Shown here piece by piece: positions 1 through 64,000 of a stretch of 64,000 bases of DNA. The position numbers were made by a program, and so were the translations under genes. Within the stretch, counting starts at the first letter, position 1, and each line of letters begins with the position of its first letter. Origin of the DNA: a virus; the UHGV virus genome UHGV-0218015, one strand, 5' to 3'. Below the pieces are notes generated by a model. The model ran no database searches and had not been told where the DNA came from. It saw nothing but the letters and a program-made list of their open reading frames with translations.

Positions 1-16
1 AAAGACTCCTACTTTT

Positions 17-54
17 AAATAAAATGGATACCCCTCCCCATTACAGGGAGGGGT
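17..54 (-). terminator. rho-independent terminator-like hairpin downstream of the first tail fibre gene
   Basis: Stem CCCCTCCC / GGGAGGGG at about 31-53 with an A/T-rich run on the 3' side of the minus strand; sits just past the stop of CDS 92..4276. Confidence 0.45.
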
Positions 55-91
55 TACCTACGGACACACAACTGCCCGCAGGCAGTCTGTC

Positions 92-3000
92 CTAAGTACG
101 ATCCCCTAACTGCTTCCCGTTAAGTTCTCGTTTCAGTACAGCCAGAATCCACTTCCACGCTTTACTCGTGATGTGGTACGGGTTGCGTTTCTCCATTAAG
201 AACTGACTTTCGCCGCTACGGAGTTCGAAACTCTGTGCATTGAGTTGATCTTGACGGACACTTTTCTCGTCAGTGACATCTAACGAACAGGTAAAGTTAA
301 GTTCATAACCTTCCGGATTATTGCCGGGCGGTTCTAAGACAATATAAATGTCCTGACCTACACGTAAGTCCTTTGGCGTAAGAGTAATCGCTTTACCTGT
401 ATCAGAGGCGGTCGAAAGCGCAAAAGATACGCTATCAATAGCCGATACATACGGGTCCTTCCCGGCATCACCGATAATCACTTTACCCGGCCAGTTAGAC
501 TTCACCGTCCCGGCCACTTTTGCAACGCGATACTGCTGTTTATCAGCACCTTGTGCAAAGCGTAGAATGAGTTTATGGCGATAACGACTCGCAGCAGCTT
601 TAGTCGTGCTCCACTCATTATTCCAGGAAGCGTTGAGTTCACCTTTCTTGGCCATCAAGGCACCACGAGACAGCTTACGGTCAAAGAACTGCGCAGGCAA
701 CTGACCGTCATGTGAAACAGCAACACTTCCCTGGCCGGTTGGCAGCGCGATGCTTTCTGTAACGCGGTATTTCTGACTAATCTCATAAGTCGCGGGGTCA
801 ATCACAGTCTGACTAAAATCAACGTCTTTGGTATCAGCCAAATACCCAACGGACGAATCCAGATACGATTCGAACAACGAACGTAAGTAATGGTACTTAT
901 CAATGTCGACGTTACTCGTAGCCGGATCAATCAGCGCGTGACTAATCGTTACACGGCATTTCGCAGACAGTTCTTTAAACGACAATCCCACACCGTCGCC
1001 AGTGAAATAATCCACTAAATCGAACGGGAATTGAATCTCCAGCTGTCGATGTTTAACTGTTGTCGTTCCGAACTGTGAGAACGTCAGTGCTAAACGTAAT
1101 ACCCGACTGTTTACGTTGTAACGATAGCGAATCATGCCACGAGGTGCATGGTTTGCAGAAATTTTATCTCGGCTGGCACCCCAACCTATCAAGTCGAGCG
1201 TCGCCGCGTTGGTTTCCTCACCGTTGAACAACACATCCTTAAACGTTGCGGCCACTGCCGTTTCCCCAGACTCCTCCATCACTAACGGAATATCCGTAAC
1301 AGCAGAATCTGAACGGGAACCAATCCCCAACTTACAGGTTTTGGTAGTTAGGTCAATGCGCAGATAGCGACGTTTAACGCTGCTACCTTGCGTTGACGTG
1401 CATAGAACCAAATCCGGCGCAGCAGCAAGGGCTTGCGTTCCACCAACATCGTCAACATCGAACGCAAACGAGCCTTCGAATGTCGGTGCGTTGTTTTCTT
1501 TCGGGTTAAATGGTGTAAACCAACAATACGGCGTAGCACCTTCAGGTATCACAACGTATTGAAGACTCGACTTCACGTTTTGGTTGTGTGCGTAAGTATA
1601 AAGACCACGACTGACAAGATGGAAAACATCCCCTGTAGCGGTTGCTAACGGTTTCCTAAAGATACACGCTCTTGGTTCGGCAATAGCACGGTTTAATAAC
1701 GGCAACCGTGGGTTATCCGTCAGTGACCAGTCCGCAGCGTTGAGACCGTGTGCCTTACGAATACTATTATGCTCGCTAACTTCCGCACTTTTCCCGAAAT
1801 CAAACGTGGTTTCAAATCCCACGGTTTTATTCGCGTAAGACTGACCAGGAACGATATCAACATAACCGATATATCCGCGTTCTGGATCGACCTCAAATCC
1901 TTGAACTGGTTCAGCACGCGAATACAGAGAGCCTGTGAGCATGTTAACGTACAAATAATGACGAATACCTACATGCGTTGTGACAAACTCCTGGAGAAGC
2001 TCTACACGCGTTTCAGGACCACTGAAATAAACGGGGTAGTCACCATCGTAAACTTCGAACTGTACCGCTGCAGATTTAGCCGTGTCACTACACTCTGCTT
2101 TAACAGCAATTGTGTAGTTTTCAACATCTGGAGACGTTCCATAGTTCATTAACAATGGCGACGCACCAGTAGCGCCTACAACACCATTTACATAAACGGT
2201 TATTGTCCCACCGCCAGCGGCATAAACAAACAGCCTTTTCTGACGAGCTTTGACGCGCGTTTTAGCCAGTACCGATACAACGGACTGAACGCCCATCTGG
2301 GTGGCGCTTTTACCTACCGGAACTGACTGAAACCCCATTGTTGGGGGATCAACAATTCCATCCCAACTAATCCCGGTACCTTTACTCACCTTACCCGTAG
2401 GCCAAGTCAGCTCAAGTTGGTTGTTCGGTGAGAACCAGTTAAACATCGGAGTGGTTTGCAGGTCAATCGCACCGGTAACGGTACTGTCACCTTTCGTGCC
2501 GTCCAGCAAATAGAAATATTTCAAATCCTGAACGGAGATTGCCGTACCCTGGCTATTAAATCGCCAGTCTGCGCCTTTTACAGCAGCGAAATCCGTGACT
2601 GTTCCTTCTTTCGCATTTGCAATTGCCGCAGCGACCACACTTAAACGTGCCGAAAGCTCTTTTAGGATGTTCGGTACCACTGCACGGTTTTCAACCAAAC
2701 CGTTCTGGTTAGTTGCATAACGACCAATACCGTAAACAGATTGAGAAGCTTTATAAATACCTAACTCCGACCAATCGTGATGATGGCCCACATCTGCTAG
2801 ACCGCTAACCGCCTCAGTTAACTTGGTTGACAACGGTTTGTCAAGATCTGCGGTATTATCCGCTTGCCCTAACCCCAGGTCAGCTTTCGTGATTGTCCTG
2901 GAGCCGTCATTCATTGGCTTACCGTTAATCATGGTCGTTTTAGCCACATACCCCGATAGGTCGGTCGCATATGGCGCTAACGAAGCCGGAGTTGCTGCAA

Positions 3001-4276
3001 CCCCAACGATTTCTGTACCTTTACCAGTTTTAAGCTTAACAACACCTTTTTCAGTGGTTGTCGCTTTCGTCGGGTCGATAGTACCCACGATAGGATCGGT
3101 CCGAGAGCCTTTACCGGTGAAGCTAATCCCATTACGGCCTTCGATGTACACCTTTGAGTCGTCGGGGTCACCGCCACCGCTCCCGCCAGCATCAGGATCT
3201 TGTTGGTATTCCATCAATGCTGTGGTGGTCAGTAACGGGTTACCGTTTAGGGTGAGTTTGTTCATCCCTAAAGCATCGCCTGTTGACTCGATACGTAGGA
3301 TGTTTTTACCAGCACGCCAGTTAATGTAACGTCCTGCACCCGTTCCTTCCAGATGCCCTACCGATAACACTACAGAACCGTTGGATTTTAACGTAAAGCC
3401 ATCATTCGCAAAAATGATTTCTGACTCACCGTTTTTTGAGCGGAACTGTGCACGGTTTCCTGACACCGTACAGTTAAACACACCCCGTACTTCTGAAGAA
3501 ATCCAGTGGGAGATATACGTGTCAATAACTGACTGTGGTAAACGAAACGCTTTCAGCTCATCCGTCAATGCTTTCAACTTTAACCCGTACGCCATAAAGG
3601 TGTCGGGTGTTTTCAAGTTAACAGGATGTGCGTTAATCTGTGCAGAAGTGGTTTGGTGCGGGTTGGTTTCCGCGATGTGTGCCGGGTAGTTAAATGTCTC
3701 GATTTCTTTACCCAGCGCGGCGACTAACGCTTTAACTTCGGCTAATTTATCTTTAATTAACTGGTTAGCGTCATCGGTTTTCAATTCAACATCGTGGACT
3801 GCCGACGCTAAATATTTTTTGTTTAGCAAATCCGCCCAAGACGTTGCCGCAGGCGTAGCCGGGTATAACGACGGTCTGCCTTCTAATAACAACCAGTCAG
3901 CGCTGACTGGGTTATTCAAATATTTCACCAGCTCATCGAGAATATCAACAAACGGGTCGTAGAACGTACCGCCGAGCATTTGTCCTTCAAAGGTTACGAT
4001 GCCTTTGATGGAAGGGTTGATAAGGTGTACCCCACAATACACGTTGGCTGCTACCGAGTCATCCAGTTCCGTCAGCTGATATTGCAGTTCGTAGTCCACC
4101 CCACGACTCAGTGGGGTGGTTGAACCTGGTTGTCTGACGACTAAATCTTCAAAGAACGGGCGATGGTCTAAAATCACCACCCGATCGTTGTTGTTTTCTG
4201 ACCCGATGATACGCTCCTCTAAGAAGTGATTCTCGGTTTTCGTCCCCCGAGGATCGTAAGGATACGCTTTCATCAA
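92..4276 (-). CDS. large tail fibre-like virion protein (1394 aa)
   Basis: Uninterrupted 1394-aa ORF; N-terminal region shares a module with the adjacent 1440-aa protein (PFF..LVV..G...DY); Gly/Thr/Ser-rich repetitive segments typical of fibres. Track start is TTG; an in-frame ATG follows one codon later, with an AAGGAG-like RBS. Confidence 0.6.
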   Translation of the reverse strand: MMKAYPYDPRGTKTENHFLEERIIGSENNNDRVVILDHRPFFEDLVVRQPGSTTPLSRGVDYELQYQLTELDDSVAANVYCGVHLINPSIKGIVTFEGQMLGGTFYDPFVDILDELVKYLNNPVSADWLLLEGRPSLYPATPAATSWADLLNKKYLASAVHDVELKTDDANQLIKDKLAEVKALVAALGKEIETFNYPAHIAETNPHQTTSAQINAHPVNLKTPDTFMAYGLKLKALTDELKAFRLPQSVIDTYISHWISSEVRGVFNCTVSGNRAQFRSKNGESEIIFANDGFTLKSNGSVVLSVGHLEGTGAGRYINWRAGKNILRIESTGDALGMNKLTLNGNPLLTTTALMEYQQDPDAGGSGGGDPDDSKVYIEGRNGISFTGKGSRTDPIVGTIDPTKATTTEKGVVKLKTGKGTEIVGVAATPASLAPYATDLSGYVAKTTMINGKPMNDGSRTITKADLGLGQADNTADLDKPLSTKLTEAVSGLADVGHHHDWSELGIYKASQSVYGIGRYATNQNGLVENRAVVPNILKELSARLSVVAAAIANAKEGTVTDFAAVKGADWRFNSQGTAISVQDLKYFYLLDGTKGDSTVTGAIDLQTTPMFNWFSPNNQLELTWPTGKVSKGTGISWDGIVDPPTMGFQSVPVGKSATQMGVQSVVSVLAKTRVKARQKRLFVYAAGGGTITVYVNGVVGATGASPLLMNYGTSPDVENYTIAVKAECSDTAKSAAVQFEVYDGDYPVYFSGPETRVELLQEFVTTHVGIRHYLYVNMLTGSLYSRAEPVQGFEVDPERGYIGYVDIVPGQSYANKTVGFETTFDFGKSAEVSEHNSIRKAHGLNAADWSLTDNPRLPLLNRAIAEPRACIFRKPLATATGDVFHLVSRGLYTYAHNQNVKSSLQYVVIPEGATPYCWFTPFNPKENNAPTFEGSFAFDVDDVGGTQALAAAPDLVLCTSTQGSSVKRRYLRIDLTTKTCKLGIGSRSDSAVTDIPLVMEESGETAVAATFKDVLFNGEETNAATLDLIGWGASRDKISANHAPRGMIRYRYNVNSRVLRLALTFSQFGTTTVKHRQLEIQFPFDLVDYFTGDGVGLSFKELSAKCRVTISHALIDPATSNVDIDKYHYLRSLFESYLDSSVGYLADTKDVDFSQTVIDPATYEISQKYRVTESIALPTGQGSVAVSHDGQLPAQFFDRKLSRGALMAKKGELNASWNNEWSTTKAAASRYRHKLILRFAQGADKQQYRVAKVAGTVKSNWPGKVIIGDAGKDPYVSAIDSVSFALSTASDTGKAITLTPKDLRVGQDIYIVLEPPGNNPEGYELNFTCSLDVTDEKSVRQDQLNAQSFELRSGESQFLMEKRNPYHITSKAWKWILAVLKRELNGKQLGDRT

Positions 4277-4286
4277 AAAATTCTCC

Positions 4287-7200
4287 TTAATCGCGAATGA
4301 TTACCGCCTGCACTTTATTGTCGGTGTCGATAAACGACATTACGCGCTCCTTGTTAAGATAAGGAGGTATCGGTAACGCAGCGTAATCTGCCAGGTTGTT
4401 ATTAAATTCAGTTGCCACTAACGCATTAAGCGTTTCGGGGTCTGAGCTGACACCGGACAATTCCATGACGCGTACTCGATTTAATGAGGAATAGTTGCTA
4501 ACATAGTCCAACAACGTACCGTAGACTTTGTTCGCAGTTGCGCTGTCTGCTGTAGAGCGGATGTTGGCACGAACCTCATCCTCATAAAGTCCCCCTAAAC
4601 CGTAGTAAATAGGGGTATACGGATCATTAACGATAGGTTCGATATTGAACCCGGTTAAACGGTCGGCTAATGGGATTTTCTGCGTAGTTCCCCCTGCCGC
4701 CGTACAGCTTACGTATTTATCTGTCGCGGATAAAAACACCACGATAGTATACACAGTGCCAGCTAAAGTCAGCGATGCATTAAACGTTATTGCGTTGTTT
4801 GCACCACGGGTGTGGGTAAACGTTACGTCAGGTCGTAATGAACTCCACGGTGCAGGCGTAACACGCTTCGTTGGTGTGAAACCTACCACTACCGATTTCC
4901 CGCTACCGAAGTTCAAACCGAACCCTGCGTAACAATATTCACCGTTACTGTCAGTTAAACGATAACCGCGAGTGATAAGTAATGACAACCGCATAAACTC
5001 GCCGTCGGTGTTCTTCCAACAACCTAAAACAGTTTCTAACACTGTTCCGGTTTTTGCGTTGCTTTCTGTTTCCCAACTTACCCGCATTCCTGCGTTTTTG
5101 AAAGTCGGGAATAAGTTGTGAATAAACCCGTGAACGTTGTCACTTACCCCTTTCGCATCGAAAATCCACTTTGATGCGATCTGGTCGTATTTCACCCCGT
5201 CTAAGGCTTTATACTGTCCACGAACAACATAACGCCAATCTGCTTCACCACGCACTACTGCCTGGAGTCCAGAAGCCCAGCAAGGTGCACCTACTGTTAA
5301 ATCACTTAACCCCAATACTGCACGCGAAGCAGAACGTTGAATGTGTGCGTTGTCATTAGCGATGTGGTCTTTCAGCTCGTGGAATTCGCCTAATCGTGTC
5401 ACGTTACGCAATTCCACTACGTCCACTTCGGAAAGCTCATTGACAACGAGTCTTCCCACGCGCGTCATGGTATCCGTTTCAGCCTGATTGTAGCTGTCGT
5501 GGATAACATACTTCGCTTTGTTGTCAACAATATCAACAAAAATTCCTGCGTAGATCAACGTTTTCGGATTCGGGAAACGTTCAGTGACGTTAACCGACAT
5601 TAACGGTACGTCATACGTCTCACCACCAACAAAGTACGTTGAAGCGGGGAGCATAGCCAGAATTTTGTCTTTAACCGTAACGTTAATTAAGTCGTCACCA
5701 GACTTGCCGAAACGAATAATGTCAACGCGAGCACCCGAGTCAACGCCACCGACAGCATTTTCCAATTTTTCAATCTGGGAAGTCTGCGCCATTACCACAC
5801 TCCCATCGAGTGCTAAAGTCGCATCATCCACATCCAGACCAAATTTAATCAGACCACGTTTCGCTGTGGTTGCGTTCCCAGTACCAAAAGCGGTAAACGG
5901 GTGTTGGTGAACTTTAGGCGAGTATTTATCTAACTCCGCACGTTGTGCTGTAGAAATCGGTAAATTGACATCGGGTGTATTCGCAACGTTACCTAAACCA
6001 AAGGTAATTTTGTCGATAGTGACCGAGCTGGTAAGTTGCATGTCGTTAATGTACGATTTAACCGCAACTAATTTACCGGTGAACTCCGCATCTAGTTTTT
6101 CAATCAGTGCTGGCGTTGCTGCAAGGTTTTCAGCGGTACCAAACTCATCGGTCAACTGCCAAGCTGCCAGGGCTGTTGTATCTGTCGCGGTAGGGAGAAT
6201 AAAAGTCGCTACGAACGGCGATGCTTTTATCCCGCTACCGGTAAGCTCTACCGTGGTTGTAGATGTACCGTAGAATAATCCCGTACCGCCCGCGGTATTG
6301 CCTGGCAGATACGGAGCCACGGTAGTGGGGTCTAAGAGTTTCTTACCACGCCACTGTAACCCACGATCATCAGGATACAATATAAGTTGGTTAGTACCTG
6401 CTTGAAACGTTACAGGGTTATTCCCCGCATTAACCTCGGTTGAACCTTGTCCAATAAACTTAATGGATTTCGGGTCAACGACAAACTGGGCACCTAAACG
6501 GGTCCCGTCAACGACGTCGGGCGCTTTCTTAATGGTAACCGTGTTACCTTTATTCCCCGAGCTAATAGTGACATTGTCAGCAACATTACTGATCAATGAT
6601 TTAAAGTGGTGGCTATTCTCCAATGCTTCTAGTGCAGCGTCCATGTTAGTGAAGTTAACACGTGCACTGTATGTCTTGCCGTTTATGGTAATAACGACAT
6701 CAAACACGTTCCCTGTGCGTTTCAGTTGAAAACGCAGCGTAAAATCCCCATCCGGTATTGCTGGATTAGGAGCTTGGGAAAGATACTGAACTTCAGGTGT
6801 GGGATTCGAAAAACCGTTCAGTTCCAACTTAACGCCGACTTTACCCGCAGAAATTTCACCTGTAAGCTGGATAAATTTTCCAGAGTTAGTACCAGGTTTC
6901 TGATAGAAACGTAGGCTAACCGTACCGACAGCTTCATTACCAGACGCTGTTTTACGTCCGGTAACAATAAAGTCAATATCTTGCAGGTTAGCAGGTACCG
7001 CATTAAAAGAAGTGGCGAATCCACTCTTCGTTCCTGTGTAACGAAGCGCACCGTGATACCTGTGACCATTACTAACGTAGCTTTCGCTAAAACGAGGACT
7101 CACGTATTTCGACATTGACACCGGGTCAACTTCCGTCGTGAACGAAGTAAAACCGGGCAGCGTTCCAATAGTTCCGTTAGCCGTTTTCGTAGCTGACGTG

Positions 7201-8609
7201 CGCAATAGTTTCTTTTGTGCTGTCAGCGTCGCTTGTGTTGGATACTTAGCATTAACATAATCCGTTAACTGCGGCTTCGTTTTTCCGTAAGCTAATGCTG
7301 CATCCGACGCAATACCGTTCAACTCTAACGCACGGATCGGACCCCACGTATCTGTGTGTGGGTTGTCCTTACGTGTAACGTGTTCGTGCGCAGGCGCATT
7401 ACGATACAGCTGCTCAACCAACTGATGATACTTAACTATTAACTGGTAAACATCGTTATCAACGTCAGGCTCCGGCGCACCGGGTAAAGAACGAATTTGA
7501 ACATTATCGTTTTCAGCCGCATACCAGTTCAGGTTAATGTTCGTTTTAGACTTCAACCATTTGGCTACATCCGTTTTCGAATACCCTGCCGAGAACTCAT
7601 CAGGTGGCGTATCGACGTTGAACGTATAATCCATGGTCTGTTTATTTGTTTTTACTACGATTACGTAAACGCCGTTTCCGGGTTGTCGGGTTACACTAAA
7701 ATCGATATCGTTTTTTAACTCATCGTCAGTTAAACCGTTGATTAAAGTATAATCGTAGTTTGATGAACCGCTTCCAATAGCGACAGTTAAGACCAGTGAG
7801 ATTTTGCGCTGTTTTAGCTGCAACCGTAGAATGCTTGCACCACCGTTGGCATAACAGAGCATCCAATCGATCTGCTCGTTCGGATTCAACTTTGTCATGT
7901 CCGGCAGAATAGCAGGAATTCTGTGTTTCACCGACAGGGAATAGTTGTTAAAGGTTGTCGCTTTATAACTCAGGCTATAACGGTGGCGAGCTGTGTTGTA
8001 GGTGAAACCGCCTTTATTATCGTACGCAGCATACTGCTCGGAAGTGATAACCTTGCTATTAGCACGATATTCCAAATCCAGTGTATTGCGTGCGATTGGG
8101 TTAAGACGACTCACGACTTCCCCTAACGAATCGCCTACCCCAGCAATGGCCTGCATTAGCTCCAGTTCACCTTTCCAATTCTCCCAATCGAACTGGATAT
8201 CGACCGGTGGAAAGTAAACGTCTCCGATGACGGTGTCCCACTGACACGCGGAGGGGTATTTACCTTTATTAAGCTCGCGCTCTGCGGTAATCTGCTCTTG
8301 GGTTGCTTCACCACAACCAACGGCATGGTAATCTACAGTAAAGTTCGATTTGTATTTGTCATTAACAATCCAAATCATCCCGTGAATGAGATAGGCTGTG
8401 CGCAACATACCAGTCTCGTACGGGTGTGTAATAACGTAATCGTCGCCTAAGGTCAGTATTTTGCCGCCGCTCTTGACCACCAGGGATGTGGTGAAAAAAG
8501 GGGCGTGGGCAGGTACCAACATTCGGTATTTCGTACCAATGACGGCGACCGCTTCACCGGTTATTTTATTCCCCGGTTTTTTGAAGTGTGGGTCTAAGAC
8601 GACAGCCAT
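4287..8609 (-). CDS. large tail fibre / tailspike-like virion protein (1440 aa)
   Basis: 1440-aa ORF with ATG start at 8609, 10 nt upstream of the next gene; N-terminal module shared with the 1394-aa protein; long beta-rich, Gly/Thr/Asn-rich sequence. Confidence 0.6.
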   Translation of the reverse strand: MAVVLDPHFKKPGNKITGEAVAVIGTKYRMLVPAHAPFFTTSLVVKSGGKILTLGDDYVITHPYETGMLRTAYLIHGMIWIVNDKYKSNFTVDYHAVGCGEATQEQITAERELNKGKYPSACQWDTVIGDVYFPPVDIQFDWENWKGELELMQAIAGVGDSLGEVVSRLNPIARNTLDLEYRANSKVITSEQYAAYDNKGGFTYNTARHRYSLSYKATTFNNYSLSVKHRIPAILPDMTKLNPNEQIDWMLCYANGGASILRLQLKQRKISLVLTVAIGSGSSNYDYTLINGLTDDELKNDIDFSVTRQPGNGVYVIVVKTNKQTMDYTFNVDTPPDEFSAGYSKTDVAKWLKSKTNINLNWYAAENDNVQIRSLPGAPEPDVDNDVYQLIVKYHQLVEQLYRNAPAHEHVTRKDNPHTDTWGPIRALELNGIASDAALAYGKTKPQLTDYVNAKYPTQATLTAQKKLLRTSATKTANGTIGTLPGFTSFTTEVDPVSMSKYVSPRFSESYVSNGHRYHGALRYTGTKSGFATSFNAVPANLQDIDFIVTGRKTASGNEAVGTVSLRFYQKPGTNSGKFIQLTGEISAGKVGVKLELNGFSNPTPEVQYLSQAPNPAIPDGDFTLRFQLKRTGNVFDVVITINGKTYSARVNFTNMDAALEALENSHHFKSLISNVADNVTISSGNKGNTVTIKKAPDVVDGTRLGAQFVVDPKSIKFIGQGSTEVNAGNNPVTFQAGTNQLILYPDDRGLQWRGKKLLDPTTVAPYLPGNTAGGTGLFYGTSTTTVELTGSGIKASPFVATFILPTATDTTALAAWQLTDEFGTAENLAATPALIEKLDAEFTGKLVAVKSYINDMQLTSSVTIDKITFGLGNVANTPDVNLPISTAQRAELDKYSPKVHQHPFTAFGTGNATTAKRGLIKFGLDVDDATLALDGSVVMAQTSQIEKLENAVGGVDSGARVDIIRFGKSGDDLINVTVKDKILAMLPASTYFVGGETYDVPLMSVNVTERFPNPKTLIYAGIFVDIVDNKAKYVIHDSYNQAETDTMTRVGRLVVNELSEVDVVELRNVTRLGEFHELKDHIANDNAHIQRSASRAVLGLSDLTVGAPCWASGLQAVVRGEADWRYVVRGQYKALDGVKYDQIASKWIFDAKGVSDNVHGFIHNLFPTFKNAGMRVSWETESNAKTGTVLETVLGCWKNTDGEFMRLSLLITRGYRLTDSNGEYCYAGFGLNFGSGKSVVVGFTPTKRVTPAPWSSLRPDVTFTHTRGANNAITFNASLTLAGTVYTIVVFLSATDKYVSCTAAGGTTQKIPLADRLTGFNIEPIVNDPYTPIYYGLGGLYEDEVRANIRSTADSATANKVYGTLLDYVSNYSSLNRVRVMELSGVSSDPETLNALVATEFNNNLADYAALPIPPYLNKERVMSFIDTDNKVQAVIIRD

Positions 8610-8678
8610 TATCTACTCCTATAGTCCGTGGGCGTCGAAGTTCATACTATGACTTGAATCTATAGAGGAAAAAGAGCT

Positions 8679-9941
8679 GTGACTACTGCTTATCAAGTGC
8701 GACCCGACAGCGCTTTTGGCTTCTCTCGAGAGTCCCGTACCTGGGGAGCCATCGATGTCACGCAACCTTTAACTACGTTGTGTTCAGACTACCACACCTT
8801 TGAGATCGGTTTAAGTGCACTTGGTAAAGACTATACGTTAGTCAGTCAATACCATCTTGCCGAACTACAAAACCGAACAGACACTTTACAAGATTGGTTA
8901 AACGAAAAAGCCGGAAACGTCATTCCCACTCTAAAGACCGGATTGCCGAAACTGGAATTCAGTTGGGCACATTACCAATCAATTAATGCCGATGTACCTG
9001 TCGAAACATATCTGTGTCCACCAGGGTACCATCACAGTCAAGATTTCAGCTTAGACGATGCTGATGACGTTGTCGTCGTTTGTGAGGACAAGTGGAAAGA
9101 CAAATACCGTAATAGTGTGCTGTACAACATTAACGGTCAATGGGTACCACACCAGACGGATACCGTAGGTGTGCGATTGCCTGGGGCCGGTAAAATCGTA
9201 CGGAGAGCATGTACGCCAGATATTGGCTGTATGGTTTTTGGTCAGCTAGGGAATGTTAAAACCTATCCAATCGCCAACCTTACGCTAAACAAGCTCGACA
9301 CTACACGCGACTATTACTCCACGTTAATGATATCGCTGCCTGAGTCTATTACGGGGAAAACCGTGGGTTTCGTCATAGGCGGATTGCTACGTTGGTTGCC
9401 ACCGGACGGTTATTTCTCTGACCGTGCGATCATGATTTCTTTACCGAATTTTGATCTTGCACGGACCGTTCTGGAGACCCGACGTTATTACGACTGGGAT
9501 AGCATCGGTGTGGGGGATTTATCATCGCCTACCAACGTTCAACGTATTCGTAACCCTGAAACACTGAAAGCGCTTTTACTGCACGAATCCTCTTTTATCT
9601 TTACGGTAGATAATCCGTATTTAGAAGAAGAAGTTGTGGGTGTTTCGCATAACGCAGTTTGGGGACGTTGTTATCTCAAGGACCCCACCGATCCTGATTC
9701 TGAAAAACCATTAGGGTACTTAAATAATCGATTTGGAAAGACGGTAGGTTATTGGCCTACGTGGGAGGAAGGTGAGTGGGTATTTAACACCACCGAATTC
9801 GACAGTCAAAACTACGTCTTTCGTGAAGCCCGGTGGTATAATCAGAAGAAGATTAACGATGCTCAAGCAATCGTTGGTCCATTCGGTCCCTGGGAAAAAG
9901 TGTATTTAGAAATGCATCGCTTTAGAGCACGAAAAAAATAA
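8679..9941 (+). CDS. hypothetical protein (420 aa), possibly fibre-associated
   Basis: Complete ORF with GTG start, divergent from the fibre genes and followed by a strong terminator hairpin; no recognisable catalytic motifs. Confidence 0.5.
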   Translation: MTTAYQVRPDSAFGFSRESRTWGAIDVTQPLTTLCSDYHTFEIGLSALGKDYTLVSQYHLAELQNRTDTLQDWLNEKAGNVIPTLKTGLPKLEFSWAHYQSINADVPVETYLCPPGYHHSQDFSLDDADDVVVVCEDKWKDKYRNSVLYNINGQWVPHQTDTVGVRLPGAGKIVRRACTPDIGCMVFGQLGNVKTYPIANLTLNKLDTTRDYYSTLMISLPESITGKTVGFVIGGLLRWLPPDGYFSDRAIMISLPNFDLARTVLETRRYYDWDSIGVGDLSSPTNVQRIRNPETLKALLLHESSFIFTVDNPYLEEEVVGVSHNAVWGRCYLKDPTDPDSEKPLGYLNNRFGKTVGYWPTWEEGEWVFNTTEFDSQNYVFREARWYNQKKINDAQAIVGPFGPWEKVYLEMHRFRARKK

Positions 9942-9946
9942 AGTAA

Positions 9947-9988
9947 CCTCCTACCCTCTTAGAGGGTAGGAGTAGCACGTTTTTTTTT
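9947..9988. terminator. bidirectional rho-independent terminator
   Basis: Hairpin CCTCCTACCCTCTT / AGAGGGTAGGAG followed by a T8 run; lies between convergent genes 8679..9941 (+) and 9992..10219 (-). Confidence 0.7.
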
Positions 9989-9991
9989 CGC

Positions 9992-10219
9992 TTAGTCTTT
10001 TTTGTAGACAATCGCGTTACCGTGCAGTTTGTTGTTGCCGGAAATACCGATAACTTTGAATGCGTCGCCGCCAATTTTTTCGGCTTCAGCAGCCAGTTTA
10101 CCAGTTACATGATCAACGGTATCGCCGAAAGCGCTAACGTTACCGATTTTCTTAAACTCTTCTGGAATATGCTCAGCAGAAGAGAACTCTTTAATAGACA
10201 TAACAGCTCTCCATTTCAA
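9992..10219 (-). CDS. DUF1471 (BhsA/YdgH/McbA-like) domain protein lacking a signal peptide
   Basis: C-terminal ...KIGNVSAFGDTVD...KLAAEAEKIGGDAFKVIGISGNNKLHGNAIVYKK matches from memory the enterobacterial BhsA/YcfR C-terminus (...ITSVTGPNTLHGTAVIYK); no hydrophobic leader at the N-terminus. Probable ATG start at about 10201. Confidence 0.7.
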   Translation of the reverse strand: MKWRAVMSIKEFSSAEHIPEEFKKIGNVSAFGDTVDHVTGKLAAEAEKIGGDAFKVIGISGNNKLHGNAIVYKKD

Positions 10220-10407
10220 AAGGTTAGTGGTCTAAGACCGACGTGTGTTACAACCGAAGCATAAGATAGCTCCTCCCCGTAGGGAGGAGTAGAGTGCGCG
10301 AAAAAAGTGGCCTGCTTAACTAAACGATGGGTTTAAGAAAAGTGTTGATAAAAAGTTTTACCAACGTCAGGTCACAATATATAAAAACAACGTAAGAAAA
10401 AGGGGAA

Positions 10408-11373
10408 TTATTGCGGAGGCGATGTCGGGCCATGTTTACCTTGGTGAATGTGAACGCTAAAGGTAATACCAGAAATAACGGCATCTTTAACCGTAAAGAC
10501 ACCGACGCCTTTGCCCGTACCACCGTATTTGAAGTTCTTAGCGACTTCCAGATTACCGGTGAACATCGCTTCCTTCCCTTCTTGTTTAAAGTTCGGCGTT
10601 TTAAATGTTGTCGAACTCCCTGCTTCCGTTAACCAGGTTTGTGTTTTAAACGTAACGGATTTCGCTGCTTCCGTATTGCGAACTTCGCATTTTTCATTAA
10701 TCGTTTTCGTTTCCAGGTTAATAGAACGCTTTGAATAAATGAACGCATCTTCTTTGTTGATGTTCACTTTTGAGAGCATCGCATTCTCAAAACCTAAATC
10801 GTCTTCCACCGAGTTAATGTAATACTTATTCCCTTTGTGGTCAACACACTGCCACGTGCCATTTGCATTATCAAACTGAAATAACCACGCCGCTTTCTCA
10901 CCGTTCACCATACTTGTTCTTAGCGTGATATGTTTGTCAATCGTCGAGATATTCAACACATACGCATTGGACAGGTCATCCGCCATCTGGTTTTCAGGGT
11001 CAGCAGACCACGCGTAAACCGCATCCTCTAATCGCTTAACGTTAGCGAAGTTCAGATCAATCCAAAAATAAATATCGGTTTTCCCCAAACGTAACAAGAT
11101 AACGTAATCTTCTCGTTTAACGTCAGGGGAATTAATTCGGTTGGAGTTAAACTTCCACCACTTTGCTGTTATCGTGTTACCCGTCTTAATGGTTAGGTTA
11201 TCTGTTGCACCAGACGTTTCATGCGTCTTTTCAGTTGCTGAAGAAACAGATTGCACCACGGTAGGGTTAGCAAAGTTGGTTTCAATTGGTATCACTTTTA
11301 CCCGATCTGTACCACGGGGTTTGTCTTCCGCGACGATACCAACTGAGAAAAAATCAACACTGGATTTCTCCAT
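10408..11373 (-). CDS. hypothetical protein (321 aa), possibly structural
   Basis: Complete minus-strand ORF downstream of the promoter-like region at about 11400; beta-rich, Thr/Asn-rich composition. Confidence 0.5.
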   Translation of the reverse strand: MEKSSVDFFSVGIVAEDKPRGTDRVKVIPIETNFANPTVVQSVSSATEKTHETSGATDNLTIKTGNTITAKWWKFNSNRINSPDVKREDYVILLRLGKTDIYFWIDLNFANVKRLEDAVYAWSADPENQMADDLSNAYVLNISTIDKHITLRTSMVNGEKAAWLFQFDNANGTWQCVDHKGNKYYINSVEDDLGFENAMLSKVNINKEDAFIYSKRSINLETKTINEKCEVRNTEAAKSVTFKTQTWLTEAGSSTTFKTPNFKQEGKEAMFTGNLEVAKNFKYGGTGKGVGVFTVKDAVISGITFSVHIHQGKHGPTSPPQ

Positions 11374-11393
11374 CGGGACGTTCCTTAGATCGG

Positions 11394-11425
11394 AATTGAT
11401 TTCAGATATATATTACTTAAGTGAA
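11394..11425 (+). promoter_or_regulatory. phage promoter-like motif TTTCAGATATATATTACTTAAGTGA
   Basis: 20-nt core identical to a second copy at about 15788-15812; contains TATATTAC, which I recall as the phiKZ early promoter consensus; sits in a divergent intergenic region. Confidence 0.45.
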
Positions 11426-11506
11426 TAGGGACTGAAGTACCAGTTCAGCCCCTACGGACACGTTTCATTCGAAACGGATTGATTAAACCATTTGGGGAGA
11501 CAGATC

Positions 11507-11587
11507 ATGTCTACTAAAAAGAAAGAAAGTCTCAATGAGCTGCTCAAACGGCTTAAAGACTACACTCCATTTAGTACCTTCCGATAA
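11507..11587 (+). CDS. possible 26-aa basic peptide (MSTKKKESLNELLKRLKDYTPFSTFR)
   Basis: ATG preceded by a GGGGAGA RBS-like sequence, downstream of the promoter-like motif; too short to be sure it is coding. Confidence 0.25.
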   Translation: MSTKKKESLNELLKRLKDYTPFSTFR

Positions 11588-11794
11588 CAGGTACTAAAAT
11601 TTTACAGTCTGCCCCTTTATTCTGCTACTCGGGATACCGGTAGGGGGTAGGGGGCATTATGTATACGGATATAAATAGCGGAGGTATACGTAGTATACCG
11701 ACATACTCTTCCCAGAGGAACGTAGTGACTTCCTTATACCTCTTTTACAATCCATAATAATAGACTTCCCTTTATTGAGATTAGCGAGTAAATC

Positions 11795-12532
11795 ATGAGA
11801 GAATTATTAGACGATATCTTTACTAACACCAGTTTAGAACTTTCTTCTACTGTTGTTAACGAACTAATAAAACAATACCAACCTGCTAAGTTAATCGATG
11901 CTGGAACAATTAAACCTGAAGATTATCCAGACAGTGACGTTATCGACTGTATGATTGACGAATACGTGATAGGCAGTTACGCCAACCGCGTCTTCTTCGT
12001 TATTAATACCGAAACCAGTGTCATGTTAATCTATAAGTTGATCAGTGATGCCGAACTTGAAGTTGTGGCTGACCACATTCGTCTTCTTGCGAACACGCCT
12101 ACTAGTATCGATGATGTGCTTATTGGGAACGGTTGGGCTTTACCACCACTATTCTCTTACTTCCCTCTGTTTAGAAATGGGATAGGGTTACTCCGAAATG
12201 CAGAAAACCTTCCCGATAACGTCGAGTTATCACTGCTTGGACCCGGCATCGATCTTTGTCCATTAGAAGACGAGGGCACGCTATATGGTTTGCGCATCTA
12301 TGTTTCTGTGTTAAAGGGTTACCGCGTTATTGAACTGATTGCATCCGACTTAGCAAAACAGATCCCAGATGTGGAAACGATTTCTAAAGCCACCCACCTG
12401 GTTGAGATTAACTCAGACGATCCCTTATTGAAATATCACGAGAAAATTGATCTTCGTAAAATCGCCACGATGAGAGGGTGGAGTTGTGCTGAGATTACGA
12501 AGGACTATCTGCTGTTAATTAAAACCGCGTAA
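11795..12532 (+). CDS. hypothetical protein, member 1 of tandem paralog family (C-terminal GW module)
   Basis: 245 aa; N-terminus M.ELLDDIF resembles 14367..15140; C-terminus RGWSCAEITKDYLLLIKTA resembles the GW...QLLF ends of the next three genes. Confidence 0.55.
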   Translation: MRELLDDIFTNTSLELSSTVVNELIKQYQPAKLIDAGTIKPEDYPDSDVIDCMIDEYVIGSYANRVFFVINTETSVMLIYKLISDAELEVVADHIRLLANTPTSIDDVLIGNGWALPPLFSYFPLFRNGIGLLRNAENLPDNVELSLLGPGIDLCPLEDEGTLYGLRIYVSVLKGYRVIELIASDLAKQIPDVETISKATHLVEINSDDPLLKYHEKIDLRKIATMRGWSCAEITKDYLLLIKTA

Positions 12533-12563
12533 TTAAGAAAACCGAAAAAAAGGAGAATATACC

Positions 12564-13118
12564 ATGTTTCAAACTGAACTGAAAAATGAAATTATCCAAA
12601 CCCTTGAAAAAGGCGTAGGCGAACATTTCTTTGTCCGTCCTTATACCGTACTGACCAATACCATTATCCAGCCAGGTGCGATGATAGTAGGGGTAAGTGT
12701 ACAAGCTGTAGAGGAAACCCCGCTGCGTCGTAACATCACACGTAAAACCCATATCCTGTTTAGAACAGGTTTTACAGATTACTTTCAGAGCTTACTGAAA
12801 GATAGCGTTTGGAAAACAGGCAGCTTCTTCCACGAAGGGAAGACTTCCACGCTGGTTTATAAAGAGAACACCAAGTATCTGGTTGATTTTCTCTTAGCGC
12901 GTCAATACGATTTCTTTCCAACCCCTACCGGCACCACCCATGATAATCCAGGTAAGTTATTAAACCAAGACGAAGCCGAAGCACTCTTTACAAAACTTCG
13001 GAACGAGCACTGTGATGTTGATGACTGGGAAACGCTGATTGCTGTCGCTAAAGCACACGGTTGGTATACCGTACGTAAAATCGGCCAGCAGTTATTATTC
13101 TTAGCTTACCCTGCTTAA
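12564..13118 (+). CDS. hypothetical protein, member 2 of tandem paralog family
   Basis: 184 aa; C-terminus ...AKAHGWYTVRKIGQQLLFLAYPA; strong RBS AAGGAG. Confidence 0.55.
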   Translation: MFQTELKNEIIQTLEKGVGEHFFVRPYTVLTNTIIQPGAMIVGVSVQAVEETPLRRNITRKTHILFRTGFTDYFQSLLKDSVWKTGSFFHEGKTSTLVYKENTKYLVDFLLARQYDFFPTPTGTTHDNPGKLLNQDEAEALFTKLRNEHCDVDDWETLIAVAKAHGWYTVRKIGQQLLFLAYPA

Positions 13119-13147
13119 GTAACGAAAAAACCTAAAGGAGAGTAAAA

Positions 13148-14299
13148 ATGCGAAATATTATTTCTAAACCAAGACGTGGCAAGTACCTAAAAGAACTGAT
13201 GGACAGATGCTATAATCGGACTTGGCCACTACCAAGCTTAACCCTCGACTATTTTTTACAACATACGTTGTTTGGTTATAAATTGGGCTGCTGTGTACTT
13301 AGTGAATACAATGAGATTATCGCGCCTGTCGATGTCTGTACTTTCGATGAAGAAATTGAAGGTTACCAGTTCACGTCTTACACAAATTGTGGACTAAATT
13401 ACCGTAAACTTGTTGTTAGGGAAAAGAGTAGCAATCGGGAGATTATGTTTAAGGTCTTCCCAAATGGTGAAGTCACTAAGTTATGTTTTCAGCTTGAACA
13501 AGTGCCCTTTCACGGTGTAGCTATTTTAACTAAACCAGAACTCGCGTTATTAAGCGAGTTAATCGGCTTTGAAGCAAAAACCATCAAAGTTGAGCAGGAG
13601 CTTACACAAAACGATTTCGGCTCAAGTTGGTACGAAAGTTTCTTCCGCTACGAAATATTAAGTGATAAAGCAATCAAGCTCACTTACCGTTCTACTGACG
13701 ATCTCGTTTACCACATTTTAATTAGCGGCGAACCCCACCTGATTATTGAAGACAAAGGAGAAAATCAAGTGTCTACCTTAAAAGATGAATTAACTGATTT
13801 TGTTAACAAAATTGATAACGTGGGTATCAGTGAATTATTGTTCCCGATACAGCATCCAGAGTTGCTTGACGAGAAATCTGAAAACGTGGTTATGGGCGTA
13901 CATTTACTTCCTGAACATCTTGCTATTTACCGTACAGTTTCTAAGAACCAACTTAAAGTGTGGTGTCTGTTAAAAGACCTTTTAACGGAGGCGGGATGGT
14001 CGTGTAGTGTAGATGCTAACTGTGAAGGAGTTGCGTTCATCGCCAGAATAGACAATCGTAATTTTTCTGTCGATTTACCTACTCGCAGCTATTACAGTTT
14101 CTTCCCGACTGCAGAAGGACGTACTGAAAAAGAGCCAGCATTACTCCTCAGTGCTGAGGAGTCCAATGCGTTAATGGCGAAACTAAAAGCGAAAGACGAG
14201 AAGCTGGATATTTTACATCTACCTATAATCGGAAAAGACTACGGTTGGGCGGACGTACAAAAGTACGGCTGCCAGCTGTTGTTTGTTGCTGACCTCTAA
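13148..14299 (+). CDS. hypothetical protein, member 3 of tandem paralog family
   Basis: 383 aa; C-terminus ...GKDYGWADVQKYGCQLLFVADL, plus an internal GWSC copy of the module. Confidence 0.55.
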   Translation: MRNIISKPRRGKYLKELMDRCYNRTWPLPSLTLDYFLQHTLFGYKLGCCVLSEYNEIIAPVDVCTFDEEIEGYQFTSYTNCGLNYRKLVVREKSSNREIMFKVFPNGEVTKLCFQLEQVPFHGVAILTKPELALLSELIGFEAKTIKVEQELTQNDFGSSWYESFFRYEILSDKAIKLTYRSTDDLVYHILISGEPHLIIEDKGENQVSTLKDELTDFVNKIDNVGISELLFPIQHPELLDEKSENVVMGVHLLPEHLAIYRTVSKNQLKVWCLLKDLLTEAGWSCSVDANCEGVAFIARIDNRNFSVDLPTRSYYSFFPTAEGRTEKEPALLLSAEESNALMAKLKAKDEKLDILHLPIIGKDYGWADVQKYGCQLLFVADL

Positions 14300-14366
14300 T
14301 AAGTAAAAATAGACTTTCTCTAACTGCCGCGCTTTAGTCGCGGCTTTTGTTAAGAGGGAAATAGAA

Positions 14367-15140
14367 ATGAAAATCCATCTAGATGATATCTTTAAAACCG
14401 AACCGTATTTGATCGAAGGTCCGCTAACATCACTACTATTCGCCGATAGATTAGATCGTACGTTGCAATTACAATCGATCGAATCTGCGCCCGTTGACGA
14501 TGTAGAGCGTTACGAGCGCATCAACTATACGCGGGGTGAGTATCGTCGCTATAAGCCGAATTCACTAAGCGTTAAACTTTGGAAAGTAAGCACAGGTAAG
14601 GTATTGACTTATCGCACCGTTGGTAGTTATTACATACAACAAGCCAAAGAATGGCTAGAGAAAGTTAAAGAACTGAACTTCGATCTACTGAGCAAAAAAC
14701 TGCGCGATCATAACGCCAGTTTACCGATACGTAATTATTTCTCCATGGTTGAAAATAGTCGTTGTTTTGTTTCTCGCGAATCCACGATATTACCTGGGAT
14801 TGATGTTCAGACGACGCTAAAAGATGTGGTTGTGAAAAAAGTCTTTCATGAGTCTGAACACGTTGGGTTTCGTATTTATTTAACCCACAAAAGACCATTT
14901 ACCGTGATTCATGTTGTTACCGTACCCGAAGGCTCAGCAGTCTCTCGGGAACTTCCTGATGCACGCGACCGTTGCCCCAACGAGCCGCTTTACTTAATGT
15001 CAGGAACAAAATCAACCGCGTTGATGTCTCGTTACAGCATGATAGATGTTGTTGACGCTGCTATGAAGCTAGGTTGGAAAGAAGTGCAGCAACACGGTAA
15101 ACAGTTGCTGTTTATTGCCGATGTAAAACTTAATTATTAG
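14367..15140 (+). CDS. hypothetical protein, member 4 of tandem paralog family
   Basis: 257 aa; C-terminus ...AMKLGWKEVQQHGKQLLFIADVKLNY; N-terminus MKIHLDDIF. Confidence 0.55.
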   Translation: MKIHLDDIFKTEPYLIEGPLTSLLFADRLDRTLQLQSIESAPVDDVERYERINYTRGEYRRYKPNSLSVKLWKVSTGKVLTYRTVGSYYIQQAKEWLEKVKELNFDLLSKKLRDHNASLPIRNYFSMVENSRCFVSRESTILPGIDVQTTLKDVVVKKVFHESEHVGFRIYLTHKRPFTVIHVVTVPEGSAVSRELPDARDRCPNEPLYLMSGTKSTALMSRYSMIDVVDAAMKLGWKEVQQHGKQLLFIADVKLNY

Positions 15141-15152
15141 TGAGGTGGAACC

Positions 15153-15731
15153 GTGTACCGATTAATAGAAATGCGAAAAGACGTTTGGTTAGAAAATCTC
15201 GTCGATGGGGAGCTTGAGGGAATAGAGCTTTCCTTACCAGAAAGAGCGGACACGGTATTAGCCTTTCTGATAAAGCGGGCAGCGAATGAACCTGTGGGGA
15301 TTTTCGACGTGGATTACAAAGATCCGCGCGGAATTCGTTTACGTAACATCTGTTGTGGTTTAGATAACTTGACGGCAAGTCCTTTCGTAAACTACGCAAA
15401 ACGTAAACTCCAGCCAGGGCAACATCTCTGGGTAGTTCTAGCGCCAGATATTCGCATTATGCGAGACGACCTGACTGCGTTTGTGCAAGCAACGAAAGTC
15501 AGTTTGTACAATCCTAATGCGGAACGTACCGATATGCCGTTTACAATCACCTTAGAAGACGATGGAACGCAAGAGGGCATTGAGGCGATTACGGAATTAG
15601 TAAACTCTTATCCGGTTGCATCTATCGAGTTAGAAAACCCAAACCGATTACCGTTGGGGGATTTACTCGAATGGATTGAGCTGAATACTGAGTTCCTCAT
15701 TAACTCCCGGCAGTATCGGTTCGATGTATAA
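15153..15731 (+). CDS. hypothetical protein (192 aa)
   Basis: Complete ORF with GTG start directly after the paralog cluster, followed by a terminator hairpin. Confidence 0.5.
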   Translation: MYRLIEMRKDVWLENLVDGELEGIELSLPERADTVLAFLIKRAANEPVGIFDVDYKDPRGIRLRNICCGLDNLTASPFVNYAKRKLQPGQHLWVVLAPDIRIMRDDLTAFVQATKVSLYNPNAERTDMPFTITLEDDGTQEGIEAITELVNSYPVASIELENPNRLPLGDLLEWIELNTEFLINSRQYRFDV

Positions 15732-15732
15732 C

Positions 15733-15768
15733 GTCGGTGGGGGTTTACCCCCACCTTTTATTTTTTGT
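15733..15768 (+). terminator. rho-independent terminator
   Basis: Hairpin GGTGGGGGT / ACCCCCACC followed by a T-rich run (TTTTATTTTTTG). Confidence 0.7.
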
Positions 15769-15785
15769 TCGTCAACATTAAAAAT

Positions 15786-15833
15786 AATTTCAGATATATA
15801 TTACTTAGGTGAGAGTTCAGTTACTCTCACTTA
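15786..15833 (+). promoter_or_regulatory. phage promoter-like motif TTTCAGATATATATTACTTAGGTGA with downstream stem-loop
   Basis: Second copy of the motif at 11394-11425; immediately followed by the inverted repeat GTGAGAGT..ACTCTCAC; about 48 nt upstream of the ATG at 15861. Confidence 0.45.
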
Positions 15834-15860
15834 ACGAAAACCATTTTAGGAGAACTAAAG

Positions 15861-16232
15861 ATGAAAAGCGAATTATTTAAAGACCCGTTTGTTGCATTAC
15901 TGATCGTTACACGCGCCGCCACTAACCCAGAAGACCTGAAACGTTTACTTACCAACGAAGCATACCTTCTCGAGCAACGTGACGTGCAGTTAGACAAACC
16001 ACACGCTGAAAGCCAGGTGAAAGACCTTATCTCTATTTTCCGTAACGAAGAATGGCGTAAAAACAACGAGCTGTCCGATAACCTGACGGTTTCGATTGCA
16101 AAACTCTTAACATTGTTCAATCTTGACAAAGACATTAATCAATGCCTTTCTACAGAAGAACGCCTGGAAATGATAAGAGGTATCGGAGATAGTTATACAC
16201 AGATTCAGGCATTACGCAACGCTCTCATTTAA
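15861..16232 (+). CDS. hypothetical protein (123 aa)
   Basis: ORF with AGGAG RBS, downstream of the promoter-like motif. Confidence 0.5.
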   Translation: MKSELFKDPFVALLIVTRAATNPEDLKRLLTNEAYLLEQRDVQLDKPHAESQVKDLISIFRNEEWRKNNELSDNLTVSIAKLLTLFNLDKDINQCLSTEERLEMIRGIGDSYTQIQALRNALI

Positions 16233-16263
16233 TTCCTCGGTTTATAGGGCCCCTTATTTTTAG

Positions 16264-16662
16264 ATGGTGAAATCAATGAATATCAGAACAATACTTTATA
16301 CTATCATTATTTTCTGTGCGGCAGGCATCACCGCTACTTATGCTTTTGGGGAGTCAGATATCCACTACTACGACCCAGCACCAGACTCCCCAATTATTAA
16401 TCCTGATGAAACACCAACACTAATGCGAAGCTTCGGTAAACTAGAGGTGTACCGTCTGGTGCGTGCCGACGTGTGTACTGGTTTGATTATCGCCGATAGC
16501 AGTGCACATGTTTATCAGCGTCTAACCGATATTGCTTGCGAACAACCAAAAGTAATGTCGGTTAGCATACATCCGTTATCTGTTGGTAACTATACCGCTG
16601 TGGACTTCTTTCATAACGCCGAATTAATTGGCCGAGTTACTTTAAATCGTCCTGCTGAATAA
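16264..16662 (+). CDS. small secreted or membrane protein (signal peptide)
   Basis: N-terminal hydrophobic leader NIRTILYTIIIFCAAGITATYA; 132 aa. Confidence 0.5.
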   Translation: MVKSMNIRTILYTIIIFCAAGITATYAFGESDIHYYDPAPDSPIINPDETPTLMRSFGKLEVYRLVRADVCTGLIIADSSAHVYQRLTDIACEQPKVMSVSIHPLSVGNYTAVDFFHNAELIGRVTLNRPAE

Positions 16663-16680
16663 TCTAAAGGAGTAGTCACA

Positions 16681-17166
16681 ATGAAACGTTTACATACACT
16701 GATGTTCTTTCTGGTTTTCTTGTTTATCGGTGCCACACCTACTGTAGATGCGGCCCCCGTAGACGAATTACTTACCTGCGATGGGAACGCTCGGGAAGGT
16801 CAGCCAAATGCGTGTCCAAACATCAACGACTTGTACGATACCGATAAGTCATTTAAAGGTGTTGTTGATAAAACACTAGATCCGGTGGGACTGGATGGAA
16901 TGTTCGGCTCTAAAGGTTACATGGATGGCCCTGGCGGTAACATGTATCCGGTAAATATCAACAACAAAATCTGGATTGAAAGTGGTGGTTGTAAAGCTAA
17001 CGCTTGTGGCTGGGAATATATCGTAACGCTATACAACCCACACACCAAGAAACTCGTCGGTTATTATTACAACATCGACCCCGGTTATCTGATTTGGTTC
17101 GGCGAAATCGGCGTTGCTGAATTCGGTTATCTGGTTAAGAAGTACGTAGAACAATCTAAATACTAA
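16681..17166 (+). CDS. secreted cysteine-containing protein, possible Ivy-like fold
   Basis: Sec-type leader MKRLHTLMFFLVFLFIGATPTVDA; GGCKANAC loop reminiscent of the Ivy CKPHDC loop as I recall it; 161 aa. Confidence 0.4.
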   Translation: MKRLHTLMFFLVFLFIGATPTVDAAPVDELLTCDGNAREGQPNACPNINDLYDTDKSFKGVVDKTLDPVGLDGMFGSKGYMDGPGGNMYPVNINNKIWIESGGCKANACGWEYIVTLYNPHTKKLVGYYYNIDPGYLIWFGEIGVAEFGYLVKKYVEQSKY

Positions 17167-17176
17167 GGAGTTTATC

Positions 17177-17587
17177 ATGAAAACTATCATCAACACTCTT
17201 CTCATTGCAATTGCTATTCTGTTCTCTGTTAACGTATCAGCAAAAATAACACAGTTGCCAGCTGGAATTAAGTACGTCAATAGTACCGACGATTTCTACT
17301 GTACAGAAATTGACGGCCTGTACTGTCAGGCGAAGAGCCTGTTTAAATACAAAGGTAGCAGATACGTGTTCATCGTTGAGCAGGGCGGGGCCTGGTGCTA
17401 CGACAGCCCTATGTCCGTACTCAACCTCGAAACGTGGAAAGCACAGCGCCTTGAATACAACGACAAACGTTTGTGCTCTGGCAATAACAAACCATTCTTC
17501 GAAGTCGTAGATGGTGTACCGATGGTGGGGATATTAGACACTTCGGAAAAACCTATCGTTGTAGCTATGGATAAACTTAAAATTTAA
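17177..17587 (+). CDS. secreted cysteine-containing protein
   Basis: Leader MKTIINTLLIAIAILFSVNVSA; GG..C motif (EQGGAWCYD) shared with neighbours; 136 aa. Confidence 0.5.
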   Translation: MKTIINTLLIAIAILFSVNVSAKITQLPAGIKYVNSTDDFYCTEIDGLYCQAKSLFKYKGSRYVFIVEQGGAWCYDSPMSVLNLETWKAQRLEYNDKRLCSGNNKPFFEVVDGVPMVGILDTSEKPIVVAMDKLKI

Positions 17588-17597
17588 GGAGTAACTC

Positions 17598-17987
17598 ATG
17601 CGTCTCATCTGCGCTTTAGCATTCTTCTTCTCCCTGAGTGTAGCGGCATCTACCCAGGTTAATGATTTACTGCTAACCTCAAACAACAATACCGATTATC
17701 AGTACAATCCCCCGGGGTTTGAAGTTTGTGAAGTCGGTGAAACAATCTGCCAAGAAGTCGGCGCAGACGGGCGCTATATTCTGGTAAAAGCTGATGGTGG
17801 CACAATGTGTCCCGCAGGTTATTACTTTCTACTCGATTCCGTTGCAAGAGAGGTTCTTCCTATCACCACGAAAACGTGCGACCCTACTGTTGTCTTAACT
17901 CTCGCTAAAAGCAAATCTCGCGACCGTTATCTGATCGTTATCGAAGAACGGGGCAAGATGGCTGGCGCTATCGAATTAGATCATTGA
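17598..17987 (+). CDS. secreted cysteine-containing protein
   Basis: Leader MRLICALAFFFSLSVAAS; GG..C motif (ADGGTMCPAG); 129 aa. Confidence 0.5.
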   Translation: MRLICALAFFFSLSVAASTQVNDLLLTSNNNTDYQYNPPGFEVCEVGETICQEVGADGRYILVKADGGTMCPAGYYFLLDSVAREVLPITTKTCDPTVVLTLAKSKSRDRYLIVIEERGKMAGAIELDH

Positions 17988-17995
17988 GTGTAGTC

Positions 17996-18025
17996 TTGGC
18001 CCCGGAACGTCCGGGGTCCTTTTTA
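17996..18025 (+). terminator. rho-independent terminator
   Basis: Hairpin GGCCCCGGAACGTCCGGGGTCC followed by TTTTT. Confidence 0.65.
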
Positions 18026-18054
18026 CGACATGTTTTACCTAAAGGAGTATTAAA

Positions 18055-18531
18055 ATGCAATTATCTAACGTCTATCAAGCTGCGCAATTTCATCATGACC
18101 TGTCGGCTAAACCTGAACAAATTCGCCACAACTTAACGGTGGCCTGGAAACTGCTGCGTATCGCAGAGGCCGCACGCCTTAACGATCAGTCGACGATTAT
18201 CGACACTGTGCGCACATTACACCCAGTTGACCTGGAAACAATCTGGACATTTGATTTAACCCGAATTTATCATCGCCGTTTTAATGCGGCGGTTGACGCA
18301 ATCCGGCCTTACTTTCACCACCTGCGGACAACACGCGAAAATGACACCGCGCTCGAATGGGTATTGGTACAAAGCGTATGGAGCGACTACATTTATCTCC
18401 TTTCTTTAGAGACGGGTGAATGTATCGTTGCTAACGAAGTTTTTTCAAGTAACGCAGAAATGTATCGTTCCTTCGCGACGATTAAAGGTGAAACACAGCC
18501 TATTTTATCACTCACGCACTTAGGGCTATAA
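18055..18531 (+). CDS. hypothetical protein (158 aa)
   Basis: ORF with CTAAAGGAG RBS, followed by a terminator. Confidence 0.5.
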   Translation: MQLSNVYQAAQFHHDLSAKPEQIRHNLTVAWKLLRIAEAARLNDQSTIIDTVRTLHPVDLETIWTFDLTRIYHRRFNAAVDAIRPYFHHLRTTRENDTALEWVLVQSVWSDYIYLLSLETGECIVANEVFSSNAEMYRSFATIKGETQPILSLTHLGL

Positions 18532-18533
18532 TT

Positions 18534-18566
18534 AGCCCGGCCCCGTTTATTCGGGGCTTCTTTTTT
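18534..18566 (+). terminator. rho-independent terminator
   Basis: Hairpin AGCCCGGCCCCG..CGGGGCT followed by a T7 run. Confidence 0.65.
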
Positions 18567-18587
18567 TGATCTAAAAGGAAAGACCAG

Positions 18588-19196
18588 ATGAACGAAATTA
18601 CATTAGTTCGTTTTCTTGAAGCGATGCAAAATGCAGAGCGTTTTTCGCATACGCCTTTATTCATCGACTTAATGGAAGAGGAAGTAGAGGGCTTCCTGGC
18701 GTATCCACGCTTACGGGAGTATTTTAAACGTAAAACGCCGACTGCTTACGAAAAATTGGTTTACGCACTTGAGAACAGTTCAACATTGTTAACGACGCCT
18801 TTCAAGGCGTTGGAGGCTTTAGACCCGGCTGGTACCACAAGTATCCCGCAACGTGTCGTGTTCTACTATATCGACCACGACCGAATTAAAGCCGATGTTG
18901 TTAACTGGATCTCTGAAAACGCAGTTCCAGAAACACGTACGTTTAATCTCTGTCCTGTAGAGGAAGGGTGGAAGGTCGGCAATCACTATTCTTATCCGTA
19001 CCAATCCATTAAATCACCGTTTTTATACCCGGTTTATCTGGACGACGTTACGCCAGGAAATTGCATTCCGGTAACAAACCTGATCTGTGCACTGACAATG
19101 GAAGTCTTGGCCACAAAAGCGGGACAGGTTTGGGTAGAAAACACAAAGAACATCGATTATTGGACTTCAATGGGTTATCACCCATATACCAAATAA
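18588..19196 (+). CDS. hypothetical protein (202 aa)
   Basis: ORF with AAAGGAAAG RBS; no Mre11-type phosphoesterase motifs seen. Confidence 0.5.
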   Translation: MNEITLVRFLEAMQNAERFSHTPLFIDLMEEEVEGFLAYPRLREYFKRKTPTAYEKLVYALENSSTLLTTPFKALEALDPAGTTSIPQRVVFYYIDHDRIKADVVNWISENAVPETRTFNLCPVEEGWKVGNHYSYPYQSIKSPFLYPVYLDDVTPGNCIPVTNLICALTMEVLATKAGQVWVENTKNIDYWTSMGYHPYTK

Positions 19197-19201
19197 CGTT
19201 T

Positions 19202-19240
19202 GGGAGAACCTTCGGGTTCTCCCTTTCTCTATTTTTTTTC
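19202..19240 (+). terminator. rho-independent terminator
   Basis: Hairpin GGGAGAACCTTCGGGTTCTCCC followed by a long T-run. Confidence 0.7.
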
Positions 19241-19263
19241 TTTTTACACCACACTCCGTCTTT

Positions 19264-21780
19264 ATGGAGGTGGGTATGCTAAAAGTTGAACGCATTATAC
19301 TCAAAGGTTTTACGGGGATGGGATTACATGAAATTGAAACTTTCGATTTCACTATCCAGTCTCCAACAACAATTATCCTAGGTGGGAACGGTTGCGGGAA
19401 AACCAGTCTACTGTCTGTATTCTTACCCTTAGCACCGGCTAAAACTGAATTCAGAGACGGCGGTTCTTACACGAACTACTGTTTAGTTGGTGATCAACGG
19501 TATCGATTCAAAGTTGCCCGTAAAGGTAACTCTTTGGTTTGCGATATTGAAAATCTGACCACGGGAGCAAAGATCGTCGAGCAAGGTAATGCGAAGGTCT
19601 ACAACTCTCGTGTTGAAGAAATCACGGGTATTACGAAAGAAATTAAAGAACTATTAAATGGTGAGGTTTTGTTAACCGAAGCGGGAACCGAATTACGCCG
19701 TAAATGGTTTTACCGTTTAAGTACCTCTGATCTCACATACGCGTTAGGGTTTTATCAACGTTTGCGTAAAAACCTTACCGCCTTAAATGGAGGTATTGAA
19801 ATCACCAGTCGCAAGATTGCCGAATTACGGACGCGTGTTATTGAGAACGAGGAAGAACGACAACAATTAGCAACGAGATTAAAAGGTCTGGAATCGGATT
19901 TACGTGAACTGAACCGAGAAATCGAACAGTTGCCAGGATTAAATCGTGCTGTCACGATCGAAACAATCCAAGCGTTATTAAACGGTTTGGGTCCAACCAT
20001 CGACGCAATATTACAACATCGTGGTGGGTTGCCTACTGATGAACAGATACTGGTCGCCCGACAAAATGAAGCGACAGCCCGCGAAGCCGTCGTTTCTACC
20101 GAAACAGAGGTATCGATGTTGAATAAAGATTTATCGCTATTGATGGATGAGTCAACACGACAAGACTACCTGATGCGGAACCACGAAGGTCTCAAGAACA
20201 CACTGGCACGTTTACGTGAGTTACTTACCAAGTGGGACACCGAACATCTCTTTCCAGGTTTATTTAACGATAACGTTAATTTAGACCAACTTCGTGCGTC
20301 TACCGATGCGCGTATTTGGGGACAACGGTTGGGGACAACACTGGACGCTATTCATTCAACCGAGAAACTCAATGTTTTGGAAGAACGTCTTCTGGTGATG
20401 GATCAAAAAACCGCAGGATTACGGGATAGACTCCAGCGAGTGGAGAACGTTTTACAGAATTTAAATCACGAGCGTAACCACTACTTAGAAACGGCAGAAG
20501 TGGATTGTCCGCAGTGTCGGTTTAAGTTTCGGCCAGGTGTTACGCGTTCTTTACCTGAACTCGAGTCATCGATTCGTGGTCAACAGCAGCAACGGACGGA
20601 ACTTCAAACACAGCTAGAGACCTTATTACGCGATCGTGTTGAATTAGAATCTGATGTAACTTATATGCGGCAGGTTCGTGAGATTGTACTGACGTATTCA
20701 AAGGACCCTGTATTGAGTATGTTCTTTAAGCGTTTGCAAGAACGTAACGTTTTCACAGAGTCTCGCGAGCAGTTCGGGAGTCTATGCGCAGCGTTTGACG
20801 GTGAGTTGTACTCTGCTATTGAGTACCATGAAACCCGACAACGGTTAGTGAAAGCGGAAAAAGAATGGCAGGATGTCGTGGCGGCCGTTGGTAACGTCGA
20901 TGGTGCTTTACAACAAAAGATCGCCTTCCAACAGTCGAGATTAGGTAAAGCCACAGAGATGCTCTCAATGCATCGTAGAGAGCACGAACTGGCTAACACG
21001 ACACTTACCTATCTAGTGAATTTTAAACGTGCTGTAGATGATTTCAGTGCGTTATTCGAACGGTTAGAGAGTGATGTTAAGGTTACGTTGACAAATACGG
21101 TCGTCGAGGAGCTCTTACGAGCGCGGGAAGGGAAGCTGGATGCTTTTACAACTGCACGCGAACGTTATCGTCAGATGGAAAATGAATTGAACCAGCTCAA
21201 CAGTTTGGAGCGCGAACTTACAGACTTACAAGCCCAACAGTTCAATAACAAACTGATGATTCAAGCCTTCTCGCCAGAAAAGGGTGTACTTAGAAAGTAT
21301 TTTTACAACGCTATCGTTAGAATCACAGAGTTAATGACGCGTTATATCGAACAGGTCTGGACGTACCCCATGCGTGTTATGCCCTGTGATCTCACTGACG
21401 GTGATTTGGATTATACTTTTCCTGTCCAGCTAAAAACGCACCCTGAGCCTGTTCCTGACGTGCGTAAAGGGTCTAAGGCACAGCGTGCTATATTTAATCT
21501 GATGTTCAGACTGACTGCGTACAAAGCGCTGAAGTTGCATCAGTTTCCGTTGCTTTTGGATGAGCCTTCGGAAGGCATGGACGAGGAGCACCGTAATAAC
21601 CTGGTCGGCTTTATTAAAACGTTAGCAAACTCGGGAGAATTTTCACAACTGTTGGTAGTCTCCCACGAAGCCGAGGTTCATTCTAAACTTAATGAAGCAT
21701 CGTACTGTGTCATCGAACCGGAAGGAGTGACATTGCCTGCGGTGTATAACGAAGGAGTAAAAATTGTTTATGCAAACTGA
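19264..21780 (+). CDS. Rad50/SbcC-like ATPase with zinc hook
   Basis: N-terminal P-loop GGNGCGKTS; long predicted coiled coils; central CPQC (zinc-hook-type CxxC); C-terminal Walker B / H-loop LLLDEPSEGMD...VVSHEAE; 838 aa. Confidence 0.7.
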   Translation: MEVGMLKVERIILKGFTGMGLHEIETFDFTIQSPTTIILGGNGCGKTSLLSVFLPLAPAKTEFRDGGSYTNYCLVGDQRYRFKVARKGNSLVCDIENLTTGAKIVEQGNAKVYNSRVEEITGITKEIKELLNGEVLLTEAGTELRRKWFYRLSTSDLTYALGFYQRLRKNLTALNGGIEITSRKIAELRTRVIENEEERQQLATRLKGLESDLRELNREIEQLPGLNRAVTIETIQALLNGLGPTIDAILQHRGGLPTDEQILVARQNEATAREAVVSTETEVSMLNKDLSLLMDESTRQDYLMRNHEGLKNTLARLRELLTKWDTEHLFPGLFNDNVNLDQLRASTDARIWGQRLGTTLDAIHSTEKLNVLEERLLVMDQKTAGLRDRLQRVENVLQNLNHERNHYLETAEVDCPQCRFKFRPGVTRSLPELESSIRGQQQQRTELQTQLETLLRDRVELESDVTYMRQVREIVLTYSKDPVLSMFFKRLQERNVFTESREQFGSLCAAFDGELYSAIEYHETRQRLVKAEKEWQDVVAAVGNVDGALQQKIAFQQSRLGKATEMLSMHRREHELANTTLTYLVNFKRAVDDFSALFERLESDVKVTLTNTVVEELLRAREGKLDAFTTARERYRQMENELNQLNSLERELTDLQAQQFNNKLMIQAFSPEKGVLRKYFYNAIVRITELMTRYIEQVWTYPMRVMPCDLTDGDLDYTFPVQLKTHPEPVPDVRKGSKAQRAIFNLMFRLTAYKALKLHQFPLLLDEPSEGMDEEHRNNLVGFIKTLANSGEFSQLLVVSHEAEVHSKLNEASYCVIEPEGVTLPAVYNEGVKIVYAN

Positions 21781-21949
21781 TTGGTTCCGTCGTTTTATGG
21801 ACGCGGCGGGGTTTGGTTTCATGTCCATTCTAGCGGTTCTTTATGTCATGTTTTGCGTGGTGATGATTTTATGGGTAGTTTCATCTTATCTGATTAAACT
21901 ATCTTGGGGTTCAATTTGGCGTCAACGTGAATGCGAATGGCGGAATTAG
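21764..21949 (+). CDS. small membrane protein (61 aa)
   Basis: Hydrophobic segment FGFMSILAVLYVMFCVVMILWVVSSYLI; start overlaps the end of the Rad50-like gene. Confidence 0.4.
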   Translation: MFMQTDWFRRFMDAAGFGFMSILAVLYVMFCVVMILWVVSSYLIKLSWGSIWRQRECEWRN

Positions 21950-21960
21950 GAGAAGGGAAT

Positions 21961-22059
21961 ATGGTTGAAGGGGTTCTGTTAACACTTGGTGCGATGTGGT
22001 TAATCGGTAAAGGTTTAAACTTGCTGGTTAAACAACACAGATGGGCGTTTGAAGATTAA
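21961..22059 (+). CDS. small membrane peptide (32 aa)
   Basis: ATG preceded by AGGAGAAGGG; hydrophobic VEGVLLTLGAMWLIGKGL. Confidence 0.3.
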   Translation: MVEGVLLTLGAMWLIGKGLNLLVKQHRWAFED

Positions 22060-22116
22060 ACACCCAAATAATCCGGAAAATACCCTCCGACGTGAGGGTA
22101 TTACTAGGAGCAGAAA

Positions 22117-22245
22117 ATGACCTCGATAAACACTACGAATGTAGCGATATCCGCATTATACGATGCGGAACTTTCATGGGGTGGATTGATAATCACCACG
22201 GCCGTATTAGCCGCTGCGGCATTCGTCATCGCGCGTTGGTTTTAA
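22117..22245 (+). CDS. small membrane peptide (42 aa)
   Basis: ATG preceded by an AGGAG RBS; hydrophobic LIITTAVLAAAAFVIARWF. Confidence 0.3.
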   Translation: MTSINTTNVAISALYDAELSWGGLIITTAVLAAAAFVIARWF

Positions 22246-22276
22246 TTTTACTTTTTTGCGTCTCTAAGGTTTGCAA

Positions 22277-22720
22277 ATGGAAATTTATTTGTTGAACGCA
22301 TCTTCTAAAGTCGGCGAACGACAAGCTGCCGATTTACTCAAACTACACTACCGTTACTTAGACCACCAGGCTACATTACTAAAAATCAAAGCGTCGGTAC
22401 CGATGTTAAAAGCTCGGCAACTGATCGAAGGTAACTGCATAGTTCTGGTGTATCAGGATGATGTAGCGGTAGGATACTGTAGTTATCGGAATCGTAACGG
22501 TTCACTTAAGATACGTTCGGTATACGTGCTCCCAGACTATCGTCAGCGGGGTGTAATGAAAGAGATTTTCAAAGCAATTGCCGCTGATGAAGTTTTCGGT
22601 GAAATTGTTACTGGCATGTATGCGAAATGTAAAGAAGCAAAAGAGTATTTCATCCGACGCGGCTATCAGGCGATTTACTCACACGATCGTGAGTGGGTCG
22701 ATTTTAGCAAAACATTCTAA
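22277..22720 (+). CDS. GNAT-family N-acetyltransferase
   Basis: GNAT motif-A-like segment VGYCSYRNRNGSLKIRSVYVLPDYRQRGVMKEIFKAI (V-x-P-x-Y-R-x-x-G fits the acetyl-CoA-binding loop pattern); about 148 aa from the ATG at 22277. Confidence 0.55.
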   Translation: MEIYLLNASSKVGERQAADLLKLHYRYLDHQATLLKIKASVPMLKARQLIEGNCIVLVYQDDVAVGYCSYRNRNGSLKIRSVYVLPDYRQRGVMKEIFKAIAADEVFGEIVTGMYAKCKEAKEYFIRRGYQAIYSHDREWVDFSKTF

Positions 22721-22787
22721 AAACAATAAAAGCTCTCTTGGCGTACCTCACTATGAGTGTGAGAAATTTACGTCAGGAGAGCTAATT

Positions 22788-23033
22788 ATGTTAAAATCGT
22801 ACGGAGTGGGTGGTTTGGATACGAGTATTTGTTGGAAAGAATACGAACGTGCAAAAGCGTTCTTACAACATCCCAATGTAGGGACAATAGGTAAGGTCTG
22901 TTTCGGCAAACCTTCATTGACGGCTTGTATCCAAGGGGCTTTAGGGACGTTGCCACCCGAAACACATTTCGAGCCTGAGGAGAATACGAATGTTCACAGA
23001 GAACCCATCAATTTACGGCATACCGTTGAATGA
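22788..23033 (+). CDS. hypothetical small protein (81 aa)
   Basis: ATG with AGGAGAG RBS; the longer track ORF 22578..23033 overlaps the GNAT gene in another frame, so the shorter start is preferred. Confidence 0.4.
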   Translation: MLKSYGVGGLDTSICWKEYERAKAFLQHPNVGTIGKVCFGKPSLTACIQGALGTLPPETHFEPEENTNVHREPINLRHTVE

Positions 23034-23358
23034 AATTGACATTCTACAAATTTGTTATCAGTGCGACGACTTTGGTAAGACGCAGGTAACAGAGCTAGTT
23101 AAGCTTTTAGGTTACTTACCTGAAATCGAGCTACCTTTTGTTAAACCCAGCTTGGTTCGTCGTGCATCGTGTCGCGAAGCTTATTTGCTGTGGAAACACA
23201 ATATTTCAGTAGAGAAGGTCTGGGACCGCATGAACGATCATCAGTTCCGTGAACAGGTTGTGCACACGCTCAACTTGGCACTGACTATGCAACGCCTGGG
23301 CTTACAACACGAAGGTTTAGAAGCGGCGGTCAAACAATGGATTACAAAAAATCGCTAA
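22990..23358 (+). CDS. hypothetical protein (122 aa)
   Basis: ORF lying between the GNAT and macrodomain genes. Confidence 0.45.
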   Translation: MFTENPSIYGIPLNEIDILQICYQCDDFGKTQVTELVKLLGYLPEIELPFVKPSLVRRASCREAYLLWKHNISVEKVWDRMNDHQFREQVVHTLNLALTMQRLGLQHEGLEAAVKQWITKNR

Positions 23359-23445
23359 TGGGTAAAACATATATCGCTATACTTGTCGAGCTATCAATCG
23401 GCGGTACACGTTTTAATACTACACATCAACTATGGCCGATTCGTT

Positions 23446-23943
23446 ATGTTAACGGTACGTAAAGAATCTAAAATTGGTAACGATCTTTTTAATGCGCCCG
23501 AAGACTATAAAGTCGTTACCATTAACTGTGTAGGAGCAATGGGTCGCGGTATTGCACTGGCGTGCCGTGAACGCTACTCCAACCTTTATCAAGATTACCG
23601 TAAGCGGTGTCGCGAAGACGAAATTAAGATTGGAAGTGTTTACGTTTACCCGGATGAAAAGTGCATCTTGCTCCCCACGAAAACACACTGGCGTTTAAAG
23701 TCCCAGGTTTCTTATGTTACTGCGGGCATTACCGCATTAGCAGATTGTGTTGAGGAACTGGATACCAGCGTTGCTATCCCTCCACTGGGAATGGCAAATG
23801 GGTGGTTAGATTCCTGGGAAAGACAAGAAATCTTCTTGTGGCTTTACAAAAAACTTGAACCGAGGAGGCAACACTACACGTTATACTTACCCGATAAGCT
23901 GTACCGAGAAGCAGAGTCATTAATTCCAAACTCTTTTAAATAG
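23446..23943 (+). CDS. macrodomain protein of the TARG1/OARD1/DarG type (putative ADP-ribosyl hydrolase)
   Basis: GNDLFNAPEDYKVVTINCVGAMGRGIA matches from memory the human TARG1 segment [27 protein letters not shown]; C-terminal IPPLGMANGWLDSWE matches TARG1 MPRIGCGLDRLQWE. Track ORF begins at a TTG at 23383; the first ATG is at 23446. Confidence 0.7.
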   Translation: MLTVRKESKIGNDLFNAPEDYKVVTINCVGAMGRGIALACRERYSNLYQDYRKRCREDEIKIGSVYVYPDEKCILLPTKTHWRLKSQVSYVTAGITALADCVEELDTSVAIPPLGMANGWLDSWERQEIFLWLYKKLEPRRQHYTLYLPDKLYREAESLIPNSFK

Positions 23944-24016
23944 ATATCATCATTAGGGCACACAACAAAGGAGTATTAGCTGTCCGCGCCGTCATTTCGT
24001 CTTACGGAATACGGAA

Positions 24017-24742
24017 ATGTATAAATCCAACTGGAGAAACAAAATGTTTCGTATCTTCTTTCTTTTACTGGTAACACTTTTCGCGTTTAACGCACAGGCG
24101 TCAACGTCAACGCCACAAACTAAACATCAGCGTGAGTTTACACAAATCCAACATCGGTTCGAAAAAGTCAGTCCGTTAATTGTGGAAATCTCACGAAAGC
24201 AAGGCGTTGATCCTAAGCTGATGATTACGCTGATTTATCGTGAATCGCGTTTTGATCCCAAGGCTTACAACAAAAGCTCACGGGCACACAGCCTGGTACA
24301 GATGCTTCCAAGTACCAAGCGTAGTCTGCTAAAGCTTTATGGAAAAGAATTAGGTCTTAGTCAGAACGCCGATTTGTATAATCCGCGTAACGCTGTTTTG
24401 CTGGCTACCGCGTATGTTAAACATCTTGAGAAGGGGTTAACCAAACGACTCAAACGCAAGCCCACCATGGCTGAAGTTGCGTTAGCTTACCACTGGGGTG
24501 AAAGTGGTGCTCACACGCGAATCAAAAGCAAATCTCGAGCAGCACAACGAGAAATGGCAGGCTTTATGAAAGATGCCTCGTTCTATAGCGCGAAAATCGA
24601 TGTGTCTGTTGTTGTGGGCTCGGCCCCACGTCAGCTTGCGTTTGCGAAGAAAACATCACGTCAGATTCAATTGGCGGAAGTTAGTAAAATTTGGGATACG
24701 ATAAACACGAGTTTTCCAATCAATAGAGGAGTTACCCTTTGA
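24017..24742 (+). CDS. secreted lytic transglycosylase (SLT-domain; possible signal-peptide endolysin)
   Basis: Sec leader MFRIFFLLLVTLFAFNAQA; SLT family-1 motifs ...YRESRFDPKAY...AHSLVQMLPST...; 241 aa. Confidence 0.7.
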   Translation: MYKSNWRNKMFRIFFLLLVTLFAFNAQASTSTPQTKHQREFTQIQHRFEKVSPLIVEISRKQGVDPKLMITLIYRESRFDPKAYNKSSRAHSLVQMLPSTKRSLLKLYGKELGLSQNADLYNPRNAVLLATAYVKHLEKGLTKRLKRKPTMAEVALAYHWGESGAHTRIKSKSRAAQREMAGFMKDASFYSAKIDVSVVVGSAPRQLAFAKKTSRQIQLAEVSKIWDTINTSFPINRGVTL

Positions 24743-25248
24743 GCATCGTTGTAACCGATTGGTATAAAGGCATTACAAAAGCCGCACAACTAACCGCGAA
24801 AGACATTTACGGTATCGTCCGAAGCAGCATCGAAGACGAGATTAAATCGGATGAAGAGTTCGCAGAGAAGCACGAATTTTACGATGCTTTACCTACAGCA
24901 TTCGGTGATGACGAAGAGGAAGGTTTAGAGTTTGACTGGAACGTCAACCTTGCCTTGCTGTGGATTTGTGGTTTACGTCCAACGGTAAAAGAAACCGAAG
25001 AAGGGAAAGTCTTGCTTTGGAATTTTACCGGACAGTATAACCGTAGCCTAGTCTTTAAACAGGCGTATATGGACGCTACTGTAGAACTTCAGAAACTGCT
25101 ACTTGGCGAAAACACATACTGCCAGCGTAGTTTTCTAACGATTCTGGAAAAACTTGTGTTAACGCACAAAGTCTGGCGTAAAGAAGACGCCCCAGAACAC
25201 ATGTTCATTTTAGAGTACGCTGTCATTCCAAATCAGCCGTTCTTCTAA
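24739..25248 (+). CDS. hypothetical acidic protein (169 aa)
   Basis: ORF overlapping the SLT stop by 4 nt; followed by a terminator. Confidence 0.5.
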   Translation: MSIVVTDWYKGITKAAQLTAKDIYGIVRSSIEDEIKSDEEFAEKHEFYDALPTAFGDDEEEGLEFDWNVNLALLWICGLRPTVKETEEGKVLLWNFTGQYNRSLVFKQAYMDATVELQKLLLGENTYCQRSFLTILEKLVLTHKVWRKEDAPEHMFILEYAVIPNQPFF

Positions 25249-25252
25249 TCTC

Positions 25253-25290
25253 TACCCCTTACCCTTTACGGAGTAAGGGGTAATTTTATT
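25253..25290 (+). terminator. rho-independent terminator
   Basis: Hairpin CCCTTACCCTTTACGGAGTAAGGGG followed by a T-rich run. Confidence 0.65.
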
Positions 25291-25314
25291 TTCATTCCCT
25301 AAAGGAACAGAGAT

Positions 25315-25794
25315 ATGATAAAATTCATTTGGCGTTACCCAACACGTTTTTGGTTTGTGGTGCTTGAACTGTGTATGGTTCTTGTAGCGGTTACTTTTAT
25401 CGATGCACCTGCCTCACAGTTGACCATTTTCTGTCTTTTCGTGGCAGTTCCTGTATGGGTTATTGCGAAGGCTATTAAGTTCGCCATGGTGAGTTGGGCG
25501 AATTATACGTGTCCGTATAAACCCAGACAAATCATGAACTGGCTAATGTTTATTGAAGAACGTTTACCGGCGCAACGTAAATTACTGGGCTGGTCGTCTA
25601 TGTTGGATATTGCGCTAGAAACCAATGCAAAGTTCCCCGGTGCGAAAAACCCGTATTTGCTGTTGGCGGTAATTGTTGCGCAACAAAAACTGGTAGGCGA
25701 TCGTTGGTTGCCAGAAGAGGCGAAAGCGTATATCCGTAAACATCCAAAAGCTTTTTACTCAGTAGGTCAATGGCGTAACTTGCCATTATTTTAA
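25315..25794 (+). CDS. membrane protein with two N-terminal transmembrane helices (holin-like topology?)
   Basis: Hydrophobic segments FWFVVLELCMVLVAVTFI and LTIFCLFVAVPVWVIAKAI; 159 aa; lies near the secreted SLT. Confidence 0.45.
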   Translation: MIKFIWRYPTRFWFVVLELCMVLVAVTFIDAPASQLTIFCLFVAVPVWVIAKAIKFAMVSWANYTCPYKPRQIMNWLMFIEERLPAQRKLLGWSSMLDIALETNAKFPGAKNPYLLLAVIVAQQKLVGDRWLPEEAKAYIRKHPKAFYSVGQWRNLPLF

Positions 25795-25848
25795 CTTTTT
25801 TACATAACCCTTAGTTGATTTGAACAAACCTAAAAGAGGACTATTAAA

Positions 25849-26784
25849 ATGACTTTTCCATCTGAAGTAATTTACGAACTGGCTAACACTCTACGTCGTT
25901 ACCATAGCAGCAAGACGATGCAAACCAATGTGGGTGCGACCGCCGACTTTTTACGTGGTTATTTCCTAGGCAGAAATCCAACGTCGATTACACAGGAAAC
26001 GGTTTTCTCTATCGAACGTACCTCCTTAATCCTTCCAATTGATAATTTCACTGCCTTTCAAGAAAGGAATACGTTCAACTTCTCTATGGGAATGCTGTAT
26101 TCGACCATCGCCATTAATCCCATCATGAGAGATGACCCATCTTTCGTGCCTTACCAACATACAACGGATCATGGTAATTGGTTCGTTGTGGTAGAACAAG
26201 GCGCGAATCAGTATGATGTTGTTGCGGCTCGTGACGAAGCTTTCTTTGATTTAGGACAGATTTATCGCCGTCAAGAAATTGCGTTTGACCTACGTCAAGG
26301 TAATATCGGATTAAGTGGGGCTGCTGTCTATTTCATCCTGAGCAGTTGGTCACATGTAGGTTTTGTGCTGATGAAAAACGGAGCGTTGTTCAACTCACCG
26401 TTGGTAAAATACCATAGCCTTGAGGAAGGAGATCGTGACGAAGAAGAAACGGTACCTGGCACAGAAGTCGCCGTCTGTGAAAACTACGATGATCTGAAAT
26501 CTGTGCTCGTTAAACGCGATGTTTTCGAATCGTTAAACCTGGATTTCCCTGGTGACGAAAATGAAATATCCGTAGCTGATCTGGTAGAAGCGTTGTGTCA
26601 GAAAGACCAAGCTAACGAAATTAGCGACGAAGAAGCAGAACTCTTCCAAGTTCAACAACTCGTCAGCAAGGTTATCGGTGGCCAGGAAATCGTTGACACA
26701 CTTATGGCTTTACCACCGAAGAAACGTACTCAAAAGTACATTCGTGAACTGGTTCTTGAAAAGCTGGGCCAAACCAAAAAATAA
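25849..26784 (+). CDS. hypothetical protein (311 aa), paralog of 26846..27394
   Basis: N-terminus MTFPSEVIYELANTLRRY...FLRGYFLG resembles MFPSSEYLTHLAYGIRRG...FLANFLYNHFG of the next gene. Confidence 0.5.
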   Translation: MTFPSEVIYELANTLRRYHSSKTMQTNVGATADFLRGYFLGRNPTSITQETVFSIERTSLILPIDNFTAFQERNTFNFSMGMLYSTIAINPIMRDDPSFVPYQHTTDHGNWFVVVEQGANQYDVVAARDEAFFDLGQIYRRQEIAFDLRQGNIGLSGAAVYFILSSWSHVGFVLMKNGALFNSPLVKYHSLEEGDRDEEETVPGTEVAVCENYDDLKSVLVKRDVFESLNLDFPGDENEISVADLVEALCQKDQANEISDEEAELFQVQQLVSKVIGGQEIVDTLMALPPKKRTQKYIRELVLEKLGQTKK

Positions 26785-26790
26785 TCTAAG

Positions 26791-26825
26791 ACCCCTACTC
26801 CTCCGGGAGTAGGGTTAATTCTTTT
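26791..26825 (+). terminator. rho-independent terminator (CCCTACTCC hairpin family)
   Basis: CCCCTACTCCTCCGGGAGTAGGG followed by TTAATTCTTTTT. Confidence 0.7.
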
Positions 26826-26845
26826 TCCATCTTAGGAGTATTAAA

Positions 26846-27394
26846 ATGTTTCCATCGTCTGAATATTTAACTCATCTGGCTTACGGTATTCGCCGTGGTT
26901 CTGTTTTCCGCTCACGTTTAAAGGATATAAATTTCCTGGCTAATTTCTTATATAACCATTTTGGAGATGGAACTAACGTTTACAAAAAGATCACCTCAAC
27001 ACAACTTTATTCCCTTATAGCGGCGTCTGAAATCGTACCTACAGATATTTGGCGATTCAAGCGTTATAATGGTGATATTACAATCAGTTTTCTTGATCAT
27101 TCCCCTATTACCGTTGAAATCGCCGATCGTATTGACATTAATAGTGAAATGTCTGGTTGGAAGATTCTGTTTGATTGTGGCAATCGTTATGCGGTACTTG
27201 GCTCCTCTGATGAACGCGACTTCCCATTCGACAGGCCCTACTATTACCTTAGCGAAGATGATTTCCCGGATAAAGAATCCAATATCTATTTAAACGGGGA
27301 TACCGTTTACTTCATTTTTCGTACTTGGAACGATGTTGCTGCTATGATTGCTCAAGGCGTCATCGATTACCGTAAACTAGAAGTCGACATTTAA
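26846..27394 (+). CDS. hypothetical protein (182 aa), paralog of 25849..26784
   Basis: Shared N-terminal motif with the preceding gene. Confidence 0.5.
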   Translation: MFPSSEYLTHLAYGIRRGSVFRSRLKDINFLANFLYNHFGDGTNVYKKITSTQLYSLIAASEIVPTDIWRFKRYNGDITISFLDHSPITVEIADRIDINSEMSGWKILFDCGNRYAVLGSSDERDFPFDRPYYYLSEDDFPDKESNIYLNGDTVYFIFRTWNDVAAMIAQGVIDYRKLEVDI

Positions 27395-27403
27395 AATAAA
27401 AGC

Positions 27404-27436
27404 TACCCTACTCCTTCGGGAGTAGGGTAATCTTTT
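27404..27436. terminator. bidirectional terminator (CCCTACTCC hairpin family)
   Basis: CTACCCTACTCCTTCGGGAGTAGGGTA flanked by A-rich and T-rich runs, between convergent genes. Confidence 0.7.
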
Positions 27437-28060
27437 TTAGTTAACTAACCCGTTAGCTTTAAGAATCTCTAACATTTGGTTGTTTAACTCTTTTAATTTT
27501 TTGTTTTCTTCTGTCAACGCAGCAACTTTCTCGCCCAACGGAATAGACTCACGAATTTTATTTTTTCGTGCCGCTTCCATCTGCAAGTGTTGTTCCTCCG
27601 TTACCTTCCCCTCATACTCGAGAGTTGTAATTTCAACTTTCGGTTCAATTCCCAGAGTATGCGTGAGAATATCTGAAACGTCTTTTGTTATAGACGACAC
27701 TTTCACGTAATCCGGTACTAGTGCCAAATCTACCACTAACACATTTCGTTGATACGTGATCCCGGATAAACCTGGGTACGATTCCAGGTAGGTGTCAGGT
27801 ATGTATACAACTTGACCATCACGAGATTTAAATGTCAAAATCGACGCACTAACATTCGCATCTGCTAAATATTCTTCACGCCCTAGCCCTGCTGGCTGGT
27901 AATACGAATTATAAACGTCGATATTCTGACGTACTAAATCTGGGAAGGTACGCGATGCCTCTACCGTATAAATGACTGTCTCGGCTAAAGTAAATGGTGT
28001 TTTTACTTTAAACAGACCCGTGGTGTTGACTGGTACCTGTAGTGGTAAACGCGTAGCCAT
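27437..28060 (-). CDS. hypothetical protein (207 aa) with C-terminal coiled coil
   Basis: Minus-strand ORF 4 nt downstream of 28064..29437; C-terminal EENKKLKELNNQMLEILK coiled-coil-like segment. Confidence 0.5.
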   Translation of the reverse strand: MATRLPLQVPVNTTGLFKVKTPFTLAETVIYTVEASRTFPDLVRQNIDVYNSYYQPAGLGREEYLADANVSASILTFKSRDGQVVYIPDTYLESYPGLSGITYQRNVLVVDLALVPDYVKVSSITKDVSDILTHTLGIEPKVEITTLEYEGKVTEEQHLQMEAARKNKIRESIPLGEKVAALTEENKKLKELNNQMLEILKANGLVN

Positions 28061-28063
28061 TCA

Positions 28064-29437
28064 TTACTCCTCGTCTAACTCGCTGTACCATTTCGCTTTC
28101 CGAGACAGGATTCGATATTCCACATTATCGTACTCAAATACCCAGAAATAGTTATCGGGGTCTGCCTCATCGACCAGTTTTACAATGTCTAAGCTAGTTT
28201 GATACGGGTGGTATTCTTCCGCAGCAATAAGTGCCTGGAAGAATAACGCCAACCATTCGGTCGTTGTTTTCGACATACGTGCAATATCAGGGTTAGTCGT
28301 CGCAATTAACGCATAATCCGGGATAGTTTCGTGTAAGGTCGCTTTCCGCGTATCATTTTCCGGCCCACTGATTACAACACAGTTTAATGATTTATAAACG
28401 GTTGGTAAGTCAGTTACATCTGTCGTAGGCTTACTGATCGTTTTAGTATTTCTTTCTGCTACCGTCAGGTCTGCCCATTCTCCAAACCGACTGATAGCTT
28501 TGACCCAGAAATCATATGGAAGGATAGGGGAATAAAGCGCCGCTACGTCTTCCTCATTAGGTATTCCACGAATTTTCCATCCAGGAACAATTGTAAATTT
28601 CGTGGTAGTGAAAATTTCAGGAAATACCTTTACCCCGACGGGGACAGTAAAGCTAGAATTAGCGAGAATATGTTCACGCAACGCTTGCTTTATTTTCGTT
28701 GGGTTTTTTCCCGCACGGCCGTAAATAATAACCGACATTGGGACAACTAGGGTGGACTCGTAGTTTTCTTGATCGTGCCAAGTATAGTAGTTGGTTTGGA
28801 TAGCGGTGTAAGGAAATCCTGCCATTAACTCATTGATTTTCTTATGGTGTTCGGTAAGGTTAAACCCTTCCATCGCCTTTTCAACGACTGACTTGGTCGA
28901 CAAAAATGTGTCGATTGGTGAAATCGGCATCTGCACTTCGATTTCGAACCCTGTGTAATCTTGATCGAAGTCTTCATCCGAGAACCAAACAATGATCTGA
29001 TTATCTACATCAGTGTCATCTTGTACTTGATCTGCTGTTGCTTCATATTTCCAGCTCACCCAGCGTGGGAACCAATTACTGTTCGTCTGAATCATCGCAC
29101 CGGACTGAACGCCAGAAATGGTTGATTGGAATTGTCCTAGTAACAGGCGCTGGAATTCAAGTTCGTCATTTCTCAGATTCCCCAAGATGGCTTGCTGGTA
29201 TATCCATTGAGAAACGGTTAGAATATGATCAGAAAATTCGGCTGGTACAACAACCGTCTGTTTTTCTCGTTTAGACGTAAAAGTCACCAATTGAACTTGC
29301 AAATTGGTTTTGGTAAACGTCTGTTTACTCTTCGCGTACGAGAGTGTCAAATCCGACAGCTCGCCCACCGGAGCGGTGACGCCGTCCTGATTGTCAAACA
29401 GTGCCGGTATCTGAATAAAACCTTGTAAGTCTAACAT
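28064..29437 (-). CDS. hypothetical protein (457 aa), possibly structural
   Basis: Minus-strand ORF with RBS; forms a two-gene inverted cassette inside the plus-strand block. Confidence 0.5.
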   Translation of the reverse strand: MLDLQGFIQIPALFDNQDGVTAPVGELSDLTLSYAKSKQTFTKTNLQVQLVTFTSKREKQTVVVPAEFSDHILTVSQWIYQQAILGNLRNDELEFQRLLLGQFQSTISGVQSGAMIQTNSNWFPRWVSWKYEATADQVQDDTDVDNQIIVWFSDEDFDQDYTGFEIEVQMPISPIDTFLSTKSVVEKAMEGFNLTEHHKKINELMAGFPYTAIQTNYYTWHDQENYESTLVVPMSVIIYGRAGKNPTKIKQALREHILANSSFTVPVGVKVFPEIFTTTKFTIVPGWKIRGIPNEEDVAALYSPILPYDFWVKAISRFGEWADLTVAERNTKTISKPTTDVTDLPTVYKSLNCVVISGPENDTRKATLHETIPDYALIATTNPDIARMSKTTTEWLALFFQALIAAEEYHPYQTSLDIVKLVDEADPDNYFWVFEYDNVEYRILSRKAKWYSELDEE

Positions 29438-29462
29438 AATTAAAAATACTCCGAGGTGAGCA

Positions 29463-29966
29463 ATGGGTTCATTTTTTAAAGTGCTTCCGTTCTTCCTTCA
29501 GATGTTAATGGAAGCATTTAAACCAGGAGAAGGAGAAAACGTATCAAGAGCAAGCAAGATAATGACTTTAATCATCACGATCTTGTTGTCGTATTCTGGC
29601 TTCGTCTCCTACGCCTATGTACAACAGTTTCACGCGCTCGTTGCAGTGCAGTCTCATGACACTTATATGTCACAGTCTTACCAAGAGATGAAACAAGATC
29701 GAGATAAACTAAAAGAAGATAATGATAAGTTATACGACAGACTCTTCGTTTGCCTAGGCCAGAAACCGCCATATGAAAGCACGTTTAATTCATCGAAAGC
29801 GAGCGGTACGACGAAGGATCTGTCCTCGGCAAAACCAGAAACTCCTGTTAATCCGGCTTCAACACCAGAACAACGTAAAGAGGCTTCGGCGAGACCTGTT
29901 GGTAATTTAAACGCGAACAGTTTTCGACAGGAGATCATAAATACGCTATCGTCTTCTAAGGAGTGA
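29463..29966 (+). CDS. membrane protein with transmembrane helix and coiled coil
   Basis: Hydrophobic MTLIITILLSYSGFVSYAYV followed by charged coiled coil EMKQDRDKLKEDNDKLYDRL; 167 aa. Confidence 0.45.
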   Translation: MGSFFKVLPFFLQMLMEAFKPGEGENVSRASKIMTLIITILLSYSGFVSYAYVQQFHALVAVQSHDTYMSQSYQEMKQDRDKLKEDNDKLYDRLFVCLGQKPPYESTFNSSKASGTTKDLSSAKPETPVNPASTPEQRKEASARPVGNLNANSFRQEIINTLSSSKE

Positions 29967-30425
29967 TTGATGAAAATGCTATTATTCATCATGGTAGTGT
30001 TCGTGGGGTTGGTGAGTAATAGCTACGGTGACGAAGTTAAACGTCCAGCTTATAGACCACTGGAACTTCCTCCTGAACCGCCAATAATGGTGAATTGGAA
30101 AATTGACAAGAATGCAATGCGTGAGTATGTTGCAGATGTCAACACCTATGCTTATTACGTTTATGTCTACACACGAAATTTAAACCAGCAAGCCGCTAAA
30201 CGTGGCTGGAGTCCACCAATGTTGGCTCCACTTTGTGAACGCTATGAGTTACCGAAATTACACGTTGTACCTGAGCGCATGTTTCTTGATGAGAGCTCTT
30301 TAACGGCCCAGGAGATTAGCCGTGATTTATCGCGTAAACTCAATAATTTGTTGTGGAATTACCGTTCCGACCGTCAGGCACTGCTCGATTCGTATAACCA
30401 ATACTTGACATCGTGTTTGTACTGA
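29967..30425 (+). CDS. secreted protein (signal peptide)
   Basis: Leader MMKMLLFIMVVFVGLVSNSYG with no lipobox cysteine; 152 aa. Confidence 0.45.
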   Translation: MMKMLLFIMVVFVGLVSNSYGDEVKRPAYRPLELPPEPPIMVNWKIDKNAMREYVADVNTYAYYVYVYTRNLNQQAAKRGWSPPMLAPLCERYELPKLHVVPERMFLDESSLTAQEISRDLSRKLNNLLWNYRSDRQALLDSYNQYLTSCLY

Positions 30426-30428
30426 CAC

Positions 30429-30472
30429 TCCCTCCTGTACCCTTCGAGGTACAGGAGGGCCTTTCTTTTTAA
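30429..30472 (+). terminator. rho-independent terminator
   Basis: Long hairpin CCCTCCTGTACC..GGTACAGGAGGG followed by CTTTCTTTTT. Confidence 0.7.
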
Positions 30473-30514
30473 CGTTTACGACTATTTTAATGTAGACTAA
30501 CAGGAGAATTCAAC

Positions 30515-31249
30515 ATGACCTACCCAAAAATTATCACCCCGTACACACCGACGTTGGTTATTGGTGCCGATGCAGAAACCAAATCGTTACGTCCCGACGC
30601 TTATCTGTTGAGTGCAGGTTTAGTGGCGTTTGACGTCCCTACCTTGAAAATGGTTGGTTCCTCATACATCCGTATCGATCCTAACGATCCTAAAGCAAAA
30701 GCTATTTTCCACGAAGACCCACAAACGGTGGGATGGTGGGAAGGTAAAGGCGAACCTGAATACGCACCGTCTCGTGAAGCCTATGCGGAAGCATGGGGTG
30801 GAACAACAGCATTGCCTGATGCACTGTGGGCGATGCAAAAATGGCTCGGGGAGATCACCGCAAAACATGAGTTTGTTATTACCATGCGCGGTCCCGACTT
30901 CGATGCGCCGATTTTCATGAACGCCTTCGCACAGTGCGATATTCCGCCCGGGAAGTTCCGTAAATTTAGTGCGTTGGATAGCGATCGCACCGCAGAGCGT
31001 TTAGCTTTTGCGTTTGGTTTCGAACCCGACTTAACGGTAGAGCAAGTTTATTGGACGCGCGGTAAGCCCGCTTTTGAGCACCACGCAATGTGGGATGCAG
31101 CAAAAGAAGCCTACACCACGGCACGTATTTATCACCTCGCTTTGGTCACCCGCCAATACGGGTTTGAACGCGCCAAAGCCTGTCACGAAGAACTGAAAAC
31201 TGGCGAGTATGTTGCGCCGCAGATTCGTGATCAATTAACCAGGGATTAA
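30515..31249 (+). CDS. DEDDh-type 3'-5' exonuclease (DnaQ-like)
   Basis: Exo I-like LVIGADAETKS (D-x-E), central GPDFDAPIF, C-terminal HHAMWDAAKEAY (H-x4-D); 244 aa. Confidence 0.6.
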   Translation: MTYPKIITPYTPTLVIGADAETKSLRPDAYLLSAGLVAFDVPTLKMVGSSYIRIDPNDPKAKAIFHEDPQTVGWWEGKGEPEYAPSREAYAEAWGGTTALPDALWAMQKWLGEITAKHEFVITMRGPDFDAPIFMNAFAQCDIPPGKFRKFSALDSDRTAERLAFAFGFEPDLTVEQVYWTRGKPAFEHHAMWDAAKEAYTTARIYHLALVTRQYGFERAKACHEELKTGEYVAPQIRDQLTRD

Positions 31250-31251
31250 GA

Positions 31252-32772
31252 ATGAAGAACGTTGATGTTGCAGTAATTTACACGGACGGTAGCCATTTGA
31301 CCTCCCCGCTCGGTACAGGGGCGGGGATTCATGGATACTTATTTAATCGTGAAGCGATTGAGGATGGTCGGGTTTACCGCCATCCCACTATTCCCGAGGG
31401 GATTACGACGTCAGGATACCGCCAGATAAACAAGGATGAAAAACTTCCGCCTTTACCAGAAACCGTGGAGTTTATTGACGGCGTTGTTCCTGTACCAAAA
31501 ATGTCACACTCCGACGTTGCAGAACTCGTGGCTTTCCTGACCGTCTTCGAACACGCCCCCTTCGTTGCCAAAAACTACGTTATCTATATCGACGCATCTT
31601 ACGTTGTCAACACGTATAACGACTGGATTGATGGTTGGGCAGCACGTGGTTGGCGTCGTGCGGACGGTACACCTATTGCGAATCTGGAATTAATCCAACG
31701 GATGTGGGAGGTTAAACAGCGCTTAAAGAAAGAAGGGAAAGGTGTTCGTGTCCTTAAAATTAAAGGTCACTCTGGACGTTATGGAAACGAACGCGCAGAC
31801 GAGTTAGCGCGGAAAGGCTCAATTATCTCTGCCCGAGGGGAGGGCTTAGACTATACACCGTATTGGTCAAAAGACGAACTGCCTGAGGAAGAACAGCAAC
31901 CGGAAGTTGTTGGTGAGGGTGTCAATTTGTCCGCTTTCCCCGATATCTGTGTTACGAAGTTCTGTTACCCGATGGTGAACGAACCCCATCCCACTGTTAC
32001 AGTTAACGGTAATAAACTTTATTACATGTTCGGTGGAAACCACGCAAAACAGAAGGACGATATCGTCTTCGTTGGTAAGTACATTCCAGATGCACAATTC
32101 TGCGTAATGTTTACCAAAGAACCATGGGATAACGTATACGAGTTGGTAAATACCCATTCTGCGAAAGCGTGGGAAGGGGTGCCCCGTTTACGTCAATTTG
32201 ATCCAATCGCCGTTGTTTTTAACTTATTCGTAAAGCGCAAGAAGTTCGCAGAAGCCGCTGCTAACGGCATTCCTATCGATCGGATGCATTTTAGTGAAGA
32301 CAAAAACCTGTGGATGTTTGAAGATCTTTCGATTACACGAATTCTTCGTCCTGCGCTATTATCTTATCGTTGTATTGCGATTCGTGATGAGCTTGCAGGT
32401 TGGTTACGCGATGCCATGGAAGGGAAAAACTCAGTAGTGTTGAACGACATTACTGACCTGCTTTACGATGAGAAAGGTAAGCCGAAGAAAGATTTTTATC
32501 GTAACGTAGATAAAGGTTTTGACGTAACCATCCAGATCCCTGGTAGTAAAAACAAGGTTAAAGCTATCCTTACTCGAGGTATCGACATACCGACGCGTAC
32601 GGAAATCAACCGTATCAAAGAACCGGAAGGGCGGTTCTACGTGGCTGTACGTCGTCCAGAACGGCAGTATATCGAATACGCGTTGGTTTATATCGGGGAA
32701 AAATATCATGGTTTGTGGTGCGGCTATTATTCAAACAAACGAATATTGACGGATAAGGAGCTTGAATGCTGA
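31252..32772 (+). CDS. RNase HI domain fused to a ~300-aa C-terminal domain of unknown function
   Basis: N-terminal RNase H type 1 motifs VAVIYTDGSH, ELVAFLTVFEHA, YIDASYVVN, WIDGWAARGW, IKGHSGRYGNERADELARKG; start 3 nt after the exonuclease stop; 506 aa. Confidence 0.7.
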   Translation: MKNVDVAVIYTDGSHLTSPLGTGAGIHGYLFNREAIEDGRVYRHPTIPEGITTSGYRQINKDEKLPPLPETVEFIDGVVPVPKMSHSDVAELVAFLTVFEHAPFVAKNYVIYIDASYVVNTYNDWIDGWAARGWRRADGTPIANLELIQRMWEVKQRLKKEGKGVRVLKIKGHSGRYGNERADELARKGSIISARGEGLDYTPYWSKDELPEEEQQPEVVGEGVNLSAFPDICVTKFCYPMVNEPHPTVTVNGNKLYYMFGGNHAKQKDDIVFVGKYIPDAQFCVMFTKEPWDNVYELVNTHSAKAWEGVPRLRQFDPIAVVFNLFVKRKKFAEAAANGIPIDRMHFSEDKNLWMFEDLSITRILRPALLSYRCIAIRDELAGWLRDAMEGKNSVVLNDITDLLYDEKGKPKKDFYRNVDKGFDVTIQIPGSKNKVKAILTRGIDIPTRTEINRIKEPEGRFYVAVRRPERQYIEYALVYIGEKYHGLWCGYYSNKRILTDKELEC

Positions 32773-33434
32773 TCGTTTATAGTGAGGTCTTGTCAAAAGC
32801 CCCTCGGTTTTTACAAACTCACTTTATGTATAACGCACGGCAGTATTGGGGCTTTAAAGCCCCTTACTCCGAAGATTGGGAAGTTGTGGAAAAGTTGGCA
32901 TTTGTGTTTTCTCTTTCGTTGTTGTGGGAGATCATTGCACTATACAACGCGGGTTGTGATATCCCTGAGAACGGCTTTTTCCAACAACACCTATTCCAAA
33001 AATTCACAGCATCGATAGAAAATCATGAAGTACGCAAGGAGTGTATCGGCTACGCAGAGCATTCTGAAGAATTGAGAAAGATTTCCAAATTAGTTATCAC
33101 GCGGGCATGGGCTGAATTCGAAACTTACCCCGAAAAAATAATTTGGTTTAATCGTGAACAGTTTATTAAAGAGGCAGTCAGTCAACATCCCGTTCGATTA
33201 ATCGTGTTAAAGCCATCCGATCTTGCCTTACGCCGTGTCTATTCGTTTCCAGAGGAAATCATTTTTTCCGCAGGAACAGCAGATTATGGTATTTTTAAGC
33301 AAGGCGATTCTTGGATTCTTCCGCACGACTTAGACCAGTATTTGCTCAGTAGCGATCAAATACATTCGGGTTATGACTCACAAGTGAAGGAGTTTACAGC
33401 CGATCCTTTTTTCATTAAAAATATTCTTAGATAG
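32766..33434 (+). CDS. hypothetical protein (222 aa)
   Basis: ATG overlaps the RNase H stop (ATGCTGA). Confidence 0.5.
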   Translation: MLIVYSEVLSKAPRFLQTHFMYNARQYWGFKAPYSEDWEVVEKLAFVFSLSLLWEIIALYNAGCDIPENGFFQQHLFQKFTASIENHEVRKECIGYAEHSEELRKISKLVITRAWAEFETYPEKIIWFNREQFIKEAVSQHPVRLIVLKPSDLALRRVYSFPEEIIFSAGTADYGIFKQGDSWILPHDLDQYLLSSDQIHSGYDSQVKEFTADPFFIKNILR

Positions 33435-33453
33435 ATATTATCCAGGTGTAACA
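33434..33453 (+). promoter_or_regulatory. promoter-like motif variant AGATATTATCCAGGTGTAAC
   Basis: Resembles the motif at 42551-42570 and, more loosely, the TATATTAC motifs at 11394 and 15786; about 18 nt upstream of the ATG at 33471. Confidence 0.3.
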
Positions 33454-33470
33454 CCATTGGAGTTATTAGA

Positions 33471-34211
33471 ATGCTAAAAGTTTATGTCCCTCAATTACAA
33501 CGTATCAATCCCTCGTTGTTCGAGGGAATCTTTTATAAAATTTGGCCACAATACTTCAATGAACGTTTGAAAGACCCGAGGTGGTCGACCGTACAAGGAG
33601 AATTCTTTTATACCGCACAAACCGCCTGCACAGGTATTTTCACTCAGTTCATTGGAGAAATTATTAACGCCGTCAACACTAACCGAACTGTCGACCTACG
33701 TGACGTTACAGTAGACCTTTCTGCAATCTACGATAACTACGATTGTGATGATGCTGTGTTCGAACACTTTTCTGTTGAAGACGTTTGGGAAGCAGTGTAC
33801 CAGTGGTTAGAGTATTACGTGAATTACCTACTCTCCCCAGAGATGTTAGAAACCTTCAACAAAGCACTCTTTCCTATTTATAACGACTTACTCAACGTTA
33901 AACAAACAAAGAACCTGGTTGGGTTCTGGTATTCGACCTACGACGCCGAATGTAAGTTGTGGGAAAAAGAAATGATTGCTTACGGGATAGAACGGGGAGA
34001 CTATGTTGAGATTCACTGTGGTTTCTGGCCTTTCAGTCACTACGAGAACGCACGGCTTGGTATTTCACGATTGTGGTCGTTTTATCTCTGTGAAGCTACG
34101 GGCGTTATTTACCTTGAAGACAGCGGCGAACAAATCCCTAACGGTACTGTTGTAACATACTGTCAGATTCGAGAAGATCGGGGTCGGCCAATTTATCAGG
34201 AGTACGTATAA
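33471..34211 (+). CDS. hypothetical protein (246 aa)
   Basis: First of four tightly packed plus-strand ORFs with overlapping or abutting stops and starts. Confidence 0.5.
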   Translation: MLKVYVPQLQRINPSLFEGIFYKIWPQYFNERLKDPRWSTVQGEFFYTAQTACTGIFTQFIGEIINAVNTNRTVDLRDVTVDLSAIYDNYDCDDAVFEHFSVEDVWEAVYQWLEYYVNYLLSPEMLETFNKALFPIYNDLLNVKQTKNLVGFWYSTYDAECKLWEKEMIAYGIERGDYVEIHCGFWPFSHYENARLGISRLWSFYLCEATGVIYLEDSGEQIPNGTVVTYCQIREDRGRPIYQEYV

Positions 34212-34753
34212 TGAAAATACTTATCGATTTCTCACTCAGCGAGTCACGGGACAAATTAAACAAAGTGTTAAGTGAGATGCGTAGTCGCGTTGCGTTTGAA
34301 TTACACGATGCGATAGCAGTGCATGAGAATAAGATTTCTGAAGAACACGATGGAGCTGATATTACTATCCTGGATTCAGAAGCGATGGTGAATAACCTCG
34401 TTGAGCAGTTAGTGATAAAAATCAGTTCGGCTATGACATACCCGCATTTAGTACGGGTAACTGATCCCGATACGGATATTCAGCTGATTCTTGAGAAAGC
34501 CTTTCTACATGCCGCGCATTACTTACAGAATAATGCTCCAGATACCCTCGACGAAGTATACGTCGCAATATTGCAGCGCCAATCTTCAACGACAGATATA
34601 ATAGACACAACGTGTTGGAGCGATATTCTTACCAACGAAACGATGTCCCGTATCCGGGATATTTTCCTTGAGACACTCGGGTTAGTTGAGAAAATCTGCC
34701 ATGCTGAGCTCATCTACCTATCGTCAAAATACGGACAACCTAAAGGAGTATAA
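34211..34753 (+). CDS. hypothetical protein (180 aa)
   Basis: Complete ORF; start overlaps the previous stop. Confidence 0.5.
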   Translation: MKILIDFSLSESRDKLNKVLSEMRSRVAFELHDAIAVHENKISEEHDGADITILDSEAMVNNLVEQLVIKISSAMTYPHLVRVTDPDTDIQLILEKAFLHAAHYLQNNAPDTLDEVYVAILQRQSSTTDIIDTTCWSDILTNETMSRIRDIFLETLGLVEKICHAELIYLSSKYGQPKGV

Positions 34754-34755
34754 TC

Positions 34756-35280
34756 GTGGATATTTTAATTCAGCTTCGTAAGAAAACAACCATTGCCACG
34801 CCGATAGAGTTAGAGGAGAAAATCTCTGGCGCGGTTGCACGCAAGCTCTGTGGTGCTCACGGCTTTAGCAGTCATCAGGAACAGGTCGTTACTGCCGCTA
34901 CATTACACAACTTACGGCACGCAGTTCATTACTGTTTAGTTGACAACGTCACCATCACTCTTGATGATAACGTAAAAGTCGACCAACTGCGACGCGAAAT
35001 TGTCCACAAGATCGAGGCTTACAATAGACGTTTCGATCGTGTGTGCGCGCGTTTAACTGGTGACGAGGCTCTACGAAAACGTTTGAAACTTGAAATTGAG
35101 TATGCTGCGCAGCGTTACGGGATTGGCGGCACCGAACCGTGTCTGGCTGAACAAGAAATCGATTTAGCAATCGAGGTTTATACCATTCTCTGCTGCGCCA
35201 TCCTAAAAGAGACCAACCACGAAATTACAAAAGCATTGTTAGACACCGCAGACAGACTCACCCCAATTTTAGGACAATAA
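34756..35280 (+). CDS. hypothetical protein (174 aa)
   Basis: Complete ORF with GTG start and AAAGGAG RBS. Confidence 0.5.
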   Translation: MDILIQLRKKTTIATPIELEEKISGAVARKLCGAHGFSSHQEQVVTAATLHNLRHAVHYCLVDNVTITLDDNVKVDQLRREIVHKIEAYNRRFDRVCARLTGDEALRKRLKLEIEYAAQRYGIGGTEPCLAEQEIDLAIEVYTILCCAILKETNHEITKALLDTADRLTPILGQ

Positions 35281-35281
35281 A

Positions 35282-35770
35282 ATGAACTTAAATCATATCT
35301 TCGACATTCGTAACTGCGATATCGTACATGAATTTCTCAATAACGAAACACGTGTACGAAAAGAAATTGAAGAAAAGTTGACTCCGTTGGTTGCAGACAC
35401 TCCTTGGATGGCGGCTTACGCCGCGTCCTACTTTTCTTCTCGGTGCCTAACGCAATACATATTTATCCTATTTGACTTCTCCGATCTATCAAGCAAGCGC
35501 ATAACAGAAACAGACGTTCGGCAACGCCTACGCCATGGTCGCGACGAGTTCTTAAAGAAAGTTTCTGATGCGTACCACATGGAGCGATTCCCTACTCCAC
35601 TAGTCCCCTACACAGAACCGGAATGGGAAAAATTTTATACCCGGATTTGGGTTGAAGATTCTCACTTGGACGAAATCATGGAAATCATCGAACGTAATGA
35701 AAACCTACTTTCCTTACAGCTATGGGAGTGGCTAAAAGCTAATTATCCTGATTACGTCAAAATCGACTAA
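35282..35770 (+). CDS. hypothetical protein (162 aa)
   Basis: Complete ORF followed by a terminator. Confidence 0.5.
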   Translation: MNLNHIFDIRNCDIVHEFLNNETRVRKEIEEKLTPLVADTPWMAAYAASYFSSRCLTQYIFILFDFSDLSSKRITETDVRQRLRHGRDEFLKKVSDAYHMERFPTPLVPYTEPEWEKFYTRIWVEDSHLDEIMEIIERNENLLSLQLWEWLKANYPDYVKID

Positions 35771-35774
35771 TAGA

Positions 35775-35808
35775 CACCCTAGCTTCGGCTAGGGTAACTT
35801 TATTTTTA
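35775..35808 (+). terminator. rho-independent terminator
   Basis: Hairpin ACCCTAGCTTCGGCTAGGGT followed by AACTTTATTTTT. Confidence 0.65.
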
Positions 35809-35829
35809 ACCATTTTAGGAGAATATACC

Positions 35830-36756
35830 ATGTATTTGTACAAAAGTAAAAAAGTAAAAGGTATTAAAGACTGCCTTAGACAAATGGGGAGTCAGCATCT
35901 AGAAAATGTCATGGAAGAAAATCAAACAAAAGAAAATCCCGTCTCGAAATGGATAAAAAAGAATCGTAAGCATTTAACTAATGCCTTTATACCCTACGAC
36001 GCTGAGTTAGGTCTCAAAGATCCCCGTTCCCTTCACGCTCAAACATTGGCAATTGGATGGCTATACGGGGGTGCTTCCTTAATATCCAATCGAGCACTTA
36101 GAGAACTTGTTTTCGAGACTGAGATACCCACTAAATTCCCTGAAGAGTGGTTAGACTTTATACCTACTTGGACTGTAGCAATCGATGTAGGTAAAGAAGA
36201 TGAGACTTTCTTTCTCGGTTATCGAAAAAATAGGAATAGAAGGTTTATTATAATTGCTACAAATACTGATTACGGGTTAACAGAAGGCGTTACCACAATC
36301 GCCACCTGCTCGTTAGAGATATGTAGTGTTGGAAACGGGCTTGTTGAAATCGATTATACAACTGACGTACAGACCGAACAAGAGAAGACGTTATGGCTAT
36401 CACTGGCCAAAACCGCCATATCGTTGATATTTCTCTGTACGCTAATCCCGCCCAATCTCAGAGGGTCTTTCAATGACATTAAGTTCAAAGAAATCAAAAA
36501 GAATGGTAGTATAAGTCACGAAATCAAACCTCGTGAACGTGACGTTAAAATAGACATCACGCCAGGACAAGTGAAATATCTAAAGGGATTTAACACCGAC
36601 TTGAAAACCATGGAAGGTATCAAACACGCCAAGGCCGCACATATTCGTCGCGCGCACTGGCGCAGATATTGGGTCGGTCCAAGAGATGGGGAAAGGAAGA
36701 GAAAACTTTACTGGATTCCGCCTACATTTGTCCGTGGCTACGTACCCCACAATTAA
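35830..36756 (+). CDS. hypothetical protein (308 aa), paralog A with C-terminal HIRRAHWRR motif
   Basis: C-terminus AKAAHIRRAHWRRYWVGP...WIPPTFVRGY and internal LAIGWLYGGASLIS are shared with the next gene. Confidence 0.5.
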   Translation: MYLYKSKKVKGIKDCLRQMGSQHLENVMEENQTKENPVSKWIKKNRKHLTNAFIPYDAELGLKDPRSLHAQTLAIGWLYGGASLISNRALRELVFETEIPTKFPEEWLDFIPTWTVAIDVGKEDETFFLGYRKNRNRRFIIIATNTDYGLTEGVTTIATCSLEICSVGNGLVEIDYTTDVQTEQEKTLWLSLAKTAISLIFLCTLIPPNLRGSFNDIKFKEIKKNGSISHEIKPRERDVKIDITPGQVKYLKGFNTDLKTMEGIKHAKAAHIRRAHWRRYWVGPRDGERKRKLYWIPPTFVRGYVPHN

Positions 36757-36781
36757 GCTAAAAGTGTTTAGGAGCATTAAA

Positions 36782-37681
36782 ATGATAGCGAATAATAGAC
36801 TTTACGGGAAAGCGCTAAGACGCATGAGCGAACAGATAGAAAAAGCGCACCAAACAATTCACGGATTAGACCAGTGCCGTTTTATTCGGTTCATTAACGA
36901 GCATAAACGACAAATACCCGTAACGTTTATGCCAGTTAAAGATCCGACCTATCGAGAGTATGGCGTTACGGAACAGATTCCCAGACTGATTAAACAGTCC
37001 CTGGGCCTAGGATGGCAATACGCTGCTGTTGAAATCATCTCAGACGAAGAACTGATGGCGCTCTTAGCAAAAACTGAGAGACTAAAAAATATCCCGTACT
37101 TCTGGATAGAAACCATCCCTTCATTTACTTTCTCGGTTACCGTAAATCTCGACGAAAGCCCAATCACGTTATTTATCGGAAGACGTCTTTACGAAGGCGA
37201 AGAAGTTCTCTTCGTAATGTCATGCGAAGAACGTGAAGAATCGGTATACATGGAGTTTGAGATTTACAAAATCGATAAAAGCGAAGATGATTTCGTCGTG
37301 CTAAAGCCGCTTCTTACTTCGGTTAAGGAGAATCAACGACTACTCGACGCCGTCTACATCGGGCTATATCTTTCGTCACGAATTAAACGTACTGAACGTG
37401 AAAAGAAAGAATTTCGTGGAAGAACGATTCGTTATGTTCCTGATACAGAGATTCGCCCACGTAGTGAAGCAGTCGTTTTAGACGTAAGTCCGGTACAATG
37501 GGAAGATATAGAGCAGCAACGCAAGGAAGGACACGAAGTTTGTTTGGCAATTTATTGCGCAGCACATATCCGCCGTGCTCATTGGAAGCGTGTATGGTGT
37601 GGTAAAATGTCAGAAATGCGCTGGCGCGAATGGCGATGGATAGCGCCAAGCTACATCTCTGGATTTTATCGTGGGAAATAA
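36782..37681 (+). CDS. hypothetical protein (about 299 aa), paralog B with C-terminal HIRRAHWKR motif
   Basis: C-terminus AAHIRRAHWKRVWCG...WIAPSYISGFY; start taken at the first ATG after the upstream stop (track ORF begins at 36686, overlapping the previous gene). Confidence 0.5.
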   Translation: MIANNRLYGKALRRMSEQIEKAHQTIHGLDQCRFIRFINEHKRQIPVTFMPVKDPTYREYGVTEQIPRLIKQSLGLGWQYAAVEIISDEELMALLAKTERLKNIPYFWIETIPSFTFSVTVNLDESPITLFIGRRLYEGEEVLFVMSCEEREESVYMEFEIYKIDKSEDDFVVLKPLLTSVKENQRLLDAVYIGLYLSSRIKRTEREKKEFRGRTIRYVPDTEIRPRSEAVVLDVSPVQWEDIEQQRKEGHEVCLAIYCAAHIRRAHWKRVWCGKMSEMRWREWRWIAPSYISGFYRGK

Positions 37682-37687
37682 ATAGTT

Positions 37688-37730
37688 TACCCCTAGACCA
37701 CACGGTCTAGGGGTAGCTTTACTTTTTTTA
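37688..37730. terminator. bidirectional terminator
   Basis: Hairpin CCCCTAGACCACACGGTCTAGGGG followed by a long T-run; between convergent genes. Confidence 0.7.
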
Positions 37731-38483
37731 TTTTTTGTTTGCCTTAAGCGCTTTTAAGCGTTCGGCAGTAACGTTCAGGCATTCGATTAATTCGTTAACC
37801 TGTTTCATGAACAAACCAAACAGCTCCACCCAATCGGAAGCAAAATCTAACATCATCGTCAGTTCTTTTGCTACATTCGGATGAATGTTTTGTTCGGACA
37901 AGATTTCTGACGTAGTGCGAATAGACTCGATTGACTTGTCGATATTCGTCCGTAGACGTTTTGTGATTTCAACGTTCAGTGCCTTAGCGCGATTGAACGC
38001 AACATCAATTTCGGACGCGCTGTGATACGTCTTCTCAATTGGTCGCTGGTCAATAACGTTGTTAGTGTACGATTTCGCTAACAAGTTAACCAGATCTTTC
38101 GGGTTAACGTTACGTAAAGGTATATTAACATTTTTGTAACGGAAACCAATCGGTAATGACAGTACACCCACATCATGTGTAAGGGCCGAAAGTTGTTTAT
38201 CGACCGGCAACAGAATACCCGTATAAATGTTTTGCAGTGAACTCCATACGGATTCTAAGCGGTTCAAATGATCCATCACGTAGGTATTAAACCCAGGTGG
38301 AACGATAACCAACATTCCCGCAAAGTGAAGGAATTTTTCTTGTTGCATCCACTTGGAAACGTCCGACATCTCGTCATAAGTGGTTAATGCAATCTCTTGT
38401 TGAGGGCCACTAAAGCCTTTCGGTAAGATTGCAGACGCTTTAGCGGCGAAGCTAGATAACGCTGCAAGTGGATTTACATTCAT
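37728..38483 (-). CDS. hypothetical protein (251 aa)
   Basis: Isolated minus-strand ORF bounded by a terminator and an intergenic region. Confidence 0.5.
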   Translation of the reverse strand: MNVNPLAALSSFAAKASAILPKGFSGPQQEIALTTYDEMSDVSKWMQQEKFLHFAGMLVIVPPGFNTYVMDHLNRLESVWSSLQNIYTGILLPVDKQLSALTHDVGVLSLPIGFRYKNVNIPLRNVNPKDLVNLLAKSYTNNVIDQRPIEKTYHSASEIDVAFNRAKALNVEITKRLRTNIDKSIESIRTTSEILSEQNIHPNVAKELTMMLDFASDWVELFGLFMKQVNELIECLNVTAERLKALKANKK

Positions 38484-38581
38484 TCTAAAACCTCGGATTA
38501 TAAGTCAGGGTTACATAGTAAAGTCTTTTTACAGTTCACCCAAACCTTATGACCGAGACAATTCCATAAAGGTAAAGCTCG

Positions 38582-38881
38582 ATGAAAATCAAATTACTGA
38601 CTCGAAACACCACACCGCGTTTAGAACCGGAAATTTATCTGAGCCCTGTTAAAAAAGGTCAGAACGGTAAGCCTATTCAAGTTGGAAAAGTCTTGAGCGT
38701 AACGTCGTGCCCGAGCGGTAAACGTGTTATGGAACTGGAAATTGACGAGCGTAACAAACGCCGTTTCGAGTCTATTGAAAACCCTTATCCTGAAAATGCG
38801 GAAGAAGTTACTGAGTGGGTAGAGACCTACTTTGAATTCTGGCACAACCGCCGTCTTCTTCTTCCGACCAAGAATCGTTAA
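38582..38881 (+). CDS. hypothetical protein (99 aa)
   Basis: Complete ORF. Confidence 0.45.
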   Translation: MKIKLLTRNTTPRLEPEIYLSPVKKGQNGKPIQVGKVLSVTSCPSGKRVMELEIDERNKRRFESIENPYPENAEEVTEWVETYFEFWHNRRLLLPTKNR

Positions 38882-38896
38882 TTATCGGAGCGCTAA

Positions 38897-40393
38897 ATGG
38901 CAGGCCCAACTAAGCAAGTTATCGGTGAAGTAATTCGTCCACGTTTTAACGTTTACACCATCATGGATCATGCCTTAGGTAACTACGAAAAAGGTGAAGA
39001 TGGTTTGTACTACCTTAACGGTGGTTTTGCCCACATCATGGGTTTCGCAGGTCGCGGTAACACCTTTAAATCTACCTTGTTAGATTTCTGTATCTTCCAA
39101 ATCCTGCAACGTTATAAAGCAGAGTGGGGTTCTAAGTACGATACAGAAGTGTCCGCCGCCCTCGATCGTTTAGAAACTGGGTACATCTCTGCCATGAACG
39201 CCAACGGTATCGACGACGGAACGTCCGTATTGGAACTCATCCACGAAGGTCGTTATAACCTGGTCGGTTCTGATGTAATGCCTGGGGAACAGTATTACAG
39301 TGATTATATTCGTGATGAAGTTGAAAAACGCTTCAAGCAGTATATGTCTGGTAAAACCCGCGTAACGCCGTTCCCCGATCCGGTTCGTCGTAAGTTAAAA
39401 GAAATCCTGGACCCCTGGCTCTATTCTATCGACTCTTTGTCAGAGTGGCATTCCAGTTCGCTGGAAGACAAACACGCAAAAACGGATATCGGTGATTCTG
39501 ATCAGAACATCCTGAACGCCCACGATGCACTGCAAAAATCGAACATGATGAGCCGCTGGCCGTCTGCGTTTGCACGCGGTGGTTTCTATATGGGTTTCGT
39601 GGCACAGATGGCCGATGACTCTGGGAAAGCGATGGCAGGTGGTCGTCAGGCACAAAAAGCAAATGCGAAAATTCTTGACGATGCCAACGACGATTTAAAA
39701 TTCGCAGGTATTCCTCGCCGTCAGCTTAGCTTTTTAACAAACTCTTTTATCGTCGCGACGAAATCAGGGGAGTTGAAGAAAGACCAGAGCTATAACGCAC
39801 AGACCGGTGTTAACGAAGAACTTTATCCGACGTCACGTTCTAAAGCGATGAATGCTTCGGTAAACGACTTGAAGATTATCACCTTTACTCAGTATCGTGC
39901 GAAGGGTGGTCACACCGGTGTGAAATTCCAGATGATCTTCTCTCAGGAAATGGGTCTGTTATATCACCTGAGCCTGTGGCACTATTTAAGTGACACGCTG
40001 AAGAAATCAGACTTTGGTTTTACGTCAAGCGGAAGCGGCGGCTCCATCAAAGAACTGGACATTTTACCTGGTGTGAAATTCCAACGCACGACAATCCGTG
40101 ATATGATTTCTGATAACGCACGCTTACGTCGCGCTTTAGAAATCACGGCGGCAATCGCGTATATGCAAAACAACTACCACCGTCTTGAAATGAAGTATCA
40201 TCTCAGCATGGGTGAGATTTACAAACTGATTGACGAGAAGTGGGACTGGAATGAAATTCTGGATAACACGGTAGAATACTGGATGTTTAAAGACCAGGAA
40301 ACCAAAGGTGGTAAACGTACACTGACTGCACGTACTATTCTGGGTATGGCTGTCGATGGACTAGAACCGAAGTTCCTGACGAAAAAGAAATAA
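38897..40393 (+). CDS. hypothetical protein (498 aa) with P-loop-like GFAGRGNTFKST segment
   Basis: Glycine-rich loop followed by FKST loosely recalls UvsX/RecA-type P-loops, but no clear Walker B was found; function not assigned. Confidence 0.45.
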   Translation: MAGPTKQVIGEVIRPRFNVYTIMDHALGNYEKGEDGLYYLNGGFAHIMGFAGRGNTFKSTLLDFCIFQILQRYKAEWGSKYDTEVSAALDRLETGYISAMNANGIDDGTSVLELIHEGRYNLVGSDVMPGEQYYSDYIRDEVEKRFKQYMSGKTRVTPFPDPVRRKLKEILDPWLYSIDSLSEWHSSSLEDKHAKTDIGDSDQNILNAHDALQKSNMMSRWPSAFARGGFYMGFVAQMADDSGKAMAGGRQAQKANAKILDDANDDLKFAGIPRRQLSFLTNSFIVATKSGELKKDQSYNAQTGVNEELYPTSRSKAMNASVNDLKIITFTQYRAKGGHTGVKFQMIFSQEMGLLYHLSLWHYLSDTLKKSDFGFTSSGSGGSIKELDILPGVKFQRTTIRDMISDNARLRRALEITAAIAYMQNNYHRLEMKYHLSMGEIYKLIDEKWDWNEILDNTVEYWMFKDQETKGGKRTLTARTILGMAVDGLEPKFLTKKK

Positions 40394-40437
40394 ATAGGAT
40401 CGGGTAGGGTAAACCCTACCCGACCTAAGGAGTCATC

Positions 40438-40737
40438 ATGCGTTATCAAACGGAGATTGTGGAACGCTTAAGTGAAGGATTGGCAAGTGTTAATTTAGAA
40501 ACAGCGGCCGAATTTCGTGAAGCCTTCACTCTTCCGTTTCCCGATCTGGAATCCTTTTGTTTAAAGGTCGCTGAGTATTACTCGAATCTATTAGTACGTT
40601 ACGGGTATGCGCCAGTACGTTCCGAACTTCCTGAAAACACGGAAGCTATCAGCTACTGGATTGACCTGCTTGAAGCAGAAACGTTATCCAATTTACGTAA
40701 GGCGGTAGACAATGAAACTCGAACCAGCGCGGCGTAA
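40438..40737 (+). CDS. hypothetical protein (99 aa)
   Basis: ORF with AGGAG RBS, preceded by the stem-loop CGGGTAGGGTAAACCCTACCCG. Confidence 0.45.
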   Translation: MRYQTEIVERLSEGLASVNLETAAEFREAFTLPFPDLESFCLKVAEYYSNLLVRYGYAPVRSELPENTEAISYWIDLLEAETLSNLRKAVDNETRTSAA

Positions 40738-41380
40738 AAAGGCGGAAGCCTACGCCTTACAAATCTTAAAGTTGGTAGACCCTTCTGGCATTAATGCCGA
40801 AGCCGCGAAGAAAGCCTTCGCACGAATGACCGACGAACAGTTTAACCGACTTCGTAACGGTTTACCTATTTACAACCCGGTGGGAAGTAAAGTCGAAATT
40901 GACCACCTGCGCAATATCGAGGTGTGCAAAATCCTAGGGGTAAACCTGGAGCAACGGTTGTGGCTAACAGAACCAAAAACAGGTGTTTATCACCGTACTC
41001 GTTACCCTCACTTGGTCTTACGCTTGCCTGTCCGTCGTCAGACGCAGATGCAAGAGAAGAAAATGGCGGTTGCGAAGAACGACAAAGTTCGCGATAAACT
41101 CTCCGGTCAAGTTGTCGGTCCTTCCAAAGCATCCGGGGTCTCCTTCCCAGAAGCATACATCATGTATTCCGATGGTCACGACTGGACACTGAAAGAGTTC
41201 TTGTGGGCGCGTGGTGGTAACGACGCACTACAACGTGCTTTCTATCAGTCGCTGCGCCAAACCGGTAAAGGACGTATCGATTTGCCTGGAGCTGAGCGAA
41301 CGAGTTCTAAAGCAACACGGACGTGGTCAGCGTACCTCAAAGCGATGCATATCGGTAACAACATAGGCCATCCGTCATGA
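40712..41380 (+). CDS. hypothetical protein (222 aa)
   Basis: Complete ORF overlapping the previous gene by 26 nt. Confidence 0.5.
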   Translation: MKLEPARRKKAEAYALQILKLVDPSGINAEAAKKAFARMTDEQFNRLRNGLPIYNPVGSKVEIDHLRNIEVCKILGVNLEQRLWLTEPKTGVYHRTRYPHLVLRLPVRRQTQMQEKKMAVAKNDKVRDKLSGQVVGPSKASGVSFPEAYIMYSDGHDWTLKEFLWARGGNDALQRAFYQSLRQTGKGRIDLPGAERTSSKATRTWSAYLKAMHIGNNIGHPS

Positions 41381-42099
41381 GATTATCTCGACGTTTCTTA
41401 ATCGATATTGATACGTTATTTGATACGCGTTTAGGTTGGGTAAAAGCCATTAAGCCTGAAAGCTTAGCCTTACTAGACTACGATGTTTATCGGCGTCGCT
41501 ATACAGAAGCATGGGCGGGTGTACTCGGGTTTGAAAAATGGGATGAAGAGTGGCGGAAGCGGGATAAGCGCGCTTTGATTAATGCGCAGCCTACTGAATT
41601 ATTGGCAACGATGAAAAACGAATTCGAGTGTATGATGCTTGAAATCGAAATGCATTCGCCAATTGAAAAACCTACTCTGACCATCAATACATGGCCTTAT
41701 ACGGATTTAACAGGCGAAGAACTTCAAGCCTTTTTGAATCTGTTTCGGATGTATTACAATAACGTACAAGTCGAATTGGTGTCTTGGTCGTTAGAAGACC
41801 TCACACCGGGGAGATTATCATTGGCGTGGGATTGCTGGATAATGTACGATTGGTTCGAGTGGATTAAGCTTAACGCTTCGCACTTGAAAAAACCGATTCC
41901 AAGCTTTACCATCACACACCCTGCCATGCTCACACCAGAATTGACCGGCGTGTTGGTTGAACAAATCAAACAAGACGGCGTTAACCCGTTTAAGGAACAT
42001 ATCCGGTTTATGGCAGAGTGGGTCGGTGTCGACCCACGGGATGCTGCTTTATTTAGTCTTGCTCGTCCTGTTCAGGACGTGCAAACGCCGCCATCATAA
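41377..42099 (+). CDS. hypothetical protein (240 aa)
   Basis: Complete ORF; start overlaps the previous stop. Confidence 0.5.
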   Translation: MRLSRRFLIDIDTLFDTRLGWVKAIKPESLALLDYDVYRRRYTEAWAGVLGFEKWDEEWRKRDKRALINAQPTELLATMKNEFECMMLEIEMHSPIEKPTLTINTWPYTDLTGEELQAFLNLFRMYYNNVQVELVSWSLEDLTPGRLSLAWDCWIMYDWFEWIKLNASHLKKPIPSFTITHPAMLTPELTGVLVEQIKQDGVNPFKEHIRFMAEWVGVDPRDAALFSLARPVQDVQTPPS

Positions 42100-42517
42100 T
42101 GGACTTAACATCGATTTGTTCACCTACTGGTGCCAGCTCCCCTTCTGTTACCTCAACATTGGGAATAGCAGGAACGGGGGGCTGGTAGCCCTGGGTTTCT
42201 TCGATTTCCTCATCATGACGTCGTATTTTGATATTACCACGTTGCATGAGGATGCTATTAAGTGCATTCGCCAAATCTTGGTTAGCTTCGCTGTTTTTCT
42301 GTGCAGCGGCGACACGACGTTTGGAAATGATTTGTTTATCAACGTCGTTAAGCAAAGACCCTAGACGGTCTACCGTTTTCAAGTCTTTGTGTGCTTGTGG
42401 ATCGTCTAAGATGAGGTTCACAATCCGTACACGGGCTTGTTGCGTTTGGCGGAGAAGCGATTCTTCGTCGTCCACATCTCCATCAAACGCCTGATATTTC
42501 ACTTCTTCGTCAGCCAT
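42053..42517 (-). CDS. hypothetical acidic protein (154 aa)
   Basis: Minus-strand ORF with Asp/Glu-rich termini; its 3' end overlaps the 3' end of 41377..42099 by about 47 nt. Confidence 0.45.
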   Translation of the reverse strand: MADEEVKYQAFDGDVDDEESLLRQTQQARVRIVNLILDDPQAHKDLKTVDRLGSLLNDVDKQIISKRRVAAAQKNSEANQDLANALNSILMQRGNIKIRRHDEEIEETQGYQPPVPAIPNVEVTEGELAPVGEQIDVKSIMMAAFARPEQDEQD

Positions 42518-42550
42518 TCTTACTACCTCAATTTCAAAAAGAAGTCAGAC

Positions 42551-42570
42551 AGATATTATCTACGTGAGAC
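42551..42570 (+). promoter_or_regulatory. promoter-like motif variant AGATATTATCTACGTGAGAC
   Basis: Resembles the motif at 33434-33453; about 19 nt upstream of the ATG at 42589. Confidence 0.3.
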
Positions 42571-42588
42571 ATTCTTTAGGAGTGAATT

Positions 42589-43137
42589 ATGTTAACAGGA
42601 ATAATAACTCGTTTTAAACAACGGTTAGAGAATAACCGTTTAAAAGCCCTCAGAGAGTCTTTGAAGCAGGAGTTCCATAAGAACACCCACAACCCCTATG
42701 TCAGAGTCTTTACCGGCTTACAATTGCTTACATTGCCTTTAAACATAAATGAAGAACCCTTTCGCCCCAGCCTTCGCGGTTTCCTCGAATTGCGCGTTAA
42801 TAACATTGACATTCTTTATCAACGTTTAGCATTTCTCATTAACGAATACCAACGAGCAATTAACAGGAGTTCAATTGAATGGCTACCATTGCCCGATGCT
42901 TTAAATAAACGAAACGACTTGGCAGAATACCGATGGCTAGACACTTATTTTGGGACGTCCAGTCCTGAGGTTGCCGCTTATAAATTGGGTAAATTACTCG
43001 CGCTAATTCAACCTTATGAATCGACGTTCCTTAAACCGGAGTCCGACGAAGACAAAGCGTTGGTAAACCAAACAGCGCATTTATTCCGGGAGTTGGAAAC
43101 ACTGATCGAACACTACCTTTTAGAACGCCCTATTTAA
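42589..43137 (+). CDS. hypothetical protein (182 aa)
   Basis: Complete ORF with AGGAG RBS. Confidence 0.5.
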   Translation: MLTGIITRFKQRLENNRLKALRESLKQEFHKNTHNPYVRVFTGLQLLTLPLNINEEPFRPSLRGFLELRVNNIDILYQRLAFLINEYQRAINRSSIEWLPLPDALNKRNDLAEYRWLDTYFGTSSPEVAAYKLGKLLALIQPYESTFLKPESDEDKALVNQTAHLFRELETLIEHYLLERPI

Positions 43138-43167
43138 CAAACCAGTAACCCCTTGTAACAAGGTGAT

Positions 43168-44013
43168 GTGATGGATAGCAAAAAAGTAAGTGTGGTCGTG
43201 GACGCTGAAGACGAACGTGCTGGCGGACCACTTCAAACGCTTTATTGGAATTATAAAGAATTGATCGGATGGAAGCCTTCGGATTACAAACTCGCCGTCG
43301 CCAAACATATTCTGTCTCCAGAATTTAAAACACGTTCAAAAGCAACGATGGACGATCGAATACAACGTATCTCCACGAAGCTGAGTTCAGGTAACATCCC
43401 TGCACTACCTGTCGATCTTACCTGGCGAGGTTTTACAGAAGGGTTGGTGATTACCGGAGTGGAAACACTGCGGATTTGTGTAACCACTTACCGAGGACAC
43501 TTCAAAACAAAAACCGTATCTGAAGTTACCACACGCGTGCGTGAAGATCTCGCTCGGGATTTGTTCGAAGATAACGACGAACGACCTAAGGAGTCTGCAA
43601 CGGCGCAACTGAACCGTTATTTCCAGAACTGTGGTGAGACCGCAAAGATGATGGTACATCCGTTATCTCGGTTAACTTGGACTATCTTCGCAAACATGAA
43701 AATGAATGCGGATTGGTGGTACCGTCTTTCCACAAACTTCGTTAACGATCCCGCTAACTGTGAGCAGACGCCGTCGAAACGAAATGATTTGCGGCACAAT
43801 ATGCAGCACAATCTAAGGTTAAAAAAGAAGTTTTCCTGGAAATGGTTTATGAGGGTACTCAAGGCAATTGATGTTCGTAGTTTCGAAATCCTTTTGACCT
43901 TAAGGCGTCAGAAAGACAATAAGATCTACGAAGTTCAGGTCACGGTAAACCTTGACGAATACCAAATTGGAGACCAGAATGAAAATCGACCAAATAACCA
44001 GTCAGATAAATAA
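43168..44013 (+). CDS. hypothetical protein (281 aa)
   Basis: Complete ORF. Confidence 0.5.
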   Translation: MMDSKKVSVVVDAEDERAGGPLQTLYWNYKELIGWKPSDYKLAVAKHILSPEFKTRSKATMDDRIQRISTKLSSGNIPALPVDLTWRGFTEGLVITGVETLRICVTTYRGHFKTKTVSEVTTRVREDLARDLFEDNDERPKESATAQLNRYFQNCGETAKMMVHPLSRLTWTIFANMKMNADWWYRLSTNFVNDPANCEQTPSKRNDLRHNMQHNLRLKKKFSWKWFMRVLKAIDVRSFEILLTLRRQKDNKIYEVQVTVNLDEYQIGDQNENRPNNQSDK

Positions 44014-45253
44014 AGGTCAGTCGGCAATCGATAATTCCGTTAATACGGCAAAGAGCGCCACAAACCGCGTACAAACAACAGTGGAAAATGCGGAGCGTGG
44101 TATTAAGAACACGGTCGATAGCGTCAGCCGACTATCAGACCGCGCTGGTGAAACTTTCAACAAACTCATTAGCGGCGGCAACGAGCTGACCAGCAAAATT
44201 GGTAACCTTTTTGGCGGTAGCGATACCGCCAGTGTTGGGGGAACTAAGACTGCGGGGAGTTCAGCCTCCGGGGTGTCGCCAGGACAAAAGGTTCCCGGTT
44301 TTGCATCTAATACCAAAGAAACGCTTCCTGTCCTCGACCCACAAAAGCGTGACGTTTCTGAACCCTTTAAGAAAAAGGATGAAGATGGCCTAAAAGCACT
44401 AGACTACCTAAGTCCAGGTGGGATGGGGAAGCTGTTAGGTAAAGGGTGGGATAGTATCGGCAGCTTAACCGACTCCGTTTTATCCGGTATCGGTACTGAC
44501 TTTAACTCGGTGAAAAAACGTCTCGAAGGGACGATGAACATTGCTGGGCAATTGGCTAAACTCCCCTCGGAAGTTAGTCAAGAAGTCAACGGGTTTATGT
44601 CCGAAGTCAACAGTATGCGTTATCAAATCACCTCGATCGTTGATGACGTACAACATACTTTCGACAGCTACAAAGACTTAGACGACTTCTTAGCCATCGA
44701 TAACCTGATTAACAGCTTTAAAGGCAGCGACAGTTTCTCCACGTTAGACATTAATACCTCTTCAGCACTGATTTATGGCCTATCTACCAAACTGAACAGT
44801 TATGGTTTACCGGCTAAAATCGAACCGATGCTTCAAGCGATTACCGACACACAAGCAAAAGAGGTACTGTACGGCGAGTTGATGATTCAGGCGGCAGCGA
44901 CAGGTAATCTGGATTCAACGGAATACTATCTGGATAAACTCCAACCAGGACAAGGAACCCAGATCGCAACCACCGTTATCCAAAACCTCATGGCTAACCT
45001 TCGGGTTGAACCTGGTGTCAGTTTCAAAACGTATGGTACTCGCCTATTAACGCTATTTAAAGGATTAGATGCAAAGTGGGACAAAGCGAAGAACATCACG
45101 CCGGAGATGACTGAACTTAAACTTTACACCTACGCGGGCGTAAATGCGATTCAGGCACTACTGACCACTGAGAAACGTAATTACGTGATTGCTGCAGGCA
45201 GTGTAAGTTACCAGTCTACCGATAAAATCGTGGAAGACTATTTTGCAATTTAA
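43979..45253 (+). CDS. hypothetical Gly/Ser-rich coiled-coil protein (about 424 aa), possibly virion-associated
   Basis: ATG at 43979 with GGAG RBS (track ORF begins at 43952); low-complexity Gly/Ser/Thr segments. Confidence 0.5.
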   Translation: MKIDQITSQINKGQSAIDNSVNTAKSATNRVQTTVENAERGIKNTVDSVSRLSDRAGETFNKLISGGNELTSKIGNLFGGSDTASVGGTKTAGSSASGVSPGQKVPGFASNTKETLPVLDPQKRDVSEPFKKKDEDGLKALDYLSPGGMGKLLGKGWDSIGSLTDSVLSGIGTDFNSVKKRLEGTMNIAGQLAKLPSEVSQEVNGFMSEVNSMRYQITSIVDDVQHTFDSYKDLDDFLAIDNLINSFKGSDSFSTLDINTSSALIYGLSTKLNSYGLPAKIEPMLQAITDTQAKEVLYGELMIQAAATGNLDSTEYYLDKLQPGQGTQIATTVIQNLMANLRVEPGVSFKTYGTRLLTLFKGLDAKWDKAKNITPEMTELKLYTYAGVNAIQALLTTEKRNYVIAAGSVSYQSTDKIVEDYFAI

Positions 45254-45263
45254 GAGGCCGGTT

Positions 45264-46085
45264 ATGACCGAACCACAATTACTGCGTTCCGTATTAAAGA
45301 AGATCAAAAGTCAGAGCGAAGACAATCAAGCATTGGCTTTAACGCTGGGTTATCAACCTGGCCGAAATAATCCTAATACATACGTTAACGCGTCAAACAT
45401 TGTGCTTACTCCTGATGAGCGCTTTGTTTATGTCCTATACCTTCGTCGTTTAGGCTACGTTTGTGCGTTACCCGAAAAACTCCCTTTTACCGACGGTATC
45501 AACCACCTTAACCTTTACTCTAACGGTCGTACTACCGTAGGGAAAATGATCAGTAACTTCTACGCGCAACCTAACGGTGCTAAATTCGACACAATTCACG
45601 GTCAGTTTTTAACGTTGGAAGGTTACTATCATTATTTAAGGATCGTAGACTATCTGTTCTACAAGGGCTACGGAATAAACGCGTTGGGTCGTTTGGAAAC
45701 TGAATATCCAGACATTCGTTTATTACGAACCCTGACTGGGGCTGAATGTATACAACACGGTCGGCGATTAAAGGCGAGTATCTACGGGGGCACGGATTAT
45801 CGACCTGGCGAGTTTAGCAATTACGCGAACGGTGCATTTCAAAACGCATTGCTGCGTAAGCTCCGACTCTTGAAGTTTGACGGGAGTTGCTTAGGTAATG
45901 TGTTATCGTACTGCCATTCGATGGGACTACCGTTCTTGCATTACTACGTTATGAACGGTCGGGTTATTACACCACCTCATTCAGAATGGCTTCCTAATCT
46001 GGTGGTTTCTATTGTAGAAAACATCGACTTTAACGACACAACGTTCGACATTACGAGCGTCAGTGAAAGTATGGGATTAATCTAA
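45264..46085 (+). CDS. hypothetical protein (about 273 aa)
   Basis: ATG at 45264 with AAGAGG RBS (track ORF begins at a TTG at 45243). Confidence 0.5.
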   Translation: MTEPQLLRSVLKKIKSQSEDNQALALTLGYQPGRNNPNTYVNASNIVLTPDERFVYVLYLRRLGYVCALPEKLPFTDGINHLNLYSNGRTTVGKMISNFYAQPNGAKFDTIHGQFLTLEGYYHYLRIVDYLFYKGYGINALGRLETEYPDIRLLRTLTGAECIQHGRRLKASIYGGTDYRPGEFSNYANGAFQNALLRKLRLLKFDGSCLGNVLSYCHSMGLPFLHYYVMNGRVITPPHSEWLPNLVVSIVENIDFNDTTFDITSVSESMGLI

Positions 46086-46744
46086 TGGGATTATTCGATA
46101 CCCTTGCGCAATTGGAAAAAGCGCAGGAAGAAGAGGTTATTCGCGTTGCAGGCGAATCCATTAAACGTGAAGTGGAAAAGGAATATTGCGTTTGGGTAAA
46201 ACCCACGCAAGCGGGATGGGATTGGCTACACGCACAGTCCACTAAGATGTTCATGGACATTCTCATGCCGGTAGAAGGTGGGCGTCGTCGTATCCGTATT
46301 AAAGAAGACGGTACAGCACAGCTAACGCTTAAGCGTAAATTCCTGGACGGAAAGGTTGAAGAGAATTCGGATATCGGTATTAGTTCTGCACTCTCTTTTT
46401 ACAAGGACGGTTATTTGGCTCACCTGGTGAAACGTATCCACTTAGAACCGGGCGAATTAGCCGATAAAGGCGCTAAGCATTGGGATATTGATATTTTCAC
46501 TATCACCACCGGACACCCTGCAATTGAAGTTTCGGCTGACTTTAACGATCTCCTCACCGAGATGCGTAGTAGTACCAGCGTCGGTGACTGGGTGAAAGTT
46601 GAACTGGAAGTCGAGCGGTACGAGATTGCGGATGTGCTGTCTGTAATTCCGTTTGAGTTTGACGGCCATATTCCTGCTACACCGAAAGACCCAGAAGACC
46701 AAGAATACCTTCGTGACTATTGGGATTCTGTTACTCGTGTTTAA
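46085..46744 (+). CDS. hypothetical protein, possible CYTH/triphosphate-tunnel-like fold
   Basis: Alternating charged beta-strand-like motifs REVEKEY, RIRIKEDGTAQLTLKRK and VKVELEVERYE resemble CYTH signatures (ExExK, RxR...LTxK, ExExE); the N-terminal match is imperfect. Confidence 0.3.
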   Translation: MGLFDTLAQLEKAQEEEVIRVAGESIKREVEKEYCVWVKPTQAGWDWLHAQSTKMFMDILMPVEGGRRRIRIKEDGTAQLTLKRKFLDGKVEENSDIGISSALSFYKDGYLAHLVKRIHLEPGELADKGAKHWDIDIFTITTGHPAIEVSADFNDLLTEMRSSTSVGDWVKVELEVERYEIADVLSVIPFEFDGHIPATPKDPEDQEYLRDYWDSVTRV

Positions 46745-46748
46745 TACT

Positions 46749-46780
46749 TGCCCTACTCCTTCATAGGAGTAGGGTATTTT
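46749..46780 (+). terminator. rho-independent terminator (CCCTACTCC hairpin family)
   Basis: GCCCTACTCCTTCATAGGAGTAGGG followed by TATTTTCATTTTT. Confidence 0.7.
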
Positions 46781-46806
46781 CATTTTTACCCTAAAGGAGA
46801 ATTATC

Positions 46807-47175
46807 ATGCAAGCTCAGTTTTTTAGTACACCCAAAGGTTTCGGTTTTAAATTCCCTGAATTTGTTTTACCAAAACAAGTTATTGAAGTACCCTTTCCCA
46901 GTTATGTGCGATTAGGACTACGCACCGTACTTGCCAACTTTTCGGGAAAGACTGTGGAAATTCGTGTGTGGGAAGGTTCGGGAAGTCCTGGTGGTGTTAT
47001 GTTTGTTGATTACAATTGGATTAAAAGAACAGGTTTTCCGCTTGTACGAATAGTTGAGGCTGCTCGTGGATTACCCTTCCACGCTCTACTGGGAGATATA
47101 ACGTTACCTGAAGCTGGCGATTATTCTTCTCCTGCTGATGACGAATACCAAATTCATCTTGTTTTGTTGAAATGA
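46807..47175 (+). CDS. hypothetical protein (122 aa)
   Basis: ORF with CTAAAGGAG RBS. Confidence 0.5.
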   Translation: MQAQFFSTPKGFGFKFPEFVLPKQVIEVPFPSYVRLGLRTVLANFSGKTVEIRVWEGSGSPGGVMFVDYNWIKRTGFPLVRIVEAARGLPFHALLGDITLPEAGDYSSPADDEYQIHLVLLK

Positions 47176-47235
47176 TTTTTACAGTTGGGAACAGACTTAT
47201 GTCTCCCAAGACTGCGTTTAAGCGGAGAAACAATT

Positions 47236-47700
47236 ATGCGTGGATATATTCTCGATCTTGCAATTTCTGTAGAAGAACTTGTGGAAAAACTCGGCGGTAC
47301 CGGTCATGGGCTTCATGGGAAGACCAAAAGCATAGCTCATCTTCTCGAACCAAAATACGAACGGAAACTCCACATGATTGCTTCCGTTCGCAACAAAGCC
47401 GCTCACAGGAGAATTCTTCCCGAACGCATAGACGTCTATGAACAAGCTGTGGAAGAAACGAGGCTCTATTTAGAAGAACTGGTTAGGGAAGAAGAGCGGA
47501 AACGTCGTTGTGAAGAGGAAATAAATCCCAGCTGTCTGGAACGCGAAGCGATGTGGAGAGAACGGGCAGACGAGGCCAAACGACGTAACGAAGAGAAAAG
47601 ATGGGACGATATGAGTGTAATAGAAAAGATAGGTTGGGGCGCCGGTATTGCAATCGTGGGAGCTGCGGTTGCGTACCTTAAAATAAAGTCTCGTGACTAA
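47236..47700 (+). CDS. HEPN-like (Rx4H) helical protein with C-terminal transmembrane anchor
   Basis: Motif IASVRNKAAHRR (R-x4-H) within a predicted all-helical domain; charged linker; C-terminal hydrophobic IGWGAGIAIVGAAVAYL; ATG at 47236 with GGAG RBS (track ORF begins at 47185). Confidence 0.3.
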   Translation: MRGYILDLAISVEELVEKLGGTGHGLHGKTKSIAHLLEPKYERKLHMIASVRNKAAHRRILPERIDVYEQAVEETRLYLEELVREEERKRRCEEEINPSCLEREAMWRERADEAKRRNEEKRWDDMSVIEKIGWGAGIAIVGAAVAYLKIKSRD

Positions 47701-47714
47701 ATCGGGTATCGGAA

Positions 47715-48260
47715 ATGAAACAAATACAGTTAACTGATCACGTTAATGCGTTTAAACACTTTCTGGATAACGCGGGTATAAAACCCGGCGAACAGACAGA
47801 CGCATGGACTGCACGTGTTTATGGAAGTATTGGCAAAGTCTGTGAATCCACGACATCACACGACGGGTTGTTTGTTGCTAAAGCGGTGGGTAACGCCTTG
47901 TGGGATATTGCTGCTCTAGTTTACGTGATGAATAACGGGGATTTACGTCCCCTTGAAAAATCACTACACCGACTACTAGCCATTAAGAAATGGAAAAACG
48001 AACATCCTGAGTCAATCGCGGTTACGTTGATGCCAGAAGCGGTACTTGCTATCAAAGCGGTACGAAGTTGTACCGCTCGCGCACAAATGGAGCGTCGTCT
48101 ACATCTCGCGACACTCTTTTATCAATTGGCCAGAATTGTAAAGATGAACGGCCTAATCTTCGACCGGGTTCTACAGAACGGACGTATAAGTTGGACAGAA
48201 GAACTAAGTAGTTCTCCGTTCTATACAAAACTAAAACTTAAAGACATTTTGAAGGATTAA
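47715..48260 (+). CDS. hypothetical protein (181 aa)
   Basis: Complete ORF; predicted helical. Confidence 0.5.
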   Translation: MKQIQLTDHVNAFKHFLDNAGIKPGEQTDAWTARVYGSIGKVCESTTSHDGLFVAKAVGNALWDIAALVYVMNNGDLRPLEKSLHRLLAIKKWKNEHPESIAVTLMPEAVLAIKAVRSCTARAQMERRLHLATLFYQLARIVKMNGLIFDRVLQNGRISWTEELSSSPFYTKLKLKDILKD

Positions 48261-48261
48261 C

Positions 48262-48570
48262 ATGGAAAACTATTCGGGTTGGGCAATTTCGCAGTGCATT
48301 GGCTATTCTTTACGTTCTTTAGTGCGTACACTTTATAACAAAAACTCAGGTGAAAGCATTACACCACAGTTACTGGGCAAATTGGAAGTTGAAGTTAACC
48401 ACAAATTAAAACAGTTACTCGACAGCCACGTAAGAACAATGCGTTGGGAGTTCTTGCTACGTGGTAAGAAGCCTTTAATTACTGTTGTAGCAGAAGGCAG
48501 TGAAATCGTACTGCAGTCCAACGCAGACCTGTTTGAAATTTTAACTGAACTCGAAAAGGACAAAATCTGA
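48262..48570 (+). CDS. hypothetical protein (102 aa)
   Basis: Complete ORF; starts 2 nt after the previous stop. Confidence 0.45.
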   Translation: MENYSGWAISQCIGYSLRSLVRTLYNKNSGESITPQLLGKLEVEVNHKLKQLLDSHVRTMRWEFLLRGKKPLITVVAEGSEIVLQSNADLFEILTELEKDKI

Positions 48571-48887
48571 TGACTGTGAACGACAATATAAAGAAAAAGA
48601 TTGACGAAATCATAAGCGTCAGTTTAGATAGGATCGAATTAATTCCCGAAACTAAGGAAATCAAATACTACGTTCCTGCAGACGAACTATTTCCAGGTCT
48701 TCTTAGAATCTCACCAAAAAAGGTTGAAGAGGCTAAACGGCAATTCGAAGTTCGTGGCCTTAAGGTTGAGATTGTTAACAAAAAACATTTCCATGTAACG
48801 TATAGCCAGGAAAACATTATTTTTAGTCCTGAGCAAGCGCAACGTAATTTAGACATTTTAACGAAACGTATGGAGAATAACAAATGA
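48570..48887 (+). CDS. hypothetical protein (105 aa)
   Basis: Complete ORF overlapping its neighbours at both ends. Confidence 0.45.
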
Positions 48888-49918
48888 AACAGTATTTAGC
48901 GTTAATGCAAGACATTCTAGATAACGGTGTTGTCAAGAAAGACCGTACAGGCGTAGGGACACTTTCTGTATTTGGTCGCCAACTACGTTTCGACCTAAAA
49001 GAAGGTTTCCCATTAGTTACTACGAAAAAGGTTCACCTGAAAAGTATCATTCATGAACTGCTGTGGTTCTTAAATGGTGACACTAACGTGAAGTACCTGC
49101 AAGAGAACGGGGTAAAAATTTGGAACGAATGGAGTGACGAGGAGGGGAACTTAGGACCAGTTTATGGTAAACAATGGCGTGAATGGCGCGACTGTAAAGT
49201 TGTGGAGTGTCATGACGTAAGACGTACACAACAACTAATGCAGCGGGGTTACAAGTATATTGGGAATATGAAGGAAGACGGTACGACGTATTTGGTCTAT
49301 GAAAAAGCACATGACCAGATCAGCAAAGTTATCCAGCAACTTCGTGAAGACCCTGACTCCCGTCGTATTATTGTTAGTGCCTGGAATGTAGGTGACCTGG
49401 ACGATATGGCACTTAACCCATGCCACAACTATTTCCAATTCTACACAACGGAAATGACGTTGCTTGAACGACTGGATTGGTACGAAGTAAACGAACCGGA
49501 AAAATTTGCGAGCGCACCGCTTATTAATCACGAAGATATTGATGATGAAGAGCGACTTCATGAAATTTTAGATCGTGAGGACATTCCACGCCGTAAGCTT
49601 TCATGTTTTTACATGATGCGGAGCAACGACGTCGCATTAGGAAAACCGTTCAACATCGCGTCATACGCTCTGTTAACTCATATGGTTGCCCAACAAGTGA
49701 ATATGGTTCCCGATGAGTTAGTTTATAGTGGAGTCGATGTGCATTTATATCTGAACCACCTCGATCAAATAAAACTCCAGCTGACTCGTGAGCCGTACCC
49801 GTTACCTAAATTGGTTATTAAACGTAAACCCGAATCTATCTTCGACTACAAATACGAGGACTTTGAAGTAGTCGGTTACCAATCTCACCCACACATCGCC
49901 ATGCCTGTTGCGGTGTAA
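48884..49918 (+). CDS. thyA: thymidylate synthase (ThyA family) with two insertions
   Basis: Near-collinear with E. coli ThyA as I recall it (MKQYL.LMQ..LD.G..K.DRTG.GTLS.FG...[27 protein letters not shown]; [23 protein letters not shown]; [11 protein letters not shown]; [15 protein letters not shown]), with extra segments of roughly 35 and 45 aa. Confidence 0.95.
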
Positions 49919-49947
49919 ACTACCACTTAACTAAAAGGAACGATAAA

Positions 49948-50394
49948 ATGTCTAAAACTCATGTTAACTATAACATCGTAGTAGAAGAATTATCAAAAGG
50001 TTTAACTGAACTGGATTCTAAAGATAATCCGTTTACCGATCGTTACGGAGCCAAAGCTTTATCTGAGTTCCGTACTATCCGCTACGGTACAGGTAGACAG
50101 ACAGGACTTACTGACTTTGCTGTCGAGTTAGCTAAGAACCATAAAGGGAAAGTATTGTTCGTTAATCCAAAAGGGTTCTTAGAGGACGATGTGCTATTCC
50201 GTTTGGGTCTCGAAGACTTGCCGGAGAATATCACGCAAATCATCGGTTACCAAATGGGTACAGAAAAAGAAAAATACAGTCTTGTTATTGTAGATAACGC
50301 TGGGGTTTTCTTTAGCATTTTCCGTTACATGAAGTTCTTTCGCTTACTGGCAAACTCAGTAACTAAAGACGTTGTAATACATTTAATGGGTTAA
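49948..50394 (+). CDS. hypothetical protein (148 aa)
   Basis: ORF with AAAGGAACG RBS; not recognisable as DHFR. Confidence 0.5.
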   Translation: MSKTHVNYNIVVEELSKGLTELDSKDNPFTDRYGAKALSEFRTIRYGTGRQTGLTDFAVELAKNHKGKVLFVNPKGFLEDDVLFRLGLEDLPENITQIIGYQMGTEKEKYSLVIVDNAGVFFSIFRYMKFFRLLANSVTKDVVIHLMG

Positions 50395-50411
50395 TCAGTG
50401 GGGTTAGTTCT

Positions 50412-50582
50412 ATGGAAGAATTAGAGGCGGTTCCCTGTTACATTCCTAGAAGACGTGTTATAAAAGAATGTTACATCGATCGTATTTTGATCTCTCGTAT
50501 CAAGAAAGGTCCAAGAAAACATCAAAACAAGAAGGTATTTATTTATAAATACTTCGAAAAGGTTATAATCCGACCTTACTGA
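50412..50582 (+). CDS. small basic protein (56 aa), KGPRK paralog A
   Basis: MEELEAVPCYIPRRRVIKECYIDRILISRIKKGPRKHQNKKVFIYKYFEKVIIRPY; shares the KGP(R/G)K basic/aromatic motif with the ORFs at 51022 and 51192. Confidence 0.4.
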   Translation: MEELEAVPCYIPRRRVIKECYIDRILISRIKKGPRKHQNKKVFIYKYFEKVIIRPY

Positions 50583-50610
50583 TTAAATTAACTCAGGGAG
50601 TAAATTCATT

Positions 50611-51000
50611 ATGTCAATCGATATCTACGTTTATTCATACTCAAAATCCGCTGTAAAAGAATCCGTGCGTCAGGCTTGGGACAACCAACAATTTGTCGAT
50701 CATGTTGACGACATACACGGCGAAATATCTGATCAGGGTGAGTTGGTGTGGACAGAAAGGCTGTCGTTTTGTTGGAACGCGTTTAACAAACTTAAATCCG
50801 AATTCAATATAACGACGGTATGCGGTAGCAGTGAGTTCGCAATCAATAAAGAACAACTCACCGCTTTTAAACAATATATTGAAGAATTGGATCAGCTCAT
50901 TCCACGCGATGAATGGAAACAGCGCGCGTTGGAAGAATTGCAAAAACTAATCGAAACTTTCGATTTTGAAAGCAATTATCTCACTATCCACACCGATTAA
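50611..51000 (+). CDS. hypothetical protein (129 aa)
   Basis: ORF with GGGAG RBS. Confidence 0.5.
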   Translation: MSIDIYVYSYSKSAVKESVRQAWDNQQFVDHVDDIHGEISDQGELVWTERLSFCWNAFNKLKSEFNITTVCGSSEFAINKEQLTAFKQYIEELDQLIPRDEWKQRALEELQKLIETFDFESNYLTIHTD

Positions 51001-51021
51001 GGTAACCTGTGGGGAATTGAT

Positions 51022-51195
51022 ATGTTGGACGATGTTCTTAATTTCACGATAACGTATTTCGAGCCGAAGAAGTTCCGTACCATTGTTACACGTTGGTGCA
51101 AAGGGCCACGTAAAGGACGTAAACGTTTCCAAGTAATTCAATTTTCTTATTCCAAGTTCCTTGAAGCTAACCCATTCGAGAAGGAGGAACAATGA
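51022..51195 (+). CDS. small basic protein (57 aa), KGPRK paralog B
   Basis: ...TIVTRWCKGPRKGRKRFQVIQFSYSKF...; stop overlaps the next start (ATGA), suggesting translational coupling. Confidence 0.4.
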   Translation: MLDDVLNFTITYFEPKKFRTIVTRWCKGPRKGRKRFQVIQFSYSKFLEANPFEKEEQ

Positions 51196-51374
51196 AGAAG
51201 CCATATTTTCATAACCTCAGATTCTTTACAGGTACTCTATATTTTATTGGCTACAACCGCGTACGTAAGGGACCTGGTAAATCGAAAGTACGCACTGTGC
51301 AGTATAAAAAGGCAATGACAGCGACAGTTCCATTACGGATGGGCCTGCTTCTGTCTCACATTCGCCATCGTTAA
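51192..51374 (+). CDS. small basic protein (60 aa), KGPGK paralog C
   Basis: ...FIGYNRVRKGPGKSKVRTVQYKKAMTA...; AAGGAGG RBS. Confidence 0.45.
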   Translation: MKKPYFHNLRFFTGTLYFIGYNRVRKGPGKSKVRTVQYKKAMTATVPLRMGLLLSHIRHR

Positions 51375-51416
51375 ATCAAAACTGCTAACACCTTTGTAAG
51401 AAATTTGGGAACTAAA

Positions 51417-51560
51417 ATGACTGAAGAAGTTAAAGTAGAAACCGTTAAAGAAACTGACAAATTTGCAATCCCTGGCTTAGACCCAGAAGCAACCGTAGAG
51501 AAGGGTGCTGACCCAACTACGGAAGACGATAACTGCTCAGGCGGGGCTTGCAAAATTTAA
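51417..51560 (+). CDS. possible small acidic peptide (47 aa) ending CSGGACKI
   Basis: ATG after a GGGAACTAAA RBS-like sequence; followed by a terminator hairpin; too short to be sure it is coding. Confidence 0.3.
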   Translation: MTEEVKVETVKETDKFAIPGLDPEATVEKGADPTTEDDNCSGGACKI

Positions 51561-51565
51561 CAGTT

Positions 51566-51610
51566 CACGGGGTGCTTATGTAGCACCCCTAATCCTTATT
51601 CTTTTTTGTT
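51566..51610 (+). terminator. rho-independent terminator
   Basis: Hairpin GGGGTGCTTATGTAGCACCCC followed by a T-rich run. Confidence 0.65.
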
Positions 51611-51617
51611 TAATCTA

Positions 51618-52463
51618 ATGGAGTTTAAAATGGGCGAACGTTTTGACATCAACACTATTTACAACATCGTGGTTAATCCTGGTCAACACCTGGAAGAAGT
51701 TAACGCGCAACTGCGCGCTCTGAATGAGAATGCAGTACAGTTCGATGCTATTTACACAATTGGTGTAAACCCTGGTACCAACCGTATTCGTGTAGAAGGT
51801 AAACGCCACACCGGTAATCAAGAACTGGATATTGAAACGATTGTAGCGCCTATTAAGCTTACCGATGCCGTTTATAACGGTACGGTAATGCATACAGAAT
51901 CTGTTCTAGTTTGCACGATCGCAAAATGTGTAAAACTCGTTAAAGGTTGGTCTAAAGAACGTGGGATTCTCGATAACGGCAAACTGGAAACCCAAATCAC
52001 GAAGTTCTTTGAAGAGTTAGGTGAAATTGCGGCGGGCATCAGTAAAAACAAACCTGAAATGATCATGGATGGTATCGGCGATGCGTTGGTGGTTCTGGTA
52101 AACATCATCGAATTAGGGGATGCGAATTCTGGTTACCTTACAGTGGCAGAAGACTGCATCGAGTCTGGTCTACGCTTAGACGTGGAAGATGTAGCTGAAG
52201 TTGAAGAAAATTTAAACAACGCTGGATACCCACATCAACAATACCTTCACGCTATTGAAAGTTTTGCCACAACCTTTATGGAAGGTAAAGATCATGGTTT
52301 CGATTTCGTTAGCCTGGGTTTAGCCCATCTTGCTCGTATCGCCTTGTATTATAAATTGGATATTCGCCATTGCTTCTCTTTAGCCTGGCATGAAATCAAA
52401 GACCGTAAAGGTTACCTGAACGCCGACGGCATCTTTGTAAAAGAAGCAGACTTGGCGAAATAA
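51618..52463 (+). CDS. MazG-like nucleoside triphosphate pyrophosphohydrolase with ~110-aa N-terminal extension
   Basis: MazG-type helical core LETQITKFFEELGEIAAGISKN...IMDGIGDALVVLVNIIELGD (EExxE ... DxxGD); start at ATG 51618 or 51630 (track ORF begins at a TTG at 51606). Confidence 0.65.
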   Translation: MEFKMGERFDINTIYNIVVNPGQHLEEVNAQLRALNENAVQFDAIYTIGVNPGTNRIRVEGKRHTGNQELDIETIVAPIKLTDAVYNGTVMHTESVLVCTIAKCVKLVKGWSKERGILDNGKLETQITKFFEELGEIAAGISKNKPEMIMDGIGDALVVLVNIIELGDANSGYLTVAEDCIESGLRLDVEDVAEVEENLNNAGYPHQQYLHAIESFATTFMEGKDHGFDFVSLGLAHLARIALYYKLDIRHCFSLAWHEIKDRKGYLNADGIFVKEADLAK

Positions 52464-52469
52464 ATAAAA

Positions 52470-52519
52470 GCACCTACCTCCCTTCGGAGGTAGGTTAACT
52501 TTCTTATTTTTTTCTTTTT
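52470..52519. terminator. bidirectional terminator
   Basis: Hairpin CACCTACCTCCCTTCGGAGGTAGGT followed by a long T-run; separates the plus-strand block from the minus-strand virion genes. Confidence 0.7.
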
Positions 52520-53083
52520 TTAAGCGCCAGGAACAATCCCAGAAGAGATATACGTTAAACCGTCAAGTTCGGTGACTTTAATCAACTTCGAAATATCCTT
52601 ACCGTCGGACGGTAGCTCTGTCAAGTACACCTCCAACCGCCCCGTCCACGCCAAAGATCTCCCATTCATGATAATGATGGTTTTATCTTTGCTGTCTGGT
52701 GCAGCTGTTGGGTTCTCAACTTCATCGTCGGTAATCTGCAAATTGTACTTAGTGCGAAAAAGCTGTAGTACCTCAGATACCGTAGCCGCATTAACACCCG
52801 CAACAGAAACTACAAAATCACCTAAGAGGTGCTCTAAATCCAACCGACGATAAATAACGTCAATTTTACCAAACGTTTTCTGTTCAATAATTCCCTGGAC
52901 GCTAAGTTGGGTATTTAATCGCGTAAATTGAGTTTCTGGTGTTTCTACCGCGGGAATATGTGACGGTGTGCCAAAATTCAACTTATCGATTGTAATACCT
53001 TTCTCTACCAAACCTGGATTCTTTTTTACTAATAACTCATAAACCAGTTGTTTTCCTGATTTACCTAATAGCGTATTAGCCAT
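52520..53083 (-). CDS. hypothetical virion-associated protein (187 aa)
   Basis: Minus-strand ORF co-oriented with, and 16 nt from, the downstream large virion genes. Confidence 0.5.
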   Translation of the reverse strand: MANTLLGKSGKQLVYELLVKKNPGLVEKGITIDKLNFGTPSHIPAVETPETQFTRLNTQLSVQGIIEQKTFGKIDVIYRRLDLEHLLGDFVVSVAGVNAATVSEVLQLFRTKYNLQITDDEVENPTAAPDSKDKTIIIMNGRSLAWTGRLEVYLTELPSDGKDISKLIKVTELDGLTYISSGIVPGA

Positions 53084-53099
53084 TATTTCCTCTCAAACA

Positions 53100-55271
53100 T
53101 TAACGTGCTTGCGGCAAGAAGATGTTCGCGATCTGACGGGCTGGGATAACATCCAGTGCCGAGTTAATAAAACTACCCTGTGACCACGCAGATGCCCAGT
53201 TTTGTGCCCAGATGCTCGCATTAATCTTGGCACGTGCAATACCGTTAGTACGCTCGTACAACGTAGCACCGCCTAAACACGCCATAAATTCACTGAATTT
53301 GTTATCATCATCCCACACACCTGTGTCAGTAACAATGGGCATGTACATAACGCGAGTCAAATCACGAATAGTAACAGAGATGTCGCAAGACAGTGGGACG
53401 GAATCACCTGGCCGCCAACCTAAACCACCCACACCGAACTGTAACGACATCGACGTCACCATCGCGTTACGGAAAGAAAAGCGTCCTTGTGAGTAACACT
53501 CTAAGTAGAACGGGTGAGTAAAAGATTGTTTACCTGTAGCCAGGGGACAGACCGCAGCGATCCAGAATGACAGGGGAACGAGCAGGTCTTGGAAGATATC
53601 CAAGTCGTTGCCAGACCAACAACGTAACGGTATCGTTAACGTAATGTCATCTCCCGATGCATCCGAACTATCCCACACCTCCGGAAAGTCAATTACCGAA
53701 GAGTTGTACAACGACATGATCCCTGTCAAATGTAAGGTGTCGGCAACGCCACGCATCGCGGACTTAATCCCGGAAACTAAAGCATCTACGGCGCTGAAAC
53801 CCGTTTGACCGCCGGAAAGGTTGACTTCTAACGAACGTGCTTTCGCGGTTAACGAGTTAACGGTGCCTGAAATCTCTGGCTCTTTTGTAGAGTTGGAGAA
53901 CGAACGAGAAACCGTGTCTTTAGCGTCGATACGCCACGACACCCATTGTGAGCCGTTACGGATTTCAGAAAGCGCATTTTCCTTAATACCATCGATATAG
54001 TTTTTACCCATTTCGACGAAATCTTTAAAGAAGGTCCCTACGTTTTCTTTAGAACCCGTATCTGCCCATTCTTGTATCTTAGCTATATCGGGGACATCCT
54101 CACCACCGATTTCATTTTCAGCTTTTTCCGCCGCAGCCATGTTTGCTGCCATCGATTCTCGAAGTTTCTTTGTGTTCGCATCGATTTCATCTGCGGTACC
54201 GCCAGCGGTTAGTGTGCCAGTGATCCCTTCAACCAACTTAGACTCTTGATCGTTAATATTTTCAAAAGGCGCTTTATAAGCGTTGTCTTTTTGAGCAACC
54301 GTTTCTAAGTCATGCAATGAAACTTCGAAACTACCCGCATCATTAATAACGCGTTTGGAGTACATCCCTTCGTTATAAAACGCACGTAGTTTTCTTGCAA
54401 ATGCTTCTTCGTCCCCACCGCTTTCAACGCGCATTTGCTCTATGGCTTTGGTCTGATAATTCGCTAATGTTTGATAGCGGTTTATCATTCGGTAGACGTC
54501 AAACTCCCCATTATCTTTCCAGATAGTAGGCAACGAAGCATACCAGTCTTGTTTATCATTGCTGTATGAATTTGTACCATCATCGGTATTTTCTTGTAGT
54601 TTGAAATTACCGAGCACGCCTGTGGGAACCAAACGACGATAAATGAGTTGCGTGTTTAGAATGTTTTGCACGGCACGTAAATACAAATGCATCGTTGGCT
54701 TAACGTAATAGTAACGTGAAGTTTGTTTATTCAATACCGCTTTTAGAATTCGCGGCGTAATAAGAATAACCGCAAAAGCAACGGTACCTACAGTGGCCCA
54801 TATTGCCGCTGCACCTAAATACGAAACCATCGTTCTCATCATACCTGGATAGTCCCCAGTACGGGCCAAGTACGCTAGGTTGGAGTCGTACATGTTCGCA
54901 AAGAACGCGGCCATACCCAGATATTTCGGTTTACCAAACCGACAATGAACATAAAACGAATTCTGATTAATACTTTCGTAGAAATAGGTACCGAGTTTAT
55001 ACGAACCCGTTTCTCGGTTATTAGAGAATGATTTGGTTTCGGCTCTCGGGTTGTCAGGTTGTGCAAATGCGCCAGTCGACGGCGGATCTGCAAACCATGT
55101 AAATTGGGGCGGCGTGTTAATCGCTTTACTGCCACCTAACGTGGTGTCCTCGAACGATAACATGCCGTTGGAGTAGCGTCGCAAGGCCAGGAAACGTTCA
55201 TCTCGGCCATCCAACACGCCGTTAAAGAGGCTTTTGACCCAGCTTGAGTCGTTAGCTGTTCTAGCGTCCAC
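53100..55271 (-). CDS. large virion protein (723 aa) with internal transmembrane segment
   Basis: Hydrophobic stretch MVSYLGAAAIWATVGTVAFAVILI; lies immediately downstream of the giant SLT-containing protein. Confidence 0.55.
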   Translation of the reverse strand: MDARTANDSSWVKSLFNGVLDGRDERFLALRRYSNGMLSFEDTTLGGSKAINTPPQFTWFADPPSTGAFAQPDNPRAETKSFSNNRETGSYKLGTYFYESINQNSFYVHCRFGKPKYLGMAAFFANMYDSNLAYLARTGDYPGMMRTMVSYLGAAAIWATVGTVAFAVILITPRILKAVLNKQTSRYYYVKPTMHLYLRAVQNILNTQLIYRRLVPTGVLGNFKLQENTDDGTNSYSNDKQDWYASLPTIWKDNGEFDVYRMINRYQTLANYQTKAIEQMRVESGGDEEAFARKLRAFYNEGMYSKRVINDAGSFEVSLHDLETVAQKDNAYKAPFENINDQESKLVEGITGTLTAGGTADEIDANTKKLRESMAANMAAAEKAENEIGGEDVPDIAKIQEWADTGSKENVGTFFKDFVEMGKNYIDGIKENALSEIRNGSQWVSWRIDAKDTVSRSFSNSTKEPEISGTVNSLTAKARSLEVNLSGGQTGFSAVDALVSGIKSAMRGVADTLHLTGIMSLYNSSVIDFPEVWDSSDASGDDITLTIPLRCWSGNDLDIFQDLLVPLSFWIAAVCPLATGKQSFTHPFYLECYSQGRFSFRNAMVTSMSLQFGVGGLGWRPGDSVPLSCDISVTIRDLTRVMYMPIVTDTGVWDDDNKFSEFMACLGGATLYERTNGIARAKINASIWAQNWASAWSQGSFINSALDVIPARQIANIFLPQAR

Positions 55272-55285
55272 TTTATACCTCTAAA

Positions 55286-55312
55286 AAGTAGGGGGTAGTT
55301 ACCTACCCCCGA
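55286..55312 (-). other. intergenic stem-loop between two minus-strand virion genes
   Basis: Inverted repeat GTAGGGGGTAG..CTACCCCC; no clear U-run, so more likely an RNA processing or attenuation element than a terminator. Confidence 0.35.
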
Positions 55313-55318
55313 TTACTG

Positions 55319-58300
55319 TTACGCCCGTTTACGACCAACGTCGAGTTGGCGGGCAGGTTGTTCAACCGCGATGTTACGTGATGCTGACCCCGGGGCAGAA
55401 GCCGCCGAACTAGCTGGGGAGGACTGCATAGCCTGTGGTCGCTGACGAAGAATTGTAACAATCTCTCTCAGATAACCCGCAGACTCTTTTGCAACCGCCA
55501 GCTGCTGTACGCTAATCGGATCACCGCTGTTCACCGTTGGCGCAGTCTGTGCATCAGACGTTACCGTTGGCGCAGGACGAGCTGTTTTCTCCATTTGCTG
55601 TCTAGCACCTTCTTTTACTTTGGCAACTTCCTCTTCGCCCAGGCCATCAGCACGCGCATTTTGACCCACCGTTTCAACAACGACAGACGCATCACTTGGC
55701 GTGACGTCACCGCCAGGACTCGGCACAGCTGGACCACCCCCAGTTGCAGCTTTAATATCTTCAGCGCCCATCGCTCCTTTGTCTGCTAAAGCGGAGTCAC
55801 GATTCGCCTCGTTCGCGGCTGGCAGGTTATCTGCCGGACCAGAAATAGACGGATCGTTAGCTGCGCCAGCAGCAATTGCAGGAGACGATGGAACTGGCGA
55901 TAACCCTTTTGTCATGTTTTTCGCAGACGCAGGATTTGCCGCAATCTCGTTAGTTCCAACCGCGCCCATACGGCGGTTCAGTTCCTCGACAACCTCACCG
56001 ATCGTACGCATCCTAACGCGTTTCTTCCCGTTCATGATATAGAAAACACCTTCGTTGCCGTTAAGAACAGCAGGTGTAATATACTTCACTTTGTCGGGCG
56101 ACCCGTTAGGATTGGTTTTCCAGGCTTTAAGGAACTCAGCACCACCACCTGGACCTAAGAAGTGGTATAGGTACGCTACTGCCGGAGGTGGGGCAATTCC
56201 ACCCAGATCCTTTTGTGCGGTCTTGATGTTGTCTCTAATGAAGTTAACACCTAAGATTGCGTTAGCCCACGGGTCGAACTGGTCGGTTTGTGGGATACCG
56301 TATCTTCGGGCGTACTGCTTCATAACCCCGTTCCAAGTACCATTGGTAAATTGGAACAGTCCAGCGGCAGACATCTTATTACTTCTCGGTCTACCAGAGG
56401 ATGCGCCAGGGTAGTTGCCATACTGTAAGCCAGATTCTGCTTGTGCCATTGCAATCGCAACGGATGGCGGAACACCCACCATGTTTGCCGCGTCAATAAT
56501 CAATGACTTAATGGCTTCGGTATTTGACTGCATCGGTTTGCCAAGCATTTCCCTTGGGTATTTAGTCACTAACGATTTGTAATCACCGTCTTGTAACTCA
56601 CCGAGGGTGATACCAGATTGTCCAGTGGAATACTTCGCATAGTTCCCTATACCCATATCGCCAACAACTTGTGATAAGTCACCTGGCGTACCGTAGTACT
56701 GACCACCTTTTGGTAAGTATCCGTCGTTTGAAGCTTCGCCGTAGCTGTTAATTCCCTTATAACGCTCTTTGCTATCTTCATTCGTCTGATGGACACTGGA
56801 GTTTGTCGCTGGTGATTTCCATGTCATACGCTTAGGCGTGCTCGGTGTTTCTTTGAGCATATTCCTTACAGCCAGATCAGGTTCTTTAGACAACTCTTTC
56901 AACGTTGCTAATTCTTCCTTCACCGAACCCGCGTCAGTATTCGCATCGCCTCCTAACGGGTTAAATGCGATTTCCCACACAGACTGACGGATACCCCCTT
57001 TCATGTTGTAAGCACCACGCATCATCAGTGCCAGCTCATAGAGGAAACCCCCCGTGAGTTTCAAATCCAACGGATCGGCATGAGGTACGTAACGTTTTAC
57101 ACCATAAACGTAGGTCATGAATACTGGTAAGAATCGATTATAGAACCAGTTCTTGTAACGCTCCTCTTTTGGACCGCCAATTGCATCAGGCGCAATCGCA
57201 GAAATTGCTTTCTTCCAATCACCCTTATAAATGCAATTTTTGATATCCGTGTCTTTCAACACTTCTTTCTCAAGCAACCTAAAGAGGGTACGTGTTGTCT
57301 CATTAACAGATTTCACACCGTAAGATTTCCAACGGACGGATTCCATCGCGTCCAAATCTTTCTTCTCAGGTAATACTCTCCAGTCAACTTGAATTTGAAC
57401 CTGTTCAGTACCGTCTTCCCAACCCTCAGCTTTAGCAACGGTTTCGTTACGTTCGGTATCGTTCTTCGCGAGTACCTGCGAAGATTCTGCCACAGAAGCA
57501 ACCTTATGTCCTTCAGGCACAGCACCGGCTCTAGTTGTTTTCTTACGCTTATCATCGCGGCGCATGTTGATCGAACGGAAAACACGATCTTGTGCCTCAA
57601 CAACTTCTTCGCCTGACAAAAATTCTGCCGGTGTGAAGGTCACGAAATCCCACGCTTTAGAGAACCAACCTTGGTTAACTTTACGGGGGTCTGTCAGCGA
57701 TTTAAAAGCAGGTGCATCTTTTGTCATCTTCATTTTGTTAAAGATGGTAAGCATGTCTGCTTTTGATACCTTCGACGGATTACCGACGTCAGCTAACGCG
57801 ATATCGTTATCCATTGAACGTAACGCTGTAATCCAACGTAAATAGATCGGCACAAAACGTTGTAGCATAAACGCACTAAACGCCAGCATTTCGCCTTTGT
57901 CTTCTACGTTAGTACCAAACCCTTCGGCCAGTTTCTTCACATCGTCACCGGACAAACCACGCAGCTGCGCTTGACCGTTCTCTGTATAAGAGATATACGG
58001 TTTCAAGTTGTCTTCTAAATAACGTGCTTTTGCACCGTCGTCGGAAGACCATTCATCGTGGTCTCTAAAACCGTACTGTGCCAATCGCATGTTATCCAGA
58101 TACTGGGCATTTACACGATCTTTAGTTTTATAATAAAACCACGTTAACCCTGCGCCAGCGGCTACCAAACCGATAATCGGCCAGCCAACCGCAGTTACCA
58201 CTGCAGATGCAGCTGTCGCGACAGCACTAACCGCAGGGACAGCCAAACGGGTCACGGCAAACTTACCAACGTTCCACAACGCTTTGCCTGCAAATCCAAC

Positions 58301-61300
58301 CGGCTTGAAGATTCCCCATTTTGCAAGTTTACCTAAGATTGAACCCACTGTGCCTAAAATACTCACGATTGGTCCTACCAACGGCAATCCTTTAAGGAAA
58401 TCCATTACCCCACGTTTACCACCTTTCTTCTCAGCCTCTTTCTTAGCCTTTTCCTCTTCCTTAGAACGCCGACGGCGTCGGAAGAACTGGAAGTAATCGC
58501 GTTTTTCATCACTGGCAGGCGGCTTATTGCGTTGGCCGAACTTACTGAACATAGTTCTTAACAAACCTTCCGAAGCACCTGCTTTTTCCGCAGAATCACG
58601 CATGGTGTTAAACCATGACATTTCCTGAAGATTAACCATTCGGTTCAGGCGTTCCAGTAAAGCTGACCCAACGCTACGGGCTTTCTGTTTCCCTTTATTA
58701 ATCACACGTCCAGCGCTATCCGTTACGGTGTCTAAGTCTTCTTTTGCCGCATCGATGATACGTGTTTTAGACACCTTGCCTCTTGCGTAGATGTGCTGAC
58801 GATAAAACTCAGCAACATCGTCATCGCGTCCTGCTAAACGACTCTCCATTCGATAACGTGTGCCGATATCGTAACGTGGGTCTCGGAAAGTATCGACCAT
58901 ATCGCTTGCACGGCCACGGAAACGATCAAACCAACCACGTGCGGCACCGCCCCAACGAGAAAGACGACCACCTACCGCATTGCGATAACGGGACATTCTG
59001 TCACGCATCCGACCGCGCCAATCCCGGAACCCCTGAAAATGTTCACGGAACCCTTCACGTATGTCCTTAGCACGTTGGAATAATCCTTTAACTGAGCTGG
59101 CTCCCGTATTCCGTTCCATCTGTTCTGTCCAGGTATCATCTTCTGGTTCACCTGGCAATCTCCGGTTAAGGAGTTTGTAGATACGGATTAAGATGTGGTT
59201 AGTTTTACGGCCGTTCGACCATGAGAACACACTAAACCCACCACCAGAACCCCCTTCCTTACGGTTCTGCCACCAACGTGTCAGAGGGTTATCAGAAGCC
59301 AACTCTTTGAGCTTCTCAAACCCGCGTTTTGCATTGTTCCACAAACGCGCTGGCATTCCCGTTACACGGGAAATCATGCTTTGTAAACGGGTTTTCTCTG
59401 CGCCCTCTGGAACCTCATTTAGCCACTCGCGTGCTTTCTCGAACAACGAAGCCGCTTTAGGTGAAATGAAGCCCAGAAGTTTCTTCGGTAAAGTCACAGC
59501 TTTGTTTACCGCCGTTCCTGCTTTCCCAGAAATGTACTGGAAAAGCGCTTGAACTTTACCACCTTTGTAGAAGCGCAGTTTACCTGCGGCAGCCAAATCA
59601 GCAGCAGCTAAGATTAAATTACCCGCTTCATCGACAATATCGCGTCCCAGTTTAATATCGTCGAGGGTTTTAAGTTGAATCAGCTTCTCAGTTTTCGGGT
59701 CAGCCTGGTAATATTCCCCAGCTTCTAAACGACTTCCTTGTAATACGACGTTGCCACGTTCATCGTAAATATCACGAACACCTAAAACGCCTTTACCGAA
59801 AGCTACAGCAGAATTCCAACCTGTCGATAGAGTACCTGTTACTAACCCTTTCAGTCGGCTAAATACACCGGGTCCTTCGGAGGGGCCGCCTGAGAATTTC
59901 CCACGGATAAAACCACCTAAAGCCTGCAGACGATCTTTCCCACGTAGGAACAGATTCTTACCAAACCGCCCTACACCTGAACCGGTATCCCAAAGCACCC
60001 CAGCCCAACGGCGTAACAAGCCTGTCTCGCCTAGCACAATACGTTTGCGTTTACGACGACGTTTACGACCCGAGTCACTCGAACTTTCAGATTCGTCACC
60101 GTCATCACGACTACCGCCTAAACTGGCTAGGAGAATACCTTCCTCATCCATGTTCTTAACGTGTTTGAGGATATCTTGCACTGTGCTAGATTCGGGCTGT
60201 TTACGTACAGCATCAATCAAACGGTCGAATTGGTGCTCCAACCCGGCGTTCGTGTCTGGACGACTGCTTAATAGTTCAACAAAGTTAGTGGATTTCTCTC
60301 CATAAAGTACCGCAGCGAGTTGGCGTGCGCTTAAACCGCGACCACGACCTCCTTTTCCACCGCCACGTACATTGGACAGTTCTTTGTCTTCAAAGCTCGG
60401 CTCTGCGCCTGCACCCATCCGACGCAAGTAATCACCCAGCGCAGAACCGTTTTGCAATTTACGCTGAATCTCTTGCTCACGGGTTAACGAACGTCCAGAG
60501 CGGGTCTTACCCATCGACAGGTCATTAAATAACGTATAGGGATCGTTAATGTCCTTATCAACCTCGAAAATGTCATTCTTCGCATCGTATTTAAAAATAC
60601 CGGAATCACGAAGTGCATTCTCGCCGTAAATCACAGACGCAGCATCAACAGTGTCCTGACGTGCGCGAATCGTTGACTGGATAGCGGCGATTTTGTTTGA
60701 AATCGCGTTGCTCAGTTCATGGTGCCCACCAACCAGTTCCGCAGAACGGGCTTCTAAAACACCCTGAATCGCTTCCACAGCGTTTGCGTTCATGTACCGA
60801 TACATGTGCATCGGGTCTTTCAATAAAGACCCTACGTCGAACGCTTTCCCTTCTGAGGCACGAGATTCGATGTAGTCCGCTAATGCTTGACGTGTTTTAT
60901 TATCGAGCGTTTTATCTTTATCGATAAAGTCAACAGTGTCGTTGATGTAAGTCTGTAAACGTTTACGCTGATCGTCATTAGCGACCGCTTTACGAACACG
61001 ATTACCAATAACTTTACGATCCACCATACCGCGTGTGGTCAGGTCATAAACCTGATCGTGGTGTTCCCCATATCCACGACGAATAGATTTGTTAATCTCG
61101 GACAGTAACGTCGGAATAACTTCAGTGATGCTGAGGTAAGCTTTACGATCGAATTTCGCCGCCGCAGAAAGAGATTCCGCAGAGCGATCGTCTAATGCTA
61201 ACGTTTCGCGACGTAGCGGGTTAACCAATCCCAAATCGTGCATTAGGCGAAACAGATCAGCTAACGGGCCGCTTGTTTCTCCTGCTATTGCTGAGTTAGA

Positions 61301-62485
61301 GATGGACGACAAATTTCCAAAACCATACTTCGCCAACTGAAGGCGTTTCATGACTTCTGGATTTTTCTCTAACTCGCCACGAGTCCAGTTTTGTAGACGT
61401 TCGATCTGTGGTTGTAAGAGTCGTTTTGCTAACCAACCACCTGCAAAACCTGCCGCTTTATTACGCGAGTTTGTATTACGACGGTCAGGAGACAACGATG
61501 AGCTGTCCGACATGTCAAAGTCGTCTTCCTGGGCCATCCCTAGAACTTGTTCTAGAATCCCACGACCATCGCTAAAGACGTTCGAGATTTTCTTCTTCGC
61601 GTTCTCACGAATCTGGCTAATGAAATTGTCTGCGTAATGTAAGGGGTTCATCCACTCCGCAGCTTTACGTTTTACATTAGCCCAACGAATTTCAGAAAAC
61701 TCTTCCTTCGCGTAGTCTGGCAGTGCTGTATTCTTAACGATAGCTTCTAATGCCGGTGTATTGCGTGCAAACTCGTCTTGTTTGAGTTTCGCAATATCCT
61801 GCAAAGCAAACAATGTCCGATATTGCAGCTCTAACTGCTTACGCTGAACATTCAACAACACGCCACGACTTAAGCTAGTCGTTAAGTTGACGTCTTTTGC
61901 AATACCGATTACTGTCTGGAACAGTGCGTCGGACTTCATGTCCTTAATCGTGTCACGCAAGCGGTCTTCAACCATCCCTTCTTGCGTTTCGCGTTGTTGG
62001 TCCGCTGTTTGCGGTGCACCTGAGAACACGCTATCCAGCTCACGATCCATCAACGCTTGTTTAGGATCGTAATTCCCGTAGTCGACTTGATCGTTACGTG
62101 CCCACTTGTCGATTTTCCGTGTTACGGATTCCGGTAAATACCGTTTCAGTGTTGGGCCTAACTGTCTCGCTTGCATCTTAACGACGCGAGACGTCTTTTC
62201 AATCTCGTCTTTCGTATGGGCCAGAATGTCTTGACCTGCAGCTTTAACGTTTTGATAGCCTTCGTAGGCTTCTGCCGCAGGTTTAGGCATCCCTTTTAAA
62301 ATAACCTGATCACGTTTGTTTTCGGGCCAGATAGTCGACAACGCCGACTTACGGGCAGCACGAAATGTGTCCATGACCGGGTTACGCGATTGGTCTTGTT
62401 GACGAGGGGGCTCATCAAAATCGTCCCAGTCGTCCATGTTATCAAGATCGATTTCATCGAAATCATCTTTACCTTTTTTAGCCAT
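55319..62485 (-). CDS. giant virion protein (2388 aa) with transmembrane block and lytic transglycosylase domain
   Basis: Acidic N-terminus; hydrophobic helices around aa 1290-1385 (at about nt 58330-58615); SLT family motifs VAIAMAQAESGLQYG...AAGLFQFTNGTW...AYLYHFLGPGG near the C-terminus (at about nt 56000-56400). Size and domain placement resemble phiKZ gp181 as I recall it. Confidence 0.8.
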   Translation of the reverse strand: MAKKGKDDFDEIDLDNMDDWDDFDEPPRQQDQSRNPVMDTFRAARKSALSTIWPENKRDQVILKGMPKPAAEAYEGYQNVKAAGQDILAHTKDEIEKTSRVVKMQARQLGPTLKRYLPESVTRKIDKWARNDQVDYGNYDPKQALMDRELDSVFSGAPQTADQQRETQEGMVEDRLRDTIKDMKSDALFQTVIGIAKDVNLTTSLSRGVLLNVQRKQLELQYRTLFALQDIAKLKQDEFARNTPALEAIVKNTALPDYAKEEFSEIRWANVKRKAAEWMNPLHYADNFISQIRENAKKKISNVFSDGRGILEQVLGMAQEDDFDMSDSSSLSPDRRNTNSRNKAAGFAGGWLAKRLLQPQIERLQNWTRGELEKNPEVMKRLQLAKYGFGNLSSISNSAIAGETSGPLADLFRLMHDLGLVNPLRRETLALDDRSAESLSAAAKFDRKAYLSITEVIPTLLSEINKSIRRGYGEHHDQVYDLTTRGMVDRKVIGNRVRKAVANDDQRKRLQTYINDTVDFIDKDKTLDNKTRQALADYIESRASEGKAFDVGSLLKDPMHMYRYMNANAVEAIQGVLEARSAELVGGHHELSNAISNKIAAIQSTIRARQDTVDAASVIYGENALRDSGIFKYDAKNDIFEVDKDINDPYTLFNDLSMGKTRSGRSLTREQEIQRKLQNGSALGDYLRRMGAGAEPSFEDKELSNVRGGGKGGRGRGLSARQLAAVLYGEKSTNFVELLSSRPDTNAGLEHQFDRLIDAVRKQPESSTVQDILKHVKNMDEEGILLASLGGSRDDGDESESSSDSGRKRRRKRKRIVLGETGLLRRWAGVLWDTGSGVGRFGKNLFLRGKDRLQALGGFIRGKFSGGPSEGPGVFSRLKGLVTGTLSTGWNSAVAFGKGVLGVRDIYDERGNVVLQGSRLEAGEYYQADPKTEKLIQLKTLDDIKLGRDIVDEAGNLILAAADLAAAGKLRFYKGGKVQALFQYISGKAGTAVNKAVTLPKKLLGFISPKAASLFEKAREWLNEVPEGAEKTRLQSMISRVTGMPARLWNNAKRGFEKLKELASDNPLTRWWQNRKEGGSGGGFSVFSWSNGRKTNHILIRIYKLLNRRLPGEPEDDTWTEQMERNTGASSVKGLFQRAKDIREGFREHFQGFRDWRGRMRDRMSRYRNAVGGRLSRWGGAARGWFDRFRGRASDMVDTFRDPRYDIGTRYRMESRLAGRDDDVAEFYRQHIYARGKVSKTRIIDAAKEDLDTVTDSAGRVINKGKQKARSVGSALLERLNRMVNLQEMSWFNTMRDSAEKAGASEGLLRTMFSKFGQRNKPPASDEKRDYFQFFRRRRRSKEEEKAKKEAEKKGGKRGVMDFLKGLPLVGPIVSILGTVGSILGKLAKWGIFKPVGFAGKALWNVGKFAVTRLAVPAVSAVATAASAVVTAVGWPIIGLVAAGAGLTWFYYKTKDRVNAQYLDNMRLAQYGFRDHDEWSSDDGAKARYLEDNLKPYISYTENGQAQLRGLSGDDVKKLAEGFGTNVEDKGEMLAFSAFMLQRFVPIYLRWITALRSMDNDIALADVGNPSKVSKADMLTIFNKMKMTKDAPAFKSLTDPRKVNQGWFSKAWDFVTFTPAEFLSGEEVVEAQDRVFRSINMRRDDKRKKTTRAGAVPEGHKVASVAESSQVLAKNDTERNETVAKAEGWEDGTEQVQIQVDWRVLPEKKDLDAMESVRWKSYGVKSVNETTRTLFRLLEKEVLKDTDIKNCIYKGDWKKAISAIAPDAIGGPKEERYKNWFYNRFLPVFMTYVYGVKRYVPHADPLDLKLTGGFLYELALMMRGAYNMKGGIRQSVWEIAFNPLGGDANTDAGSVKEELATLKELSKEPDLAVRNMLKETPSTPKRMTWKSPATNSSVHQTNEDSKERYKGINSYGEASNDGYLPKGGQYYGTPGDLSQVVGDMGIGNYAKYSTGQSGITLGELQDGDYKSLVTKYPREMLGKPMQSNTEAIKSLIIDAANMVGVPPSVAIAMAQAESGLQYGNYPGASSGRPRSNKMSAAGLFQFTNGTWNGVMKQYARRYGIPQTDQFDPWANAILGVNFIRDNIKTAQKDLGGIAPPPAVAYLYHFLGPGGGAEFLKAWKTNPNGSPDKVKYITPAVLNGNEGVFYIMNGKKRVRMRTIGEVVEELNRRMGAVGTNEIAANPASAKNMTKGLSPVPSSPAIAAGAANDPSISGPADNLPAANEANRDSALADKGAMGAEDIKAATGGGPAVPSPGGDVTPSDASVVVETVGQNARADGLGEEEVAKVKEGARQQMEKTARPAPTVTSDAQTAPTVNSGDPISVQQLAVAKESAGYLREIVTILRQRPQAMQSSPASSAASAPGSASRNIAVEQPARQLDVGRKRA

Positions 62486-62514
62486 AACGTTTAATCCGTA
62501 TCAGGAGATTTAGC

Positions 62515-64000
62515 GTGAATAAACTTAATTGGGTTGACTTTTATCTGCTCAATGTAAACAAGTCTCTTGTGTCGCGATTACGACCCGTCACGACCACGGA
62601 TACTTTCCAGGGGTTAACAAAAAACTTTCACCCCGAAGGTCTTTACTCTACAGAGATTTTTGGACTCACGGGTAGTGAAGCGCGAGACTCTACATTCTCT
62701 TATATCGATATTAAGCTCGATATCATTTCGCCGACAGTGTGTTTGGCGTTATTCCAACTCAAACAACTCTACGAAGAAATTTGTTCTGGAAAACGCTACG
62801 CAACGTGGAGCGAAAAAGAAAAAGATTTCGAACCGGCCTTGCCGGGAGACCCAGGCGCAGATACCGGTTTTAACTTCTTCCTCAGTCACTATAACGATTT
62901 AAAACCTAAGCGTAACGAGTCCCTACAACGTGACGAAACCGTGGATTTCTTTTTGAAATTCCGCCCCGTCAGTCTTAGTCGATACGTTCTCGTGTTACCC
63001 GCGGGTTTACGCGATTTAGTAATTCGGCAAGATGGCAGAGAGCAAGAAGAAGAAATCGGTGGGATGTATCGTCGGTTGGTATCTCTCGCCAGGGCAATCC
63101 CTGACCGAGCAACCCGTGTCGAATTAACTAACCCCGTACGCTGGAAACTTCAACAAACCTTCAATGACATCTGGATGTATTTCTTTAACATCCAAGACGG
63201 TAAAGGGGGTTTCCAACGTCGTAAAGTGACGTCTCGTAAATTAATGAACGGGACACGTAACGTATTGTCCTCGTTCTCGACGGGGTCTAAATGCATGGGT
63301 CGTGAAGACGCTATTCGTCCTACCGACACCAAAATTGGTTTATACCAGGGTTTAAAAGCATTACTCCCTGTTGCGCAGTACCAAATACGTGAACGTTACC
63401 TCGGTAACATCCGTGCTGGTGATGGCAACCTTTACGGCGTAAACACCAAAACCCTTAAACGTGAATTCTTGGAAGTAGGTGGTCGTGTATACGACACCTT
63501 TACCACCGACGATGGGATTGAATCCTTAATCAACCGAATGGAAGCTCGCGAGCTTCGCCATCAGCCGATTATGTTGGATGACACCCACTACATTGCGTTG
63601 GTTTACCAAGACACCAAACATTTTAAGGTGTTCTACGATATTGAAGAACTTCCTAAAACGTTTGACCGAAAATTCGTTCACGGTATGACACTCGTCGAAT
63701 TGCTTTATTTGTCGGGCTACGAACTTTGGAACGATTATTTCGGTTTCGTTACACGTTATCCCGTTACAGGCCGAGGCTCGACGTATTCATCGACCATAAG
63801 ATTGGAGACCACCACGTCATCTTTATATTTAAAAGAACTGGAAGATGACTGGGAAACTGAAAAACCCCGAGGGGCTATCAGCTACCCTGACCGGTCGGTT
63901 CCTACCTTCGTTGAGTCTATGGCACCACACCCTTCACGCTTAGGTGGCTTAGGGGGTGACTATGACGGTGATACCGGCTCGTTTAACGCGCCTATGTCCC
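62515..64000 (+). CDS. RNA polymerase beta-prime-like subunit, N-terminal part (partial; runs off the window)
   Basis: GTG start after a CAGGAG RBS; open frame to the window end (about 495 codons); GKGGFQRRKVTSRKLMNGTRNV resembles the beta-prime GRFRQNLLGKRVDYSGRSV segment and the final GGDYDGDTGSF resembles the catalytic NADFDGD loop. Confidence 0.4.
   Translation, partial: MNKLNWVDFYLLNVNKSLVSRLRPVTTTDTFQGLTKNFHPEGLYSTEIFGLTGSEARDSTFSYIDIKLDIISPTVCLALFQLKQLYEEICSGKRYATWSEKEKDFEPALPGDPGADTGFNFFLSHYNDLKPKRNESLQRDETVDFFLKFRPVSLSRYVLVLPAGLRDLVIRQDGREQEEEIGGMYRRLVSLARAIPDRATRVELTNPVRWKLQQTFNDIWMYFFNIQDGKGGFQRRKVTSRKLMNGTRNVLSSFSTGSKCMGREDAIRPTDTKIGLYQGLKALLPVAQYQIRERYLGNIRAGDGNLYGVNTKTLKREFLEVGGRVYDTFTTDDGIESLINRMEARELRHQPIMLDDTHYIALVYQDTKHFKVFYDIEELPKTFDRKFVHGMTLVELLYLSGYELWNDYFGFVTRYPVTGRGSTYSSTIRLETTTSSLYLKELEDDWETEKPRGAISYPDRSVPTFVESMAPHPSRLGGLGGDYDGDTGSFNAPMS

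Follow-up and report, generated by a model that had tools for sequence, protein, structure and literature searches.

The 64,000-nucleotide stretch of DNA analysed here, called the window below, is part of a jumbo phage of the SPN3US/Asesino type. Between positions 16264 and 17987, it carries four adjacent genes on the plus strand, designated W1 to W4. The open reading frames lie exactly where a preliminary description of this DNA had placed them, and its claim of four adjacent small genes bearing leaders is upheld, as Sec-type N-termini and conserved cysteines are present in all four products. W1 (16264..16662, 132 aa) is a member of phrog_9424 with two conserved cysteines and is predicted to be exported or membrane-anchored. 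W2 (16681..17166, 161 aa) is a predicted divergent periplasmic protein of the Ivy family, with a leader at residues 1-24, an extra disulfide C33-C45 and, as the equivalent of the inhibitory loop, C104-K-A-N-A-C109. W3 (17177..17587, 136 aa; phrog_8968), encoded by a conserved gene 3′ of the Ivy-like gene, and W4 (17598..17987, 129 aa; phrog_5248) are predicted to be exported four-Cys proteins. The genes are separated by gaps of 18, 10 and 10 nt (W1/W2, W2/W3 and W3/W4, respectively), and W2, W3 and W4 are each preceded by the Shine–Dalgarno sequence AAGGAG.

The four genes appear to belong to a single transcription unit. A terminator-like hairpin (15736..15755, plus strand; 8-bp stem with seven GC pairs, followed by a T-run) lies directly 3′ of the stop codon of the 15153-15731 gene and is predicted to end the upstream unit. 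It is followed at 15788..15811 (plus strand) by the early-type jumbo-phage promoter motif TTTCAGATATATATTACTTAGGTG, of which the virion RNA polymerase is the predicted reader and which fits the early-promoter consensus of phiKZ, 201phi2-1, OBP and N1M2 (PMC7058600). The extended 24-nt motif has two copies in the window vs none expected. It is conserved before the cassette in four genomes, with one copy per relative's locus, always just upstream. Only this extended form is informative, since the short motif TATATTAC shows no enrichment in the window by itself (3 found vs 2.1 expected); a scan for sigma-70 promoters gave background level. The first gene of the predicted operon (15861..16232, plus strand, 123 aa) has no leader and no assigned function. 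Its slot is variable: it holds a YfjT-like exported protein at loci L008, L017-L020 and L028 and a 428-aa protein in Asesino, and it is empty in SPN3US. A second terminator-like hairpin (17998..18018, plus strand; 9-bp stem with seven GC pairs, T-run), located 11 nt after the W4 stop codon, would end the cassette. An early operon is thereby predicted, consisting of the early-type promoter, the variable first gene, W1-W2-W3-W4 and the terminator; the motif match alone suggests its early timing.

All four N-termini consist of a basic n-region and a hydrophobic core (Kyte–Doolittle 11-residue mean of 2.6-3.2), and a later transmembrane-like segment was found in none of W1-W4. W2, W3 and W4 additionally have small-x-small cleavage sites (VDA-A, VSA-K and VAA-S, respectively) of the AxA type, which are kept in orthologs. 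The predicted W2 leader is MKRLHTLMFFLVFLFIGATPTVDA, followed by A, and its n-h-c architecture and A24-A25 site are invariant across the W2 family. These calls come from a rule-based check, not from a dedicated signal-peptide predictor. By the same rule, 6 of the 65 gene-sized ORFs in the window bear a leader, namely W1-W4, the SLT endolysin at 24017 and an ORF at 29967, and the probability of four in a row arising by chance is estimated combinatorially at about 1e-3. For W1, the hydrophobic stretch of 20 residues is long enough to span a membrane, so that it may be either a cleaved leader or a signal anchor; the true start of this protein is probably Met5 (16276), because every ortholog begins there. 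The mature parts contain two conserved cysteines in W1 and four each in W2, W3 and W4, and invariant, even-numbered cysteines in mature domains are as expected for an oxidising compartment. It is very improbable that the leaders are instead membrane anchors of cytoplasmic or vesicle-associated early proteins, or that four hypothetical genes happen to lie side by side. Such a reading could appeal to the rule-based nature of the leader evidence and to the W1 segment, but it has to account for the classic n-h-c architecture and ortholog-conserved AxA-type sites of W2, W3 and W4, the invariant, even-numbered cysteines, the periplasmic nature of the W2 family, the low chance probability of the run and the synteny of the block across genera.

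W1 shares 46-47% identity with SPN3US gp180 and Asesino gp201 and, judging by its sequence, is unrelated to W2, W3 and W4. W3 and W4, in turn, group as paralogs of one four-Cys family (phrog_8968 / phrog_5248), which takes in SPN3US gp181-183 and Asesino gp202-204. Both show the family pattern of a leader and C-x6-9-C ... GG-x2-C ... C, with significant pairwise similarity. The PHROG matches have E-values of 6e-30 (W3) and 1.5e-30 (W4), with a cross-match at 2.4e-3; BLAST adds the links As202-As203 (4e-10) and As203-W4 (7e-6), and W4 shares 48-49% identity with SPN3US gp183 and Asesino gp204. The GG..C motif that had been noted in three of the four proteins is a conserved family feature in W3 and W4 only. 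The W2 family does not conserve the GG, so the three-way motif is partly coincidental. According to hhalign, W1 and W2 are not members of the four-Cys family. As the comparisons of W1 with W3/W4 and of W2 with W3/W4 were not significant, the idea that all four proteins are paralogs, or all Ivy-like, was dropped. The AF2 model of W4 is all-beta and of low confidence. A Pfam search with W1-W4 gave no usable match, and W1, W3 and W4 showed no sequence or fold match to the MliC/PliC, PliG and PliI inhibitor families. Nothing functional was found in the literature on SPN3US gp180-183 or on YfjT/YfjS.

Ivy proteins act in the bacterial periplasm, where they inhibit lysozymes and lytic transglycosylases; the physiological role of these proteins is still debated. 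The hunch that W2 is Ivy-like is borne out by its predicted fold, by profile-profile alignment, by sub-threshold Pfam and NCBIfam matches and by transitive homology via bona fide Pfam Ivy members. By this combination of sequence and model evidence, W2 belongs to the Ivy superfamily (PF08816 / NF007443). The predicted fold, a five-stranded antiparallel sheet with helices at the sides, matches that of Ivy; one of the five AF2 models is confident. W2 itself falls below the curated thresholds, with no Pfam match at E<=1 and an NCBIfam Ivy score of 18.2 bits vs a cut-off of 180, and 9 of its 14 close relatives match Pfam Ivy only sub-threshold (best 16.8 bits vs a gathering threshold of 21). Its superfamily membership therefore rests on transitive matches: proteins matched by the W2 profile (E 6e-20 to 7e-4) reach 22-46 bits with Pfam Ivy, above the Pfam threshold, and the bridge proteins are named 'Ivy family c-type lysozyme inhibitor' by NCBI. 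Since the W2-family profile did not retrieve Ivy from the PDB sequences, a fold search and transitive profiles were needed to establish the link.

The resemblance of GGCKANAC in W2 to the CKPHDC loop, which the preliminary description had pointed out, is partly retained. The string is present and its loop, C104-KANA-C109-G, is in register with C-KPHD-C-G of Ivy, in both cases a protruding C-x4-C loop that lies between strands 2 and 3 with a Gly after it, but the loop His is absent. Both loop cysteines are invariant in 22 of 22 aligned sequences, E. coli Ivy included. Compared to the CKPHDC consensus, CKANAC keeps only the two cysteines and the Lys, with Asn in place of His and Ala in place of both Pro and Asp. 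The His is present in close E. coli relatives (CKAHAC) and is kept by most of the wider Ivy-like family (C-[EKQ]-x-H-N-C), so its replacement by Asn means that the specificity of W2, or even its inhibitory capacity, may differ.

When the region was compared with the phage collection by megablast, nothing matched; relatives of the block were identified by tblastn. The block is syntenic in SPN3US/Asesino-type jumbo phages, in which position 2 holds a third W3/W4 paralog in place of the Ivy-like gene in both SPN3US and Asesino. An Ivy-like member is thus not essential to the function of the cassette. Neither tblastn against the phage collection nor Foldseek against the viral structure library gave a viral precedent for W2. 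W2 seems to be the first Ivy relative described from a phage, as no W2-type protein was found in the 50,697 deposited phage genome records or among the viral predicted structures.

In bacteria, CP4-type islands of E. coli carry the W2-W3 pair with its gene order unchanged; of 5,426 complete genomes of this species, 2,383 (~44%) have it. In strain Nissle 1917, the two products, CIW80_RS03735 and RS03740, are 61% identical to W2 (the Ivy-like protein) and 64% identical to W3 (the partner), respectively. A second type of E. coli island, detected by tblastn, contains a frameshifted W1 followed by a W2 homolog. Pattern scans of 185,579 species-representative genomes gave no W1-type or W4-type relative, which is a weak negative because tblastn did find the frameshifted W1 in the E. 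coli loci. The island neighbours of the bacterial homologs include antirestriction, RadC and CbeA/CbtA genes, and GC content gave no sign of the direction of transfer between phage and islands. Pectobacterium and Salmonella encode proteins that join an Ivy domain to a W4-like four-Cys domain; with profile A2, none of 2000 shuffles scored as high. The Cys spacing of W4, [6,19,22], recurs in the domain that follows Ivy at the C-terminus of the fusions P0073 and P0075. The adjacency of the two genes in phage and E. coli, together with the Ivy/W4-like fusions, supports a functional coupling of W2 and W3.

A phenotype has been described for one protein of this kind. CRISPRi knockdown of the Ivy-like Hypo_04657 of E. 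coli O121, which has the loop CKANTC, increases both T7 fitness and efficiency of plating, with the caveat that CRISPRi knockdown can be polar (PHAGEPACK preprint, bioRxiv 10.1101/2024.04.20.590424). Its authors saw the Ivy-like fold of Hypo_04657 and proposed T7 lysozyme, not a virion lysin, as the target (bioRxiv 10.1101/2024.04.20.590424). CKANTC is also the loop of the W2-family members P0016 and P0017, and Hypo_04657 is probably the same gene as the E. coli W2 homolog.

The most likely reading, which we hold tentatively, is that a conserved early operon exports small disulfide-bonded proteins, among which W2 acts as an Ivy-type inhibitor against the virion lysins of later phages. SPN3US-like jumbo phages would use this operon to send the proteins into the host periplasm. 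There W2, like Ivy, would bind an enzyme cleaving glycan strands, i.e., a lysozyme or an SLT-type lytic transglycosylase, and its disulfide-bridged loop C104-KANA-C109 would block the active-site cleft. Ivy proteins inhibit C-type lysozymes, MltB of P. aeruginosa in vitro and, weakly, MltA/MltB of E. coli (PMC10139938; PMC3660660); against this reading, E. coli Ivy is only a weak inhibitor of lytic transglycosylases, and its binding to MltA/B was not detected (PMC10139938). W3 would be a dedicated partner of W2 and W1 a fourth periplasmic component, beside W4, the paralog of W3; the partners may widen the target range or anchor the inhibitor. Neutralisation of the virion-borne, wall-piercing lysins of later-arriving phages would result in superinfection exclusion, by the same logic as T4 Spackle on gp5. 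Captured by enterobacterial CP4-type islands, the module would act as an anti-phage barrier before entry. A more far-reaching version is possible but doubtful: an Ivy-type plug (W2) and an undescribed four-Cys partner family (W3/W4) would together disarm, in the periplasm, the wall-piercing transglycosylases of incoming virions, and pieces of the module (W1 pseudogene-W2, W2-W3 and Ivy-W4-like fusions) would have been captured repeatedly by enterobacteria as a pre-entry defence.

Alternatively, the cassette could encode envelope modifiers that inhibit no enzyme but mask receptors, block DNA at the inner membrane (like T4 Imm and T5 Llp) or remodel the envelope, with the Ivy scaffold of W2 serving as a binding module. 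This is unlikely, even if W1, W3 and W4 resemble no known inhibitor, W1 may be membrane-anchored, the loop His is lost in W2 and the shape of the cassette is kept in phages that lack the Ivy-like member. The length of the W2 loop, its Lys and the following Gly are kept in register with Ivy, the close E. coli relatives keep the His, and the fusion or adjacency of Ivy with the four-Cys family recurs, all of which argue for an inhibitor.

Two proteins encoded in the window bear on the question of the target. The secreted lytic transglycosylase announced for 24017..24742 (plus strand) is confirmed as an endolysin with an SLT domain (Pfam E 5e-15) and its own Sec-type leader, MFRIFFLLLVTLFAFNAQA followed by S, and is a possible target of W2. 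Its leader is kept by SPN3US gp198 and Asesino gp218. The second is a virion-type protein of 2,388 aa (55319..62485, minus strand) with a C-terminal SLT domain (residues 1995-2093; Pfam E 2.5e-8), which we take to be comparable to phiKZ gp181. It is a candidate virion cell-wall lysin and, as such, represents a possible target class.

The leader of the endolysin invites the reading that the proteins, W2 above all, keep the phage's own exported SLT endolysin inactive until the programmed time of lysis. Both the endolysin leader and the cassette are conserved in SPN3US and Asesino. Lytic transglycosylases are, as stated above, inhibited by Ivy proteins in vitro (PMC10139938; PMC3660660). In addition, the authors of the Spackle study suggest that Spackle mainly serves to inhibit free gp5 of the phage's own making (PMC7650644). 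Self-control of lysis is nonetheless a rather improbable explanation: SPN3US and Asesino lack the Ivy-like gene despite having the same leader-bearing endolysin, and the W2-W3 pair is successful in E. coli on islands without any endolysin gene. Moreover, the cassette lies ~6 kb from the endolysin gene and behind an early-type, not a late-type, promoter motif, and a foreign phage profits when the E. coli homolog is knocked down, an effect more in keeping with defence than with the timing of lysis.

The canonical function of Ivy suggests yet another role, in which W2 would protect the infected cell against animal lysozymes or host autolysins and so spare the long jumbo-phage cycle. This phage and its relatives have enteric hosts, as homologs and contigs from E. 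coli and Salmonella show, which would suit such a role. It is nevertheless highly unlikely, as the His of CKPHDC, a motif common to the characterised lysozyme-inhibiting Ivy proteins, is missing from the W2 loop, as E. coli already encodes both Ivy and MliC (PMC10139938), and as the three partner proteins and the anti-T7 phenotype would be left unexplained.

Exclusion by an Ivy-type inhibitor of virion lysins, the preferred reading, would give SPN3US gp180-183 and Asesino gp201-204 their first plausible role. The pairing of W2 with W3 offers the hypothesis that periplasmic neutralisation of phage lysins serves as exclusion in a phage and as defence in a bacterium, and it is backed by the frequency of the pair in E. 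coli, Nissle 1917 included, by the Ivy/four-Cys fusions and by the anti-T7 phenotype of the preprint. The shared genes also document an exchange between virulent jumbo phages and CP4-type islands. If the hypothesis is true, a defence class of phage origin that hits virion enzymes before DNA entry would be present in ~44% of complete E. coli genomes.

Among known systems, the Nissle-type E. coli pair is alike in gene order and similar in spacing. It differs in being chromosomal, within CP4-type islands, and in having no W1 or W4 gene adjoining; furthermore, the RefSeq annotation adds a 65-aa N-terminal extension to the E. coli Ivy-like gene. To the Ivy proteins themselves (E. coli YkfE, P. aeruginosa Ivyp1/Ivyp2; PF08816; PDB 1gpq, 1xs0, 1uuz), W2 is about 15% identical. 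Its extra N-terminal disulfide C33-C45 is absent from E. coli Ivy, and W2, known here from its sequence, is set apart by its location in a virulent jumbo phage, always beside a four-Cys partner gene. W3 and W4 bear a superficial likeness to MliC/PliC, PliG and PliI, which are small, exported, disulfide-containing and mostly beta inhibitors of periplasmic or lipoprotein type. The closest parallel in proposed logic is Spackle (gp61.3) of T4, which bears a leader, inhibits the tail lysozyme gp5 in the periplasm and has been linked to resistance to later infection (PMC7650644). Like Spackle, the W proteins are small phage proteins with a Sec leader, cleaved in Spackle and predicted here, and their proposed target is likewise a peptidoglycan-cleaving phage enzyme in the periplasm. 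The cassette is phage-encoded, leader-bearing and located behind an early-type promoter motif, the sole phenotype being that of the probable E. coli homolog in the preprint. Spackle has no sequence or fold relation to the W proteins and is a single gene vs a four-gene cassette. The two types of inhibitor also differ in mode of action: inhibitors of the Ivy type plug the substrate cleft of the enzyme, and Spackle inhibits gp5 allosterically, from outside this cleft (PMC7650644).

Sequence calling placed four open reading frames on the + strand at exactly the positions given in the preliminary description: W1 (16264-16662), W2 (16681-17166), W3 (17177-17587) and W4 (17598-17987). The genes are spaced by 18, 10 and 10 nt, and W2, W3 and W4 are each preceded by an AAGGAG ribosome-binding site. 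The Sec-type leaders ascribed to all four proteins in that description were recovered in a rule-based sequence screen, as each N-terminus has a basic n-region followed by a strongly hydrophobic core, with textbook small-x-small cleavage sites in W2 (VDA↓A), W3 (VSA↓K) and W4 (VAA↓S). Because its hydrophobic segment is 20 residues long, the N-terminus of W1 may be either a leader or a signal anchor; its true start is probably Met5 (16276), matching all orthologs. Even numbers of conserved cysteines are present in mature W1-W4, as would be expected for periplasmic folding. Among the 65 gene-sized ORFs of the window, a simple rule-based screen found six leader-like ones (W1-W4, the SLT endolysin at 24017 and an ORF at 29967), and we estimate the chance probability of four in a row among these at ~1e-3; that the proteins are not exported, or cluster by chance, is very improbable. 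The sixth ORF (29967-30425, +) encodes 152 aa with a Sec-like N-terminus (MMKMLLFIMVVFVGLVSNSYG...) and gave no match in a Pfam search.

Several independent lines of evidence place W2 in the Ivy superfamily of lysozyme inhibitors, as one of its divergent members, bearing out the resemblance noticed earlier for the second protein. Close homologs of W2 are chromosomal E. coli proteins (58-66% identity). Sub-threshold Pfam Ivy matches occur in 9 of the 14 W2-family members, P0007 among them, with no second family recurring, and W2 itself matches the NCBIfam Ivy model with an E-value of 1.8e-3, far under the equivalog cut-off. AlphaFold2 with the 14-sequence alignment gave a best model with pLDDT 78 and pTM 0.72, the remaining four models being poor. 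When the W2 family was aligned by hhalign to Ivy sequences checked beforehand against the PDB, the E-value was 1.6e-4 and the disulfide loops fell into register. Moreover, when 1.84 billion representative proteins were searched exhaustively with a profile, 53 W2 relatives emerged; the full-length ones, with loops such as CEAHNCG, CEPHNCG and CKPHAC, score 22-46 bits on Pfam Ivy, exceeding the gathering threshold of 21, and several relatives are labelled 'Ivy family c-type lysozyme inhibitor' by NCBI. Both loop cysteines are invariant in the joint alignment, E. coli Ivy included.

The window has no near-identical match among 50,697 deposited phage genomes, and its SMC-like protein (838 aa) shares 70% identity with that of Erwinia phage Asesino and 58% with that of Salmonella phage SPN3US, which identifies its source, by sequence, as an undeposited phiKZ-like jumbo phage. 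An equivalent four-gene block, followed by two small genes and the SMC gene, lies at the same location in Asesino (gp201-204) and SPN3US (gp180-183), where all products are annotated as hypothetical. Clear orthologs of W1 and W4 occur in both (46-49% identity), and the W3 ortholog is weaker (28-30%). The second position is not W2-like in these phages; it is occupied by a third copy of the paralogs seen at positions 3 and 4 (Asesino gp202 against gp203, E 4e-10). These position-2 proteins group with W3 and W4 in a single family marked by four conserved cysteines (C-x6-9-C ... GG-x2-C ... C), to which hhalign detected no relationship of W1 or W2. In Salmonella phages SPFM1, 6, 8, 12, 14 and 20 (P0059-P0064), the SPN3US gp181 sequence appears in 20-aa blocks of reversed order, probably a deposition or assembly artefact, as if 60-nt GenBank lines had been reversed.

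Signals flanking the cassette predict a single transcription unit. A 24-nt motif, TTTCAGATATATATTACTTAGGTG, at 15788-15811 follows a terminator hairpin (15736-15755) and precedes a leaderless 123-aa gene at 15861; it fits the early-promoter consensus of phiKZ, 201phi2-1, OBP and N1M2 (PMC7058600). The window holds two copies where none is expected by chance, and in SPN3US, Asesino and a metagenomic relative (L008) a single copy per 12-14 kb locus lies directly upstream of the cassette. Since, in addition, a strong hairpin with a T-run (17998-18018) begins 11 nt after the W4 stop, the predicted unit would comprise an early promoter, a variable first gene, W1-W4 and a terminator, its early timing being read from the motif alone. 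Between the second, perfect copy (11400-11423, +) and a gene at 11795 lie ~370 nt that are rich in hairpins and for the most part non-coding, with a short ORF beginning at 11507. A stable hairpin starting within or just past the motif (window 15809-15831; SPN3US locus 2839-2856) may be a 5′-UTR stem-loop of early transcripts. In every related jumbo-phage contig examined, a fifth leader-bearing gene, YfjT-like and of 153 aa, directly precedes W1 (L008 4187-4648; L017-L020 and L028 3106-3564), as assigned by precomputed PF27224 annotation. Only a 31-nt spacer (16233-16263) and no YfjT-like gene is found before W1 in the window, and L017 has both the YfjT-like and the 123-aa gene; the slot between promoter and W1 is a gene-exchange hotspot.

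Relatives of the cassette also reside in bacterial islands. In one CP4-like island type of E. coli, an Ivy-like gene (loop CKANTC, 61% identity to W2) is followed after 15 nt by a W3-like gene (136 aa, 64% identity to W3), in the order dynamin family, RdcB family, patatin, Ivy-like gene, W3-like gene, DUF932, antirestriction, YeeS, YeeT and CbeA/CbtA. Of 5,426 complete E. coli genomes, 2,383 have the pair, 1,884 of these with 80% or more of its length covered; Nissle 1917 is among the 2,383, with both genes annotated 'hypothetical protein'. The Nissle Ivy-like gene CIW80_RS03735 (WP_001362823.1; L016 7001-7678) has 225 aa in RefSeq, with a 65-aa N-terminal extension before the conserved leader (MKRLHTLM...), which begins at Met66; probably the annotation places the start too early, or a short ORF that lies upstream has been joined to the gene in frame. 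The dynamin-family GTPase, RdcB/YjcZ-family protein and patatin-like phospholipase form a conserved triad directly upstream of the Ivy-like gene (L003, L013, L016), which may be a separate defence-type module. A second island type, that of P0007, is present in 138 of the 5,426 genomes. Here a frameshifted W1 homolog that is not called as a gene (L003 7684-7979; also L004-L007) lies directly upstream of the Ivy-like gene, its end 21 nt away from the start of that gene. The homolog shares 78% identity across 54 C-terminal residues and resembles what decay would leave of a phage W1-W2 block after capture. As W1 is core to the jumbo-phage cassette and E. coli has only phage-order fragments, we infer that the W1-W2 block, at a minimum, passed from phages into bacteria; the direction is not settled by GC content.

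In Yersinia rohdei (CP009787.1; L010 7001-8014), a CP4-type island has a position-2-type four-Cys protein (P0049) adjoining a YfjT-family gene, the two flanked by a WYL regulator and DUF932, in the slot held by the Ivy-like gene in E. coli. Furthermore, Pectobacterium and Salmonella proteins of ~315 aa have an Ivy domain followed by a domain with cysteine spacing 6, 20, 22-23 (6, 19, 22 in W4). On the latter domain profile A2 scores 13-14 bits, reached by 0 of 2000 composition-preserving shuffles, and profile A4 gives p ~0.005-0.01. That the genes adjoin one another in two kinds of mobile element, and that the domains are probably fused, argues that the Ivy-like and four-Cys proteins would work together.

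The phage encodes two SLT-type enzymes as candidate targets. The SLT endolysin at 24017 bears a leader, kept in its SPN3US and Asesino relatives. A 2,388-aa ORF (55319-62485, −) has a C-terminal SLT transglycosylase domain (residues 1995-2093) and is probably a virion-associated cell-wall lysin like phiKZ gp181. Restraint of the phage's own exported endolysin by the module is unlikely, as SPN3US has the same endolysin but lacks the Ivy-like gene, and the E. coli islands encode no endolysin. The reading that we tentatively put forward, at somewhat less than even confidence, is a periplasmic anti-lysin module: it would be made early in infection, placed in the periplasm and block the wall-piercing enzymes of phages arriving later, and E. 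coli islands would have domesticated it as a pre-entry defence. In a 2024 preprint, CRISPRi knockdown of a hypothetical protein of E. coli O121, which has an Ivy-like domain and the loop CKANTC, led to higher T7 fitness and plating (bioRxiv 10.1101/2024.04.20.590424). The W2-family members P0016 and P0017 have this loop, and the O121 gene is very probably the island Ivy-like gene; the CRISPRi effect may extend by polarity to the W3-like gene. Ivy proteins are inhibitors of C-type lysozymes; in vitro, MltB is inhibited by Ivyp1 and Ivyp2 of P. aeruginosa, and E. coli Ivy has a weak inhibitory effect on MltA/MltB (PMC10139938; PMC3660660). A classical role in shielding the cell from exogenous lysozyme or host autolysins is improbable here, and we give little credence to a non-inhibitory envelope function. 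In all these readings we infer the function of W1-W4.

The Ivy family was already known, and a preprint had noted that the E. coli CKANTC protein has an Ivy-like fold (bioRxiv 10.1101/2024.04.20.590424). We believe that the occurrence of an Ivy relative in virulent jumbo phages is new: searches of the 50,697 deposited phage genomes and of the BFVD viral structure library found none like W2, and several uncultivated IMG/VR jumbo contigs contain one. We further believe to be new the fixed pairing and probable fusion of this relative with an uncharacterised four-Cys family, the predicted conserved early exported-protein operon of SPN3US-like phages, and the blocks common to jumbo phages and CP4-type islands. 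Compared to canonical Ivy, W2 has the loop CKANAC instead of CKPHDC and thus no histidine, carries an extra N-terminal disulfide and scores under the curated family thresholds. A precedent for a leader-bearing phage protein with periplasmic anti-lysin activity is Spackle of T4, which inhibits the virion lysozyme in the periplasm (PMC7650644).

What the first reader, a model, noticed from the sequence alone, without database searches (positions are those of the whole stretch)
19264..21780. Rad50/SbcC-like ATPase with a zinc hook but no adjacent Mre11/SbcD nuclease
The 838-aa protein has the full Rad50 architecture: P-loop, coiled coils, a central CPQC hook and a C-terminal Walker B / H-loop. 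Neither flanking gene shows Mre11-type phosphoesterase motifs; the downstream neighbours are three tiny membrane peptides. The nuclease partner may be elsewhere in the genome, or the ATPase may work with a non-canonical partner.
Basis: partly seen in the sequence, partly recalled or inferred. Interest (0 to 1): 0.4.

Follow-up and report, generated by a model that had tools for sequence, protein, structure and literature searches.

The report
Jumbo-phage SbcC; SbcD partner encoded far away
This is the ordinary Rad50/SbcC ATPase of a giant nucleus-forming-type phage, and its Mre11/SbcD nuclease partner is not missing but is encoded about 90–130 kb away, a split arrangement published for this phage group in 2016.

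Summary
Window 19264–21780 (+) encodes a Rad50/SbcC-type ATPase: Walker A at residue 40, two ~250-aa helical arms, an invariant CPQC hook at 415–418, Walker B at 763 and an H-loop at 800. No Mre11/SbcD gene lies beside it or anywhere else in the 64-kb window.

The explanation is ordinary. The window comes from a jumbo phage of the SPN3US/Asesino (phiKZ-like) lineage. A near-identical IMG/VR genome (97.3% nt identity, collinear with both window ends) carries an intact SbcD gene 132 kb from SbcC, or 89 kb on a circular map. That protein keeps all the metal-ligand residues. Its predicted fold matches E. coli SbcD best, and the next eleven hits are also Mre11/SbcD.

In ten related genomes the two genes are always at least 88 kb apart. 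Each gene was found in 290 phage records with nearly the same genus breakdown.

Thomas et al. 2016 (PMC5105663) already described this split for SPN3US and phiKZ, showed that SbcC (gp186) is essential, and noted the small membrane protein downstream.

Verdict: already known, low interest. The "non-canonical partner" option is unnecessary.

The parts
19264..21780 (+). SbcC/Rad50-type ABC ATPase with a CPQC zinc hook. The ORF is 838 aa, and the likely true start is the ATG at 19276, giving 834 aa. It is the ortholog of SPN3US gp186, Asesino gp207 and phiKZ orf165.
   Evidence: phrog_77 (SbcC-like) E = 6.2e-91. 70% aa identity to Asesino gp207 and 58% to SPN3US gp186. Invariant motifs. AF2 model and Foldseek top hit Rad50, 7zr1_D, E = 6.8e-19. 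Family profile against PDB gives Rad50 at E = 2.1e-6.
20506..20517 (+). Codons for the CPQC hook motif (residues 415-418), at the apex between the two helical arms.
   Evidence: It is the only CxxC in the protein. C415, P416 and C418 are invariant in 26 homologs. It lies in the non-helical turn 410-429 between helices 369-409 and 430-478 of the model.
21764..21949 (+). Small 61-aa ORF with one strongly hydrophobic segment. It has a TTG start with a GGAG Shine-Dalgarno, and it overlaps the 3' end of SbcC by 17 nt. It is the positional equivalent of SPN3US gp187 and Asesino gp208.
   Evidence: Hydropathy and upstream context, plus tblastn conservation at the same position in L004, L010, L005, L006, L007, L014 and L002. 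phrog_16515 E = 2.6e-4. Thomas et al. 2016 note the equivalent 63-aa TM protein. Any functional link to SbcC is inferred only.
21931..22059 (+). Small 42-aa ORF with a moderately hydrophobic segment, conserved in position.
   Evidence: phrog_13448 E = 8.7e-9. tblastn hits at the same position in relatives out to SPN3US.
22117..22245 (+). Small 42-aa ORF with a C-terminal hydrophobic segment, conserved only in the closer relatives.
   Evidence: 93-98% identity in L004 and L010, 67% in L005 and L006, marginal in SPN3US. No PHROG hit. An overlapping alternative ORF at 22092-22295 in another frame is less well conserved in L005 and L006.
38897..40393 (+). UvsX-like recombinase, the likely downstream user of ends resected by SbcCD. 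This is context only and not part of the complex.
   Evidence: phrog_97 (UvsX-like recombinase) E = 1.1e-55. The functional link is inferred by analogy with T4 gp46/47 and UvsX.

Best explanation
The gene encodes the SbcC (Rad50) subunit of a canonical phage SbcCD / Mre11-Rad50 DNA-end-processing complex in a jumbo phage of the SPN3US/Asesino (phiKZ-like, Chimalliviridae-type) lineage.

Shown here: the protein has a bipartite ABC ATPase head, two ~250-aa helical arms and an invariant CPxC hook. The same phage species encodes an intact Mre11/SbcD-fold nuclease with every metal-ligand residue conserved. That gene lies about 132 kb away on the linear contig, or about 89 kb on a circular map, which is roughly 45 kb beyond the window's 3' end.

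Inferred from the family: two SbcC chains pair through a zinc ion held by the CPQC hooks, and their heads bind an SbcD dimer. ATP binding and hydrolysis then drive endo- and exonucleolytic processing of DNA ends and hairpins. This would produce substrates for the phage's UvsX-like recombinase and for recombination-dependent replication, as T4 gp46/gp47 do.

The scattering of functionally linked genes is a known property of phiKZ-like genomes and does not indicate a missing or unusual partner.
For: Identity of the ATPase:
- phrog_77 E = 6.2e-91.
- Invariant Walker A, Walker B, H-loop and CPxC across 26 homologs.
- AF2 architecture.
- Foldseek top hit is Rad50 of the C. thermophilum MRN complex, E = 6.8e-19.
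- The family profile hits P. furiosus Rad50 at E = 2.1e-6.

Lineage:
- 290 jumbo-phage records hold a homolog. The best are Asesino (70%) and SPN3US (58%), with conserved local gene order.

Partner gene:
- SPN3US SbcD lies at 21,020-22,168 and its SbcC at 168,900-171,410.
- Asesino SbcD lies at 21,690-22,910 and its SbcC at 170,896-173,406.
- The IMG/VR contig 3300045988_113438 (220,786 bp) is 97.3% nt-identical to the window over 8.5 kb. It matches both window ends collinearly, at about 131.6 and 194.8 kb. It carries SbcC at about 150.9 kb and an intact SbcD ORF at 19.1-20.3 kb.
- A second contig (94% nt identity) shows the same arrangement.
- In 10 genomes the separation is 88.5-148 kb.
- The SbcD query also hits 290 phage records, with nearly the same genus breakdown as the SbcC query.

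The partner is a real Mre11/SbcD:
- phrog_100 E = 1.3e-59.
- D22, H24, G57, H101, D102, H180, H212 and H214 are invariant in 32 homologs.
- All 16 PDB hits of the family profile are Mre11/SbcD, the best being T. maritima Mre11 at E = 4.9e-10 over positions 12-306.
- AF2 model pLDDT 91.4. Foldseek top hit is E. coli SbcD 7yzo_A, E = 3.3e-14, TM 0.58, and the top 12 hits are all Mre11/SbcD.

Literature:
- Thomas et al. 2016, PMC5105663: SPN3US gp186 is an essential SbcC, gp27 is SbcD, and the genes are 'drastically separated' in SPN3US, phiKZ and relatives.
- Iyer et al. 2021, PMC7824862: SbcC and SbcD are practically universal in jumbo phages.
- phiKZ orf165 has no transposon insertions (bioRxiv 10.1101/2025.11.23.690004), and antisense knockdown of it has an effect (PMC12571901).
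Against: - The window's own genome was not recovered. The exact protein is not on record and the best contig is 97.3% identical, not 100%. The presence of SbcD in this exact genome is therefore inferred from sister genomes.
- No physical SbcC-SbcD interaction or nuclease activity has been shown for any phage of this lineage, as far as the texts read here go.
- Similarity to cellular SbcC and SbcD is weak at the sequence level. Pfam SMC_N scores 34.6 bits, below its 40-bit cut-off. Pfam finds no Metallophos domain in the SPN3US SbcD. hhalign against the single E. coli sequences gives only local matches, with probabilities of 41-59%.
- The signature motif is atypical: GSKAQ instead of LSGGQ/E.
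Confidence: 0.88

Rival explanations
1. The ATPase works with a non-canonical partner instead of, or in addition to, SbcD. The candidate would be the small membrane protein whose gene overlaps its 3' end, or one of the unknown-function neighbours. Such a partner could, for example, tether or regulate the complex.
For: The 61-aa hydrophobic ORF overlaps SbcC by 17 nt, has its own Shine-Dalgarno, and sits at the same position in every relative examined. Thomas et al. 2016 raised the analogy with the T4 gp46/47 membrane association. The neighbours at 18588-19196 and 18055-18531 belong to conserved families of unknown function, phrog_9964 and phrog_8115.
Against: A bona fide SbcD with an intact active site co-occurs with SbcC in essentially every genome of the lineage, so no substitute nuclease is needed. 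The flanking proteins have no phosphoesterase motifs and no HMM, Pfam or PDB signal. The small ORFs are poorly conserved in sequence (25-32% identity between the window and Asesino or SPN3US). Gene overlap is common in compact phage genomes.
Confidence: 0.07
2. The protein is not an SbcC/Rad50 but another SMC-class ATPase that merely shares the head-and-coiled-coil layout. It might be condensin-like, or related to Lamassu LmuB, Wadjet JetC or RloC, and it might act in genome organisation or inter-phage conflict.
For: Many GenBank records name it a 'putative SMC domain-containing protein'. The best Pfam hit is SMC_N, below threshold. Foldseek also returns Smc5/6, condensin, MukB, JetC and LmuB at E values of 1e-16 to 1e-8.
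Against: The top structural hits are Rad50. The only significant PDB sequence hits to the C-terminal lobe are Rad50, followed by generic ABC ATPases. phrog_77 is the SbcC family. The apex is a short CPxC turn rather than a globular hinge domain. The protein also co-occurs strictly with an SbcD nuclease.
Confidence: 0.03
3. In this particular genome the SbcD gene has been lost or inactivated, which would leave an orphan SbcC.
For: The window's exact genome was not found, and only 64 kb of it was available.
Against: The two closest genomes (97.3% and 94% nt identity) both have intact SbcD ORFs. All ten relatives do as well. SbcC is essential in SPN3US and SbcD is inferred to be essential there too.
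Confidence: 0.02

Closest known systems
SPN3US gp186 (SbcC) with gp27 (SbcD), and their orthologs Asesino gp207/gp44 and phiKZ orf165
   Same: Orthologous protein: 58-70% aa identity over the full length and the same length of about 834-836 aa. The local gene order is the same: small TM ORFs, acetyltransferase, macro-domain protein and transglycosylase downstream. The distant placement of SbcD is also the same. SbcC is essential in SPN3US.
   Different: Only sequence divergence. The window belongs to a species not deposited in the phage collection searched (no megablast match), but IMG/VR holds genomes at 94-97% nt identity.
T4 gp46/gp47 (phage Rad50/Mre11)
   Same: A phage-encoded Mre11-Rad50 complex that is essential for recombination-dependent replication. 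It has a CPxC hook and a split ABC head, and small ORFs are associated with the genes (as summarised).
   Different: The T4 genes are clustered, separated only by two small ORFs, whereas here they are about 90-130 kb apart. T4 gp46 is much smaller (63.6 kDa against about 96 kDa), with an inter-domain region about 300 residues shorter. No BLASTP-level similarity is detectable.
E. coli SbcCD (operon sbcDC) and archaeal/eukaryotic Mre11-Rad50
   Same: The fold is the same for both subunits (Foldseek hits 7yzo_A for SbcD and 7zr1_D for SbcC). The metal-ligand motifs, Walker A and B, H-loop and CPxC hook are all shared.
   Different: In E. coli the genes overlap within one operon. E. coli SbcC is 1048 aa. 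Sequence similarity is only local. Motif III in the phage SbcD reads G-T-P-S-H-D rather than GNHD/E, and the SbcC signature motif is GSKAQ.

Membership tests
Rad50/SbcC ATPase | Bipartite ABC ATPase head: an N-terminal Walker A, and a C-terminal Walker B, D-loop and H-loop | tested here: met
   GGNGCGKT at residue 40, LLLDE at 763, D773, SHE at 800. All are invariant in 26 homologs. The head lobes are modelled at 1-150 and 676-838.
Rad50/SbcC ATPase | ABC signature motif (LSGGQ/E-like) and Q-loop | tested here: inconclusive
   A signature-like GSKAQ at 736 has S737, A739 and Q740 invariant, but it departs from the consensus. I did not locate a Q-loop glutamine with confidence. Thomas et al. 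2016 report a signature motif in SPN3US gp186.
Rad50/SbcC ATPase | Long antiparallel coiled coil inserted between the two head halves | tested here: met
   The AF2 model has helical arms at 158-409 (252 aa) and 430-668 (239 aa), of near-equal length. This is a prediction, not an experiment.
Rad50/SbcC ATPase | CxxC zinc hook at the coiled-coil apex, rather than an SMC hinge domain | tested here: met
   The single CPQC at 415-418 lies in the turn between the arms. C415, P416 and C418 are invariant down to 37% identity. Zinc binding itself cannot be tested here.
Rad50/SbcC ATPase | Significant similarity to curated family models or solved Rad50 structures | tested here: met
   phrog_77 E = 6.2e-91. 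Profile against PDB gives Rad50 at E = 2.1e-6. Foldseek gives Rad50 at E = 6.8e-19. Caveat: Pfam SMC_N scores 34.6 bits, below its 40-bit gathering score.
Rad50/SbcC ATPase | A cognate Mre11/SbcD nuclease encoded in the same genome | tested here: met
   Not in the window. Present and intact on the 97.3%-identical sister contig and in all 10 relatives checked. Strictly, this was shown for sister genomes and not for the window's own genome.
Rad50/SbcC ATPase | Physical complex with Mre11/SbcD and ATP-dependent nuclease activity | not testable with these tools
   No multimer prediction or biochemistry was available. The SbcD model has C-terminal helices at 356-381 that could form the Rad50-binding domain. 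That is inference only.
Mre11/SbcD nuclease (the distant partner, sister-genome locus L021 / P0047) | Calcineurin-like phosphoesterase motifs I-V with metal-ligand Asp and His residues | tested here: met
   D22 and H24 (motif I), G57 and D58 (II), H101 and D102 (III, within GTPSHD), H180 (IV), H212 and H214 (V). These are invariant or nearly invariant in 32 homologs down to about 25% identity.
Mre11/SbcD nuclease (the distant partner, sister-genome locus L021 / P0047) | Mre11-type fold (nuclease plus capping domain) rather than a generic metallophosphatase | tested here: met
   AF2 pLDDT 91.4, pTM 0.83. The top 12 Foldseek hits are all Mre11/SbcD, and generic phosphoesterases appear only from rank 13, at E >= 2.9e-5. 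The profile against PDB aligns over positions 12-306 of T. maritima Mre11. Pfam alone fails.
SMC proper (condensin, MukB, Smc5/6) | Globular hinge dimerisation domain at the coiled-coil apex | tested here: not met
   The apex is a 20-residue turn (410-429) that carries the CPQC. No hinge domain appears in the model or in the Pfam hits.

The most novel reading that the evidence does not exclude
The small hydrophobic protein whose gene overlaps the 3' end of SbcC (21764-21949) keeps that position from this phage out to SPN3US. It could be a lineage-specific accessory subunit of the SbcCD complex that localises or regulates it in nucleus-forming phages, for example by holding it at a membrane or at the nuclear shell. 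In that case the wide separation of SbcC and SbcD might reflect separate expression control of the ATPase and the nuclease. Thomas et al. 2016 already raised this idea as a question, and nothing here tests it beyond positional conservation.
Probability: 0.08. Interest if true: 0.4.

Novelty: already known. Interest (0 to 1): 0.1.

Why it matters
It matters little as a discovery. The apparent orphan Rad50 is an effect of viewing 64 kb of a genome of roughly 220 kb whose functionally linked genes are known to be scattered.

It is useful as a caution for annotation. In phiKZ-like jumbo phages, gene neighbourhood does not predict partnership, and the lineage's SbcD is so divergent that Pfam misses it. 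Public records also name these genes inconsistently: 'SMC domain protein', 'SbcCD subunit D' applied to the SbcC gene, and 'LpxH' applied to an SbcD homolog.

The complex itself is biologically important. It is essential in SPN3US and belongs to the core genome of phiKZ-like phages. It remains uncharacterised biochemically, as does the question of where it acts relative to the phage nucleus.

Tried and rejected
1. Megablast of window 17000-24000 against the deposited phage collection gave no match. The lineage had to be found through protein searches instead.
2. A Pfam scan of 20 mid-sized window ORFs for a Metallophos domain found none. I then discarded this as a negative test, because Pfam also fails on the genuine SPN3US SbcD. 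I replaced it with tblastn and with family HMMs run with positive controls.
3. An exact-sequence look-up of the 838-aa protein found nothing on record. One possible cause is that gene callers start at Met5, and the genome is also not identical to any deposited one. I did not repeat the look-up with the 834-aa form.
4. hhalign of the family alignments against the single E. coli SbcC and SbcD sequences gave only short local matches with probabilities of 41-59%. These were too weak to rely on and were superseded by the profile-versus-PDB searches and the fold searches.
5. The shallow 11-sequence SbcD profile against PDB gave only marginal Mre11 hits (E = 0.19-0.6). The deeper 32-sequence profile resolved this.
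6. The weak Pfam PIN_12 hit at residues 587-687 of SbcC (E = 0.007, 17 bits against a 32-bit cut-off) was dismissed. It lies inside the coiled-coil arm.
7. A cryptic phosphoesterase in the flanking 202-aa protein: no motifs, no PDB relatives and no HMM signal.
Full report
**1. What is at the coordinates**

Window 19264–21780 (+) is an uninterrupted ORF of 838 aa. It carries:
- Walker A, GGNGCGKT, at residue 40
- one CxxC, CPQC, at 415–418
- Walker B, LLLDE, at 763
- an H-loop, SHE, at 800
- a signature-like GSKAQ at 736

In an alignment of 26 homologs reaching down to 37% identity, the Walker A and B residues, D773, S800, H801 and C415, P416, C418 are all invariant.

An AlphaFold2 model built on that alignment has mean pLDDT 82.9. 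It shows a β-rich N-terminal lobe (1–150) and a helical arm at 158–409. A short non-helical turn at 410–429 holds the CPQC. A return arm follows at 430–668, then a C-terminal lobe at 676–838. The two arms are 252 and 239 residues long, as expected for an antiparallel coiled coil with the hook at its apex.

Foldseek against the PDB puts Rad50 of the C. thermophilum MRN complex first (E = 6.8e-19). SMC-class proteins follow: Smc5/6, condensin, MukB, JetC and LmuB. The family profile hits P. furiosus Rad50 at E = 2.1e-6. PHROGs assigns the protein to phrog_77, the SbcC-like subunit, at E = 6.2e-91. Pfam's SMC_N hit is below its gathering score, 34.6 against 40 bits.

The sequence ATGGAGGTGGGTATG at the 5' end places a GGAGGTG Shine-Dalgarno in front of the second ATG, at 19276. 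The closest database homologs are 834 aa. The real protein is therefore most likely 834 aa.

**2. The neighbours**

The upstream genes at 18588–19196 and 18055–18531 belong to PHROG families of unknown function. They have no Pfam hits. The 202-aa upstream protein (18588–19196), the only one searched against the PDB, has no relatives there. None of the flanking proteins has a phosphoesterase motif.

Downstream lie three small ORFs: 21764–21949 (61 aa), 21931–22059 (42 aa) and 22117–22245 (42 aa). Each has one hydrophobic segment. The first starts at a TTG preceded by GGAG and overlaps the end of SbcC by 17 nt. All three are conserved in position among relatives.

**3. What the window is**

The window has no near-identical DNA in the deposited phage collection. 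At protein level, the ATPase matches 290 jumbo-phage records. The best are Erwinia phage Asesino (70%) and Salmonella phage SPN3US (58%). Local gene order is conserved in both: SMC-domain protein, tiny ORFs, acetyltransferase, macro-domain protein, transglycosylase.

Other window genes fit this lineage: giant virion proteins, a UvsX-like recombinase, an RNase H-domain protein and thymidylate synthase. Asesino is a nucleus-forming Chimalliviridae phage (PMC11724907, abstract).

**4. Where the nuclease is**

SPN3US has an annotated SbcD-like gene at 21,020–22,168, while its SbcC is at 168,900–171,410. In Asesino the coordinates are 21,690–22,910 and 170,896–173,406.

The window itself does not contain this gene. 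tblastn with the SPN3US SbcD gives nothing better than E = 1.1. HMMs built from the SbcD family find nothing among all 636 stop-to-stop segments of the window (best E = 0.65). The same HMM scores the sister-genome SbcD at 1.9e-158 and E. coli SbcD at 3.6e-11.

My earlier Pfam screen of window ORFs is not valid as a negative test, because Pfam also misses the domain in the genuine SPN3US SbcD.

**5. The same phage species has the partner gene**

IMG/VR holds a 220,786-bp contig, 3300045988_113438, with these properties:
- Its SbcC is 99% identical in protein to the window's.
- It is 97.3% identical in DNA to the window over 8.5 kb.
- 20-mers from both ends of the window match it at about 131.8 and 194.7 kb. 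The window therefore maps collinearly to about 131.6–194.8 kb of the contig.
- It carries an intact SbcD ORF at 19.1–20.3 kb.

On that contig SbcD lies 132 kb from SbcC, or 89 kb on a circular map. That is roughly 45 kb beyond the window's 3' end.

A second contig (225,000 bp, 94% nt identity) has SbcC at 53.7 kb and SbcD at 143.1 kb. In ten genomes where both genes were located, the separation is 88.5–148 kb. The SbcD query also hits 290 phage records, with nearly the same genus distribution as the SbcC query.

**6. Is the distant gene a real Mre11/SbcD?**

Yes.
- It matches phrog_100 (SbcD-like) at E = 1.3e-59.
- In 32 homologs down to about 25% identity, the metal-ligand positions are invariant or nearly so: D22 and H24, G57 and D58, H101 and D102, H180, H212 and H214.
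- All 16 PDB hits of the profile are Mre11/SbcD. The best is T. maritima Mre11, E = 4.9e-10, aligned over positions 12–306.
- An AlphaFold2 model has pLDDT 91.4 and pTM 0.83. It matches E. coli SbcD best (7yzo_A, E = 3.3e-14, TM 0.58). The first twelve hits are all Mre11/SbcD, and generic phosphoesterases appear only after them.

The model was made for P0047, the cluster representative, which is 93% identical to the sister-genome protein.

**7. Mechanism**

Shown: both subunits are encoded by the species. Both keep their catalytic motifs. The ATPase has the hook-and-arm architecture.

Inferred from the Mre11–Rad50 family: SbcC dimerises through zinc bound by the CPQC hooks and through ATP-engaged heads. 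It binds an SbcD dimer, and ATP hydrolysis drives cleavage and resection of DNA ends and hairpins. By analogy with T4 gp46/47, the product would feed the phage's UvsX-like recombinase (window 38897–40393) for recombination-dependent replication.

Functional support from the literature:
- SPN3US gp186 is essential, shown with amber mutants (PMC5105663).
- phiKZ orf165 tolerates no transposon insertions (bioRxiv 10.1101/2025.11.23.690004).
- phiKZ orf165 is listed as a core-genome 'SbcC-like nuclease' with a knockdown effect (PMC12571901).

**8. Comparison with what is known**

Thomas et al. [quoted passage not shown] They describe the ABC motifs and the long inter-domain region of gp186. They also point out the small transmembrane protein encoded immediately downstream, comparing it with the T4 gp46/47 membrane association. 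Iyer et al. 2021 call SbcC and SbcD practically universal in jumbo phages.

The finding is therefore a re-observation of a published feature in a new, closely related genome.

**9. Rivals**

- A non-canonical partner is unnecessary, given the strict co-occurrence with an intact SbcD. The flanking genes show no nuclease signal. The only residual idea is that the overlapping 61-aa membrane protein is an accessory factor, which remains untested.
- An SMC-proper or defence-type ATPase is disfavoured by the hook in place of a hinge, by Rad50 being the top structural hit, and by the SbcD co-occurrence.
- Loss of SbcD in this exact genome cannot be excluded formally, because the genome was not recovered. 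It is unlikely, given the two sister genomes.

**10. Verdict**

The feature is already known, and the interest is low.

Noticed in passing
window 19264-19278: The annotated ATG at 19264 is probably not the start. A GGAGGTG Shine-Dalgarno lies between it and a second ATG at 19276, and the closest database homologs are 834 aa.
   Followed up: partly
window 38897-40393 (+): UvsX-like recombinase (phrog_97, E = 1.1e-55), about 17 kb downstream of SbcC. It is the likely consumer of ends resected by SbcCD.
   Followed up: no
window 48884-49918 (+): The thymidylate synthase is 344 aa, yet it covers the 266-position Pfam profile end to end. It therefore carries roughly 80 residues of insertions relative to the family model.
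   Followed up: no
window 92-4276 (-) and 4287-8609 (-): Two adjacent giant virion structural proteins (1394 and 1440 aa) cross-hit the same PHROG families (8078, 7557, 7449, 2163). This suggests a tandem paralog pair.
   Followed up: no
window 55319-62485 (-) and 24017-24742 (+): A 2388-aa protein (phrog_3201, named 'tail fiber protein' in PHROGs) carries a transglycosylase domain at residues 1986-2181. A separate 241-aa SLT transglycosylase near SbcC hits the same PHROG families.
   Followed up: no
window 31252-32772 (+) and 30515-31249 (+): A 506-aa protein has an RNase H domain at residues 81-190. The phiKZ core genome includes an RNase HI-domain protein, orf155. Next to it is a protein with a 3'-5' exoribonuclease Rv2179c-like domain.
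   Followed up: no
window 22271-22720, 23383-23943: A GNAT acetyltransferase and a macro-domain (Appr-1-p processing) protein lie downstream of SbcC. The same order is found in Asesino and SPN3US.
   Followed up: partly
L003 21020-22168 (SPN3US SbcD); public records MT679221.1, OQ383623.1; protein P0052: There are annotation pitfalls in this lineage. Pfam finds no Metallophos domain in the SbcD. Two phage records label the SbcC gene 'nuclease SbcCD subunit D'. A JGI SbcD homolog is named LpxH.
   Followed up: partly
OR413581.1 (Salmonella phage SPLA3) 32682-33918: The SbcD match in this record comes in two pieces that span 1237 nt, against 1146 nt in its relatives. This could be an insertion of about 90 nt or a local duplication within the gene.
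   Followed up: no

What the first reader, a model, noticed from the sequence alone, without database searches (positions are those of the whole stretch)
27437..29437. Two-gene minus-strand cassette embedded in the plus-strand block
Genes of 457 and 207 aa are transcribed opposite to about 40 kb of surrounding plus-strand genes, bounded by a bidirectional terminator on one side and a divergent start region on the other. They have no recognisable enzymatic motifs. The orientation flip suggests separate regulation, possibly as late or structural genes.
Basis: seen in the sequence. Interest (0 to 1): 0.35.

Follow-up and report, generated by a model that had tools for sequence, protein, structure and literature searches.

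The report
Two conserved jumbo-phage baseplate genes
The two minus-strand genes encode baseplate (tail-tip) proteins of a phiKZ-like jumbo phage, equivalent to phiKZ gp157 and gp161, and this flipped gene pair is conserved across the whole phage group, so the finding is real but ordinary.

Summary
ORFs of 457 aa (28064-29437, minus) and 207 aa (27437-28060, minus) sit inside a 40.7-kb plus-strand block. They end at a true bidirectional hairpin terminator (27403-27430). They start 25 bp from a divergent plus-strand gene.

The window is a phiKZ-like (Chimalliviridae) jumbo phage collinear with Salmonella phage SPN3US. It probably belongs to the proposed genus 'Bapsvirus', known from enterobacterial isolate assemblies.

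The 457-aa protein is the ortholog of phiKZ gp157 and SPN3US gp203:
- sequence match E 2e-42 over the full length;
- predicted fold TM 0.83/0.86 to PDB 9xqd_J.
In phiKZ, gp157 forms the ring of 18 dimers that braces the outer baseplate. In SPN3US, gp203 is essential and tail-associated.

The 207-aa protein is a DUF7194 member, homologous to phiKZ gp161 (the 'horn', inner-baseplate ring) and Goslar gp187.

The adjacent, flipped pair, divergent from an RNase H block, recurs in 13 of 15 sampled genomes. Both genes are under strong purifying selection (dN/dS 0.03 and 0.06).

Late or separate regulation is plausible, because early-type promoter motifs occur only on the plus strand. It is not shown, and no promoter for the cassette was found. 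Interest is low: these are new members of known families.

The parts
28064..29437 (-). 457-aa gene: ortholog of phiKZ gp157 / SPN3US gp203 / Goslar gp188. In phiKZ this is the outer-peripheral-baseplate 'brace ring' protein.
   Evidence: ORF. PHROG 3293 'virion structural protein', E 2.3e-172. PDB 9xqd_J PHIKZ157, E 2.1e-42, residues 1-448 vs 1-440 of 445. AF2 model pLDDT 87.3, and Foldseek to 9xqd_J gives E 2e-36, TM 0.83/0.86, with no other PDB fold at E<0.1. dN/dS 0.028. tblastn finds it in 288 jumbo-phage records.
27437..28060 (-). 207-aa gene: DUF7194 protein, ortholog of phiKZ gp161 ('horn', HR2 ring of the inner peripheral baseplate) and Goslar gp187 (lower wedge of the inner baseplate).
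   Evidence: ORF. Pfam DUF7194, 240 bits against a cut-off of 27, E 1.6e-71. PHROG 3241, E 1e-76. PDB 9xqs_E PHIKZ161 E 2.6e-23, and 11lx_n 'Inner Baseplate Protein gp187' E 6e-25, both near full length. dN/dS 0.061.
28061..28072 (-). Junction between the two genes. The SD GAGGAG (28067-28072) lies in the last codons of the 457-aa ORF, followed by the TAA stop, a 3-nt spacer (TGA) and the ATG of the 207-aa ORF. This is a bicistronic layout, and translational coupling is possible.
   Evidence: Sequence read ('GACGAGGAGTAATGAATGGCT'). The same 3-nt spacing occurs in L008.
27403..27430 (.). Bidirectional intrinsic-terminator hairpin: 12-bp stem and 4-nt loop, with an A-run at 27395-27402 and a T-run at 27433-27438. 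It ends both the cassette and the convergent plus-strand unit.
   Evidence: Called on both strands. MFE -21.6 kcal/mol (plus) and -23.5 kcal/mol (minus), z -5.1 and -7.0. In L008 the stem is conserved and the loop differs. Equivalent hairpins follow the gp161-like gene in phiEaH2, JN03, pVa-21, Goslar and Deimos-Minion.
29438..29462 (.). 25-bp divergent gap holding the two abutting ribosome-binding sites: minus GGAG at 29449-29452, plus GAGGTGAG at 29453-29460. There is no room for two conventional promoters.
   Evidence: Sequence. 100% identical in L008. Near-invariant in phiEaH2, JN03 and SPN3US.
29378..29522 (.). Zone of excess synonymous-site conservation, covering the first 20 codons of the 457-aa gene and of the divergent 167-aa gene. 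It is the candidate location of embedded promoters, 5'-UTR signals or mRNA structure.
   Evidence: Codons identical across four genomes at conserved residues: 7/11 vs 8/61 (p 0.0009) and 7/13 vs 63/292 (p 0.013). No such effect in four control genes. The plus-strand RNA of 29438-29530 folds at z -3.45.

Best explanation
The cassette is a two-gene transcription unit encoding two baseplate proteins of a phiKZ-like (Chimalliviridae) jumbo phage.

Shown by homology:
- The 457-aa product is the counterpart of phiKZ gp157. In the phiKZ virion, gp157 forms 18 dimers arranged as a ring that ties together the six fibre-bearing 'star lobes' of the outer baseplate.
- The 207-aa product is the counterpart of phiKZ gp161 / Goslar gp187. 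This is a Y-shaped dimer with a C-terminal helical handle. Six copies of the dimer form the lower hexagonal ring (HR2) under the wedges and contact the pin, a wedge protein and the HR1 ring.

Shown from sequence:
- The two ORFs are 3 nt apart, and the second SD lies inside the end of the first ORF.
- The unit ends at a bidirectional hairpin terminator.
- Its start codon is 25 bp from a divergent gene.
- This layout is ancestral to the whole phage group.

Inferred:
- The unit is transcribed as one roughly 2.05-kb mRNA by the phage's own non-virion RNA polymerase, in the middle-to-late class. This would keep it separate from the surrounding plus-strand early/middle DNA-metabolism operons, which carry AT-rich early-type promoters.
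- Because the gap is only 25 bp, the start site must lie in the gap or inside the first ~60 nt of the divergent gene, where synonymous sites are unusually conserved.
For: Identity:
- Sequence and family matches.
- Fold match TM 0.83/0.86 to 9xqd_J.
- Structural roles taken from PMC13250141 and bioRxiv 10.64898/2026.04.21.720040.
- Genetics: SPN3US gp203 (ORF157 homolog) is essential, structural and tail-associated (PMC5105663). The window protein is 78% identical to SPN3US-type proteins.

Conservation:
- The gp161-like gene directly follows the gp157-like gene in 13 of 15 genomes sampled. The unit is divergent from the RNase H block in all but JM-2012.
- dN/dS is 0.03 and 0.06.

Regulation:
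- Terminator.
- Every annotated minus-strand gene in the window is a virion protein, while the plus block holds SbcC, RNase H, exonuclease, UvsX, ThyA, MazG and similar genes.
- Four early-promoter-like motifs, all on the plus strand and intergenic, against 0.01 expected. They recur at syntenic SPN3US positions.
- A late-type TA.TATG motif lies 15-37 nt upstream of the homologous gene in Goslar, Deimos-Minion, pVa-21 and phiKZ.
- Excess synonymous conservation around the gap.
Against: - No late-type TATG or other recognisable promoter was found upstream of this cassette on the minus strand. The only TATG is the start codon context itself.
- No transcript or proteome timing data could be obtained for this phage or for SPN3US.
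- The AF2 model of the 207-aa protein is low confidence (pLDDT 47), so its three-domain architecture was not verified structurally.
- The synonymous constraint could instead reflect mRNA structure of the plus-strand gene.
- Older annotations call the phiKZ homologs 'structural head proteins'.
Confidence: 0.88

Rival explanations
1. The genes are structural, but the strand flip has no regulatory meaning. On this view it is a frozen ancestral inversion, and the cassette is expressed in the same temporal class (for example middle) as its neighbours.
For: No late-type promoter was found upstream in this clade. In phiKZ some virion proteins (vRNAP subunits) are middle genes (abstract, PMC4666361). 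Orientation can persist simply because inversions are rare.
Against: The flip is retained across clades that are otherwise heavily rearranged. All three small minus-strand islands and all flanking minus-strand genes have virion-protein affinities. Early-type promoter motifs are exclusively on the plus strand. Homologous cassettes elsewhere carry TATG late-type motifs.
Confidence: 0.12
2. The two proteins are capsid (head or inner-vertex) components rather than baseplate components.
For: The KTN4 annotation calls the gp157 homolog a 'putative structural head protein'. PHROG 3293 is filed under 'head and packaging'. One PDB chain homologous to the 207-aa protein is labelled 'Vertex binding complex protein gp66'.
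Against: The phiKZ cryo-EM atlas places gp157 and gp161 in the baseplate. Goslar gp187 is modelled in the inner baseplate. SPN3US gp203 is missing from tailless particles, so it is tail-associated. The 'gp66' chain has the sequence of Goslar gene gp187 and is present in 12 copies, so the label is inconsistent. The same entry labels a spike homolog 'Tail terminator gp51'.
Confidence: 0.03
3. The cassette is a recently acquired, self-contained accessory module (moron) with its own signals.
For: It has the opposite orientation and its own terminator.
Against: It is present at the same syntenic position in every related genome examined, including very distant ones. GC content (0.42) equals that of its flanks. 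It is under strong purifying selection. The ortholog in SPN3US is essential.
Confidence: 0.01

Closest known systems
phiKZ gp157 (PDB 9xqd) and its SPN3US ortholog gp203
   Same: Homologous over the full length (E 2e-42). Same predicted fold (TM 0.83/0.86). Same position at the head of a unit divergent from the RNase H block. The SPN3US ortholog is an essential tail protein.
   Different: Only 26-28% identical to phiKZ gp157. In phiKZ the gene heads a seven-gene block (gp157-gp163) with a 178-bp upstream gap carrying a TATG. Here it heads a two-gene unit with a 25-bp gap and no recognisable promoter.
phiKZ gp161 'horn' (PDB 9xqs) / Goslar gp187 (PDB 11lx) / Pfam DUF7194
   Same: Homologous over the full length (E ~1e-23 to 1e-25; DUF7194 E 1.6e-71). 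Same length (203-208 aa). The C-terminal long helical segment is predicted here too (residues 155-202).
   Different: In phiKZ it is separated from gp157 by three inserted genes. The 3-D architecture was not verified here because the AF2 model is low confidence.
Goslar gp188-gp187, Deimos-Minion gp150-gp149, OBP_259-258, RSF1 ORF059-060 and similar pairs (the same two-gene module in other chimalliviruses)
   Same: Same gene order and adjacency. Divergent from the RNase H block. Terminator after the second gene.
   Different: Those phages have 40-170-bp upstream gaps. A late-type TATG lies ~34-37 nt before the start in the three examined for it (Goslar, Deimos-Minion, pVa-21). The SPN3US/Erskinevirus/Bapsvirus-type clade has compressed the gap to 24-25 bp.
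Peripheral baseplate proteins of phage T4 (functional analogy only)
   Same: They work in a similar way: rings and braces around a wedge-hub core that carry the fibres and rearrange on sheath contraction (the analogy is drawn in PMC13250141).
   Different: No sequence or fold similarity was detected. Foldseek finds nothing in the PDB except phiKZ gp157, and profile searches find only chimallivirus chains. This protein is not a member of any T4 family.

Membership tests
phiKZ gp157 family (PHROG 3293; outer-baseplate brace-ring protein) | Full-length sequence homology to phiKZ gp157 | tested here: met
   phmmer E 2.1e-42, residues 1-448 vs 1-440 of 445. PHROG 3293 E 2.3e-172, 1-450 vs 1-432 of 436.
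phiKZ gp157 family (PHROG 3293; outer-baseplate brace-ring protein) | Same three-dimensional fold as the solved chain | tested here: met
   AF2 pLDDT 87.3, pTM 0.81. Foldseek to 9xqd_J gives E 2.1e-36, TM 0.83/0.86 over 457 columns. The next unrelated hit has E 0.16.
phiKZ gp157 family (PHROG 3293; outer-baseplate brace-ring protein) | Conserved genomic position: divergent from the RNase H block and followed by the gp161-like gene | tested here: met
phiKZ gp157 family (PHROG 3293; outer-baseplate brace-ring protein) | Virion (tail/baseplate) location, dimer and ring assembly, essentiality | not testable with these tools
   Known only for the relatives: the phiKZ cryo-EM structure and the SPN3US gp203 amber mutant and tailless-particle proteome.
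DUF7194 / phiKZ gp161 'horn' / Goslar gp187 inner-baseplate protein | Pfam DUF7194 match above the gathering threshold, over the full length | tested here: met
   240.4 bits against a cut-off of 27; residues 6-204 vs model positions 4-202 of 204.
DUF7194 / phiKZ gp161 'horn' / Goslar gp187 inner-baseplate protein | Sequence homology to the solved chains | tested here: met
   9xqs_E E 2.6e-23 (10-205 vs 4-201 of 203). 11lx_n E 6.3e-25.
DUF7194 / phiKZ gp161 'horn' / Goslar gp187 inner-baseplate protein | Architecture: N-terminal globular domain, central beta/alpha domain, long C-terminal helical handle | tested here: inconclusive
   The AF2 model has mean pLDDT 47 (12-sequence MSA), so it was not used for fold search. 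The secondary-structure pattern (strands at 31-110, long helices at 155-172 and 175-202, pLDDT 77-82 at 181-200) is compatible. There is a weak bZIP-like hit at 165-196.
phiKZ-type late transcription unit (nvRNAP, TATG promoter) | TATG motif (G = +1) a short distance upstream of the first gene | tested here: not met
   No TATG lies within 200 nt upstream except the start-codon context, and a PWM scan found nothing upstream. The motif is present for the homologous gene in Goslar (-37), Deimos-Minion (-37), pVa-21 (-34) and phiKZ (-15).
phiKZ-type late transcription unit (nvRNAP, TATG promoter) | Intrinsic hairpin terminator at the 3' end | tested here: met
phiKZ-type late transcription unit (nvRNAP, TATG promoter) | Late accumulation of transcript | not testable with these tools
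   No accessible RNA-seq or time-course data.
Moron / horizontally acquired accessory cassette | Sporadic distribution and atypical composition | tested here: not met
   Found in 288 jumbo-phage records and syntenic in all 15 genomes examined. GC 0.42 matches the flanks.

The most novel reading that the evidence does not exclude
In the SPN3US/Erskinevirus/Bapsvirus-type clade the ancestral 40-170-bp promoter gap upstream of the baseplate cassette has collapsed to 24-25 bp, with back-to-back ribosome-binding sites. The first 20 codons of both divergent genes show excess synonymous conservation.

The most novel reading not excluded is that each gene's promoter is embedded in the other gene's 5' coding region. 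The two transcripts would then overlap head-to-head as antisense RNAs. The junction would act as a transcriptional-interference or antisense switch between the early/middle plus-strand program and late baseplate expression.

A related possibility is that read-through of the bidirectional terminator gives early antisense RNA across the baseplate genes.
Probability: 0.15. Interest if true: 0.4.

Novelty: new member of a known kind. Interest (0 to 1): 0.15.

Why it matters
The main value is for annotation. In this lineage, which is abundant as ~222-227-kb contigs or 'plasmids' in Salmonella, E. coli and Shigella isolate assemblies, both proteins are deposited only as 'hypothetical protein'. They can now be named as the outer-baseplate brace-ring protein (gp157-like) and the inner-baseplate horn protein (gp161-like, DUF7194).

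The analysis also shows that this two-gene unit, flipped against the RNase H/replication block, is an ancestral and near-universal feature of phiKZ-like phages. That makes it a handy synteny marker.

The compressed 25-bp divergent junction is a small, testable case for how these phages place promoters for their unusual RNA polymerases. None of this is surprising to a specialist.

Tried and rejected
- **Sigma-70 promoter scan.** It found 10 sites against 15.4 expected. There is no enrichment, which fits host-RNAP-independent transcription, so it was not used.
- **Search for a phiKZ-late TATG promoter upstream of the cassette.** I tried regular expressions and a 7-sequence PWM. Only the training sites scored well and nothing lay upstream of 29437. 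The 'TAATTATG' at the start codon matches phiKZ's own gp157 promoter 8-mer. I rejected it as a start site because the protein aligns with phiKZ gp157 from residue 1 and a GGAG SD lies 11 nt upstream.
- **'ATATCTG' motifs upstream of two other minus-strand genes.** These turned out to be the reverse complement of plus-strand early-type promoters.
- **phiKZ start-site tables.** The supplements of PMC10914365 are not held and Ceyssens 2014 is not held, so no temporal class for gp157/gp161 could be cited.
- **SPN3US time-course data.** Not found.
- **AF2 model of the 207-aa protein.** Too low in confidence for a fold search.
- **Profile searches of the PDB for remote relatives of either protein.** Only chimallivirus chains were found.
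- **Dual capsid/baseplate location of the 207-aa protein.** I considered this because of the PDB label 'Vertex binding complex protein gp66'. I rejected it because the chain has the Goslar gp187 sequence.
- **Acquired moron.** Rejected on distribution and composition.
Full report
**1. Observation**

The ORF list gives 28064..29437 (-) 457 aa and 27437..28060 (-) 207 aa, both starting with ATG. The whole-window list shows an almost unbroken plus-strand series from 11795 to 52463, which is 40.7 kb. So the coordinates, sizes and '~40 kb' are right.

Two qualifications apply.
- Two other single-gene minus-strand islands exist in the block, at 37728-38483 and 42053-42517. Both match PHROG families strongly.
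- The 'divergent start region' is only 25 bp (29438-29462). It holds little more than two abutting Shine-Dalgarno sequences.

The terminator claim is correct. The 42-nt convergent gap contains a 12-bp GC-rich hairpin (27403-27430) with an A-run on one side and a T-run on the other. It is called on both strands. It folds at -21.6 kcal/mol (plus) and -23.5 kcal/mol (minus), with z-scores of -5.1 and -7.0.

Both ORFs are under strong purifying selection against an 84%-identical relative, with dN/dS of 0.028 and 0.061. AT skew flips over the cassette, as it does in the other minus-coded regions.

**2. What the window is**

tblastn with the 457-aa protein finds 288 jumbo-phage records. The best are Erwinia phage phiEaH2 (84% aa) and SPN3US-type Salmonella phages (78%). 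Matches extend down to phiKZ (26.5%), Goslar, OBP, and Ralstonia and Vibrio phages.

The window is collinear with SPN3US 160-205 kb, including the same minus-strand islands. At the nucleotide level, no isolated phage in the collection exceeds ~75% identity.

The exact proteins occur, named 'hypothetical protein', on 222-227-kb contigs of many Salmonella, E. coli and Shigella isolate assemblies. Relatives at 84% identity are recorded as ~222-kb 'plasmids' of E. coli 98232 and Enterobacter ludwigii. This fits the proposed Chimalliviridae genus 'Bapsvirus', described from bacterial-assembly-associated phage sequences (PMC12768965).

**3. What the two genes are**

*The 457-aa protein.*
- It matches PHROG 3293 ('virion structural protein', E 2e-172).
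- It matches PDB chain 9xqd_J, PHIKZ157, over its whole length (E 2.1e-42).
- An AF2 model built on a 45-sequence MSA (pLDDT 87.3) superposes on 9xqd_J with TM 0.83/0.86. It matches nothing else in the PDB.
- According to the phiKZ structural atlas, gp157 forms a ring of 18 dimers that interconnects the six 'star lobe' complexes of the outer peripheral baseplate, which is the platform that anchors twelve fibres (PMC13250141).
- In SPN3US the ORF157 homolog gp203 (51.9 kDa) was identified by amber mutation as essential. It is a structural protein and is tail-associated (PMC5105663).

*The 207-aa protein.*
- It is a full-length DUF7194 member (240 bits).
- It matches PHIKZ161 (9xqs, E 2.6e-23) and Goslar 'Inner Baseplate Protein gp187' (E 6e-25).
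- In phiKZ, gp161 is the 'horn'. It is a Y-shaped dimer with two N-terminal globular domains, a central domain and a handle made of long C-terminal helices. Six dimers form the HR2 ring, which contacts the pin gp174, the wedge protein gp87 and the HR1 protein gp49.
- In Goslar, gp187 is part of the lower wedge of the inner baseplate.
- My AF2 model of this protein was low confidence (pLDDT 47). Its fold was therefore not verified, although long C-terminal helices (155-202) are predicted.
- A third PDB hit is labelled 'Vertex binding complex protein gp66'. Its sequence is that of Goslar gp187 and it is present in 12 copies, so I treat the label as inconsistent.

**4. Conservation of the arrangement**

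In the following genomes the gp161-like gene immediately follows the gp157-like gene: phiEaH2, JN03, SPN3US, the E. coli 'plasmid' relative, Vibrio pVa-21, Goslar (gp188-gp187), Deimos-Minion, PhiEaH1, Aphrodite1, OBP, RSF1 and JM-2012. The identity of the downstream gene was confirmed by HMM, with E values from 1e-22 to 1e-63.

In all of these except JM-2012, the pair is divergent from a block containing RNase H. Only phiKZ/KTN4 and PS119XW have three genes inserted between the two, with further genes appended.

A hairpin terminator follows the second gene wherever the pair is a two-gene unit. The flip is ancestral.

**5. Regulation: what is shown and what is inferred**

*Shown.*
- In this window, every minus-strand gene with an assignable affinity is a virion protein. 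These are 92-4276, 4287-8609, the gp164-like spike at 10408-11373, the cassette, and 52520-62485.
- The plus block encodes SbcC, acetyltransferase, macro/phosphatase, transglycosylase, exonuclease, RNase H, UvsX, an RNAP fragment, ThyA and MazG.
- A 20-36-nt AT-rich element (AGAYAKATATTAYYYANGTG) occurs four times. All copies are intergenic and on the plus strand, against 0.01 expected by chance. It recurs at syntenic SPN3US positions.
- This fits the description of jumbo-phage early promoters as conserved AT-rich motifs upstream of early operons (PMC7598289).
- Three structural genes in the window (8609-, 8679+, 38483-) have A(C/G)TATG 31-37 nt upstream of the ATG. This resembles the phiKZ late promoter TATG, in which G is +1 (PMC4666361).
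- The gp157-like genes of Goslar, Deimos-Minion, pVa-21 and phiKZ have the same motif at -37, -37, -34 and -15.

*Not found.*
- In this clade the gap is only 24-25 bp, and no such motif lies upstream of the cassette.

*Additional observation.*
- The gap is 100% conserved in the 84% relative.
- Synonymous sites are unusually conserved in the first 20 codons of both flanking genes: 7/11 vs 8/61 (p 0.0009) and 7/13 vs 63/292 (p 0.013).
- They are not unusually conserved at the 5' ends of four control genes.
- This is compatible with regulatory signals embedded in the coding 5' ends. It is equally compatible with a structured 5' end of the plus-strand mRNA (z -3.45).

*Inferred.*
- The unit has dedicated middle/late transcription by the phage non-virion RNAP.

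**6. Mechanism in one line**

A bicistronic mRNA of about 2.05 kb runs from a start near 29440-29520 to the hairpin at 27403-27430. It yields two dimer-forming baseplate proteins. One braces the outer, fibre-bearing rim and the other builds the lower inner ring around the pin and spike. In phiKZ the copy numbers are 36 and 12 per virion (18 and 6 dimers).

**7. Comparison and novelty**

Both proteins pass the sequence tests for their families, and the larger one also passes the fold test. No similarity to T4 or other baseplate proteins was detectable, so the T4 comparison is functional analogy only.

The cassette is a new, previously unannotated member of a known and recently solved kind. Its only distinctive trait is the compressed divergent junction shared with SPN3US-type and phiEaH2-type phages. 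Interest is low.

Noticed in passing
whole window; L008 (NZ_CP173450.1); NZ_CP134650.1: The phage is not among isolated phages at more than ~75% nucleotide identity. Its exact proteins sit on 222-227-kb contigs of many Salmonella, E. coli and Shigella isolate assemblies. Relatives at 84% identity are deposited as ~222-kb 'plasmids'. This matches the proposed genus 'Bapsvirus' and the carrier-state idea in PMC12768965.
   Followed up: partly
window 11404-11423, 15792-15811, 33429-33448, 42547-42566 (all +): A family of AT-rich elements, AGAYAKATATTAYYYANGTG, extends to 36 nt in repeat family D1. Every copy is intergenic and upstream of plus-strand operons, against 0.01 expected by chance. It recurs at syntenic SPN3US positions. 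These are likely virion-RNAP early promoters.
   Followed up: yes
window 8610-8678: The 69-bp divergent gap between two baseplate/fibre genes (4287-8609 minus; 8679-9941 plus, a phiKZ gp130 homolog) contains a near-palindrome, GTCATAGTATGAAC. It places a late-type TATG on both strands, 31 and 37 nt from the two start codons. This is a candidate bidirectional late promoter.
   Followed up: partly
window 37728-38483 (-) and 42053-42517 (-): There are two further single-gene minus-strand islands in the plus block. The 251-aa protein (PHROG 4682) matches phiKZ gp153 weakly (E 0.002) and has an ACTATG at -34. The 154-aa protein (PHROG 5894) overlaps features annotated 'putative virion structural protein' in relatives. 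The plus ORF 41957-42364 that overlaps it is probably spurious.
   Followed up: partly
PDB entry 36za (Goslar composite model): Molecule names look shifted. The 207-aa, 12-copy chain with the sequence of Goslar gp187 is labelled 'Vertex binding complex protein gp66'. A 3-copy chain homologous to the phiKZ gp164 spike is labelled 'Tail terminator gp51'.
   Followed up: partly
window 26793-26814, 27404-27429, about 46750-46785: Several plus-strand terminator hairpins share almost the same stem sequence (CCCTACTCC...GGAGTAGGG) followed by a T-run. This looks like a terminator sequence family rather than independent hairpins.
   Followed up: no
window 29483-29488 / 29510-29515: A conserved inverted repeat, GCTTCC...GGAAGC, lies inside the first 18 codons of the divergent 167-aa gene. 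It is invariant in phiEaH2, JN03 and SPN3US. The plus-strand RNA of 29438-29530 folds at -25.9 kcal/mol (z -3.45). No covariation is available to test it.
   Followed up: partly
window 24017-24742, 25315-25794, 29463-29966, 29967-30425 (all +): The plus-strand genes around the cassette look envelope- or lysis-related. They are an SLT transglycosylase with an N-terminal signal-like segment, a multi-TM 159-aa protein, a 167-aa protein with an N-terminal TM segment plus coiled coil (spanin-like layout), and a 152-aa protein with a signal peptide but no lipobox. All four are conserved PHROGs (the transglycosylase annotated, the other three of unknown function).
   Followed up: no
window 25849-26784 and 26846-27394 (+): The two genes just upstream of the terminator both match PHROG 11818 and have similar N-termini. 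SPN3US, JN03 and phiEaH2 have a single ~380-410-aa gene there. This indicates a tandem duplication or split in this lineage.
   Followed up: no
window 10408-11373 (-): This is a homolog of the phiKZ central spike gp164 (PDB 6orj, E 2e-21), with a C-terminal gp45-like (Mu-type) spike-tip segment. PHROG calls it 'baseplate assembly protein'.
   Followed up: no
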